Shown here piece by piece: positions 1 through 64,000 of a stretch of 64,000 bases of DNA; position 1 is the first letter of the stretch; every line of letters starts with the position of its first letter. Origin of the DNA: Mizuhopecten yessoensis (lineage: Eukaryota); the NCBI RefSeq assembly GCF_002113885.1, contig NW_018407955.1, positions 1,301,835 to 1,365,834 of the forward strand, written 5' to 3'. Made by a program: the position numbers and the translations under genes. The notes beneath the pieces were generated by a model. The model was not told the origin of the DNA. It did no database searches and saw nothing but the letters and a program-made list of their open reading frames with translations.

Positions 1-230
1 ATGAAGGTTGATGGAGACTAACGCGAACTTATACAGACAAAGGTTTGGAGGAATGAAGGTTGATGGAGACTAACGCGAACTTATACAGACAAAGGTTTGG
101 AGGAATGAAGGTTGATGGAGACTAACGCGAACTTATACAGACAAAAGTTTGGAGGGATGAAGGTTGATGGAGACTAACGCGAACTTATACAGACAAAGGT
201 TTGGAGGGATGAAGGTTGATGGAGACTAAC
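1..230. repeat. 52-bp tandem repeat (about 4.4 copies visible, runs off the window start), within GMC intron 2
   Basis: Unit ATGAAGGTTGATGGAGACTAACGCGAACTTATACAGACAAAGGTTTGGAGG(A/G) repeats at 1, 53, 105, 157 and 209. Confidence 0.95.
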
Positions 231-592
231 GGCAAGTGTTATTGTCGCCATCATGATCTCATTGATAATATTCCACATTGTTCTGTGTTGTGAAAGTCGA
301 TATTTTTGATAATGCTTGTTAGTGTTTCTTTATGTTTACTTGTCACTGCCCCGGTCATCGCTTTGAGGCCTTAGCGTTACTTTGATTTGAACTATACTGA
401 AATGGCATGTTCTTTCGAGCAGAAAACGCGAACCCTTTCGGAACACCCGGCCTTTTTCTCCTTGATATTTCTCAATAGTCGGTCTGTATTTTTTCCTTTG
501 TTTGTGTTTTTTTTAACTAGTTTTATTGATTTTAACTAACGGTTTTGATGGCACCTGGGTATTTGATTATGTTTTTTAGATAGTACACTTAC

Positions 593-801
593 ATTTTCAT
601 TCATAGCCTTACATGCGTGCTTCTGGGGTTCTGTAAAGTATTGCCAGTCCTGTTCTGACTTCTGCACGTCCATAGCGGCAGCGGGGACTGAGATCAACGG
701 GTTCTCTTCCTCCCGGCCCCCTGCCTCCAGAAGAAGCACGTTACTGCCTCTGTCCTCTGACAGTCGAGTAGCTATCACAGATCCCGCGGACCCAGCGCCA
801 A
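593..801 (-). CDS. GMC (glucose-methanol-choline) oxidoreductase, coding exon 2; the gene continues beyond the window start
   Basis: Acceptor TTTAAG and donor GTAAGT. Joined to exon 1 it reads [34 protein letters not shown]...PLISVP...DWQYFTEPQKHAC, the GMC FAD-binding GxGxxG N-terminus. Confidence 0.93.
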
Positions 802-2104
802 CTTAAACAGAAAGGCGGGGATAAGGAAGGACATTGTTTAAACATGAATCAGTAAGATAACAACGTTCCCTTTTGTATGTATCAAATGATCGGTGTAAGG
901 ATGTCCCTGAGGACACAGTAAAACACTTCCTATTCAAAGGTTGGAATAGTTCATTATGAAACTGCAGGGGTGAATGAGTTAAGGGAGTTAATGTCCCAAT
1001 TAAATGTGTGCCATTCACCTCTTTACATTATATACAAGTGAGTGAAAATCTTCTTCTTGAAGATTTCTTTTTGAAATGCATACTCATCTCCTTCAATTTC
1101 TCAGCTTAACATGAACAGTGTCAGAGTGTGTACCAATAATGGCTGATTATTTTTGCCATCGACACCCCTCCCTACACCCTTTTTTTAGCCCTGAACTAAC
1201 GGTATTGTTTCAATATTACACTGCGAAATAATGACATATTATTTGACATTAAATTTTCGCATCGGAAAGAGGAAAATTTAAATAAAGTCGAGCAAAATTC
1301 GAAATTACTAGGCGAGCATTATCAACCTACAACTGTCGTCGTTTTTTCGTCGTTTGTGCCGGGTCAAGTTGGCTGTCAGAAAATGTCGGAGACATTTCGA
1401 AATAAGATTATGATACTTCAGGCAGTCAGGAGACGGCGAAATGTTTCGATATCTTCTGACAACTGACTTTATCGACTCGGCACACTGGGGCTTCAGTACC
1501 ATTGATTTGTCCGTTCGAACGAAATGCCCAAATTGTACAATAAAATGCTCACTATTTTTGACTCTCTATCTACAAACAAAATTGTCAGATAAGTGCTTCA
1601 TTCTTCGTATTTGATTTTTTTTTTCTTCATTGTAGGATGACTTTTCATTACATTTTGACCAAAACCTGCTGTAATAATAACATATCCCCCCTCTCCTCAT
1701 TCTTTTTGAAATATTGATTGAGTGGTTCTAAGAGGTAGCATTTGATCATAATGAACGATAAGGTAGTCGTTCATTTTGGTTTTAACTTTGTTTTATTCAA
1801 ATGTTTTGAAAATACATTGAAATGCAAATTGTACAGTACATTATATGGAATGGAACGGGAAACAAGTGTCACGACACTTATGTAAATTTGTCGTTCATTT
1901 TTACTGTAATACATTGAAATATTACCCTTCGTTTGTCAATTTCTTTATTGTAATCGTTTCACAATTCAACAATTTCATTTTTGTCTGATTTTACTTTTCG
2001 TTCATAAGTTATTTTTGAAATACATATCCTACTTGACAAAGCTTTTTTGTATAACGCAAACGATCTTTCGAACAGTAGACATGTTTAACGCTAATTTCAC
2101 TTAC

Positions 2105-2231
2105 CTACGATGTAGTCGTATGTATTGTTGAGGGTGACCGTGGATAAATCTGACTTCCGAGACGATTCTCTGTACAAATAGGCCGCTGTTGCGAAAATCG
2201 CTACAACAACCGCTATGGATATTCGAGACAT
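2105..2231 (-). CDS. GMC oxidoreductase, coding exon 1 (signal/anchor peptide plus NNTYDYIV)
   Basis: MSRISIAVVVAIFATAAYLY...LNNTYDYIV, then G|GTAAGT donor (phase 1, matching exon 2). An alternative in-frame ATG lies at 2315. Confidence 0.88.
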
Positions 2232-2487
2232 CACGGCGCTAGTGGTTCGTTCCGACTTTTCCCCCCAATTCTGTGCAGCTGCGCTCCTGTTCCTCTTTGT
2301 AGTTACTAACAACATATAAAACAGATCTTGCTTTAATTCCCCGTTGGGTCACATAGAAATTTCTCTATAGCCAAAATAAAGGCAGCATAAAAGAATCGTT
2401 CATTTTGGATTCAACAAAGTCATCAAAACCTTTTCGAGATTCTTTTTCTCTCTGGAGGATTCCGCTGGGTTTTGCACGTGTCGTGAT

Positions 2488-2698
2488 AGAGGGCATATGT
2501 ACTTCCGGTAAACAGCGATAAACTAACATCAGTTAAAATATTAAGCAGAAACAACGTTTTCCGATTTGTCAGTAGATATCCCTTTTATAAATGTTGCGAC
2601 ATTTCAGCCGTTTTCCACCAAACATTACCAATCTTGTACTGCAATGAGGTTGGCTTACTCCTGATTTAACTGCATACCGGAAGTATATGCCCCCATTA
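2488..2698. mobile_element. MITE-like element with about 25-bp imperfect terminal inverted repeats, upstream of the GMC start
   Basis: GGGCATATGTACTTCCGGTAAACAG (about 2491) is the inverse of CTGCATACCGGAAGTATATGCCCC (about 2670-2694). Confidence 0.6.
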
Positions 2699-3918
2699 AT
2701 ACACCACGTGATCACCACATCACATGAAAATTTGTTCCGGAAACTTGTATCTCAAACATGACGTATACATTCCATGTTTATGTTTAGGAGATTGTTTTTC
2801 AGTATTGTTTATATTTGTAGACGAATATCTGTAGTTTTTTTTGTCGTAGTTTATCAATTTATGGATAAAAAAGCAGTGGATTTACATGTATCTTTATTGG
2901 AATCTTTATACTTTTTGTTTTCATAATTCCTACAGCTACCAAAATTGCAAGTGTGACGTCACGTCAATCCAATGGGACGTCACGTCCGGAAAGTTCTGAT
3001 TATTTTTTTGTGATTTTACATGGATTAACCAACTTAATCAAATAAAGTCTTTTAAATAATGCGCCAATATATGATATTATGAATAATTATAGCAAATATA
3101 AACAGCTTACCCAGGCATTACTATTTTTAGGATATTTGTTGAAATATTATGAAATTTCAAATTTACTTTCAAATTTTCAAGAATTAGATTTTCTGCCATG
3201 CATATCTACTTGGCGTTATAAGACAACTTTAATGTGTTTCGTGAGTAGATTGTATTATATTTAGATTTCTACTGAAAGTTCCTCTATTATCAGGGCTATG
3301 GACGCAAGTGGATCAGTGCCGTTTTAAAGTTTCTCCTCCGGCCTCGATTAACGTGAGATAACCGTTAGAAGCAAAGCAAACATTTTGGTGACGTTAGGCT
3401 GTTCCAGGAATCTCGTTGTACTGACGAAATATACATCTTAATATCGACAATATAAGGGTATATCTGTGTTAAGGTCAATAATAACTAACAATTTAGAATA
3501 TAAATATAAGGGTAGGACACACTTTTTTCAATGTTCATGCCGGCGGGCTTCATGGTAAATAAATACATATGTATATAACCGGTTTTCGTTAATATCAGCA
3601 TCAGTTTGAAATAAAAAGCAAAAACAAAATGCCGTCCAATCCTTATGAGAATGCTGTGATCAATGGATTTAAATTCAAAATGTCATGAAGAAAGGTTAAA
3701 TTATATAGCATTGAAGCTACTCGATGGGCCTGCTCGAGCGGTATATTCCCCCACCGAGTAAAGAGTTATGCTTGGGTCTTCCTTGTCTGACACGTAGTTG
3801 ATACAAAATACTTATTAGTTTGTAGAAAATAGACGACAAATGATAAAGGCAAACTAAGGATATGTGTGTTTGCAGTTCAGAATTCTAAAACTGACTTCCA
3901 AACAAATCGAATGAAAAC

Positions 3919-4262
3919 AATAATAATAATAATAATTCGAGGTTCTTATATACCGCGTTATCACAAACTAGTTCGTCTCAAAGCGGTGGACAAATTATTA
4001 TCCGTGGTTATAGGGCCTTTGCATCCAGCCAATATCTTTCTCAACTCCCTGGGGAGCATACATCCGGTGCTGCCATTTCGGCACTCACAGCTAGCATTTT
4101 ACAATTCTACCACTGCCCAACCACGTACTCATTTGCAGCTGAGTAGACTGGAACAAACGGAGTAAAGTATCTTGCTCTAAGATTCAACACAGTGCCGTGC
4201 CGTGACTCGAACCCGCACGAGTTCACGAGCCCGGCGTCCTACCACTGGACAACCGTGCCTCC
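3919..4262 (-). mobile_element. tRNA-derived SINE, probably with a Deu/Nin-type central domain
   Basis: Minus-strand head has A box (GGTTGTCCAGTGG) and B box (GGTTCGAGTC), the body contains GTACTCATTTGCAGCTGAGTAGACTGG (+ strand), and there is an (ATT)n tail. The domain assignment is from memory. Confidence 0.7.
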
Positions 4263-6367
4263 GAAAGCATACACATTTTACAAACATAACAACACAAATC
4301 ACTGTTAGCTCTAAGCCTATTGTCAGTTAACCGCGGGACCGAATCCCGCGGATATTTTAAGGAACTTAGAAAGGTGTTCATTCTCGTGAAGCAGACGCTA
4401 CAAGGACAGTCTAGAGAATGTGACGTCCCTAGCAAGTTAATTCTTAAATAAACATTCACGGTCTGTCGCGTCACCGTGTTGCATAACAAAAGTGTCGGCC
4501 TTTCGCGATCGGGTGCCAGGTGAGCGAGGATCAAACAGGCGTTTTTTGGTATCTGATGGCTATGCTTTTGTTTGTGTAGTTGTTTATATATTTTACGGAT
4601 TCACAAAAACAAAACAAAAACGAATTATTAAAAAAAAATGTTATAGAAACCTAATGATTACTCTTTTTCAGATATCAAATTTAAATACATTTTGTAAAAT
4701 GTCGCTTTAATATTTGTCAGATTTGAGGAAATTGAAAATATTTGTGTACTGTAAATGGTTATTTTGATTTTGCAGTATGATTGCAATCGGCTTGCTGTCG
4801 TCCCTGCGTCGCCCGCAGTTTTATATTTATGGTTCCTTGATTTTATATATGTTATCTTGTATATATTTGTGTATTCAATGAAGTTGTGTGTTAAAATATC
4901 GCTTGCCTAAGGAAATACCTCTTTTTCATGTATGTGATTTGCAGGCTGTCTGTATGACTTGTATATGTCTGTAAAATTGGAGATGGCAAATTAGAAAAAA
5001 AATCTAAATAGGATTTGTATATGTATTTATATATTTCCGATACGCATAGGAACTAATATAAACTGAGCAAACGTCTTGATAGATTATCTCCAAAAAGTAA
5101 TAAACGTATTTTATTCTTCAAGTAATATAATACTAGAGTGGTAATTGTGTGTTGTACATTGTTTTGCACAGTATACGATATTCCAATTGAAAATTTAGAT
5201 TTAAAATAAAAATATCGCAAGTTCTTATTTAACAACACAAAAGGCTAAATAACTTTAGCAAGAACCTCTACGTTTGTACTTCAGGCGATATACTACATTG
5301 ATTTGTAAATATCTCCTTTATAAAATAGTTTTAAATATAATAAACCTTTTTACAAAAGCAAACATGTTTTGAAGGGCACGCAGAATTGTATTCACGGCTC
5401 CTGTATATAGGGCTTTAATTCCACACTTTAAATTGTGTAGAGGACATTTTTTTTAAAACTATTTTTGTTGCTTTGTACTAAACAGAATGAACCCCGTCAA
5501 AGGTTCTTGACTGATTTAATCAGGCTATCACTATAAAGTTATACATGTATCTGTATTACCAGCAGAGTTTGTTATGGACGACGAGAAGGATTATGTATTG
5601 ACATGAATAAAATATGGTTTAAACTAATTCAACACACTTGCCATGTGGGTAATAAAATGTTTACAAACTTTTTGTGTGCAGATAATTAAACACACCAGTG
5701 AATTTCACGCGTTATCGGATGAACAAGTTCGGGATATAGTCTATGGCTCTAAGTTTTGTTCAATAAATATGCCTATGGAATTTTAATTTCAGTCACAGAC
5801 AGCAACTTCAAGTTCACGCGTACAATTTAAAACCATAGTCATCTCTGTAAGTGCCCTATGTATATGGCCTCATTGCTAATATGATTTATATGCCTGTATA
5901 ATCATATATCTTGTGAGCAGTAGTGCAAAAATCGACTAGCGAACCAGGTCAGTAAGCACATGTTGTAACTATCGCGTAAAAAGTTAACCTTGACATTCAA
6001 GGGACATTATAATTAGCAGATGAACGTTAACGGGGTTTGACCTTGAAGGATATCGGTTTTCCGTGGGAACACGTCTGTCATGTGTTGTCGGGAGTCTCTC
6101 AGCACAAGTACCCTACGTGACATAATAAACGATATTTGTTGGTTTACTGCCTGACAGTTTTACATACACATATGCATTAGAATAGTCTTCCTCTCCATGC
6201 GTGTCGTAGCTTACCGGAACCTACATTAATGTAGAAAAATCCCTCTACATATACATATATGTGTACAACAGCACGGACTAAATATAAGATAGTTCCGTGA
6301 TAACAGTCTTTATAAGTACTACCTAAGAACACCCAGTGTACACTACACACATGCATCTTGCACACTT

Positions 6368-6448
6368 GGGAGGCCGTCCTTAATGACCATAGCTGTTGAT
6401 AGGATGTTTAACACCAAACCAAACTACACTAAACCAAACCAAACCAAA
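6368..6448 (+). mobile_element. 3' tail fragment of the SINE family also found at 18416 and 24872
   Basis: GGAGGCCGTCCTTAATGAC...GCTGTT...GGATGTTTAA followed by (CCAAA)n matches the 3' ends of the full copies. Confidence 0.7.
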
Positions 6449-8932
6449 CACCCAGTGCGTATTTTGAACTTTCAGTGTAAGCGGTTTTTATCAAACAACT
6501 ACTTACCCGTGGTTCGCCCTTCGATGCCCTGTATAATCTTGGCCACTACGTGTGCTACCGGGCGCTATTTACACCACCCAATGTACGGTACGTTTCCACT
6601 TCGATGGGTTTTAACTTTTGTACGTTACCGAACCCGGTTATAGCGCGTGTGCGTTCTATTAATGACGTGTTCAACAATGTTTGATTGATAGCGAAGCCGA
6701 TTGTGTGTGAATCTTTGGACTTTGTTTGTATTGTGTGTATTTATATCTACGTTGTAAGAGACATGTATTTGCCCGTGTGTTATAACTGTGTAAACATTGT
6801 GTGTGTCATTAAGGCCTATATATATACTGTATGTACGTGTGTGTTTACCTGTATTTACACTCATGTCAGCTTACCTGGACACATGTGTAAAATGATATTG
6901 GTTTCACTTCACACTTTTACTGCTAACCACTGCTACCAATTTTTTTTTATTTTTTTATAAAAAGTATACTGCTTGCTTTAATTTTTATTCGAATTGACAT
7001 GTACATATTTCATACGCAATATTTAATTCTAGAAATTTTCCAAGATATATTAAAAGTCGTTAAAACGTCAATACCGTCCGTTTTATCATTAAAACGGTTT
7101 TAAGGTTAACTAATTGATTAGCTCTCATTTAACATGAAGTTGTTGAAACGGATTCCTAAACTTGTCATTAAAACCTTGGAAGAAAAATATTTTATGGAAT
7201 GGAAGTAAACATGCAATTTACACATTCAAGCTATTGTTATATCGCGTATATGTTTGAACATAATTGCATTGTTGTCCAACATTCCATCATCTTATCAAGA
7301 ATTTAACGCAAATTGTTATTTAAAATCATATTTTCAGAATAATTTAGATTAAAAACTAACAAAATCATTAAGGATTAATCATTACCATTCGAAAAAAATT
7401 AATTTGAAATTAAAAAACAAAAACTTTTTCCAAAATATCAATAATTCCGTTTTGAAAATTGGTGTTTACAATTCGTTAAGCTTACCATGCTTTGAGTTGG
7501 TGATTAACAAAGTTGAAGTCACAATACATACCTATCTAAATAGACCTATGAATGCTTTAGTTGTACCGAAAACCCCCAGTTTGAAAGGCGTGCATAATTA
7601 CAGTGTTTGGTAGTGACACCGGGGTCCTGAATTAAGTGTACGTTGTTTGCTACGAACCCGTGATTGTACATGTCAGCTGAAGTGTGAATTGTACGTTATA
7701 AACCCTTTACAATAAATGCTAGCTTAGTGCATTATTTAACCACGTATTGATGTTGATCAAATATCAACCTGCCTTTTGACATCTAGGGTTAAATTTCATG
7801 GACATTTAATTTAATAATTTGGCACTTGCTTTTGTATCTTTTGACGAAATAAGACTTCACCCAGAAAACAAACCCATTAAGGTTCTCTATCCCACTGTTC
7901 TGTGTGTTTTCCTTTACACAGTTACCTCCCCTATAACTTCCGTTTGGATATAGCTGTAGCACAGTTGGACCACTGTGTTTTTGTTGATGAAGTACCATCT
8001 GAAATCGCAGGTTCGAATCTACGTCTAGCCCCGCTGAAATGTTTTACACAGAACACCGTTGTTGGTTGTATAAGGTTTATTTCATCTGAAGTGTTTCTCA
8101 TAAATGTCACGCGAGGTATGCTTTTCCTTCCAGAAATGATTTATCAAAGCTAACGTTGTGCCTGCAAAAAGCAATGCGTAGTCACAGTTTTGGCAGTGGT
8201 ACGGGGCTCCTTAAGTTATTTAATCTCCAAACATGTGATACATTCACACTACAATGTAAACACGGAAGTGGAGTTTTTTGACAAGGAAAATATTAAGTTA
8301 TTTATATGTTATTAATATTTCGATTGGTCGGCAATTTTATTTGCATAAAATTTATAGCCTTTATATAGGTAACACATTGGTTACAAGCTGGCAAATATAT
8401 AATACAGTGGTCAGCTTTCTTTGTGTTATCAGCTATAAATCATATAGGTCCTGAGACCCTTGAGTCAGCAATTTACATACCCCAATTTGGTTACATGACT
8501 GGTCAAACTGATCAATAGATGTCATGTCAGCAGGGCCCAAGAGCCAGCAGCTGACCAATGAAATGTTTACTCCCTATGGAGGAGAAACCCCCATGGCCAA
8601 CATGCTATCCCCCAAGCTAACATCTCATCACTTTAGAATTCTCTGGCGAGGCGGCAACAGGCATTTCATTTGTTTAATTCATCTAGTTATTCACTTGGAA
8701 AGATGTTTTAAAAACCAACAATGTTTTAATCAAATAGACATACTTCTATCACGCCGATAATTCACGGGATCATTACGCTTATCAATGTAGACACTTTAAA
8801 ACACGAGCGAAGGCTTTGAATCATCAAAGTCATGTGGAAATATCGGCGACGAAGAAAATTGACTACTGAAAACTCGTTGCGGTAACACAAGCGTGTTCCA
8901 TTGCAGGATAAGCATCCTAAATTCGGACGAGG

Positions 8933-10430
8933 ATGAGTCACGAAGAGGAGACCAGTAATGGCACCGGATTATCTAGCATGAATTCGCCAAGCGACGAGGA
9001 TCAAGTGCGTATGTGGGGAGCACGCATGAAATTGACGGAGTCATCCTTGCAAACAGTTTTGAACCACGGGTTCAAATTCTATGGAGGCGCCCCACAGTTT
9101 GAACCGGAAGACATTCCGAGACAGAAACTCTCTATCGGACAGTCAAAATTACTACACATTGCTTTGAGGAAAACATTCCCGGATACTATTCAGCTTGCGC
9201 AGACATCTGCTGCACATTCCGGCAGTACGCAGGCGTCACCTCCGGAAGTGATCGAGGACGATCAACAATAACCTGTGATAGATAGGCCTGACAAAGGGAA
9301 AGCTGACGAATGTCAGGACGACATTTATGTCCGTTCCGTGGGGAAGAGACATCCCACATCTTCAAGAGTGCACTTAAAGCAGCAAGCACCAAGAGTGATT
9401 GTTCCCAAACCTGTCAACCAAACCTTGAGAATTTCACAAGGTGTTGAGATTTGCCAATTTGTTAACAGTCGAGCAAAGGGCTGTGGCCTGTTATCTTGCA
9501 AATATGCACATATATGTTCTGTCAAGAATTGTGGTAAAAAACACCCAGCCTACTCCAATCTTGATGCAACAAAACCAAAAAACTTGTAAATGTCCCTACT
9601 ACTGTCATTGACAGCTGTCAGACAGCCTGGGAAGTTGAGATAAAGGGAGATAAAGACAGAAACTTCATTTTATCAGGTTTAAAAAATGGATTTGACATCA
9701 TAGATCCCGATGCTGAACCAAGTACTATAGAATCATACAACCACCTATCAGCATCAACAAAAAGTGATTTGTATGATGAAGCTACAGCACAAATAAATAT
9801 GGAACTTGAAAATGGGAACTATATGCAAGTAGACAACCCCCCTCTCATTGTCAGCCCTACCGCGGTTATACCAAAGCCAGATGGCGGTGTTCGATTGATC
9901 CACGATTGTAGTAAAGCAACACGTCTCGCAGATAACGACAATGTGTCGGAACTCGACAAGCAAACATTTCAGTCAATCGATGATGCCATCAAACTTGTTA
10001 CACCATTTTCCTATATAGCAAAGATTGACCTCAAGTCAGCTTATATATCTGTCCCTATAAGTAAACATAGTCAAAAAGTTACGGGACTTAGGGGGGAATT
10101 TAAAGATGGCATTAGATATTTAGTAGATAAAGAAATACCATTTGGTTCAAAATCAGCTCCTGACATTTTCCACCGCCTCTCCCAGACTGTCCGACGCATT
10201 ATGCGAAAGAAAGGATTTAAAATTGTTGCATACCTGGATGATTTTTTCCTCTGTGAAAAGTCAATAAGCAGGTGTTTACAGGCGTTAAACACTTTACTTG
10301 GCTTGCTCGGAAGGCTGGGTTTTATGATAAGCTGGACTAAAGTGGTTGACCCCACTCAAAAGTTGACATTCTTAGACATAGAAATCGACTCTACTCGGCT
10401 TCCCGAAGCAAAATTGCTGGCCCTGAGAGA
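8933..10430 (+). mobile_element. Degenerate DIRS/Ngaro-like retrotransposon (ORF1 fragments with a Cys/His finger, then RT), 3'-truncated
   Basis: ORF 9769-10500 has PKPDGGVRLIHDCS, KIDLKSAY, PFG, AYLDDF and LTFLDIEID. ORF 9275-9589 has ICQFVN...C...CKYAHIC...C...H. No RNase H or tyrosine recombinase is retained. Confidence 0.8.
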
Positions 10431-10439
10431 AGTATTTCC

Positions 10440-13400
10440 ACAATATGTGGAACATAATAAACAAACAAACCAACTATGGGTCGGGGGTTTACACGAATGA
10501 AGATCTGTATCCGTTCTCAACCGAAAACTATCATCTCAGATCTGGAGAAAGACTTCAAGACTCAAACTTCTGGATATAAATTACATCCACCCTTAAGCTC
10601 TGTCTATGAATGAATACTAAAAAAACCGCGCCAAAACATGTAACAAAGACACCTGGACTGACCACTAACGAAAACTAGGTAACACCTATATTTAGAACAA
10701 TTACCTTATATGGACGTAGCAAGGTAAGACAAGTGACATGTGACAACATACTCACGTGTACAAAAACAACACAGGTAGACGGCACAGTGATCGTACACAG
10801 CACATGTATACGCGAACAGCACAATATACGCAGCGAACAATTGATTTAATTTTAAAACATTTTATCACAGCCTTTATTAAAACATCAATATTTTCACATT
10901 GTTACATTCTCTCCTTACATAGAATATGACGTCCTCGTCATGTACAAAATTCAACTTCCCAGGTGTAATCAATCATATATCGCAAAACTTAAGGGAGTAT
11001 GATACATACATTTTAGAAACTTCAAATTCCAAAATACAATGCAAAACTTATGTCAAATAATATATAATATTACAAATTCCACAAACTGTGGTACAATAAT
11101 GTAATACATGAATCTCTAAGAACAATATCCGATCCGAAAACTCACACTGTTCCAAAGATACTGTTAATCAGAACTTGAGCTACATCCGGTGACACTCTTG
11201 TTAAGACACCCTGCTGTGCCAGCGTCTCCAATAATGCCATCCAGGAACTCCAAGTTGTCATATCCTGTGACGATGATACCTGCTGCCTAAAAACATAATC
11301 ACCAGATCTTTGCCAAGCGGGCTGTACTCGCTGTCTGGTGCTTCGTCTAGGACTATCCGCAACCCTCTCACCTTCCGGATCCTGTTGTTCTCCTCCTCCT
11401 AAAGGACAGTCTCCTCCGGAGAGCTGATCGTCACCAGAAGAACCAACAACATCAACCTCCTCAGCAACACTGCGATCGTCATCCAGGTTGTGAGGGGGGA
11501 TCACTTCCACAGGTTCATCAGAAGGTACTGGTCCCTCTGAGTTATGTTGATCAACTCCTCCGGTACGGGTGTATTGGTAAATATAGCAGTCATCGTCATC
11601 TCTGTCATTCTCGTCAGATATCTCCAAATCCTCAGGAACACTTTGTGACAAAACCGATTTCGTTCTGCATTTCGCCGGAATGAGCACTTTCTGTCTGTCT
11701 TAAGCCTTGTGAGCTAAGGATGAAGCCAGCTGATATGAATCCTTCAAGCTTGCTTTGATGTTATCAACATACTCAGATAGTGATGATGTTGAGTCGCTAT
11801 CAATGTCTATACCGAACACTATGTTTACTGGTAACCCTGCCAAACATTAGTTGAAATCGTGAAAATCCAGTAGAATCATGGGGAGTGCAATTATACGCGT
11901 GCACTAAAGAAGAAATATGGCGAGCCCAGTCATGTTTCTCGCTTTCTTCTAGTGTTCGCAACATGTTCCACAATGTCCTGTCGAATCTTTCTGTCGTGCC
12001 ATTACCCATTGGATAGTAAGGTGTTGTCCTTGATCTCGCCATACCCAGAATAGAACACAGTTCCTTCATAAGATCGGTCTCACAATTTGCTCCCTGATCC
12101 GTATGAAGCTTCTGTGGTATGCCATAATGCACAATGAAGTTGTTGAAAAGTGCCTCAGCAGTTGTCTCCGCTGTTTGATTCCGAGTGGGGATGGATTGGG
12201 CGTATCGGGTGAAATTATCTGATAATACAAGAATGTTACCTATTCCTCCTTTCGATGGTTCTAGTGACAGGTAATCAATGCATAACATTTCCATGGGTTG
12301 CGATGTGTGGATACTGACAAGTGGTGCTCTAATATTTGCAGGTGACTTCGCTCGCAGACGTCTAGGACATTTCTTTATCAAACCTCCACATCCACATCTA
12401 TCGCGGCCACGGTGACCGATGTCATCATGTAAACCTTTCAGAGCTCCCTGAACGAATGTGGATGGTAATACTAGTTGCTCCTGTCTGTCCCCATCTCCAT
12501 CAACATTGATTTCACGGTAAAACACGCCTTTCTTGAGTCTGAATCTATTCAAATTCCGATACATCATGGTATGGTCACGGGTCTCTAGCTTAGCAGGGTC
12601 AGGTGCTACTCCCTCCGCTGATACCATACATTGTATGTCCCAAGTTAATTACCTTGTCCTATAAAAACTTGCACTTCTTCGGGGACAACTTTAGACCACT
12701 TTCCCTCAATCTCTGCATAACCTTCTCTATCCTTCGTAGGTGTTCTTCATAGGTATCTGAAAAAGTTATCAGATCATCCAGGTAGATGAGGCATATCTGA
12801 AGATGTCGGTAACCTAGACACTCTTCCATTAGCCGTTGGTAAGTAGCTGGCGCGTTGCTTAGCCCGAATGGCATTTTATTGAACTCATAAAAGCCCAATG
12901 GTCCAACTATAAATGCTGTCCGTTCCTTATCAACTTCATCGATCTCCACTTGATGATAACCAGACTTCATGTCTAAGACGGTGAAATACTTAGAACCAGT
13001 CAGAGCGTCGAGTATCCCCGCTATTCTTGGAAGTGCATAGGAGTCCTTTATGGTCCTGTCATTCAATTCTCTGAAATCTATGCACATCCTTAACTGTCCA
13101 TCTTTCTTGCGCACTAACACAATAGGCGAAGCCCAAAGACTATGAGACGGTCGTGTGATTCCAGTATTTGTCAGCTGATGTAGATCATTCCTGACCTCCT
13201 CATACATGGACGGTGGGATACGTCGGTGTCTTTGCTTGAAAGGAGTAGGATTACTCAACACTATTCGATGTTTGACAGCTGATGAAAATCCAATGTCCTC
13301 ATCATTGTGGGAGAATACATCTCCAAACTCAGTCAGGATGTTCCTTACTTCTGCAACCTTATCCTCTGACAGGGTACCAGAGCCAATCTCCAACTTCTCC

Positions 13401-14041
13401 AATATGTCATCAAACTGCTGACGCAATTCCTCAGTCTCAACATCCTCCTTATCCTCAATATTGACAGGCGTGATCTCGCAGAAAACCGCTCGGGGTGCAA
13501 TGACCATAGTGTGGTTGGACATATGGAATAACTGGACATGTTAACTCCTATTCCCTTTGTAATGATAATTAATCATAGCAGGATTCAAGTCCAAGTCTGA
13601 CTGAGATGTAATACAGTCCTTCCCTGGCTGTTATAAGGCGCATGTTGGATGATATGGTATCTCCTTGTCGACATATGACTTAATCACTACAGAGCTGTTT
13701 GGAGCCACACTGATGTTCTTCTCCTCAGAACTTCTCACAATACCAAGTCGAAAGTTGTTCCTTGCCAGATCCTTCTCCCTCAGACTGAGACATCTAAATG
13801 CCAGAAACCAAGGTGTATAAAGGCCAGCTTCCTGCAGGAATCTAATAACATGCTGTTGGCGACAACCATCTAATAGTAATGTAGTGTGTTGGTACCGAGT
13901 AGCAGAGGTACTCTGGAGTTGTATTGACTGTATGGAACAACCAATAAGATACAGTCTTGTAATGTCCTTCCAGATCATCCTGTAGCATCTATGGCAGTCT
14001 CTATAAATCCTAGATAAGGCAGAGATTGTCCATCTGCACAC
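10440..14041 (-). mobile_element. Degenerate Gypsy/Ty3 LTR retrotransposon (RT, integrase, PPT, 3' LTR), 5'-truncated, RNase H deleted
   Basis: RT 12659-13522 (WASPIVLVRKKDG, LDMKSGYHQV, MPFGL, YLDD). Integrase 11800-12627 (IDYLSL, HTDQG, TTPYYPMGNGTTER). C-terminal ORF 11142-11687. On the minus strand, purine tract AAGGAGAGAA precedes TGTAAC at 10906. The left LTR boundary is approximate. Confidence 0.9.
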
Positions 14042-15185
14042 TCTATGTTAAGTACACAACTCAATGACTGAATAGGAAATAGGAAAATAGGGAATTACTA
14101 CAGGAATGTAAAAATTAAAATGACACTAAAACAATAACAAAAAAAGTAAGATTTTTTTCTATCGCATATTTTTCCAAATGTATGAAAATACTGCCAAATT
14201 GGAAATTTTCGCGGAGGTTATGTTCGCGTCTTTTGCGCTGAGTAAATTAGCGCAAAAATTTCAATGTGCGAACATTTAAAGATTATAGATAAAAAGAACA
14301 TGGAATTCAATACTATTTTTTGAGAGTAAGTTATGTATATTTTTTCTCTTTTAAGAAATTGTTAACTCAGGTCATTCATTGAAATGTTTCTGATATAATT
14401 TTATCTCTCAATCTTTCACCCTATAAATATGAAAATATTCATTGTTTCCATGTCAGTATATGTCTACAGCGTGTTTAATGACATAGTATATATCCAATGA
14501 GCTATATAGATAATGGGATACTTTTTTGTAGTTCTCAGAGCTGAGGATATATCTGTTTGAATAACGATTTCATTTATGCTTCGATGTTCGTTCATTAGCT
14601 TCATTGGGTTTATATACATACAATCTAACCATATGAACATATTTATCGTGAAAACGTCAGTAGGCTCTATGTGTAAACCTTTCTGAAATAGAAAAGCTAC
14701 ATCATTTAATACCTTTCATTTCAATAGTGAATTATTACCATAATGTGTTTCTAGACAAAATTATCCCGGTTTACAATATGAACATGAACACATCAACACT
14801 TTTCTGTGCTATTGAAGCTAACGTTATTGATTGTTAAATTATTTCAAATCGGTTGCCATCATAAATGTGATCACTGTAATATGTACAACAGTTTAAATAT
14901 ACATCAAGTGCAAAATAAATCTTAATTGACATCATATAATGTTTTATATATACTGCATTTAAATTATTTCCATTGATTGTAAACAGTTCTTACTTACTGC
15001 CACTCCATAGAGGTAGAAGCTATATATATATATAGATCTTATTTAAATAAGTAAATGTCATAGACTAAGCACATATTAAGCGTAGCTGAATCGACTATAA
15101 CAACTAATTGTACTTACGCTTACAGCGTAGCCGAATCGACATCGATTTGTGGACAACTCGTACACATTTTTCACCTTTTTGCACA

Positions 15186-16379
15186 TGTAGTGTAACGTGC
15201 GCCGTGGTCGGTACCTATTTGGTCCGTCCCAAGTGTCTCTCGGGATATGCTGTGCAGTTCCGGTAGCTTCGCCTTAGCGCACTTGCTTAGTAGCGCAGAG
15301 ACTTTCTATATAAATTGGACCCAAGCAAACTTAATCAGACTATAATTAGTATTATTTACAAAGGATTTTAATACGACAAACCTATGATACAGTTGCATAC
15401 AATAAACAGGGTCGTGCTACTTGTCACGGGACTCACAATTACAATACACATTTAACGTTAACAGGGNGCGCACCGGCTTATCCAGCGCAGCGCACCGGCT
15501 CACACAGCGTAATAGCTACACCGTGCACAGGCCTTACAACCGCTTATCACCCTAACCTACTGCCTCACGACCACTGGTCACTTATTCAGCGACCAACAAC
15601 TACCACGCTATGAAAGACTTATGCAGTCCTTCCACAAAGACTTATCCAGCCTTTGTATATACCTTAACGTTGTTGTATCTCGCCGTGTTCTTCTGTCAGC
15701 ATCAGAATTCTCCCCCAGAATGAGATGAAGCCTCGCTTATATACTGCTAGCTCAAACCATTCTGGGGTAAATCAAGTTATCCCATTTTTTATGACGTCAC
15801 TAACTTTCTGGTCTTACGAGCGCTTACAGCCTATGCCAAAAACTATGTAAAAACCACAAACGCAACCTAACACTGATTACACATGGTTTATTTACACGAT
15901 CACGTTAAGCTGAATACTCCACACGTACACACGTACCTCTCGACAGAACACCGGGAATAAACGCCACTGGTACGTACACACAATCAATACTGTTCATTAC
16001 AGTAGTACGACGAGGAATAGTGCTAAGATAGTGCCGTCGCTGGGTCTCGAACCCGCGACCCTCGGCTCTCTATCCCGATGCTCTACCGCTTAGCTAAAGG
16101 AAAATTCCCTACAGCTGACGCTTATAAGGCAACCTAATCAATGCACATCTTTTACACTATTCCCCCCTTTTTCAATCACCAACCCAGGTTCTTTGATTCC
16201 TCGCCAAGGGTCCTCCTACCTTGAACGGGGAGGGCCAACAGTACCAGTTTGTGGTAGGACGAGGAACGGTGATAAAGATAGTGCTGTCGCTGGGGCCGAA
16301 CCCGCGACCCTTGGCTCTCCAACCTAATGCTCTACATCTAACGCTTGTAAGGCAACCGAATCAATGCACATCTTTCACA
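15186..16379 (-). mobile_element. TRIM (miniature non-autonomous LTR element) with tRNA-like sequence in its LTRs, Helenus-like
   Basis: Two direct repeats TGT...ACA (15186-15190 plus 16006-16156; and 16250-16379) flank a 93-bp interior with a TGG-starting PBS-like site and PPT AAAAAGGGGGGAA on the minus strand. CACA target duplication at 15182-15185 and 16380-16383. A/B boxes at about 16033-16099. Confidence 0.8.
15191..16001 (-). mobile_element. Solo LTR (811 bp, Gypsy-type) nested in the TRIM LTR
   Basis: TGTAA...TTACA inverted termini, GTAG duplicated at 15187-15190 and 16002-16005, no ORF. Orientation is inferred from a minus-strand TATATAA near 15740. Confidence 0.8.
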
Positions 16380-17203
16380 CACATACGCTTCACTGGTCAT
16401 TTGTCTGATGAAGGTGAGTGTACATACCGTATTAGTCATCGCAACGACATAGACACACTTATTGGTTGTTTTACAAGAATCTTTTCATAATCCATACTTA
16501 CCAACCTGAAAAAAAATGTTAAAATATTTTCTCTATCTTGCTAATGTAGAGCACGTGTAACACCATGGACATATCAAAAGTTGGCAAGTAAAGTTCAAAT
16601 GATTTAAAGTTATATTCATGCCGGAAAACCCCAGTATGCAATGCTTAGTTTTGTAAGTTTTAAGTTCTTTGAAGAATATAAGAAATTATTTCCTTTTTTC
16701 TTCATAAATTATTGGCCTGTACATTGACAAATATTATTGATTACTGATCGGAATTGGACACATCAACACTATGACTAAACATTTCTATTCAAATTAGTTC
16801 TGCTATTAAGTGTAAACAATGTTAAGGAATTAAATAAAACGGGAAAATGTGTACATTTGGCATTCAGGAAAAGAATAAAACTGAATTGAAGGGTTACTTA
16901 TAAAACTGTTTCATGTAAACTGGAAACACTCCGTTATGGATTGTTTCAACCTATAGGCCGAAAGGCCTACGGAATAAAGAACACTGAACAAATACAATGG
17001 AACTAGTCTGTACATCACTGCGAAAAGCTTAACACAGATGATATTGTTACGGAGTAGGTGTTTCTTCCTCTTGTTTTCCCTCCTTTAAAGCGATGAATTT
17101 TCAATGAATATATTATTCGTGACTTCCTACGTCGAGTATTGACGCCGTATCTGTAGTATACAGTCAGCCACACGTGTTGCTGTCCCCCTATTTCATATCC
17201 AAT

Positions 17204-17740
17204 TCAGTGACGTTTACCGGAAACAACAACTCCTTTGATCAGGTCAGCTGCCCTTTCGGATTTCCGGAAGGTATATTCCTCATCACCGAACCGTCTGCGA
17301 CACGTAGATTTGAGATACCTTTCACTCTGCAACAAACGTGTGGGAAAACTTGTCCAATGAAAATAAAGTCATATTCAATGCTATAATAAAAAGTAAGATT
17401 TGCTTTTATAAGTGTCTTGAGAATACATTGCTGAATTATGCTTGATTGATAATATATTTCCGTATAATCAAAGCCAAATAAGGAATAAAATTCCTTCTCA
17501 TGCAAAAATGCTGTAGAGTACCAATAAATTGAATAAATAAATAACCATATTAACAAGTTACCCGAGTTGAGGATCAACAACAGATGTGGGGCCATTAAGT
17601 GCACCCATCCTGCACGTGGACGTGTCATGATAATTTGTCAAAGTATGATGTTTAACGAAACACTCCCAGAATGCATCTGACCGGAAATTGTGCTTAGAGC
17701 ACTGTTGGTAGATTGGCGAGGAGTTATCCAACAAATTTAC
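17204..17740 (-). pseudogene. GMC oxidoreductase paralogue remnant: last two exons
   Basis: About 17740-17562 reads CSKHNFRSDAFWECFVKHHTLTNYHDTSTCRMGALNGPTSVVDPQL|GT. From 17326 it reads VKGISNLRVADGSVMRNIPSGN, then after a frameshifting deletion ERAADLIKG. I found no upstream exons. Confidence 0.88.
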
Positions 17741-18415
17741 TTATGAAAGATATATTTGAACTTGAATATTTAAAATCCCTATTAAACAAATTATTTTTTC
17801 TTTCCCCAGTATGTTTTTTATAGAGACGCAAGGTTTGGGGTGACCCGGGTTATCCATCTTTCATTATATCAGCCTTACTTAGGAGGCCTCATCACTCTCA
17901 TTTACTCTTCTCTTTCATTTCTTCTCTCGTGCTACCACAATCATTTAATCTTTCATTCTTATTTATTCTCATATTAATATTATTTCATCTAATCATATAC
18001 ATATTCATCTGTACATTTACTTGCCAAAAATCCTTCTTTATTGATTTGGGATTACTATTGTTTCCTCGAATTTACACCAAATAAAAGTGAATATTGATTA
18101 ATATGAGTGTCTTTTTTTTCAATGGTTATTTGAAATCACCAAAAAAAAGGTTGTTTGAAGAAAAGAAAAATGTTAATGTAACCATAAAAAATCTTATAAA
18201 AAGGTAATCAAATTGGACATTTGACGTTATTTTCTAAGCATTATCAATGCTTGCGATTATCTGTAATCTTTGCAAATATGTCATGAATTTATAAAGTAAT
18301 AAATTTAAAAATTGAGATTCATAAGATATTCATAATCTTGTCTTATTATCTTTGGTGAAGAAAATATTCATCACAATAAGTTGAATATGTTCAGATATAT
18401 TACAGTATTGAAAGA

Positions 18416-18885
18416 TTGGTTTGGTTTGGTTTGGTTTAGTATTGTTTAACGTCCTGTCATTTAAGTAGGCCTCCCCGTGTGCAAGATACATGCGTGTAGT
18501 GTATGCGTGTGTGTTTTGGGAGGCTGCGATATGTTCGTGTTTGTCTCCTTGTGATAGCGCGCAACTGATGCCGAGTTTACAGTGCTACCTCACTGAAAAA
18601 TTCTGCCGAAGACGCCCAGCAGGACACCCCAAACGGTCACATACTGACAACGGGCGAACCAGTCGTTCCACTCCTATATTACTGAGCGTTTACAGACTCT
18701 GGTATGTCTCGGCCAGAGGACAGAACCCAAAGCCTTCCTCACAGGGCCGAACGCTCAACTAAAGGCCAAAGGTAAGACATTGTCAAGGGAGACATCAGGA
18801 AGAAGAAAGTTGATTAGAAAGAAGAGCAAAGATAAGATCCCAAATTTAGTCGCCTCTTACGGTACAATTCTTACGCTCTACCTGC
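18416..18885 (-). mobile_element. SINE with a 5' leader, tRNA-like region and (CCAAA)n tail
   Basis: Flanked by a 9-bp direct repeat ATTGAAAGA (18407-18415 and 18886-18894). Homologous to 24872-25511. Confidence 0.85.
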
Positions 18886-20159
18886 ATTGAAAGAAGGCGT
18901 CAAGAAATAGAAATAAAGTATGCAAAAAACCTTAACACACAAGGACAATAAAGAAAAAGCGACAACAACGACAAACTATACAACAGTACCAACAAAATAA
19001 TAAAAAAATAAGCTACAGTGTCAACATACAAGGACAAAATATTCAATGTAATTGTACAAGAATAAGCAATACCACATTGTAAATATAGCTAAATGAAATA
19101 TACATGTACCATAATGCCATCAAACAACGAAATATGTGATACAGCTTTATACAGGAAAACAGAAGCTGGGCCGAGTTAATTACTCCGGCCGCGACAATGA
19201 TTTCTCACGCAGCTTTGATACGCAGCTTCCTGCTGTTCTTAATCACATTGTTTTCAATGATAATCTGTTGGAAGCCATAAGGTTGATGTTTTTTTAACAA
19301 AAATGGACAAGACGGTACATCGCAAAAACAATCGATAACATTTAGTTAAAAAATATGAATCATCATGATAAAAATAAGATATAAAAAATATGATGTGTAA
19401 CGTATTATAATTATGATGTGATTATAAGTTAACAAATAATATCCTATTGGATATTCGCATAGTTTTAGAGATCCAGGTGTAACTCCCACACAACCCATGG
19501 TATGTTCTTGTGTTATAGATAAGTATGACTGGACTGGAAAGAAATATAAAGATTCCAAGAATACCAAACGTTATTATGTTGCACGCTATCAATGAATAGA
19601 AAAGACAAATGCTACAGGCAATATACGATCTATGTTAATTTAATTAAATTGTATATTACATATTTTTTTTTTATGTCAATACAGCAAAATTAATTAACAA
19701 ATGAATACATAAACTGCTCTGACTATTCTCTCATAATTTCACGACAGAATCTTATCAAATATTTGAGAATGTAAAATATTAATATATATTTAAAATAATA
19801 TTTCGGCTAAAAAAAATAATATTGATGATTCTAAAGTTTTGTTTGGAAACTAAAGGAAATGTACACATTATTGAAAGGTAATAAAAGATAAGGAAATAAA
19901 CATATTTAATAATAGTTTTTCATGATATAGATCAAAATTTAAATATCAGACAAAGGGTAATTTTGAGCGATAGGGAATTGCTTCTATGCACCAATACCAA
20001 GGCAAACTCAATCAAAAACAGAAAACCTGAATGCACACTCATACTTATATTTAATAGCAATATACTGCAATATGTTTTCTTTTTCACATTGTAAATGAAA
20101 TTTATGTAAATTTGTTTTGCTTTTTACTTTATTTTCTGCATAAAATTCATTGGTAGCCT

Positions 20160-23100
20160 TGGTGGTCATGGTATTGACACTGATATGTAGATTTTATGTC
20201 CAACAAATTTACTTTTGTTGTCATGGTATTGACACTGACATGTAGGTTTAACGTCCAACACATTTACCTTTTTTGCCATGGTATTGACACTGGTATGTAG
20301 ATTTTACGTCAAAAAATGTTACTTTTGTTGTCATTGTATTGACATTGATATTTAGATTTTACGTCCAACACATTTACTTTTGTTGTCACGGTATTGACAC
20401 TGACATGTAGGTTTTACGTCCAACACATTTACTTTTGTTGCTATGGTATTGACACTGGTATGTAGATTTTACGTCAAAAAATGTTACTTTTGTTGTCATT
20501 GTATTGACATTGATATTTAGATTTTACGTCCAACACATTTACCTTTGTTGCCATGGTATTGACACTGGTATGTAGATTTTACGTCCAACACATTTACCAT
20601 TGTTGCCATGGTATTGACACTGGTATGTAGATTTTACGTCCAAAAAAATACTTTTGTTGTCACGGTATTGACACTGACATGTAGGTTTTACGTCCAACAC
20701 ATTTACTTTTGTTGCTATGGTATTGACACTGGTATGTAGATTTTACGTCAAAAAAGTTACTTTTGTTGTCATTGTATTGACACTGATATTTAGATTTTAC
20801 GTCCAACAAATTTGCTTTTGTTGTCACGGTATTGACACTGACATGTAGGTTTTACGTCCAACAAATTTACTTTTGTTGCCATGGTATTGACACTGACATG
20901 TAGATTTTACGTCCAACAAATTTACTTTTGATGTCATGGTATTGACACTGATATGTAGGTTTTACGTCCAACAAATTTACTTTTGTTGTCATGGCATTGA
21001 CACTGACATGTAGATTTTACGTCCAACAAATTTACTTTTGTTGTCATGGTGTTGACACTGATATGTAGATTTTACGTCCAAAAAAATACTTTTGTTGTCA
21101 CGGTATTGACACTGAAATGTAGGTTTTACGTCCAACAAATTTACTTTTGTTGTCACGGTTTTGACACTGACATGTAGGTTTTACGTCCAACAAATTTACT
21201 TTTGTTGTCACGGTTTTGACACTGACATGTAGGTTTTACGTCCAACAAATTTACTTTTGTTGTCATGGCATTGACACTGACATGTAGATTTTACGTCCAA
21301 CAAATTTACTTTTGTTGCCATGGTATTGACACTGACATGTAGATTTTACGTCCAACAAATTTACTTTTGATGTCATGGTATTGACACTGATATGTAGGTT
21401 TTAGTCCAACACATTTACCTTTGTTGCCATGGTATTGACGCTGGTATGTAGATTTTACGTCAAAAAAAGTTACTTTTGTTGTCATTGTATTGACACTGAT
21501 ATTCAGATTTTACGTCCAACACATTTACCTTTGTTGCCATGGAATTGACACTGGTATGTAGATTTTGCGTCAAAAAAGTTACTTTTGTTGTCATTGTATT
21601 GACACTGATATTTAGATTTTACGTCCAACACCTTTACTTTTGTTGTCACGGTATTGACACTGGTATGTAGGTTTTAGTCCAACACATTTACTTTTGTTGT
21701 CACGGGATTGACACTGATATGTAGGTTTTAGTCCAACAAATTTACTTTTGTTGTCACGGTTTTGACACTGACATGTAGGTTTTACGTCCAACAAATTTAC
21801 TTTTGTTGCCATGGTATTGACACTGGTATGTAGATTTTACGTCAAAAAAGTTACTTTTGTTGTCATTGTATTGACACTGATATTTAGATTTTACGTCCAA
21901 CACATTGACTTTTGTTGTCACGGTATTGACACTGATATTTAGATTTTACGTCCAACAAATTTGCTTTTGTTGTCACGGTATTGACACTGACATTTAGGTT
22001 TTACGTCCAACAAATTTACTTTTGTTGTCACGGTTTTGACACTGACATGTAGGTTTTACGTCCAACAAATTTACTTTTGTTGCCATGGTATTGACACTGG
22101 TATGTAGATTTTACGTCCAAAAAAGTTACTTTTGTTGTCATTGTATTGACACTGATATTCAGATTTTACGTCCAACACATTTACCTTTGTTGCTATGGTA
22201 TTGACACTGGTATGTAGAGTTTACGTCAAAAAAGTTACTTTTGTTGTCATTGTATTGACACTGATATTTAGATTTTACGTCCAACACATTGACTTTTGTT
22301 GTCACGGTATTGACACTGATATTTAGATTTTACGTCCAACAAATTTGCTTTTGTTGTCACGGTATTGACCCTGATATGTAGGTTTACGTCAAACACATTT
22401 ACTTTTGTTGCCATGGTATTGACACTGACATGTAGATTTTACGTCCAACAAATTTACTTTTGATGTCATGGTATTGACACTGATATGTAGGTTTTAGTCC
22501 AACAAATTTACTTTTGTTGTCACGGTATTGACACTGGTATGTAGGTTTTAGTCCAACACATTTACTTTTGTTGTCACGGTATTGACACTGGTATGTAGGT
22601 TTTAGTCCAACACATTTACTTTTGTTGTCACGGTATTGACCTTGATATGTAGGTTTTAGTCCAACAAATTTACTTTTGTTGTCACGGTATTGACACTGAT
22701 ATTTAGATTTTACGTCCAACAAATTTGCTTTTGTTGTCACGGTATTGACCCTGATATGTAGGTTTACGTCAAACACATTTACTTTTGTTGCCATGGTATT
22801 GACACTGGTATGTAGATTTTGCGTCAAAAAAAGTTACTTTTGTTGTCATTGTATTGACACTGATATTTAGATTTTACGTCCAACAAATTTGCTTTTGTTG
22901 TCACGGTATTGACCCTGATATGTAGGTTTACGTCAAACACATTTACTTTTGTTGCCATGGTATTGACACTGGTATGTAGATTTTATGTCAAAAAAAGTTA
23001 CTTTTGTTGTCATTGTATTGACACTGATATTTAGATTTTACGTCCAACACCTTTACTTTTGTTGTCACGGTATTGACACTGGTATGTAGGTTTTAGTCCA

Positions 23101-23651
23101 ACACATTTACTTTTGTTGTCACGGTATTGACACTGGTATGTAGGTTTTAGTCCAACACATTTACTTTTGTTGTCACGGGATTGACACTGATATGTAGGTT
23201 TTAGTCCAACACATTTACCTTTGTTGCCATGGTATTGACACTGGTATGTAGATTTTGCGTCAAAAAAAGTTACTTTTGTTGTCATTGTATTGACACTGAT
23301 ATTCAGATTTTACGTCCAACACATTTACCTTTGTTGTCATGGTATTGACACTGATATATAGAATTTACGTCCAACACATTTACTTTTGTTGCTATGGTAT
23401 TGACACTGGTATGTAGATTTTATGTCAAAAAAAGTTACTTTTGTTGTCATTGTATTGACACTGATATTCAGATTTTACGTCCAACACATTTACCTTTGTT
23501 GCCATGGTATTGACACTGATATGTAGATTCCTGCGTCCACCATATTTACCTTTTGTTGTCATGGTATTGACACTGATATGGAGATTTTACGTCCAACATA
23601 TTTACTTTTGTTGTCATGTTATTGACACTGGTATGTATGTTTCTGCGTCCA
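20160..23651. repeat. 55-bp satellite array, about 63 copies
   Basis: Consensus TTGTTGTCA(C/T)GGTATTGACACTGATATGTAGATTTTACGTCCAACAAATTTACTT, with 54-bp variants. Confidence 0.97.
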
Positions 23652-24094
23652 AGATTTTGTTTGAGAAAGGTTCGTTATCTGCCTGACACCCTTCCAGATG
23701 TTTCACTGCATTCGACTGATTCCTGCAACAAAACGATATGCTTTTGATGCAGCCATTTGGTTAGTAAGCGACGCTGTCAGTAAATTATGATATTTGAAAA
23801 AAAGAAAAATACAAAAAGTTTGATTATCAGTTTAAAGTGATATATATATGTAAGTACATACGCTGCCTCATTTAAATAATCAATTAGTACCTAACCACTA
23901 GACTGTCTTATAACTATACAGATGAAATTTATATATAAAAAAAATAGTTTTAGAATATACGTAATAATTTCGCATTTTTATCTCCATACAACGTTTCCAT
24001 TTGGTTGTGACATGGAATAGAATAATATCCATTATATGAGTAGCACGTTATTGTTAATTATTAAGTTGCTTATACCAAAGAAACAATTTTGTAC

Positions 24095-24340
24095 TACGCT
24101 AAAGTATTATTTCCCCAATGAGCTTCTTTGTGCCACATTATTTTAATGTTGAAGTGTTATTTCCCCAGTGAGCTTCTTTGTACCACATTGATTTTAATGT
24201 TGACGTGTTATTACCCCAGTGAGCTTCTTTGTACCACATTCATTTTAATGTTGAAGTGTTATTTCCCCAGTGAGCTTCTTTGTGCCACATTAATTTTAAT
24301 GTTGAAGTGTTATTGCCCCAGTGAGCTTCTTTGTACTACG
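24095..24340. repeat. 51-bp tandem repeat (about 4.5 copies, with degenerate copies to about 24630)
   Basis: GTTGAAGTGTTATTTCCCCAGTGAGCTTCTTTGTACCACATT..TTTTAAT recurs at 24148, 24199, 24250 and 24301. Confidence 0.9.
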
Positions 24341-24871
24341 GTAACGTTAAGGGAATAAGTACTATTCCTTAGTAGGCAGATGTGTAGGCGTTTATATTAA
24401 CGATTAGATTGTATTTCCCAAATGAACTACTTTGTACACGTTTTTGCTAATGAATATACTCTACTTCCCAAGTGAGCTGCTTTATACACGTGTGTGGTAA
24501 TGATTAACTGTTCCTTCCCAAGGAACTGCTTTTTTACGTAAACGTCAATGAACAAGTGTTATCACCGTAAAAAGCTGCTTCGTGTCACGTTTATGTTAAT
24601 GATTAAATGCTGTTACCCCAGTGAGCTTCGAATATGTCAAATGAGAAAGAAAGGTAATTTTATATGCTGTGGTTTCTCTATCTGTTTAATGGACAAGGGA
24701 TCCAGTTTATATCCTCTCTGTACAAGGTAAGTATATAGGTAACCCAATTATAAGCAGTTTTATGCAGTGAAATCCCGATCAAGGCATCTTCATTCCAAGC
24801 AAATTTGATAGGATGGTAAGACGGCTAGATTGTTGAGACAAAGTTTGTATAGAAAAAGACCAGTTTTGCAC

Positions 24872-25511
24872 CCCTGCAGGTGGGAGATTGGAAAATAGAT
24901 ATACCTGCTGTTACCCTTTGCACGTATCGCAGGATGCGACTAATGAGTAACCGCCTGCAGAACTTGGGATTTGCTTTGGTTTCCTCTATTTTGGAACACA
25001 AAAGCGACCAAAATAAATCTGCTGCATCCGTTGCAATATTTAGGATCTTTATCGTTCTTTCTACTTCTAACTACCTTTTATTTCCTAGCGCCGTGCTTGG
25101 CAACACCTCACATTTGGCTTGAATGTTGAACATTCGCCCAGGTGAGAAAGGCAATAGGCTCTGTTCCCAGGCCGGGACATATCAAAGTCTTTAAAATGGT
25201 AGTTGTTGTTCCCTGCTTAACGTTCAGCTTAAGGGAAATGGCAACAACTGGTTCACCCGTTGTCAATATAATGTGACATGGTGGAATGCTGTGCTTGGTG
25301 CCTTCTACATGGCATTTCAGTGAGACAGCACGATAAAGTCGGCATCAGATCTGCGCTATCACAAGGAGACAATCATACCAGCATATCATGTCTCCTGCAT
25401 ACACACACGCAAGCACACATACACTACACACATGGAGGCACGTCATTTAATGACATTAGCTGTTAATGGTACGTTAAACAAAATTAAACCAAACCAAACC
25501 TAACCTAACCC
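24872..25511 (+). mobile_element. SINE with a 5' leader (same family as 18416-18885), in intron 7 of the pseudogene
   Basis: Starts CCCTGCAGG, ends (AAACC)n, TTGCAC duplicated on both sides. The paralogous intron has a single CCTTGCAC near 41145 (empty site). Confidence 0.85.
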
Positions 25512-26360
25512 TTGCACTACTGCCAGAAAACTGGAACCATGCACTGAAAAACTGGAAAAGGTGTTTTATTTTCCGGCATGACTATGTCTTTAATGAATCT
25601 ATATATAGCTTTATACTATGCAGGCCGTACTGTTCAATGGTAACACATTTTCATCAAATAGAACGTTATCCCTGGTAATGATCACGTCTGTTTAAATGTT
25701 TAATCACCATAACGATATTGACGGCTCTCAAATCTCCCTCTTTCAGTCATGGACATTCGAAAAGTTATTGGAATCATATTATCAATTATCACAAGCATAA
25801 ATGATGTCATAACGACTATTGAAGTCAAATGTGATAGCTAATATTCCCAATTTACATGTTCACAATCTCACAAGTGAGCATGTCAAGTACAGTATGAACT
25901 TAACACTCATACACAGGTGAAATTACGTTTAAAATTACTTTTATAATAAATACAGTTAACCACAATGAACTACACTACACAATACAGCTACTTCGTCCTT
26001 CTATGACTCGTCAGTAACACTATGGCCAAAAAGGTTGAAATCCAAATTAAGTTAAGCACGTTTGAAGCATGCAGGAGGAGCTTCAATGTTCTTTATTACA
26101 CGAATGAAGGACAATGTGTGTTTAATATGAACCATACCACTACACAAAAGTAACAATCGTGGTCATCAAGCTAAAAGCAAACCTCGAAATCTAAGAAATC
26201 TCGCAGAGTGTTCTACCTTGTATCTAAATGTCATCACATAATGGTCACTTTATCGTCCATGTGCAAGATAGTTAAATCGGCCTCTGTTCAAAAATAAATA
26301 ACATTCTCTCAACATTTCAGACATACTGGCAGATGTTCATCAAGGAAGATCACTTTCTAG

Positions 26361-27137
26361 CTATTGTCGGCTCCCTAGCGGCTGTGTGCAATAGTGGAGG
26401 GAGGATACTATGGGGCTACCTGGCAGACAATTATTGTCGGGTCCCTAGCGACTGTGTGTTATAGTGGAGGGATGATACCATGGGGCTACCTGGCAGACAG
26501 GTATTGTCGGCTCCCTAGCGGCTGTGTGTAATAGTGATGGGAGGATACTATGGGGCTACCTGGCAGACAAGTATTGTCGGGTCCCTAGCGGCTGTGTGTA
26601 ATAGTGGAGGGAGGATACTATGGGGTTACCTGGCAGACAAGTATTGTCGGGTCCCTAGCGGCTGTGTGTAATAGTGGAGGGAGGATACTATGGGGCTACC
26701 TGGCAGACAAGTATTGTCGGGTCCCTAGCGGCTGTGTGTTATAGTGGAGGGAGGATACTATGGGGTTACCTGGCAGACAAGTATTGTCGGGTCCCTAGCG
26801 GCTGTGTGTAATAGTGGAGGGAGGATACTATGGGGCTACCTGGCAGACAAGTATTGTCGGCTCCCTAGCGGCTAGGTGTAATAGTGAAGGGAGGATACTA
26901 TGGGGCTACCTGGCAGACAAGTATTGTCGGGTCCCTAGCGGCTGCGTGTACTAGTGCAGGGAGGATACTATGGGGTTACCTCGCAGACAAGTATTGTCGG
27001 TTCCCTAGCGGCTGTGTGTAATAGTGGAGGGATGATACTATGGGGCTACCTGGCAGACAAGTATGGTCGGCTCCCTAGCGGCTGTTTGTAATAGTGGAGG
27101 GAGGATACTATGGGGCTACCTGGCCGACAAGTATTGT
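26361..27137 (+). repeat. 70-bp minisatellite, 11 copies, derived from MFS exon 8
   Basis: Units start every 70 bp from 26361 to 27061. The unit matches the single-copy coding sequence at about 42118-42190. Confidence 0.97.
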
Positions 27138-30100
27138 TTCAATGTAGGGTTGTTTAAACTCAACATGAACTTGGTTTCATGCTGTGACCTTTCTTGTGAA
27201 GAAGCCATTTATAGCAATACGACAATGTGAAGCAATGCAAAAGATGAAAAAAATGCCAAAGTAAATGAACAACGGCAACGAAGTAGATATCGAAAGAAAA
27301 AATCACTTTTTTAACGTCCTAAAAAGTATACTATATACAATTTTGAATTCTTGCAATGCTATTTTTGGGTTATTGCTAGGAAGGTAAAACATGCACAGTA
27401 ACTTGTCTGCAAAAAGGTTGTACTTTTGGTCGTTTGTCTCGAGATAGATCTAACAGTAGTGTTTGGTGTTGAACAAAAATCACTCCATTGTTGAATTCAC
27501 AGTTATATCCCTTCTGTAAATAACATGGAAATAACAATATTGAGAAAAATACCCGGTATACAGTAAGAAATTCTAGGGATTCACCCTGTGTAATGCGTTA
27601 TGATTACCTCTGAAAAATTCAGGAAAGCAAAGAGTGTTCCGACGTCATCAGACACAGATACGGATCGTCGTAGGCATGGATATTCAGAGAAAGTGTTTTT
27701 CCCCTGCCCACATTACCCAGGTGGAGCATAAATTGGTCTTGGGTGGATGTGCTGTAGCATTCAAGTGCGGTTGCACTATAAATGATGCCGTTGGAAGCAC
27801 AGTCCCACTACAAACAGAACATATAACATTTCTAGCACACACGAAGTCATACACACACAGGGAGATATTAGCCAGGTGGCATAGGACTAATAGTTAGCGC
27901 CTGACAAGGAAGCTCCTGCGAATTTCTCAAAACTGTATTGACAACTGCTAATTGTATCAATTGTATATATATGTACTGTAAAGCGCTTTAGAGTGGCTTA
28001 TCTTGGTAGATAGGGCGCGATATATTATACGTTGTTTTAATCTTTATAGACACGGCAATTAAATAAAAATGCCCCAATTTATTGATGGAAAACATCATCC
28101 AGATTGTGAAAGTAGTTTACACCTTAAACATGTTTATGAGGGTGATATGCCCAGGAAAATTAGTCTCGTGAAGGGGATAACAAACAGGTTATCACACGAA
28201 ATGTTGTTGTTAGGTCTTGTGTGTGCGATACTGACGTTACATTTAAGGTAACCTCCATGCTGTCCTGTGGGATGTGTTGTGTGTGTATACTGACATTTCC
28301 TATGACTGAAAGAGTGGGCCCCGCTCTTTTCCTCATTTACGTCTGCCTTATATTCTTGTCATTTTCCGGTAATTTCTCACTGTCTGATACATACAACACA
28401 TTGCTTGTTGTACTTTTTTGTAACGTTATGTTTGAGAAAAACGTGATAAACAAATTTTATGTTGAATCATTTCATTCAATGATAACTCTCAAATACAATG
28501 GCTGCTGTAAACTGACTCCTGCTTGGTTATAATTGAGATATTATGTGATTTTAATCAAAATTATAGTAGTGATTGCTTTACCGCGCGGCTTCAGTTGTGT
28601 CATATAAGATGGTGGCCATAAAGTTACTTCTGTGAAGTCAAAGTTTATTACCGGTGTTCCTTTTTACACAAATGTGGTATGTAAATAAATTATGGCACTG
28701 AACCTCTAGTATGCCATCCGTGAACCAATTGAATAAGATGGGCGTTATAAACTAGTTTCTGATTGGTCAAATTTAGGTATTGTCTGTTGTTTAATGAAAA
28801 TTTATATGTTGGTGTATTATCACCATGATGATATGAAAATCAAAAGCAATCAATGGTTAGGTAAAACAAACTTAACATAATTAATATCGTTGTTTAAATA
28901 CAATTATATCGAGTTAAATGTTAACGCTAACTAGACCTATTACGGAACGTCAATTAAAATGAGTTGATGGAAATACTGATACATAACAAGAACACATATA
29001 CAAGTTACAGCACATGAACACCAACACTCATATTGATGTACAAAAGGTTGATATCATGGTACCCAGGCTGCCTCTTCCAATCCAATCTCCAGATTGTCTA
29101 GAATATATAATATAATAGAATAAAATATTTAACTGATATTCCGGGAAAGTTAAGATCAATAGAATAATTTCCCTGAAATTAGGTTAGATTGATAATGCAT
29201 GGCAATTTAGGATTTTATTTTCGTGCAGATCGTTACAAGTCCCAAAGGGGTTGTTCTTACATCGTTAGGACAGTATGGGCTATTTTTGATGGTAGCAGCG
29301 TTTTCGTTCACAAGTAAGTTTAATTAATTTCGGTTTAAATGTCGAAACAACGATGACTCTGCAATCATCTTTTTATTACTGTTAACATGCGCCTGTTTTC
29401 CAAAAGAATTCCTACCCAATTCCTTCTTTTGACTGATTTTTCAAAATAATGCTATTCAATAATTTAAAACGACGTATTTTGATCATTACTAAATTTCAAT
29501 ACATTGATCGTACAAGATATTGCTAAATCATTGTTTAATGGAGAAAAATCTGGGTACATATTGAAAATTTATTTTTATCTTATATTGAAAAATAATCATT
29601 CTTCAGAAGCCAGTTTTTGTTGAAGGATATCCTTGCGGATCTGAGACATGTATTGTTTCTCGTTTTTTTAGATACAAAACTACAATTATGGCTGCCCATG
29701 TTGCATGGTACAATTTTGTATATAAGTTGTTCCTTTAAGGTATGCTTATTTCGACGAAAAGCGACCAGACGGAAAAGATATATGAAGGTGTCTCTAAGAT
29801 GAACATGTAAAGGAATCAAAAGTGTATGTCTGGGACATATATTTGCGACAAAAACCTAAGTCGCGGTCCAAAAAAAGGAATGTCATTAAAAAAACATTAT
29901 AACGTATGAGATGCCGGAAGTCCTTCCGGTAAATTAGTTAGCCTCCGTTTTCTGTGATAACTGATGTCTTTCCTTTCATTTTATTCAATGTAATTTATAA
30001 GTCTTGTTCAAACTAAATAAAGAACTCTTTTTAAGACTTTAACTTTATATTACCTACCAATCATACAGACCAATTTTATATACGAGCATTGACATATATT

Positions 30101-31215
30101 GCAAAGTTCATTTCTTAGGTTTTCAAGGTGCTATCACATGTGTTTCCGTCTTACATATATTCTTTGTCTTTATATTTCAGAAAGTTAATTGATAACTTCG
30201 ATGCGTACCGAATACATCAATAACAAACCCTTACCCGTAAATGACACTGTCATTACTTATTAAGGTTCTTAAATGATATAGACTTCCCAACATGCATTTT
30301 TTGTATCAAATATTTAAATTATCCAGTTTTAAACTAAAGTTCGTACACATAAAACTATAATTTTTCTTTTAATTAAAAAAAAAAAAAAAACTATAATTTT
30401 TCAAAAAGTACGAACAATCAAAAGTATTATTCTACCTCGAGCATTGAATTCATTAGTTAAGTTTTAAGGCACTTGAGTTTAGCCATTATATATTTCTTTT
30501 CAGTGGTTTAACTCAAGTGCCTGTGAACTTTAATCAATCAATATAATGTTTGAGCTAGAGCATATATTTTGATTGAAAGGTTACAATAAAGATTGTTTTT
30601 AACAATACTTTGCATATATTGACGTAAGGGACATAACTCCAACATTCCTAAAATATTAACGTTAAAATATCCGCTCTTATCCCAATGGTTTTCGGGTTGT
30701 CTGTTTAGAGTGTGAAAATTGTCAATGGAATCCAATTAGAAATAAATAACACCATAGTGTGTAGCTTATAAACTTTAGATTAGCGATGTCCATTATTTGC
30801 GTAACTTGCTAGGTACATTCATTGCCTGAGATAATATGTTGAAATCTAGTAAATGTTACTTAGCATGGCATTTTATTTAAAAGGTTTGTTAACAGGTGAT
30901 TAGGAAGAGCATTTTTATGTATAATTGTATTAAGTTATGTTATTAAACATCATGATGAGCAAGGCAGAATGAGAAGTTTCATAAACAAAGGTTTAGTGTA
31001 AAATTCGTATGGTCTAAATCTGATTTCTGGCTGATTTTTAGCTTATTTAAAACGTATTTTCAAAATCTACATCTTGGCTTTCAATTCATTATTATACTAC
31101 TTGATAATAGGTCTGTATATTTTGATAACATATGTTTTCTTCCGACTTCACATTTTGTTGTGTTAACTTTGAGTCGTGATATTGAAAGTACAAAATATAA
31201 GTACAGAAACAAGCC

Positions 31216-34200
31216 ATGGTAGAAGCAGAATTTGAGGATAATGATATAGTCTGTATAACAGAATCTCATTTAAACCCTTCAATATCTAACCTTGACATTC
31301 AGATGCACTCCTTCAATTCCAATATTCATAGAAAAGATAGAACTACTGGTCGGTGGGTTAAAGTTTATCACAAGGATAATGTTGTTATGAATAGGCGAAT
31401 GGACCTAGAAAAGGATGATCTTGAATTTATATGGTTAAAAATATTAGTTAATAATCATATATTTCTTCTTGGATTTTTCTGCAAACCAGAAAGTAATGTT
31501 GATTACTGGAATAAATTCGATGATACGTTGACCAGAGCTTCAGATACTTTACTAGATGTGGTACTGACAGGTGATATCAATATCAATATGTTAAATCTTC
31601 CGTTGAATGATCACTTATCAAGACTCCTTATCAAACATAAATTACTTGGTCTTATTAATGAACCCACAAGAATAACACCTGACAGTGCCACATCCATTGA
31701 TATTATCTTTATTAATAGCCAAAACATAGTTTAAAATACTCATGTATCTCCAACTTTTTGCAGTGATCACTTCTCAGTACATGCTTCAATTTCCTATTCT
31801 GTATTTAAAAAAGTAAGCTATAAAAAACTATTTTAAAATATGAAGAAGCAGACTTTGATAAAATGAACAATGCCTTATTTGGTATTGATTGGTTGAATTT
31901 GTCTTCAAATCAGGATTCTAATACTTTTAATAGCACTATAGTTAATGCAATCACGGAGCAGGTCAATAGATTCATCCCTACAAAAGTAATAACAGTGCGC
32001 CCAAATGATAAACCATGGATGAATAACACAATTAGATTGAAAATGAGACAACGAAATATAATTCACCGAAAAGTTATATTAACAAATAATCCCCATTATT
32101 GGGAACAATTTCGAACCCTACGGAGTAAAACTATTGACCTTATCCGTTAGGCAAAAGCAAACTATATAAAAAATCTTGAAAATCACTAAATGATAATGTG
32201 GTTACTCCAGACAAATGGTGGAAGATAGCTAAATCTATTACCAATATTTATAATAAATCATCTTCGATTCCGCCACTTGAATCCAACGGCCAAATAATCC
32301 ATCATCCAACTGACAAAGCACAGCTTCTTAACGATTACTTCACTAAGTATGGCACGAAGGTCTTTTATTTAAATTGAAATTATATGGTTTAAATGGAAAT
32401 TTACTTTCGTGGTTTGAAAATTATCTGTCTAACAGAATGCAAAGAGTAAATACTGAAGGTTACTTTTCACAATTTAAGAATGTAAATGAAGGGTACATCA
32501 AGGATTTGTCCTCTGACCACTATAATTTCTTCTCTATATCAATGATATCACTACTAATGTTTCCACCAATATCAAACATTTTGCTGATGACACTTCTCTG
32601 TATGTAATTATAGATAATAACCCAGCGCAGGCTGCGCAATCTCTCAACACTGATCTTACTAACATAGGTGAATGGGCAACTACTTGGGACATTAAATTCA
32701 ATCCAAGTAAAACAGAATCACTCATATTGTCTAGAAAATAAGACACCCGTCACCTCCCACTCTTCTTCGTAAATAGCCAAATCATAGTCACAACATCAGC
32801 ACTTAGGACTTCCATTTAAAGATGATGCAATATGGAAACAGCACATATACATTATATACAAAAAAGCTTACAATAGACTTAATATTCTTCGCCATGTCAA
32901 AACTAAAGTCAATAGAAAATCTGTAATTAAAATATATGTGGGATTTATTTGGCCAATTTTGGAATATGCAGATATTATTTGGGATAATTGTACACAACAG
33001 GCAACAGATCTTCTTGAATCTGTACAATTAGAAGCAGCTAGGATAATAACAGGTCTTCGTTCTGGGGTATCACATGACAAACTATACAATGAACTAGGTT
33101 GGAAAACACTATCTGTAAGACGAAATAAACACAAACATGTAATGATGTAAAAAAATATGCATGGACAGACACCTCAGTACTTACAAAATGTTTTAAATCC
33201 CTTTATTAATAATCAAAAAGATAACCCCTACCCTCTCAGACAAACTAAGCTTTTCAACCCACCATTATGTAGAACTATTTCGACAGTTTTTTACCTTACA
33301 ATTAACACTGCAAATTCTGATCTTCTTAATTCTCCCACTCCTGCAGCATTAAAAAATTACTTGAATAAAGATATTGTTTCTGATAGTGAATCTGTTCAAT
33401 TTTCAAAACAGAAGGTACCAGAAGAGCAAATATTATTCTATATCAACTTCGAAACTCTTGTAGTAATTTAAATTATGATTTACGCTATGACCATCTTACT
33501 AATAGTCCAGCTTGTACCTGCTCTGCTGAACACGAAACAGTATATCATTTCGTTTTGGAATATCATATTTTTAATAATCAAAGAACTACTTTGTTCAATT
33601 CTCTTAATAGTTATGGCAACCACAATCACATTGGTATAAACATTCTTATTCAGGGCCGTCCTGATTGTAATTGGCTTACAAATAGACGAATACTTGATGA
33701 TGTGCATTATTTTATTGGAAAATCCCGTCGTTTTAATTTTTATATGACTTAAAGCAACGATGTACATGTTAAAACAAAGGTATACTGATTCTATATAACA
33801 TCCAGGAGATTCTAGTTGAGCATGACTTCTGACTATTACATGTACTTATCTTGACATTGTAAATAATTACACTCTATATGTATTAAATTAATGTATTATT
33901 CTTAATTGTAACAGTTGTTGGTAGCAGTGACCTGTGCGATATATGTACATGGACGTTTGGTCTAAGTCTGCCAATATCTGTCAATGATAGTGTATATATA
34001 TATGCTGAAATTAATATATTTGTACTTATACTTGTATGTGTGTGTGTAAGTGTGTATGAGGTGTGTGAGATGTTTCCTTCATGAGTTACTTCCCCTTAGC
34101 CTTGTGTTAATATGAATTATTTTGTGTTAAAGTTTTCATTTCCAACATGTCTAAAATATTATGTCTCATTGTTTATTCCACTTTGGCAATTTGACGGAGA

Positions 34201-34265
34201 GAATGTATATAGGCTTTGTCTGTTATTCTACCCAATTGACTATGCAATCTTGTCAATAGAATTTG
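31216..34265 (+). mobile_element. Degenerate CR1/L2-group LINE (APE endonuclease, partial RT, 3' UTR)
   Basis: APE motifs ITESHL, LTGDININ, NEPTRI...SIDIIF and SDH; KPWMNN linker; RT motifs WFENYLSNRMQRV, FADDT and PILEYADIIW. Many stops and frameshifts, and a large deletion near 32350. The 3' end is approximate. Confidence 0.9.
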
Positions 34266-34379
34266 ATGAAATGAAAGGTGTTTTTATTATTTAGATTCAT
34301 CACGCTTGGTAGATAATTTCCCCTGCCTTGCCCGTTTGATGATACCGTGATTCGTTTTTCGTCTGTTTTGTTGATACTA

Positions 34380-34860
34380 TCACAACTTTTTGCTTTTAGT
34401 TTTAACATTTAACAGCAATTTACCAGACGAGTTGATTAATAGCAGAGATTATCTCGGAGTATGCTTTCATCGGCATTGTCACATATTGATCAATATATTT
34501 CAAAACCGTCTGCAAACATCACAGTTAACGAATATGTACACTCTTGTAGATCGTTAAAGGTTAATGACAAAAAGTATTGGACCTAGCACACTTGTTTGCA
34601 GTATTCTACTGGTGGCGGCTTGCTCTGTTGACGAGATCACTCAATATTGTTTCTAGCCAACATATTAAGTTTATTAAATAGCAATCTTTGTGGAACTTTG
34701 TCGAATGCTTTCTTAAAGACTTTATGTCTAAATAAATATTCCATTCATCCATGATTTTAAGTTAATGAAGCACTGTTTGTCTCCCGGGTAAAAAAATGAA
34801 TTATTTGTAACTAAATAACTCGTTTCTATATCTAGCACAATTTAAAAAAAAACTTTTTTT
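34380..34860 (-). mobile_element. Highly decayed CR1-type RT fragment
   Basis: Minus-strand remnants IYLD..KKAFDKVP, SVLGPILFVI.NDL and MFADG. Confidence 0.65.
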
Positions 34861-34889
34861 TTATTTGGAAATATTATAATCAGTAAACG

Positions 34890-35136
34890 CCAAAATATCA
34901 GAAAACGTCAGAAAACCCCAGAGAAACGAAATTCACCTTATCAGAAAGCAAGCAGTCGGAGACCCATATCAATAAATCTGCGATCACAGACCATGCCATG
35001 GAGCAAGGTCCAGTTAATGACTTGGATAACTCCAAAATACTGGACAGAGATAGCAAGCAGGAAGCCATCTTGATATGCCGCAGAGGGCCTGGTCTGTATC
35101 GAGACGAGGGGGCTTATAGACTCTCACACATTTATT
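34890..35136 (+). mobile_element. Penelope-like element, C-terminal fragment of the GIY-YIG region
   Basis: Reads NKSAITDHAM...DLDNSKILDRDS..EAILI...RDEGAYRLSHIY, typical of Penelope ORF ends. Confidence 0.7.
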
Positions 35137-36174
35137 GCCAGGCGTGAAACAATGCGTAGCCGAACATAATTGTTAATGTGATGTGTACAAACGCTTATGG
35201 CGTATCCGAATCGACGTTTGACTTAATATTGCCAACTCATACATATTTCACACCTTTGTGTACATACGCTTCATTGGTCATTTATCTAATGAAGGTGACA
35301 GGATACGTATCGTATTAGACACCGCAACGTCACACATAAACACTTACGTGTTGTGATATTTACCCTTTCTACAATAACACAATATTACTTCATAGTAATT
35401 TGTCAATACTTCTATAAACTACACTATCTAGTCCGGTATTACATATACATATATATATTGATCGAGTGCACTACTAAACGCATTTATCATGGATGAAAGA
35501 ATAATGAATCCAAAGCAATATATAATAGAAATACTCCTATCATCCCATTTAAAGAAGTTCCCGATGAGTGATTGTTGTTGATCCTGCGTATCTAACTCGA
35601 GTTAGTTAATTTTCAAAACGTATAAAGCATCACGGTTTACCTGCAAGTTGAAGATTAAATTATGAGGGTTATAGACGTGCATGATAACAAACCATCACGA
35701 GTTTGGGGATAGTGATTGTGGGAAAATAAGTATATATTTATATACGCACACATACATAAATGTATGACACAGTAATATTTGTCAGTTCAAAATCCACTAT
35801 CTTTGTCACTGATAACGACTAGCCACACGTAGTCAATCATCTTCTGTAGCACTATCAGTATGAACAACGCCACTTGTTGAAAGCTATGTTTGCATTTAAA
35901 CGATCTATAACTTTAAGGAAGATAGTTCCTTTAAATGATCATGAAATAAATGATTTGGTTATCATCAGTGATTTGAAGTGATCTCTTAACCGGATCTGTC
36001 ATTGAAAAAGACCCAGGATCACACATGTGTGTGAAGTAATAGGAGAACCATGTGATAAGTGTATGACCGGGCACATGAGGATGCATAGTGTTACAAGTTG
36101 TGTACAATGGATACAAGTTGATCATTGCCTGACTAACAACCTGATGTTAAAAATCGTTATTTCTATGACCAACA

Positions 36175-39100
36175 ATGAACGATAGCCAAGAGAAGAAGAT
36201 GGTTTCGTCCCCACCCCTCGGGAGACACAGATTGAGGGGCTACGTTGTCATAATTGGAGGCATATTAGTGCATCTCACCCTCGGTACCGTATATACGTTT
36301 GGTAAGTGTTTAGAATATATTAACTACTGTTAAATATCTGTATTTCCACGAATACGTATTTTTGCCTTTGTGGCATCAATTATTTTTAAGTATGTGCATG
36401 TAGAGAAAAATACGTTTCCAATACATGTATTCCTCATCTTATACATGTATTTATATATATGGATATTAGCGGTTTTGTGAGTTCACGATGAAATCTGTGT
36501 GAATGATGTTGACCAACATATTTCGTAAAATAAAAAAAAAGTTTTAGTAACATAGTCATAAAATATTTGGACTTTTTGCATTTTTGTATACGTTTGTACA
36601 GATTTCAATTGTACTTTTATAATTCGCTTATTTTGTTTTTAGAAATGTTGACCCTGCTTAATGTTGCTTACACAAAACAAATATAAGAATATTTACATAC
36701 CATACTATGAAAGTAAAACATTTTCTTTTGATTTCTTAGGTAATATGACGCCATATATGACGTCATACATGAGAAAAAAGAACGTTTCTGCTGAACTTAC
36801 TTACGCAGACAGTCTATGGGTTATGGCTGTAGCAGCTATGGGACAAGGAGCCAGTGTATTTATCGGAGGAATTTTACACCGGAAGCTTGGAACGAGACTT
36901 ACTACGTTACTTGGCGGATGGATTTCGAGGTATGGGCATAACTTATGTGCAACCCAGGGTTTACAATCATGGTCTAATTCACCCAATACTAACTGTAATA
37001 TATATAAATATTATAAAAAGAAAAATTCTTAACAACGAGTCTTAAGTACTTTCATCTCATATATATACATGAGGTCCAATTTGAGTCAACCCGTTTGCCA
37101 TGGTTTGCATCTCGTATCAATAAGATCCTGGATTCACTGACGAACTTACGCTAAATATGATCCGGTTTTCTGCAACACAACACTCTGGCCTCGGACTCCT
37201 GATAAACGAGTTGTGATATTAGTTCTGTATTAACAAATCGGCTGTTCGCGCCGAGCCCTTGGTATCCATAGTTCCAAAAGGACGATGGCTTATAGAGTCA
37301 TTAGCGAGAGAAATAAAAGACCACCTGGCTAATATTTCAACTACCTTGTGATGTCATCAACCCTCGGTGGAAAAAACAGCAGAATCATTGCCGCATCTCC
37401 TGTGAAAGAATTGAATAGAAGGAATCGCTGAGAATGGTGATCTCATGCATCAGTTATAATCGCGAGAACAAATTCCACATAGAATATTTTTGACTTGGTA
37501 TTTCCCCCCTTTCTATATAAAATATGAAGCATTCCATAGGAGCGTTTTTGACGAAGAGTTACTTAACCCAGCAATTTGTTTTCATATGGTTTGCGACTCT
37601 TTAATTATAAAATCATTTTGATGCATTGCATGTCAAATCTCAGTTCCAAGTATGAGAATGTTTGTATTTTTGTTTTCTTTTTTAGTAAACTGTAGGTTGT
37701 GCAATGTGAAGGTCCCGGGTTTCTTTCTTTTCTCATTTCTATTTTCAAGCATTTCAATTAAATTAAGAACAACTATAATTCGTAACAGCACGTGATTTGT
37801 ATGCAATATATTTCTTCTGAAAAAGTAATAAAACAAACACTTTACAGTAGTGACATTGGTAATGATATACAATGTAGTTCAACATGCTGGTACCCTTTAC
37901 CAAAAAAATAGCTAAATGGTCACTTACGGTTCTTAATATTGTTTTCTTTGATATTTTTTTAAATAGCGGCGGAGTGCTTTTGACTTATTTTACAATACAG
38001 TCATCCTTCGGTTTGACTGTTCTCACCTATGGTGCAATGTTTGGATTTGGAGTCGGCATTGCATACGCAACACCAATGGGCTGTGGAATGAAGGTAAACG
38101 TGTCATGTTTAGTACTACTACAGGTAAACTCTTTGCTGTAAGTTTGTGTTCAATGATTCTATATACATACAGTGATTGCGAACACGACGTTACCCCAATT
38201 GGTACGCGTATAACATTATCCCGTGATATTTAAAAGTTCCATGACACAAATATGAAACGTTTCTTGTTTTTTGACAAAGTCAGAGAATGGTATTAAAACA
38301 ATTTGGAATTTAAGTAATTAGTTCACAAATAGAGCACTATTTTTGGAGTGATATTGCATTCGTTTACCGGCCACGAAGATATATCCATCATTTTGGGTGA
38401 CATTTTTACCGAAAATGTATCTTAATCACTTAAACGTGTAAAATAACTCTAAAAATCCAAGTTTAGGTCGGAATATAGCTGTAACAAATTATCGGGTCCC
38501 TGTTCCTCTAATGTGAATGAATTTATACCTTGTCCTTATATGTAAACTTCTCCGGTCATCAACCTACAAAAGCATAATTACAAGTTGTGAAATTTCACGT
38601 TTATATTTTAATTGTTCTGCCACCAACAGAAAAAAACACAAATAGAAAAAATAAGATATTCTATCGCATAGACTTTCAAAACAAATATTCTAGTAATCAT
38701 GGACATTTGTTATCATCGACACGTATGTTAGGTTGGCCAAGACTTCTCAAGTAAACACATGAACATCTAAGAATGAAGTTAAGCTTCCATGCTTTCTCCT
38801 TCATTAGAGCGGAATTTTGTTTATGCAAGTCTAATATGCTTTAGCAATAGGTGTCATGCTACTTACTCGTCTGCTTATAATACATGTATAAACATACCCT
38901 AAATGATACTTAAAGGACTTAAACAGTTTACTTTGTTTAGACTTGATGCAAAGCAAATCTTTCTTGCGTTTTGCAGTGGCTACCGGATAAAAGGGGTCTG
39001 GTAAATGGCCTTGTAGTAGCTGGATTTGGAGGCGGAGCGTTTATATTTGACCAGGTTCAGACGGCCTATCTCAACCCTGACAACCTTGCTCCGAACAAAG

Positions 39101-42100
39101 TTGTTGATTAGGACAAGTGAGTACAAATTTACAAATATAAAAGATGGAAACTTATTTGTCCTTAAAATACAAAGTTTTAATTTCATAGTGACGATGTAAA
39201 TGATTAACAACTAACTTTTCGTTTTTGATAGATGATAATTGTATTCGTGCATATACTTGCCAAATACCCTGAATCCCCGGAATTCCTGGGGTTGTTCTAA
39301 CTTACATTTTCCTGCACCTCTGGAATACGTCATAACAAAGAAAAAATGTTTTCATTATTAACATCTAAATTTTTTGAGAGGGGTTAATTTTTGCGTTTTT
39401 TTTAAAAATAGTTCCATGAAATTGGACAATTCCAAAATATCTCATTTCTGAAAATTAATAACAATAGTAACAGAAAACCCCCGGATCTAAAATAGATGTT
39501 ACCATGGAAATGGCTACAATCTTGACGCTATCCGTATTACCCTCAATAAGGTGGTGACGATAGATATTGTGACGTTTTCAGAATAATGGCGAATGTGAGC
39601 TCCAGTAAAGGTGCTTCTGTAGTGCGATGTTTTTTACTGGCGATTACAACATGGAATTTGTTTTGACAAAAGCGTTATATAACACAACTGTCCGTTGTTA
39701 GGAAACATTACCAAAGCAAAGAAAATGGTTTTGACAAAGGAAGCGCCAACTAGCATGCGAAAATCTCCTAGGTCCAAAAAACTCATTCCTGAGACTTAAT
39801 ATCATCAATTTTCATTATGGGGATTTTCATTCAGCATGGTCCATCGTATTTGTCGTTTGGCCACTGAAGAGCATCCGCGGTTCGCGTGGAAACAATTCGC
39901 TTTTGATTTTTTTTTCTACAGATACTTCGACCAAGACAGCGTACTAGACAGAGTTCCCCGAATGTTTCTTGTGCTTGGAGGTTGTTACGCAGCCATTCAG
40001 CTTGTCGGGGTCATACTTTTGAAAGACCCACCAGAGAGCGTAAGTAGAGTATTATCGACAAGTCAAAGTCAAGGCTCAGCAAATATTTTTCAGAACAACT
40101 TGATTGGTTTATTGATCTGATTTAATTCTCAATTGTTTTCATATTTCGTGAGCCAGGCTTTGTTCCTTTTTCAATATCATTGTCATTAAAACTTAATATT
40201 TTATTTATGGTCATTCTATTATTATGCTATCAAATTTACCTTAGATTTCTGAGCAAGTCAACCGCAATGACGAGGAAACACAGCTGCTTTCATCCATGTA
40301 AGTTAAAGAAAAAGATTAAGAAATTTAAAGGTTAATTGATACAAATTTAAGGATCCCCATATCACTGCCAAAATCGGTCACTACGCATAGAAAACAACTT
40401 TCCGGCATGACAATAGCTCTGACAAATCATACTTCAGATTGTTATACTGTAGCTCTTACTAACTAAGCTAGCTGGTGAACCGAAGTGTACTGGCAAAACA
40501 GTGCTGCAATAATAACCAACACGAATTTAACCCCTGTTACTGTGTATACAAAAACAACTACAGGGCAGTGGACCAGGGATCCTTAAAGTAACATGTGGTG
40601 TTGCATGATTTATCTTAGTCTGAAACAAGTCTTACTGCTATAATGTACACGTTAAGCTATGTGAGCAGGACAAATGATTTAAGCGCAGTTTTGTATCATG
40701 CCTAAGTAAATGATTAGATATTGTTATCCAATGAACTGCTTTTTACTACATTTATAATAATGATTCAAAGCTATTACCCATCCACGTAAGCTGCTTTATA
40801 CTACTTTTATGTTAGTCCTAGTGGGCTGCTTTGTATCACGTTAACGTCAAATATTAATTGTTATTACCCCGGTGAGCTGTTAATACGTGTAATAAGATAG
40901 ATAGGCTTTGTAAATAAGATATATATGTATTACTTCAATAGCGGGAGTGTACATAATACCGACTATTCGCCAAGGCAGGTTCTGAAGAAGAAGTCATTTT
41001 ATATGCTGTGGTTTCTCTTTTTGTTTAATGGACAAGGGATCCAGTTTATATCGTCTCTGTATAAGGTAAGTATATAGGTAACCAAAATATTCATTTTCAT
41101 GTTCTGATTGTAAAATTGTAATGAGGCTAGATCAGGGTTCAAACCTTGCACCTTCCATTATTCCATCAATTCAATAGACTGTAGGTCTGAAAAATAGCTA
41201 CATGTACCCAGACAATGAAAGTGCCCTGGCCAAGTCGAGCTTAAAGTTATACCGAAAGCGAAATTAAGAGGAGGTAACAGTATGTACGTGTTTTGCCCCC
41301 ACTGGAACACGGATCCTTAAATCTCACCAGAACAATGACAAAACAACCTTTAGATGGTCGTATGAAGAGACTCGACTGGGTATAACTGTACTGTGCCGGC
41401 ACCTGTAGCGTAACACAGTTCACTGGCGCATGGCACAATATCAGTGGAATTGTTACTCAGCCGAGGGTTTGTGGTGCATGTATCAATGCTATTTTGTAAT
41501 CAAGTGACCTAATTGCCTGACGTGGTTTGTTCGTTAATCTACCGTTCAATTGGTAATCATAGAACATTTTCATCAAATAAAACGATATCTCTAATTATGA
41601 TCACGATATTTAAGGCCCTTAAAAAACACCCAACTCAATCATGTACATTCGCAAGGTTATTGAGATCGTAGTGCCAATTGTCACAAATGCAAATGATGTT
41701 ATGACCAAGCTGACTTTTGTCGTCAAAGGTTATAGCTGATATTCTCAATGTGCATATTCACACAACTCGTCGATGATGCTAGGATAAAAAACGATGGAAA
41801 TCCAAACTAGTTTTAAACACTTTTGAAGCATAGTTGAGGTGCCTAAAATCTCTTTGCTGCAAGAATTAAGAAACTTGGAAGTGTAGTAGCATACAAAAAC
41901 ATGTGTTTATAATATAAACCATACTTCTACACAAAATTAACAATCGTGGTCATCAAGCTTAAGGCAAACCTCAAAGTCTAAGAAATCCAGTGTTCCACTT
42001 TAAATGAAATCACATAATTGTCACTGTATTGTCCAAGTGGAATAAAATAAAATAATAATATACTCTCAATATTTCAGACATATGGGCAGACGTTCATCAA

Positions 42101-44326
42101 AGATGATCACTTTCTAGCTATTGTCGGCTCCCTAGCGGCTGTGTGCAATGGTGGAGGGCGGATATTATGGGGCTACCTGGCAGACAAGTTTTGTTTCAAG
42201 GCAAGTTTTATTTCACATAGCATCAATTTGATTTCATGTTGTGACCTTTCCTTCAAGGAACTTATTTCTATTTGCCAAAAAAATTGAAGTAGTGAAAACA
42301 AAGAAAAAAATGCGAACGTAAATAAACAGAAGGCAACGAAGAAGATACCAAAACAAAACATTCACGTTTATGAAGGCGGTAGCAGCACGTTTGTCAGCTC
42401 TCACGCTAGAGCTATCAAGGAGATGAAAGACAGGTTATCACGAGAAATGGCGAGATAATAAGTATATATTGATACGTCTTATATAATATACGAAAAAATA
42501 CCGTCGTTTTGATCCGAAAGACTGCTCTTCAGACATGTCTAGAATTTCCAGGTCTTGTGTGTGTGATACTACCGTTACATTTTAGGTAGCCTCCATACTG
42601 TCCTGTGGGTTGTTTTGTGTATGTATACTGACATTTCCTTTGACGGAAAGATTTGGCTCAGCCCTCTACCTCTTATACGTCTGCCTTCTGTTCCTGTCAT
42701 TTTCCGGTAATTTTTCACTTCTGCCAACGGCTACAGCGAAGTGTTTTGGACAGAAATACTACGCCATCAACTATGGATTCGTATTTACAGCTTCAGTACG
42801 TATATCTAGATTTTCTTGAATGTTGTTTGATATATACAAAACATTGCTTTGAGAACTAGTTGAAACGATCTTCTTAAGAAAAAGGTGATACACGTTATTC
42901 ATGTTAAATTGTTTCAATTGATGATAACGCTCGAATATAATGGCTGTAAACTGACTACTGATTGGTTATAATTGAGATATTTTCCAATTTCATTCAAGTT
43001 CATAGCACTGCTTCTTTACCACCACTTCATTGTGCCATTAAACATGATGGCCACCATAAAGTGACTTCATACTGCCGTTGTTCCATTTTATAAAAGTATG
43101 GTATATAAATGTATTGTGGCACTGCGAAATCTAGCACGGCATCCATAAACCATTTAAAAAGATGGCCGCTATAAAATAGTTTTTGATTTGTCAAAACTTA
43201 GGTATTGTCTGATTTTTAATGATTTTTTTTTATGTTGGTGTATTATGTTCATGTTGATAAAGAAATCAAGAGCAATCCACGCTTAGGAAAAAAACCATGC
43301 TTATCATAATTAAGATCGGTGTTGAAACATAATTAAATATGCTTTGGTAATACCGAGGTAAATGTTAACGTTAGACCGATTACATTTTTTGCTCTGCCAT
43401 AGTGCACAAGTGGTATGTCACTTTAAATGAGTTGATGGAAATACTGACACATAACAAGAACACATACATGTATACAACTTCCAGCACCAGGACAGCCAGA
43501 TGCATATGGATGTTCATAAGGGGATCTCGTGGTACAAGGGCTGCTTCTACCCATTCAATCTCCAGATTGTCTAGAATTTGTAATATAATAAAAGAAAATG
43601 TGAAACTGTTATTCCGGTAAAGTTAAGATCGATAGATTAGTTTCCCTGAAATTAGGTAAGATGCTGTACTTTGATAATGCATTGCAGTTTCGGCTTTTGT
43701 TTAATTGCAGATCGTTACAAGTCCAATAGGGGTTGTTCTTACATCGAATCTGCAGAACTCGTTAGGATGGTATGGACTATTTTTTATGGTTGCAGCGTTT
43801 TCGTTCACAAGTAAGTTTAATTAATTTTCCCTAAATTGTAACGAGACAACGAGGACCAGACAATCATTTGCTTATTACTGTCACTCGCATTTTTTAGTTT
43901 ATTGTCTTTTATGTATATCTTTATTTATTATAATTGATTCGTAGTTGACTGGGCACATGTGTCTGTTCCTGCACATTTTCTTGAGAGTTTTGTTTTAGTT
44001 ATCTAGTTAATGATTTAAAACGGCGTACTTGACTGTTACGAAAAGTTTATATATTCGATCATACTAATTAATTGGTAAATGGAGAAAAAACCTGGCACAT
44101 ATAATTCAATTTACGTATCTTATATTGAAAAAAAAAAAATCATTCGTCATAAGCCATTTTTGTGTTGTGTAAAATCCCTGCAGATCTAAGCCATTCATTG
44201 TTTATCTTCATGATTGCACCTGCTTTTTAGATACATAACTGCAATAATGGCTGCATATTATACATTTCAGGTGTGCTTATTTCTATATTCTTCAACGAAA
44301 AGCGACCGGACGGAACAGATATATGA
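36175..44326 (+). CDS. MFS transporter, oxalate:formate antiporter (OxlT/OFA)-like, 11 exons, 455 codons, with a premature TAG in exon 4
   Basis: Exons 36175-36301, 36740-36929, 37967-38093, 38977-39116, 39922-40039, 40245-40297, 40942-41065, 42078-42200 (GC donor), 42586-42795, 43711-43810 and 44271-44326. All phases are compatible (1368 nt). Motifs HLTLGTVYTFGN, KWLPDKRGLVNGLVVAGFGGG and GRILWGYLADK. TAG at 39109-39111. Confidence 0.9.
40351..40582. mobile_element. MITE with TTAA target duplication and GG...CC ends (Kolobok-type), in MFS intron 6
   Basis: TTAA|GGATCCCC...CACTGCC ... GGCAGTG...GGGATCC|TTAA. A related terminus occurs at about 8175-8214. Confidence 0.75.
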
Positions 44327-46899
44327 AGGTGCCGGACAGATGAGCATGTGAAGGAATCAAAATTGTCTGTCTGAGACACATATTTGTGATAAAAGGTTGT
44401 GTCGCCGTCCAGATAAGAATTGATAAAAAAACATTATTATGGATGAGGTGCCGGAAGTTCTTCCGGTTTATTCTTTCGTCTCCGTATTCTGTGATAACTG
44501 ATGTCTTTCTTTCGTTTAATACAATATATTGTATCAGTCCTGTTTCCACTAAACATAGTGTTGTTTTTGTAAATTTAACTTTACATTACTTTCATGAAAC
44601 AATGATGAAAAACTTGCTCATGACCAATTTAACATACAAGCATGGACATTAAATGTCGCAAACTTCATATCTTCAGTGTTTAAGGTGCAATCACATGTGT
44701 CTTACGTGTATCCTTCAACTCTAAATTTAAGGAGGTAAATCTATTACTTCGATGCCAACCGTATACATCAATAACAAAAATCTTACTTATACAATGACAC
44801 TGTCTTACCACATTTAAGTTAACTACTCAGTTGTCCATTGTTTGTAGTTTTGCATTGAAGATAGTTCGTTGTTTATATTGAACATATATATTTTAATGTA
44901 TTCCCTTGAATTCGTGTTTTGCTATTTACGTACATATTAAGGTTCTTAAATTACATATACTACCAAACATACGGCTTTTATCTGCGTTAATGTTTTTCAG
45001 TAAGTGTTAACTTATAAATCAGAGTACTTTGTTTACATTTCAAATATTTAAATTATCCAACTTCAAACTATTGTTCGTACACATAAAATATAATTTAAAA
45101 AAAAATACGAACGATCAAAATTAGTATCCTACTTCAAGCATTACATGTATCTGTTAAGTATTACAGGCACTTGATTTTAGCTTTTAGAATTGTTTTTTTC
45201 TCTAATGGCAGAACTCATTTGTGCCTTCGAACCTTAACCAATAAATTCAAAGTTTAAGGTAGGTCATTTTTCTTTTGATTGACTGACCATCATTAAGAAA
45301 ATATTATCATATTTATAAATTACTAGCAAATTGTAAATTGTTACAGCTAATTACTACAAAATAATGATTATAAATTAAAGCAGACGTTCAAAAATCCGCT
45401 CTTAAACCTTATCAAAACGCTTGATACAGATGATTATTAATAGCATTTTTGTGTACAATTATTTGAAGTTATGTTATTAAATATTATGATAAAACAACAT
45501 AAAAAGCTTGCAATGCAGAGTGATTTGTTTGTTATCTTTTAGACTAATCACGCTTGGTGGCTGCTTAGATTCTGTATAGTAAAACCTGTTCTAGTGACTT
45601 ATAACACAGACTGCACAACACAGGAGACATCACTGTTAATAACATAGACACACCTTAGTAATTAAGAAGTGAATTACGGTAATATTCTGTTTAACATATA
45701 TACCAGCATTCTGAATCAATCTTCTTCTAGTTGTTGAACAGGCATCTAAGTATTATGCTCTTACTGAACAGCAGCTGTCCTTGACCCTGTATGTACTTAA
45801 TGCGGTCATACAGAATTTGATTTTCTATTCTCAAAAACCTATGTAACAGGATTGAAGCGTTTTTGAAAAACTTCAGCTTTAATTTTAAAAACATTTTTTT
45901 CTCCCTCTTTTTTCTTAGGAGAAAAAGTGATAATAACATAAAACTGAAGTCACTAATGTTTGTATAATTTTTTATTTCGTCGGTTTTGTCGGTAATCTTC
46001 ATCCACTTAAGTCCACGAAGTAATTAATTACAAGTTAGATATGAAGCATTTCTTCGTTTGAGTAGGTATTTCACGATTTACCCCCGAAATGGTGTTATGT
46101 CGGGAAACCATGAAATTTGGGCTCAAGAAAAATTGACTAAAATATGTTTATTTACGTCATGGTTATAATCAAAGATTTTTTACTGAGTATACTCATCAAT
46201 ACTTTAGCCGTGCTATAGAATATACCGACCTGTTTACAAATCATACTCATATTGCCGTATTTAATATAAACCTTATCTGCATTATAGGGTCACTTTAAAT
46301 GATCATTCTACACGTTTTCTAGAGCTAGTTAGCATTCACATTACAGGCTCGAGGTTTGTCTGAAGGATGAACTGGTATTTTTGCAGTCAAAACATTATTC
46401 GACGCCGCTACATTTAACGTTCTTGTATTGTGTATATGTATTAGACATACTATAATTATCAATTCGCAAGAAAGAGAAAATCATGCATTTTCTTCGAGAG
46501 GAAATGGGGATTTATCCTTATAGATTTTGGAAAGTTTTATAAGCAGTTTTCCTATATCACACGATAAATCCTCTATGCTCATATATATATTTAACAATAA
46601 TAATCATATACAACATTTATATAGCGCCCTATCTAATTTTTAAAATTAATCTTAAGCGCTTTACGTTGAATACTTGTATTAAATCATATTTGGAGTATGT
46701 CGCTCTTCACATCTGTATCCGGTTACTATTGTATTTATATATGACGCTCAGAGTACGAACTGATACAATGACAATTTCAATTACTCACTAGCGTTGTGTT
46801 CCATGTATCTGTTAACCACTTTCCGGTATTACAAAGATGAGCTTATTGTGCATTGATAGATAAAAAGTATTTTTAGTCGCTGAAGTACTTGAGACGATT

Positions 46900-47200
46900 G
46901 AAAAGCCTACTCCAATTATCTGTTTCCTGTTGTACCATGACATCTGCTTTTAGTGAGTTGCCGAAAGTGTTCGTACCTTTTTTTCAGCGGTGTTTCATCC
47001 CTCTCTTCAGAAACAATGATTTCCCCTTTACAATCAAACGCTATTGACTTTGTAACTAACAAACGCGTAGTTCTCTCTCTGAGCCAGTACATACTGCCCA
47101 TACTTTGTTATTAAGAAAACGATCGCCCTTTGTTATCCACCATAATCACACTTGCAACGTGTTGATACAATCCGTCCTACAGTTTCTGAACAAATCTTCT
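46900..47200 (-). pseudogene. Fragment of a paralogue of the B-box/NHL gene (C-terminal propeller)
   Basis: KSIAFDCKGEIIVSEERD...RQLTKSRC aligns to KSIAYDCRGYIVVSEDRG...RQLTRNRC in ORF 54430-55971. Confidence 0.75.
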
Positions 47201-48699
47201 GGCAGTTGGTGTACACTTTCATATGAGTTGAGCTAAATATAAACATGCGCCTTTCCTTTAAATATGGATGCTTTGTTAAAGTTACGACAGTTATAATATC
47301 GTCGTCATCAGTGCCCTAGATGTCCTTTTGTAAATATTTACCATCGTATGGCATTAACACTATATAATCCTATCGCATTTAGATGGTATTCATATAGGCT
47401 ATAAATGCCATGAGACGATTGCTGACGTCATTGTTATTATGACGTCATAATCGTTAATTTGGATACCAATGACCCTTCTAGGACAGATGGCTGTTCGTTT
47501 CATTGAACAAGCATATACAACAAACAAAATATATGAACTCAACGCCGAATAAAATGAATGTTATTGAATTGTCTATCAGAAAACAGGTTTAAAAAATGGT
47601 CAAATGGACAAAGCCAAATCCAAAATTTAAATTGTCTTTGGCCAAATGGCACTGATAATGCCTAGGAATGCAGTTGTCTTGTTGCTTGCATGCAAATATA
47701 ACATTTGTGAAAAAAGATATCACTAAGAGGAGGAGAGGACCATATTCTTTTCGTCTTTTTTGACTCAAACGATTTTTCTGACTCTACATTTATAAGCCAT
47801 AGCTTTAACTTTTAATATTAACACAACTTGTTGAATTTAATCAAAAGCTGTCATACTGAATCAAAACGAAATTCGAACGTTATTTAAACGCCCAGAGGAA
47901 CAGATCATCAAACACACGCGTATGTTTCATCGTTTCATTTTCACTGTAGGATAAAATCATAAACAGAGTGTATAGATGCCCATGAGTCATTTATTTCAAT
48001 CCCTCTATGGTCAATACGGAAAACCATTAGGGCCATTTAGCAAAAAAGTTAATGTTCTTTTTTACGTGTTACTCGAAATTTGGAGATAGTACTTCAAAAT
48101 TTCAAGCTAATACCTCACATTTTCGACTTGATAACTCGGCAAAAAAATCGACTTACTTACAATGTACTGAGAATTGCGAGATAATTACTACAAATTTCGA
48201 TTTATTTACTCGAACTTTGTACCTATCGCCTACTGTACATCTACAGAAAAAACTCGACATTTGGAGTTATTTAGACGAAATTTTGAGATAATTCTCAAAA
48301 TTTCAAATAAATAATAATAAAAACGAAATATATTATTATTCATTAACTTAGTATTAATATTAAGCGAAACTTAAATTGATCGCACCAAGCCAATATCGGA
48401 TAAATCATGCACAACCATCACACAACGTAACTATCGCCACACGAAGTTTTCTGAAATCTACCACTCCGGTTGTTTTGCTTATCAAGCACGAGTTTCAATA
48501 GCTGAAGTTAGGCCACTCAGATTAATTCATTTTGACATGTGACCCTTAGTCTCTTCCGTTGGTGTATATACTAGCACTCATGTTTTATATTCACATTCGT
48601 TGGGATACAAGTACAAGGTGTGAATCAATGAAGATATATTGTACATGTGATGGGGAAGTGAATGATTATTCTTAGATTAAAGGTTTTGGATAGGAGAAA

Positions 48700-51426
48700 A
48701 TGTATAAAAAACTGCAAACATATCGCAAGTATATATTATTGATTATATCATTCGTCATTGTCATGGTTATTTGGCAGATATATTCACATTCAGACACTGA
48801 CGTATTAGAGCAACCGGTAGTTTTAACACACAACACATCTCATTGGGTAAATAAGACGTCTAAGACTGTGTTGATATGGACCGGATTCTTTTTTGACGAC
48901 ACCTGGGTGGATTCATTTAAGAACGCGTTTAAACTATATAAATGTAAGTGTATTGCTACAGCAGATAAATCGAAAATAAAATCTGCAGATGCAGTTGTAT
49001 TTCATCTCCATGATATAGATAGTTTAATACCCGACTATAGGGATGAAAGTCAGGTGTGGATAGTTACCAATGCAGAGCCACCTCCCAGAGTGTTTACTAG
49101 TAGAGATCTGAGACGAGTAAACAACATGTTTAACTGGACACTTACCTATAGACGTGATTCAACGATACATGCTTTCTACGGTCGATTTGGGCCTCTATCA
49201 AATAAGGAACAACTCAAATATACTCCAATCAATTATGCAGCGACGAAATCCAAAATGGCAGCATCGATCGTTAGTGATTGCGCCGATAATGCGGAGCGAT
49301 ACAGATGGTAAGCTATTTCACAACGTAGCCGAAACCCTCCCAAAGCATCTGTTTCTGTAGGTCACAGTACGAGATTTTGGGACACACAACAAGATTCTGA
49401 CTCCGACCGCAGAATACTTCAAGAACTAGCCCGCTATATCAACCTTCATCAATACGGGAGTTGTGGAACTCTATCCTGCCCACGAACAGGTGAAAGCAAA
49501 TGCAGGTCAAGCCAATATCGATTTAGGATTGCATTCGAGAATTCAAACTGCAGGGATTATATCACCGAGAAGTTTTGGAACACATTAAAGGACAACGTTA
49601 TTCCTGTTGTGAACTGGCCATGGCTTGAGGAAACAGCAATGACAGAACTTGTACCGCCGAAATCTTTCATTAATTTACATGACTTTGAAACCGTCGCAGA
49701 TCTAGGTAAATATTTAAACTATCTCACTCACAATGATGCAGAATTCAACAGTTACTTTGAATGGAAGAAACATTATCGACTGCTTATGAGTGTACCGTTC
49801 TCCAGCATCGACTTATGCACTAAACTGCATCAGCTACAGAAGGATCAGGAAATAACAGACTTGCACAGATGGTTACAAAATGATACGAGTACATGTAAGC
49901 CCATTTCGGTAAGTAAACTTTAAAAACAAACTATTTTTTCTGATACATTAAATATGATGACACGTAACGGTCCTTCACTGGTCGCATTTTAATCTCAAAC
50001 TATTACAATATTGAGGTAATACAAAATAGTATGAATGTGATGTGGATCTGGAAATCGTATAAACTATGGGTACTAACAACAACAATATACTTATACTGTA
50101 GGTATATGAATATGATGTTGTGTTTTAAACATAAACACACGAGTTAATTTTATTACACATATTGTCGAACATAATTTCCTGTCGATTCATGAGTCTTAAT
50201 AAGACGTTCTTAGCTATTGAAAAGGGCAGCTTGCTCATATGAAGGGATCTTGCATACATCAGTCACCGTATCACTCATACCAAGCACGCGATTTAAATAT
50301 TCTTGACTGTGACGTCCTAGTCCCTCCCCCCCCCCTAACGCCGGTTAAACCGTTTTTTAAATCAATAAAAAGACACATGTTCAGCACATTGGGCAAGGTT
50401 CTACCAGTTTAAGATTTAATTAAGCTATCAGGTTGTTCATGTTACAATGCTTTAGTTCTGTTAACATACAATTATCTCTGACCTCTTAAGTTACGGATGA
50501 AATAACTTTTTACCCTGATATAAAAAAACCATTATTTGCCTCAAAATTATTTAACGATTTATCTAATACACACTTTTAGCAGAAATATGTAAACCCATTT
50601 TTGCTTACAAATTTAATGTATATGTTACATTACGCTGCGCACTTTCATCTTTGGCAACAAAAATTTATAATATAATATAAGCTGGAAAAATCTTAATTCA
50701 TAATGATTCATAACTGTTGTAAAATAAATGAAATGTTTATAGATATATTTTGTAACAATTTTGATATATTTTATATTACATATTTATATACCTTTGATTG
50801 TTTTGTGTTATTCACTAAACTTTTTAAATTTTCTTTACCATAAGCTTCAGAACTCTGATCATTTCTTAAAAAGACATGCATTTTTGTGAACATTTCAAAA
50901 AATTGTATAACAATATCAGTTTCAAAAACCCGTATCACATTGCTTACAAATCTATTTCATCAGTCCTTGAAAGACTAGAATCCGCGATGCCATATGATTC
51001 ACAGAATGATCCGCCTTTGCACCTGTTCATAATTATTCTTTTAACACTTACGATAGGATTTTTCTGTTTATGACATACATTTGTATATGACTTGAAAATA
51101 AAAATAAATATGGAGTCACATGAACAATCAGCTATGACCGTCACAATCAGCTCACGACGGAAGAGGTAATAGGCAAATCAGGATGAAAACATATTACGGG
51201 GTAGTATTGCAATGATAATATCCTAATTAATCCTCCCCTATTCAGAGAGTGTAACGGGAAAGCTTTACCTTACCCTCAAGGTATGGAAAGATTCTATAAG
51301 TTATCTAAGAATCGGACGAAGCAATGATTATATGAAATTGATAACGTTTGAGTGTATCTTTTGTTTCAGGTTTTCAGTTCGCTCCGTATATATTTAGAAC
51401 TCTTTTTTTCCGGCAAGGGATGGTGA
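48700..51426 (+). CDS. Alpha-1,3-fucosyltransferase (GT10), about 385 aa, interrupted by a 108-bp insert containing a stop
   Basis: Type II membrane anchor, ADAVVFH, EPP, FNWTLTYRRDS and YRFRIAFENSNCRDYITEKFW motifs. Coding segments 48700-49305 and 49414-49908 are in the same frame, then a GTAAGT intron and a putative last exon 51370-51426. Confidence 0.9.
49306..49409 (-). mobile_element. 104-bp fragment of the 3' end of an L2-like LINE ORF2, inserted in the fucosyltransferase exon
   Basis: Minus strand reads LLCVPKSRTVTYRNRCFGRVSATL*NSLP, resembling the L2/CR1 ORF2 end (L.VP..RT..YG.R.F.......WNSLP). CAGA is duplicated at 49302-49305 and 49310+100 (49410-49413). Confidence 0.7.
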
Positions 51427-54400
51427 CAAGACCAAATGCTTGACTTGGACTATGTGTGTCGCATGACATTTTTTTGTGAAAAAGCAACATGGCTGCTTTG
51501 CTGAGAGTTGATAATAGTTACATGTATTTTATACCTTATCCTATTGAATAGAACCTGTATTGACATCTTTCAAACAGAATAATTCACCATTATGAAAATA
51601 GAGGAACTATTGGTGATTACTTTGATTTGTATCATTGTCTGTTATTGAACTCCCTTGATAATGAACCCTCTACACCGAAAGGAGAAACCAATGACGACTT
51701 TCGAACGTTACGAAAATATGGCAGGTGACAGGAGTGTATATTTCAGACGAAAGAAGAAATGTGCACACTACCAAAAAATGATACTATGCAATCAAAACAG
51801 TTTTTTCGGCATGACTATTGCTTTGATTTTGAAAACCATACCTCTCAAGACTTTTATGAAAATAAATAAATGTGAAATAAACAAAATATAATCTACAACA
51901 GTGTTCGAAATGTAAATCTTCCAAGATGAGAAGAACTTTTTAACAATGGACTTGATTGTTGACTGACTGAGCTTAATTCTTGAGCTTAAACCGAAAAGAA
52001 CCAACAATAATCCGCACATACACAGCTTTAACAAACATGAGGTATGTACATCCGTCATGTTTGTACATACTAATGCAAGAGAGCCAAACGTGAAATGCTA
52101 AATATAAAATATAGTAAAACATATTGACAACTTCAGACGCTGGTAGTTATGGGCGCTAAGGTCAGACAAAATAGGTGGTGATTTGGTGTGGAAATGTAAT
52201 AGGAAAACCTATCTCTATAGGAGTAAAGTCCAAGGTTAAGAATGCGATGTGGTAGCCGGGGTATATAGTTAAAGGTCATGTCTATACATGTGAAAGTATG
52301 TGTTCACTTCCCGCATTTTGTCTTCATGACTAAATGGTAACTTATAAGGGCAGAACGTTTACGATTTGCCCTAATTTATTTTAATATTAATAGCTATATT
52401 TATAGCAATAGGAATGAGCTCAAGTTGTACAACATATACAAAGCCCTTTCATATAATTTTTTAAAATTAGTATTTAATATTCAAGATTTTAGATCATGAA
52501 ATTCTAATACAAATTACAGTGTACAACAATGTTGATATTGATTTATATTATTATTCACTGCTATATTCAAAACAGTAAGTAACAAAGTGTTTTGATGCAG
52601 TGTGACCGTCGTGCTTGTTCAATGTAAACTTCAAATTAAAATGATAAAATTATTATCATCAGCGGTACAATACTTATTTAAAAAACTGATAAAACCATTA
52701 ATATTTGATTAAATTATTTTTAAAATAACTACAAGTATACTATGCCCATATGCAGGCACATTTAATACATAATGCTTTTGTATTTGTCATATTAAAATTT
52801 ACTGTTTGCATACAACGCTTTCGTTTAATAAATAGGAAACACTCGAATGTTCATTTGTGTTTATTTTGATTTATGTGTGCGTACACGTGTAAGTATGTGT
52901 GGTGCCAGTGTATGTATTTGTGGACATTGTAGCTCGGTAAAATGGTAGATCCTATAGAAATATGAAAGGGAAAATTGACACAATTGTGATTTCAAAATGT
53001 ATATTGGATAGCATTTTCAATATATCCTTCGCGTATTAAACAATGGGTACATGATAATATGTAAATACGTGCGGAAAAAATACATTAAATGCTTTGTAGG
53101 CAATCAAACCATATCTGTGTTTTAATATTTTTAGCTGCTGTTCAATTTCTGCAGTAAAACACTCAAACTCTGAAGCACGCCTGGAGTGTTCCCCTCATTT
53201 TTGGCTCTCGACGTAGCCGAGGGCCTTACGCTGTCGTGAGCATCGAAATAGCATAAGGTTTAAATAAAAGATGCTTATTGTTTTTCAAGCTTTAATAACG
53301 ATTGATAAAACTGTTTATACAGCAGTTAACTGGTCCCAGTTCATCGACAGCTAATTGGCCTGGTGTCCCACTTTCGTTATCGTGACAACAAAGTTTCTGT
53401 CAACAAATTCATTTGCTTTGTGTTAACCGATCTACGAACAGCCAAAATGTTTAACAGTCCGTCTACTGTAAGTGCAAGTCGCTACCAACATATCCGAAAG
53501 GTGTATTTCGTAATGCCTGGGATAAAAAAAAAGAAAAAAAATCATTCATAGTTTTAGTATTTTGAGCCGAACGACAATTCTAATAATCTAATCTCTAATG
53601 ACATTTTTTATTGTGAAAATTGTTAAAAAATATTGATACGTTGCAGGTTTATATCTGCTCTTATCTCAATACACTACCCACAAACACCAACGCCAAAAAA
53701 TGTATTTATCTCACTCACTAACCCCTACACTCTAACAGAACAAAACCATCCCGCACTAATCCAATTAAAACTACATTCACGCAGTTACAAACACAATTAC
53801 CCGCACCTATCAACCCCATAGTCTATCAAAACATACTAGCTGAGCCTGTACACCCTACCAGAACACACACACATCGAACACTAACAAAAACACTCTACCT
53901 TCACATATTTCGCACATTTACCCCCACACATTACCACTCACTCCATACACTAATCCAACACAGTGTGTATACATAATCACAATCACTAGAAAAATATCCA
54001 ACTGCTTAACTCAACTGCATAGATATTTCTTTTGATTGTAAGTGTGTTTGAAAGATTTTAATTAAGAAAAAAAGTAACATTGTGCTGAACTACTAGCAAG
54101 GTGTTGGTTGTTACAGCTAGATACAACAAACGTCTAGGAATACATTTACATTATGAGATTTGAAAATTGACTAAGAGGCGTAACTCTATAATCCTAAATC
54201 ATATAGGTTTAAAAATCCGTTCTCATCTCAATGGTTTCAATAATTACGAAAGAAATCCAATTCCAATAGAAACACGTAATATTTTGCCATAAATTTCTTT
54301 TCAATTATCTATTTACATTATGAGCTTCACTTGATATTAACACGTGCATGCAAAATAATCCATAAAAATTGTGACAATATTCCTTCATTGCTTGAGGTAA

Positions 54401-54429
54401 TATGATAAAATCAAGTAAATCTAGTAAAT

Positions 54430-55971
54430 CTAGTACCTGAGGCGTTTGATCACGCAATTTCCGGTGACTGTTTCTTGTCCTACCCATCCAACCACTCCTG
54501 GATTTGTCCCCGAGCACTTAATCTGACATCTGTTTCTGGTGAGTTGCCGATCGCGTTGTCCAGACCCATTGACCAGCGTTGTTGGTCCCCTATCTTCAGA
54601 AACCACGATATACCCTCTGCAGTCATACGCGATTGACTTTATTTTAAAGTGATATTTAGGGTAGTTCGCTTTCCGCGCTTGTACATCATGTCCCTTGTAT
54701 TTATGTATGACCTTCAGATTCGGGTCGCATAAAATGACACTGTTCCAATCACACACCAGGGCTATGTTTCCTGTAACTGGACACTGGGCGATAGATTGCG
54801 GATACTTGATCACCGACAGCTGGTTAGTGGTTGAATAAAGTATGTTTCCTTCTTTGTTGTAAACGTTTACCTTGGATTTTGTATCATCTATACCCACCAT
54901 TATTCGACCCTCAATGGTTACACACAGACTGCGTGGACGGCCATCTACATTGAATCTAGGTACCGGGGACTGCGAGAATGGCAAGACTTCGAGAATGTTT
55001 CCCTGCATTTTGTCACACATCCACAAATGTCCAGTGTTAGGGTCAAGGCTTATGTCCCTTACGTCTTTTCTATGTTCGACTGTGCGTCTGATCTGACCGC
55101 GGTTGTCGAACAGGACCACTGTTGGAGTTTGATCACATACCCACGCACATTCTGTTGATGTCGGACAGATTCTGGTGATTTTCTGTTTACTTGAAAATTT
55201 CATTGTTTGCTGGGTGGTTGATTGTTGCCTGGTTGTTGGCTTCAGTAGGTTTGATGTTCCTCGTGGATGCTGGTCAGTTGTAGGGGTTTGTATTGGTTTG
55301 ACATATGGGCGTAGCTGGTTTGAATTTTCGTTTGAATGGTCAGATTCATTGAGTGACGATAATCGTTCACTGTCAGGGGAAGTGACTAGTGTTCCAATGG
55401 CATGCTTTATCTGAACTCTGTCTTTACCAGGATAGAATGATGCATCCTGTAAAACGGATAAATCAAGACTTTGCAAACTTACTGTATCAGTTTTCGATTC
55501 CTCGTCATATACTTGGATATTGGAACCGCTCTGCAGGACCAGCTTACACTGTTGTACTTGAGAAGACACAGTTTCGTATCTGCTTTCCTGATTGCCAATA
55601 TGATCCTTTAGCTCTTTTTTGTCCTGTTGTTTGAGGTCATGACACCTTGAAACATATCCTTCAACTAAATCATCGACTTCTTTTTTACACAGTCGACCCT
55701 GGTCTTTGACACTTCTTACCAGTTCATCGTAACGGTTGTCAGACTCCGCCTCTTGATTTCGAGTGGACTCGATGTCGAGAAGGAGCCCCGGTAGTGTTTC
55801 TTTTTCAGTTCTGCTAATAAAGTCTTGGATGGAAGATATCTTCTGTTGAACTATATAGCGGAGCTCTACAAAGCTGTCGATGTGATATTTGTGTGCCGTA
55901 ACTACACAGGTAACACAGATTGCTTGGGAACACTGATTACATATAATAGCTACATCATCGTGTATGTGCAT
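54430..55971 (-). CDS. B-box/coiled-coil/NHL-like beta-propeller protein (TRIM-like, no RING), single exon; probable true start at 56033 via a frameshift
   Basis: 513-aa ORF: (C)SMH...CNQCSQAICVTCVVTAHKYH B-box, helical coiled-coil region, low-complexity linker, propeller repeats (PRSLCVT, PQSIAQCPVTGNIAL, SIAYDCRGYIVVSE). Confidence 0.85.
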   Translation of the reverse strand: MHIHDDVAIICNQCSQAICVTCVVTAHKYHIDSFVELRYIVQQKISSIQDFISRTEKETLPGLLLDIESTRNQEAESDNRYDELVRSVKDQGRLCKKEVDDLVEGYVSRCHDLKQQDKKELKDHIGNQESRYETVSSQVQQCKLVLQSGSNIQVYDEESKTDTVSLQSLDLSVLQDASFYPGKDRVQIKHAIGTLVTSPDSERLSSLNESDHSNENSNQLRPYVKPIQTPTTDQHPRGTSNLLKPTTRQQSTTQQTMKFSSKQKITRICPTSTECAWVCDQTPTVVLFDNRGQIRRTVEHRKDVRDISLDPNTGHLWMCDKMQGNILEVLPFSQSPVPRFNVDGRPRSLCVTIEGRIMVGIDDTKSKVNVYNKEGNILYSTTNQLSVIKYPQSIAQCPVTGNIALVCDWNSVILCDPNLKVIHKYKGHDVQARKANYPKYHFKIKSIAYDCRGYIVVSEDRGPTTLVNGSGQRDRQLTRNRCQIKCSGTNPGVVGWVGQETVTGNCVIKRLRY

Positions 55972-57788
55972 GGAACATTTTGGATTTCCTTTTTTCCTTA
56001 TAGGCCAGGACAGCCAGGTTGATTGGACACCATCGCAATATTGAAGTAATGCAACGAGTAATATATAGTTGTAAACATAACAGATACCAGGATGCAGATA
56101 TGTTATCTACTCGCACGTCTACACATAATGTAAAAACCTTAGTTATTAAGTACAACGTCCACTGTCAGTACACATACGGTAATACATATAATAGTGTGGT
56201 GATGAGTAAGGGCACAAAGGTGTAAACTAGTTTGGTATCGAACATGTTGTTTCGAGGCGAGTAATTGATATAGGTGACAGAAAAATGTTTCTCGCATTCC
56301 TGTGCTTGTTTGACAGCACTGTCTATGGTCGGAAATGGTTGTAAGAAGGTTCTTTCTCACACAACTATTAGGTTTTCTCATTCCACACTGTAAACATTTG
56401 TGATTACCCGCTAGTGGGTCACATCCTTGACGTTATTTCATCAGCCAATCTTCTAAGTATGACGTCATTACCAATTGCGAGGTCATTATTCATGGCAATT
56501 AGTTTTCCTGAGCGGGATCAGGCAGTAGTAATGTATAAACGAGAGAAATAGATGGTTTTCTGGATAAAATATGTGAATGTTGAGGGAGGAAAAGGTCCCC
56601 GATGAAGGCTGTGTATTACTCCGTACAGTTCGTGTCGTTATCAATTTAAAATTCAATAACCCGAGTTAGATAAACATGATAACCAACCAACACTCGTTTT
56701 TTAATTCTATATCTTACACCCATTCTATTTACATGACGTCGCAATGGGATAACAATAAGCTGACGTCACCAAATCGATAACATTTTGAATGCGGAAATTG
56801 CGACGACGTTTATTTGCGGTTTCTGACCTAACCCAGGGGTGTAAGATAGGTAAATTCTACTACATTACGCTGTGTTATTCCACTGTCAGATCATTGTATA
56901 AACATGCAGACTGTTGAATAAATATGAGTTATACACCACACGTGGTATATGACCTTCCGTAGTTTTGATTGGTCGAGAAGATGAACCTTGACCGGACGAT
57001 TTGTTTCACGCGCTTTTTGCCACGCGCTTTACGTCGTCTGCTGTCAACATCCGGCAAATGTTGGTGACTTTTGTGAGGTTATGCGATGGGAAAAGGGGGT
57101 TATTAAGGCAATACCAAAAGAAGATGATGCTTAAAGATTTGATCGCTAGTTCCAGGCAAAATTGCTACATTCGCTCGATATCGTTTCGACGCCATGCCGT
57201 CGCGTGTCCATGTCGTGAAACCCAGAGACGTAATATATATGTCTCTGTGAAACCCAAACAAGATCTGTAATAGCGTCGGAAAAGATTTCGTTCTCCCCAT
57301 GTCCAGTTATTGATATTTGGAGGGCCTGTCTATGGCGGAGCTCTCACTATAAACGTCAACCTTAGAACTTCACGAAGAAACGTCCCAGGCCTATGGTTTT
57401 TGACATTGACAGCGATTAGTTCGTCTTCATCACTTGGCGGGAAGCAGACTTCGTACGATATGCTTACGCGCATATAGTCCGTGGTTAATTTATATTAATA
57501 ATTAATTATTTAAGTTAATGCAATATTGCATACTCTCAATATTTAAAGTCGTCCATCCATTTTATTTTTCACGAAGTTGTTGCCAAAACATTAATTTAGA
57601 AAATTATAAAATTTGTAAAAATAAAATGTCATTTTTGAATATTAATGAGTGACTTTTTACATATTGGTTATATCACTACGCCAGCCTTGTCAACAAAATA
57701 ATGTGTATGCTATTCAAATCAGGAAATACTCCAGCTGTTTCCGACTGAGATTGTGGTAGAAACAGATCACACGACTCGTGGCTACGTA

Positions 57789-57917
57789 TTGAGTATGGTA
57801 TTTATTTCACTCTCGTTAGTTAATTTTCAAAAGTTACAGGAAGACACTCGCTAAAGCTCGTGTCTTTTGTAACTTTTGAAAATTAACTAACGAGGGTGAA
57901 ATAAAGACCATATTCAA
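57789..57917. repeat. Long near-perfect inverted repeat (arms about 58 bp, 12-nt loop), probably part of a non-autonomous element spanning about 56910-57945
   Basis: TTTATTTCACTCTCGTTAGTTAATTTTCAAAAGTTACAGGAAGACAC / GTGTCTTTTGTAACTTTTGAAAATTAACTAACGAGGGTGAAATAAA. An arm fragment recurs near 35597. Confidence 0.9.
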
Positions 57918-59589
57918 CAACCACTCGTAGTGTAACCTCTATTTCCACTTTCAGTGTTTTCAAATTGGTGCAAATCCCTTTTCAAATCGAAAACCCCGAG
58001 GACGGAATTTCCCAATTTCATTTCATTTTAACAAATTTTATTCATGATGGTATATGAATGGGATCGATCAACAGGCTATGCCTATATCTCTTATCTCCTG
58101 CATACATTAGTGTGAAATAGCATATATACAAATGTATATTATAATTTATAATAAAAACTGAAAAAGATACAGCTTATATACAAAACATTTATCAATGTGC
58201 AAGTCAATAGTATAGGGGAGATAACTCAAACTGCTTATAGAAATTACAGGTCAAACTGTGCTGTATCCCGACCTCACCAGGATAATGAGTGAATATTAAC
58301 TTTCACTATATCCTCAATGGGAATTCAAGATCCACACAGAGTGACTCGTATATAGTTAAATATCAAACTTATATACATTGGATATTATGAATAAGCTATG
58401 CCAATATCGTGTGGTATATTAACATTCACATTATAATATTTTAAGAATAAACTTATACAAATACTTGTTATTAATTGCTAACAACAAAGATGTCAGCAGT
58501 TCTTTTAATGTGAATATTCATGTTTTCAATACAAGTACATTGTAATATAAGCTGATAATAGGTAATTCTGTTTATATATATATTTTTGAGTTCACAATAA
58601 AGGTTGAAACACTCTCTAGGATATTCTTATTAGTTTCATCGTCACATTGATTACAACCATCCCGTATAGTATGTAGAGTATAGTGTGAGTGATTATCATA
58701 GAAAATAGAGAAGCCGAGAGTAATTGTCTGTGATTATGGTATCTGGCACAGTCAAAGAAGTAATGATGACTTGTTTCCTGTATGTAACCACATTCACATG
58801 AAGCAGATTTTACTAGATGGTCATTAAAAAGATGAAAATTTAAGTTGCTAGCATTATTTCTAATTTGACATAAAATTGTTTTAGTATAAGATTTATTTTT
58901 CTTTCACCAGAGTTTTTTTTACCACTGTCTGAGTATCATTAGCTGGTATATTGTTAGTTATGCTTAGAGGTTCTTAAATTGGGGAGAGATAAAAATCTGG
59001 ATCTAACTGATTGTAAAATCGAAAAGTTAAGGGAAAAAACTATCAGAGTAGCTCTCAGTTTTACATAACGGGGGGTAAATTGTTTTTCCAATCTTACACC
59101 CGTGTGCATTAAAGTCTTATGGACTTGTATCGTGTTGGTGTATTGTTGGTATTACAGTGAAACGATATCAGGTACAAAGTCGAAAAAGTGCTAAATACAT
59201 GTAATATAAATATATTATGGCATATGGAATAAATATATTTAAGAATAATTGCCGACGCGAATCTGTTATAAAAGTCACAACGCGAACATTTCAACACGCA
59301 AACAAAATCACTTGTTTGAGAAATTTGATGAATCACCGTTTTTTTTAAAGTATAAAGTGAACGACCCCAACAACATAATAAAAAAAGAATATGTCATTCA
59401 TATGCGGAATCGAAGTGTTTAAGTGAGGCAAACAAACGCTAAAACAACTGTTTAGCTACATATATCATCTAAGTACTGGATGACAGCTCCAAATGATTTA
59501 AATGTCTTTTATGTCTTAAATTTTCACATGTATACGTCTTACAAGGACGTCGTAGGAAGCCTGAAGGAGTTCGATATCTCTAGTACTAA

Positions 59590-62500
59590 GACGTCGTAGA
59601 AAGCCCATAGAAAGTCCGTAGGAAGTACTACTAGCACGTCGTTGGAAGACCGTACGAAGTCCGTAGGAGGTACTACTAGCACGTCGTAGGAAGACCGTAG
59701 GAAGTCCGTAGGAAGCCCGTAGGAAGTCCGAAGGAAGTACTACTAGCAAGTCGTAGGAAGACCGTAGGAAGACCGTAGAAAGCCCGTAGGAAGTACTACT
59801 AGCACGTCGTAGGAAGACCGTAGGAAGACCGTAGAAAGCCCGTAGGAAGTCCGAAGGAAGTACTACTAGCAAGTCGTAGGAAGACCGTAGGAAGACCGTA
59901 GAAAGCCCGTAGGAAGTCCGTAGGAAGTACTACTAGCACGTCGTAGGAAGACCGTAGGAAGACCGAAGAATGCCCGTAGGAAGACCGAAGAAAGACCGTA
60001 GAAAGCCCGTAGGAAGTCCGTAGGAAGTACTACTAGCACGTCATAGGAAGACCGTAGGAAGACCGAAGAATGCCCGTAGGAAGACCGTAGGAAGACCGTA
60101 GAAAGCCCGTAGGAAGTCCGAAGGAAGACCGTAGGAATCCCAAAGAATGCCCGTAGGAAGTCCGTAGGAAGTGCGTAGAAAGTCCGTAGGAGTACTACTA
60201 GCACGTCGTAGGCTAGCACGTCGTAGAAAGCCCATAGGAAGTCCGTAGGAAGACCTTAGGAAGTACTACTAGCGCGTCGTAGGAAGACCGTAGGAAGCCC
60301 GTAGGAAGTCCGAAGGAAGACCGTAGGAAGTCCGTTGGAAGTACGAAGGAAGTACTACTAGCAAGTCGTAGGAAGACCGTAGGAAGTACGTAGAAAGTCC
60401 ATAGGAAGTACTACTAGCCCGTCGTAGAAAGCCCGTAGGAAGCCCGAAGAATGCCCGTAGGAAGACCGTAGAAAGTCCGTAGGAAGTACTACTAGCACGT
60501 CGTAGAAAGCCCGTAGGAAGACCGTAGAAAGCCCGTGGGAAGTCCGTAGAAAGCCCGTAGGAAGACCGTAGAAAGCCCGTAGGAAGACCGTAGAAAGCCC
60601 GTAGGAAGACCGTAGGAAGTCCGTAGGAAGTACTACTAGCACGTCGTAGGAAGACCGTAGGAAGACCGTAGAAAGCCCGTAGGAAGTCCGTAGAAAGTAG
60701 TAATAGCACGTCGTAGGAAGACCGTAGGAAGACCGTAGAAAGACCGTAGGAAGTCCGTAGGAAGTACTACTAGCACGTCGTAGGAAGACCGTAGGAAGTC
60801 CGTAGGAAGTCCGTAGGAAGTACTACTAGCACGTCGTAGGAAGACCGTAGGAAGACCGTAGAAAGATCGTATGAAGACCGTAGAAAGCATGTAGGAAGTA
60901 CTACTAGCACGTCGTAGGAAGACCGTAGGAAGTCCGTAGAAAGTAGTACAAGCACGTCGTAGGAAGACCGTAGGAAGACCGTAGAAAGCCCGTAGGAAGT
61001 CCGTAGGATGTACTACTAGCACGTCGTAGAAAGACCGTAGGAATCCCAAAGAATGCCCGTAGGAAGTCCGTAGGAAGACCGTAGGAAGTCCGTAGGAAGT
61101 ACTACTAGCACGTCGTAGGAAGACCGTAGGAAGACCGTAGAAAGCCAGTAAGAAGTCCGTAGGAAGTACGTAGAAAGTCCGTAGGAAGTACTACTAGCAC
61201 GTCGTAGGAAGACCGTAGGAAGTCCGTAGGAAGTCCGTAGGAAGTACTACTAGCACGTCGTAGGAAGACCGTAGGAAGACCGTAGAAAGCCCGTAGGAAG
61301 TCCGTAGAAAGTAGTACTAGCACGTCGTAGGAAGACCGTAGGAAGACCGTAGAAAGACCGTAGGAAGTCCGTAGGAAGTACTACTAGCACGTCGTAGGAA
61401 GACCGTAGGAAGACCGTAGAAAGCCGGTAGGAAGTCCGTAGAAAGTAGTACTAGCACGTCGTAGGAAGACCGTAGGAAGACCGTAGAAAGACCGTAGGAA
61501 GTCCGTAGGAACTCCGTAGGAAGTACTACTAGCACGTCGTAGGAAGACCATAGGAAGACCGTAGAAAGATCGTAGGAAGACCGTAGAAAGCCCGTAGGAA
61601 GTACTACTAGCACGTCGTAGGAAGACCGTAGGAAGACCGTAGAAAGCCGGTAGGAAATCCGTAGAAAGTAGTACTAGCACGTCGTAGGAAGACCGTAGGA
61701 AGACCGTAGAAAGCCCGTAAAAAGCCCGTAGGAAGTCCGTAGGAAGTACTACTAGCACGTCGTAGGAAGACCATAGGAAGACCGTAGGAAGCCCGTGGGA
61801 AGACCATAGAAAGATCGTATGAAGACCGTAGAAAGCCCGTAGGAAGTACTACTAGCACGTCGTAGGAAGACCGTAGGAAGCCCGTAGGAAGACCGTAGAA
61901 AGTCCGAAGGAAGTCCGTAGGAAGTAGTACTAGCACGTTGTAGGAAGACCGTCGGAAGACGGTAGAAAGTCCGTAGAAAGCCCGTAGGAAGTTCGTAGGA
62001 AGTACTACTAGCAGGTCGTAGGAAGACCGTAGAAAGCCCGTAGAAAGCCCGTAGAAAGTCTGGAGGAAGTACTACTAGCACGTCGTAGGAAGACCGTAGG
62101 AAGTCCGAAAAAAAGTCCGTAGGAAGTCTGTAGTAAGTAGTACTAGCACGTCGTAGGAAGACCGTAGGAACACCGTAGAAAGCCCGTAGGAAGTCCGTAG
62201 GAAGTACTACTAGCACGTCGTAGGAAGACCGTAGGAAGACCGTAGAAAGCCCGTAGGAAGTCCGTAGGAAGTACTACTAGCACGTCGTAGGAAGACCGTA
62301 GGAAGACCGCAGAAAGCCCGTAGGAAGTCCGTAGGAAGACCGTAGGAAGTCCGTAGGAAGCACTACTAGCACGTCGTTTGAAGACCGTAGGAAGACCGTA
62401 GAAAGCCCGTAGGAAGTCCGTAGGAAGTACGTAGAAAGTCCGTAGGAAGTACTACTAGCACGTCGTAGTAAGACCGTAGGAAGTCCGTAGGAAGTACTAC

Positions 62501-62895
62501 TAGCACGTCGTATGAAGACCGTAGGAAGACCGTAGAAAGCCCGTAGGAAGTCCGTAGAAAGTAGTACTAGCACGTCGTAGGAAGACCGTAGGAAGACCGT
62601 AGAAAGTCAGTAGGAAGTCCGTAGGAAGTACTACTAGCACGTGGTAGGAAGACCATAGGAAAACCGTAGGAAGCCCGTAGGAAGACCGTAGAAAGATCGT
62701 AGGAAGACCGTAGAAAGCCCGTAGAAAGTCCGTAGGAAGTACTACTAGCACTTCGTAGGAAGACCGTAAGAAGACCGTAGAAAACCCGTAAAAAGCCCGT
62801 AGGAAGTCCGTAGGAAGTACTACTAGCACGTCGTAGAAGGGCCGTAGGAAGTCCGTAGCAAGTCCGTAGGAAGTACTACTAGCACGTCGTAGGAA
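59590..62895. repeat. 11-bp-period satellite (CCGTAGGAAG[A/T] and CCGTAGAAAGC variants) punctuated by ACTACTAGCACGT blocks
   Basis: About 3.3 kb of 11-mers; GC- and CpG-rich relative to the flanks. Confidence 0.97.
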
Positions 62896-63725
62896 ACATG
62901 AAGGTTTAAGATATCTCTAGTGCAAAGACGTTGTAGGAAGCATCTAGGTGTAAGATGTCTCTAGTAATAGGACGTTGTAGGAAGAATGTAGGTGTAAGAT
63001 ATCTCTAGTACTAGGACTTTGGAAGAAGCCCGTATGAGTAGGGGATTTGTAGTACAATGTCGTTGTAAATAGCATCTAGGTGTAAGATATCTTTACTACT
63101 AGGGCGTTGTGAAAACCTGTAGGTGTAAGATATATCTAGATCTAGTACTACATGTAGGACGTCGAAAGAAGCCCGTATGAGTAGGGGATCTGTAGTACTA
63201 GGGCATCGTAGGAAACGTGTAGGTGTAAGATATCTCCAGTACTAGGCCCGTAGGAGTAGGGGATATATAGTACAATGTCGTTGTTAATAGCATCAAGGTA
63301 TAAGATATTTTTACTACTAGAGCGTTGTGAAAACCTGTAGGTGTAAGATATATCTAGTACTACATGTAGGACGTCGAAAGAAGCCCCTATAAGTAGGGGA
63401 TCTGTAGTACTAGGGCATCGTAGGAAACGTAAAGGTGTAAGATATCTCCAGTACAAGGACGTCGTAGGAAGCATGAAGGTGTCAGATGTCTCCAGTACAA
63501 GGACGTCGTAGGAAGCATGAAGGTGTAAGATGTCTCCAGCACAAGGACGTCGTAGGAAGCATGAAGGTGTAAGATGTCTCCAGTACAAGGACGTCGAAGG
63601 AAGCCCGTAGTTGTAGGGGATATGTAGTACTAGGACGTTGTAAAAAGCATCTAGGTGTAAGATATCTCTAGTAATAGGACGTCCAAAGAAGCCCGTATAA
63701 GTAGGGGATCTGTAGTACTAGGACG
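62896..63725. repeat. Related, more diverged 33/44-bp repeat array; one such unit also lies at about 59540-59600
   Basis: GTAGGAAGCATGAAGGTGTAAGATGTCTCCAGTACAAGGACGTC (44 bp) repeats at about 63420-63600, with mixed variants around it. Confidence 0.85.
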
Positions 63726-64000
63726 AGGATCCTGCATTTAATATTTTGAACGGTATCGCCATTTGATAATCTACCATCAGCTTATTTGCACCTTGTTGAT
63801 GCAATCCATTACTCTGTTTTTTAACAAACCTTTCTTATACATTTGTATATGACTTGAGATTAATATGAGTTGTTAAAGTTTTATAACAATATTAATATGT
63901 CGTCATCAAACTGTACTAGCTGTCCTTGTGTAAATACTAACCATTGTATGGCATTGCCACTATATGATCCAATTAAATTCAGATGATTGCTTATATCATC

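What the first reader, a model, noticed from the sequence alone, without database searches (positions are those of the whole stretch)
26321..27143. A minisatellite born from a protein-coding exon, with its single-copy source 16 kb away
Seen: 70 bp of MFS exon 8 (encoding IVGSLAAVCNGGGRILWGYLADK, the MFS loop motif region) is repeated 11 times inside the duplicate exon, whose acceptor and 3' end remain. In the duplicate both unit boundaries read TATTGT, whereas the other paralogue has TATTGT and TTTTGT, so a single base difference yields a 6-bp microhomology exactly at the repeat junction. Ten extra units add 700 bp, which shifts the frame. Shared variants (GGG/GGC, GCT/GTT) record the order of amplification. 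Inference: microhomology-seeded duplication followed by unequal exchange or rolling-circle amplification. If transcribed, it could yield RNA matching the parent gene.
Basis: partly seen in the sequence, partly recalled or inferred. Interest (0 to 1): 0.7.

Follow-up and report, generated by a model that had tools for sequence, protein, structure and literature searches.

The report
Exon-born minisatellite in dead scallop gene
In a scallop, 70 bases of a transporter gene's exon are repeated 11 times inside a broken second copy of that gene; this is likely an ordinary, neutral repeat started at two 6-base look-alike ends, useful mainly because the sister gene still shows the unrepeated state.

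Summary
Real but ordinary. At 26362-27137, 70 bp of exon 8 is repeated 11 times plus a 6-bp TATTGT tail. It lies in copy A, a decayed tandem paralogue (exons 7-11 only, four further deletions) of an MFS transporter gene B at 36175-44326 in Yesso scallop. The array grew in place in A. B, 16 kb away, is the unexpanded sister rather than the source, since all 11 units share three differences from it. Scallop orthologues (F, F, V) make A's TAT the derived state, so one T>A change completed a 6-bp direct repeat (chance about 0.3% per junction). That is the known Haber-Louis / microhomology-mediated tandem duplication signature. Whether the change came before the duplication is inferred, not shown. 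The array is in seven other DNA-type runs, with unit variants differing between samples. Variants are mosaic, which favours repeated exchange over a rolling-circle burst. No expression data were available. Rough dating puts array growth and loss of constraint on A in the same period, so the first 70-bp duplication may have been the killing frameshift. The scan noted two other exon-derived minisatellites in this genome (unchecked here).

The parts
26362..27131 (+). Eleven 70-bp units of exon 8 sequence (minisatellite); mean pairwise difference 6.7%, mean distance to their majority sequence 3.8%
26362..26367 (+). Left microhomology arm TATTGT (same in B)
27132..27137 (+). Right microhomology arm TATTGT (B: TTTTGT); the A at 27133 is derived in copy A
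26321..27143 (+). Exon 8 of copy A, 823 bp, acceptor kept, GT donor at 27144, first in-frame stop at 26462
24647..24726 (+). 3' remnant of exon 7 of copy A; acceptor and about the first 45 bases lost by deletion, donor kept
28248..28380 (+). Exon 9 of copy A; about 105 bp deleted, removing its 3' third and the donor
29229..29313 (+). Exon 10 of copy A; 15-bp in-frame deletion at a 3-bp microhomology (TCG)
29740..29785 (+). Exon 11 of copy A; 10-bp frameshifting deletion at a 3-bp microhomology (TTC)
24100..30956 (+). Approximate extent of copy A (intron 6 remnant to 3' flank), homologous to about 40700-45490; introns differ at about 19-21% of aligned sites
36175..44326 (+). Gene B: 11-exon MFS_1 transporter (oxalate:formate antiporter-like / YhjX-like names in databases), 455 codons; TAG at 39109-39111 in exon 4 on this haplotype, CAG on contig C82285 (L014)
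42078..42200 (+). Exon 8 of gene B, holding the single unexpanded unit (42119-42188) followed by TTTTGT; GC-type donor

Best explanation
The array is a single-locus minisatellite inside exon 8 of a broken paralogue of an MFS transporter gene, likely seeded by replication slippage or misaligned repair between two 6-bp TATTGT arms, and likely neutral. Steps: (1) The gene duplicated in tandem, giving A and B about 16 kb apart (shown), and A probably stayed under constraint for roughly half its history (inferred from a deficit of replacement changes). (2) A T>A change in A turned TTTTGT into TATTGT, 70 bp after an existing TATTGT (derived state shown; its timing before the duplication inferred, about 75%). 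(3) A microhomology-mediated tandem duplication made two copies (inferred from the arm geometry). (4) Repeated slippage, unequal exchange and conversion between units raised the number to 11 and shuffled the variants (inferred from mosaic variants within the array and between samples). (5) A decayed by this and other lesions; the array has no likely function.
For: Geometry is n x unit + arm, with a perfect 6-bp arm that occurs at 0.26% of junctions by chance. Pecten, Ylistrum and Argopecten orthologues have F, F, V at the site (second codon base T); B, its haplotig and B contigs from three other samples also read TTTTGT. A search of the genome found the unit only here, in B and in B's haplotig. 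Of 22 amino-acid differences in 146 codons, 16 are A-derived, 4 B-derived and 2 unclear. A also has deletions in exons 7, 9, 10 and 11, two of them at 3-bp microhomologies, and no exons 1-6 were found for it in the genome. Both flanks run into array sequence in 7 of 7 DNA-type runs laid. Unit 2 differs from the window at 0, 1, 2 and 2 sites in X1, X2, X8 and X13. The last unit carries the T seen in units 2 and 10 in X8 and X13. The model is published (PMC13167724, PMC6947457, PMC3389668).
Against: The order of T>A and duplication cannot be read from the sequence: an exchange resolving inside the last 4 matching bases (TTGT) could have copied the A into the tail afterwards. No single-unit allele of A was seen, so the 1x state of A is reconstructed from B. 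Ancestral state is read from proteins only; oyster and mussel orthologues mostly have Y here (4 of 6 checked), so the site flips over longer times. Contigs cannot span the array, so copy-number variation is not shown. The G>S change shared by all units is weak evidence of earlier decay: G is kept in 9 of 9 bivalve proteins P0003-P0011, but across 119 family members that site is A, C, G, S and others.
Confidence: 0.8

Rival explanations
1. Duplication came first, using little or no perfect microhomology (1 bp, or the 5-of-6 match T-TTGT). The A in the tail was copied in later by unequal exchange or conversion from an internal junction, so the 'seeding mutation' is a product of the array.
For: B shows a 5/6 match already present ancestrally. 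The last unit exchanges variants with internal units in other samples (27103 G>T in X8 and X13), so exchange does reach the 3' edge.
Against: It needs a breakpoint inside 4 bases of about 74. No difference at 27133 is listed in any of 8 runs covering it (3 rows not shown). If the 4-bp TTGT had been used, internal junctions would read TTTTGT; 0 of 10 do.
Confidence: 0.2
2. The first 70-bp duplication was the lesion that inactivated a then-functional paralogue A. This concerns timing and is compatible with the best explanation's mechanism.
For: A has at most 20 replacement changes where 32-36 are expected if it had always been neutral (P 0.003-0.016). This puts it free of constraint for about 0.43-0.49 of its history, while unit divergence spans about 0.35-0.40 of it. 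Any 70-bp duplication shifts the frame unless the added units number a multiple of three.
Against: Counts are small, equal rates are assumed, and homogenisation makes arrays look younger. At least five other inactivating lesions exist (loss of exons 1-6, exon 7 acceptor, exon 9 donor, exon 11 frameshift, radical substitutions), and any could have come first.
Confidence: 0.15
3. The array was made in one burst by rolling-circle copying of a 70-bp extrachromosomal circle and re-inserted in place.
For: Head-to-tail geometry with a microhomology junction is also what a small circle would give (general knowledge). 16 of 21 minority alleles are private to one unit.
Against: Five minority alleles are shared among non-adjacent units and 2 of 10 pairs are incompatible. 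Unit 1 keeps B-like bases that the interior lost (4 differences against 5-10). No dispersed copies were found. A circle adds a step with no evidence.
Confidence: 0.05
4. Copy A with its array is transcribed and acts on gene B as a small-RNA source, decoy or NMD-linked regulator.
For: 56 of 803 21-mers of A's exon 8 match B perfectly; the longest perfect match is 45 bp.
Against: A lacks exons 1-6 and so probably its promoter. The units are direct repeats on the same strand as B and fold no better than shuffles (DNA parameters, z +0.6 to +1.6). Units are diverging from B at positions fixed in all copies.
Confidence: 0.04
5. Assembly artefact.
For: No contig spans the array.
Against: Units differ from one another. 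Junction contigs such as 26421-26535 match exactly in X1, and junction or internal pieces are seen in all 8 runs laid.
Confidence: 0.01

Closest known systems
Microhomology-mediated tandem duplication (MTD) expanding into tandem repeats (Wei et al. 2026, PMC13167724; preprint 10.64898/2026.02.28.708716)
   Same: A single-copy segment flanked by a microhomology arm is duplicated and expands to unit x n + arm. The paper reports mostly neutral dynamics and depletion from coding regions (abstract and two results sections read).
   Different: Their data are microbes and humans, mostly 1x to 2x or 3x. Here it is a mollusc array of 11 units, and the 1x state is inferred from a paralogue rather than seen as an allele.
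Haber and Louis 1998 model of minisatellite origin between 5-10 bp flanking direct repeats (seen only as described in PMC6947457 and PMC3389668; original not read)
   Same: 6-bp direct repeats flank the unit; later growth is by slippage, conversion or unequal crossing-over.
   Different: The described examples come from yeast and human non-coding or Alu DNA. Here the seed is a protein-coding exon and one arm carries a lineage-specific base that can be polarised.
[quoted passage not shown]
   Same: The array ends in an incomplete terminal unit.
   Different: The incomplete unit here is only 6 bp, closer to the short direct-repeat model than to the near-complete terminal units that PMC3389668 scored.
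Duplicated (unprocessed) pseudogene of an MFS_1 (PF07690) oxalate:formate antiporter-like / YhjX-like transporter
   Same: Introns are kept, it lies in tandem next to the parent, and it has multiple disabling lesions and an excess of replacement changes.
   Different: One lesion has grown into a minisatellite.

Membership tests
MTD-derived / Haber-Louis minisatellite | Head-to-tail units of 10-100 bp at one locus | tested here: met
   70 bp x 11; only this locus, B and B's haplotig in the genome (counts are lower bounds)
MTD-derived / Haber-Louis minisatellite | Array ends in a short (5-10 bp) direct repeat of the unit start, beyond chance | tested here: met
   TATTGT tail; 0.26% by chance
MTD-derived / Haber-Louis minisatellite | An ancestral single-copy state flanked by the microhomology | tested here: inconclusive
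   B shows the 1x state with a 5/6 arm. No 1x allele of A was seen in 8 runs, so a perfect arm before duplication is inferred
VNTR | Copy number varies between individuals | tested here: inconclusive
   Unit variants differ between samples. Summed contig depth over array versus flank is 1.1-1.2 in 3 of 7 runs and 2.1-2.7 in 4 of 7, but the tool states that depth is no copy number
Duplicated pseudogene | Disabling lesions with introns retained | tested here: met
Duplicated pseudogene | Relaxed selection on the copy | tested here: met
   16 of 22 amino-acid differences are A-derived; rough omega 0.5-0.6 in A against about 0.17 in B
Duplicated pseudogene | No functional transcript or product | not testable with these tools
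   No RNA run on record among the holders
Intron gain by tandem genomic duplication (recalled concept) | Each duplicated unit carries an AG|GT site so the extra copies splice out exactly | tested here: not met
   AGGT occurs only twice in the array, at different unit positions (26499, 26874)
Rolling-circle / eccDNA-derived array | Star-like unit divergence without shared incompatible variants, often with dispersed copies | tested here: not met
   5 shared minority alleles, 2 of 10 pairs incompatible; no dispersed copies found
MFS_1 (PF07690) transporter, parent gene | Pfam MFS_1 above its gathering cut-off | tested here: met
   P0003 83.2 bits and P0002 53.5 bits against cut-off 33.4; P0002 is 100% identical to B exon 2

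The most novel reading that the evidence does not exclude
One point mutation in a still-working paralogue completed a 6-bp repeat, the resulting 70-bp duplication frameshifted and killed the gene, and the scar then grew into a polymorphic minisatellite. That would be a fully reconstructable case in which a minisatellite's birth was the pseudogenising event, with the before state preserved next door.
Probability: 0.12. Interest if true: 0.5.

Novelty: new member of a known kind. Interest (0 to 1): 0.27.

Why it matters
The first step of minisatellite birth is rarely visible because the single-copy ancestor is usually lost. Here the sister paralogue and orthologues let the unit, both arms and the one base that completes the arm be polarised. 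That makes a clean worked example of the MTD model in a mollusc and in coding DNA, and a possible marker for scallop populations. It does not change the model, and no function is indicated.

Tried and rejected
Expression: no RNA holder listed. The one run guessed to be RNA (X16) laid two unspliced pieces, one intronic and one in the array, and none on B's exon; this tells nothing either way. Secondary structure as a trigger: neither strand of the unit, in A or B, folds better than shuffles. A clean order of amplification: a reading in which units 3-4-5 recur as 8-9-10 and units 4-5 as 6-7 fits by eye, but the block test gave p = 0.058 and an adjacency test p = 0.38, both chosen after seeing the data. 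G>S in all units as proof that decay preceded amplification: dropped, as the site is variable across 119 family members. Exact removal of the array as a new intron: no shared AG|GT site. A single-unit allele: no joint skipping array units among the joints shown (5 not shown, none). Exons 1-6 of copy A: not found in the window or genome. Coding origin for the neighbouring 55-bp array: no second copy of its flank or its 45-aa frame in the genome, unresolved. The gene model had a one-base boundary error (exon 8, then exon 11); the numbers used come from the corrected. Literature: six searches listed no paper on this locus or on a pseudogene-exon minisatellite polarised with a paralogue. The library lacks most subscription journals, so this is not proof of absence. 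No supplements were read.

Full report
Observation. Tandem Repeats Finder reports a 70-bp array of 11.1 copies at 26362-27137 with 93% matches and no indels. The eleven units start at 26362 and a 6-bp tail TATTGT closes the array at 27132-27137. Units differ from the single matching stretch at 42119-42188 at 4 to 10 of 70 sites, and each translates as IVGSLAAVCNSGGRILWGYLADK or a variant. The host exon runs 26321-27143, 700 bp longer than its 123-bp counterpart, so the frame shifts and the first stop falls at 26462. Eleven of 12 junction hexamers read TATTGT and one TATGGT; the unexpanded copy reads TATTGT and TTTTGT. In the non-repeat part of the window a perfect junction match of 6 bp or more is found at 0.26% of 53,784 positions at lag 70.

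Setting. Self-comparison shows two collinear copies: A at about 24100-30956 and B at about 40700-45490. B is a complete 11-exon gene at 36175-44326 of 455 codons. Its exon 2 is 100% identical to records named MFS-type transporter YhjX of Mizuhopecten yessoensis, and its orthologues are called oxalate:formate antiporter-like; Pfam MFS_1 is above cut-off. A holds only remnants of exons 7-11. A genome search with exon 2 found one match, and a search with the Pecten orthologue found no early exons outside B and its haplotig. A has also lost the exon 7 acceptor, about 105 bp with the exon 9 donor, 15 bp of exon 10 and 10 bp of exon 11; the last two deletions sit at 3-bp microhomologies. So the array is one lesion among several in a duplicated pseudogene.

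B is a sister, not the source. Three unit positions (32, 41, 47) differ from B in all 11 units. A also keeps the orthologues' residue at 4 sites where the window's B differs (one of these, I338, is M on the haplotig and so only a polymorphism). Introns differ at about 19-21% of aligned sites and synonymous sites by dS about 0.25, whereas units differ by 6.7% pairwise. The array therefore grew in place in A well after the gene duplication. Searching the genome with two units found only this array, B, and contig C82285, a 99%-identical second haplotype of B (such counts are lower bounds).

Which base is ancestral. The disputed base is the second position of a codon: TTT Phe in B, TAT Tyr in A. 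Pecten maximus and Ylistrum balloti have Phe and Argopecten irradians has Val, all with T in second position. The haplotig reads TTTTGT, as do B contigs in X5, X6 and X14. A's base is thus derived among scallops. Four of six oyster and mussel proteins have Tyr, so the site does flip over longer times. What cannot be read is the order of events. A duplication using the ancestral 4-bp TTGT would have given TTTTGT junctions, and none of 10 internal junctions does. But a duplication with a 0-1 bp arm followed by an exchange resolving inside the last four bases would also end in TATTGT. I put mutation-first at about 75%; that is a judgement, not a computed value.

How it expanded. There are 16 private and 5 shared minority alleles; 2 of 10 pairs of shared alleles fail the four-gamete test. 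Unit 1 is the most B-like (4 differences). This pattern needs repeated exchange between units and fits a single rolling-circle burst poorly. A block history (units 3-5 recurring as 8-10, units 4-5 as 6-7) is suggestive only (p = 0.058, post hoc). The unit has no unusual fold on either strand.

Other animals. Eighteen runs were listed, 16 holding part of the stretch, from 6 studies; I laid 8 of them, all as short-read contigs. One may be the animal that was assembled. In the 7 DNA-type runs, both flanks run into array sequence and internal pieces are present, so the array is not an artefact. Unit 2 matches the window in X1 and differs at one site in X2 and two in X8 and X13. X8 and X13 carry in the last unit the T that the window has in units 2 and 10. 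No difference at 27133 is listed in any run, though X1 has a later change at 27135. Summed depth over the array against flank is about 1.2 in three runs and 2.1-2.7 in four. The tool warns that this is no copy number, so length variation is only hinted at. No contig spans the array.

Timing against gene death. Of 22 amino-acid differences in 146 aligned codons, 16 are A-derived, 4 B-derived and 2 unclear. A carries at most 20 replacement substitutions where 32-36 would be expected had it been neutral since duplication (P 0.003-0.016). So A probably worked for about half its history and lost exons 1-6 later. The neutral share of its history comes out at 0.43-0.49 and the array's depth at 0.35-0.40. 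These rough figures overlap, so the first 70-bp duplication could have been the inactivating event, but other lesions are equally eligible. I first took the G>S change shared by all units as a sign of prior decay; the site is G in 9 of 9 bivalve proteins but variable across 119 family members, so that argument is weak.

Known kinds. Passages of two papers describe the Haber and Louis model, in which a segment flanked by 5-10 bp direct repeats is duplicated and then expanded (PMC6947457; PMC3389668). The latter found such flanks in 300 of 7,276 transposon-derived human repeats. Wei et al. 2026 (PMC13167724; abstract and two results sections read; preprint abstract) call this microhomology-mediated tandem duplication. 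They report it as about 80% of tandem duplications in reference genomes once decay is allowed for, mostly neutral, and depleted from coding DNA. The original Haber-Louis and Taylor-Breden papers were not read (the latter is not held). This array fits that class. Six literature searches listed no report of this locus. Earlier scan notes describe two further exon-derived minisatellites in this genome (not checked here), and the window itself holds several other minisatellites, so such births look common in this species.

Verdict. A real, single-locus minisatellite born in place from exon 8 of a decayed MFS paralogue by a known mechanism. Its merit is the unusually readable before-and-after record. 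New member of a known kind; interest 0.27.

Noticed in passing
window 39109-39111; L014 2133-2135: Gene B has an in-frame TAG in exon 4 on this haplotype (database protein P0001 ends there at 192 aa), while contig C82285 has CAG (Gln) and an open frame (P0020). Either a heterozygous null allele or an assembly error; if real, this haplotype has no intact copy of the gene.
   Followed up: partly
window 42200-42202: Exon 8 of B ends at a GC donor (AAG|GCAAGT); copy A has GT at the same place (AAT|GTAGGG). Model P0002 mis-splices here.
   Followed up: partly
window 20165-23652: A 55-bp minisatellite of 63.7 copies, found only here and on one small contig (C17266). It ends in a partial unit of about 23 bp. 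One unit plus flanks reads like a phase-1 exon with a hydrophobic stretch followed by basic residues, but no second copy of the flank or frame was found.
   Followed up: partly
window 24102-24336 and 24415-24532; 40700-40880: A degenerate repeat of about 50 bp lies in intron 6 of both paralogues; in copy A part of it has re-expanded as a 51-bp x 4.6 array (66% like B), a second local expansion in the same dead gene.
   Followed up: partly
window 42187 (exon 8 of B): B contigs in X6 and X14 read ACG instead of AAG just before the Phe codon, a Lys/Thr polymorphism at a site that is K or R in the bivalve orthologues aligned.
   Followed up: no
window 27600-27900: A very high-copy short interspersed repeat in intron 8 of copy A, absent from B; loose ends of other copies carry a tRNA-like GGTTCGATCC motif.
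   Followed up: no
window 31200-33750: A decayed non-LTR retrotransposon (endonuclease- and reverse-transcriptase-like frames, recognised from memory) lies between copy A and gene B.
   Followed up: no
window 8921-10500 (+) and 11142-14047 (-): Broken reverse-transcriptase and integrase-like frames of two retroelements, upstream of copy A where its first exons would be expected.
   Followed up: no
window 48694-49923 (-): A fucosyltransferase-like frame (recognised from memory) interrupted by one stop at 49312.
   Followed up: no
window 54430-56106 (-): A 558-aa open frame with B-box, coiled-coil and NHL-like features (recognised from memory).
   Followed up: no
window 59595-63725: An 11-bp-based complex satellite grading into a 44-bp repeat, with strong purine skew.
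   Followed up: no
protein P0004 (Ylistrum balloti), residues about 500-750: The orthologue's database model runs into four copies of a repeat of about 59 aa after the last transmembrane segment, probably a tandem repeat mis-joined to the gene.
   Followed up: no
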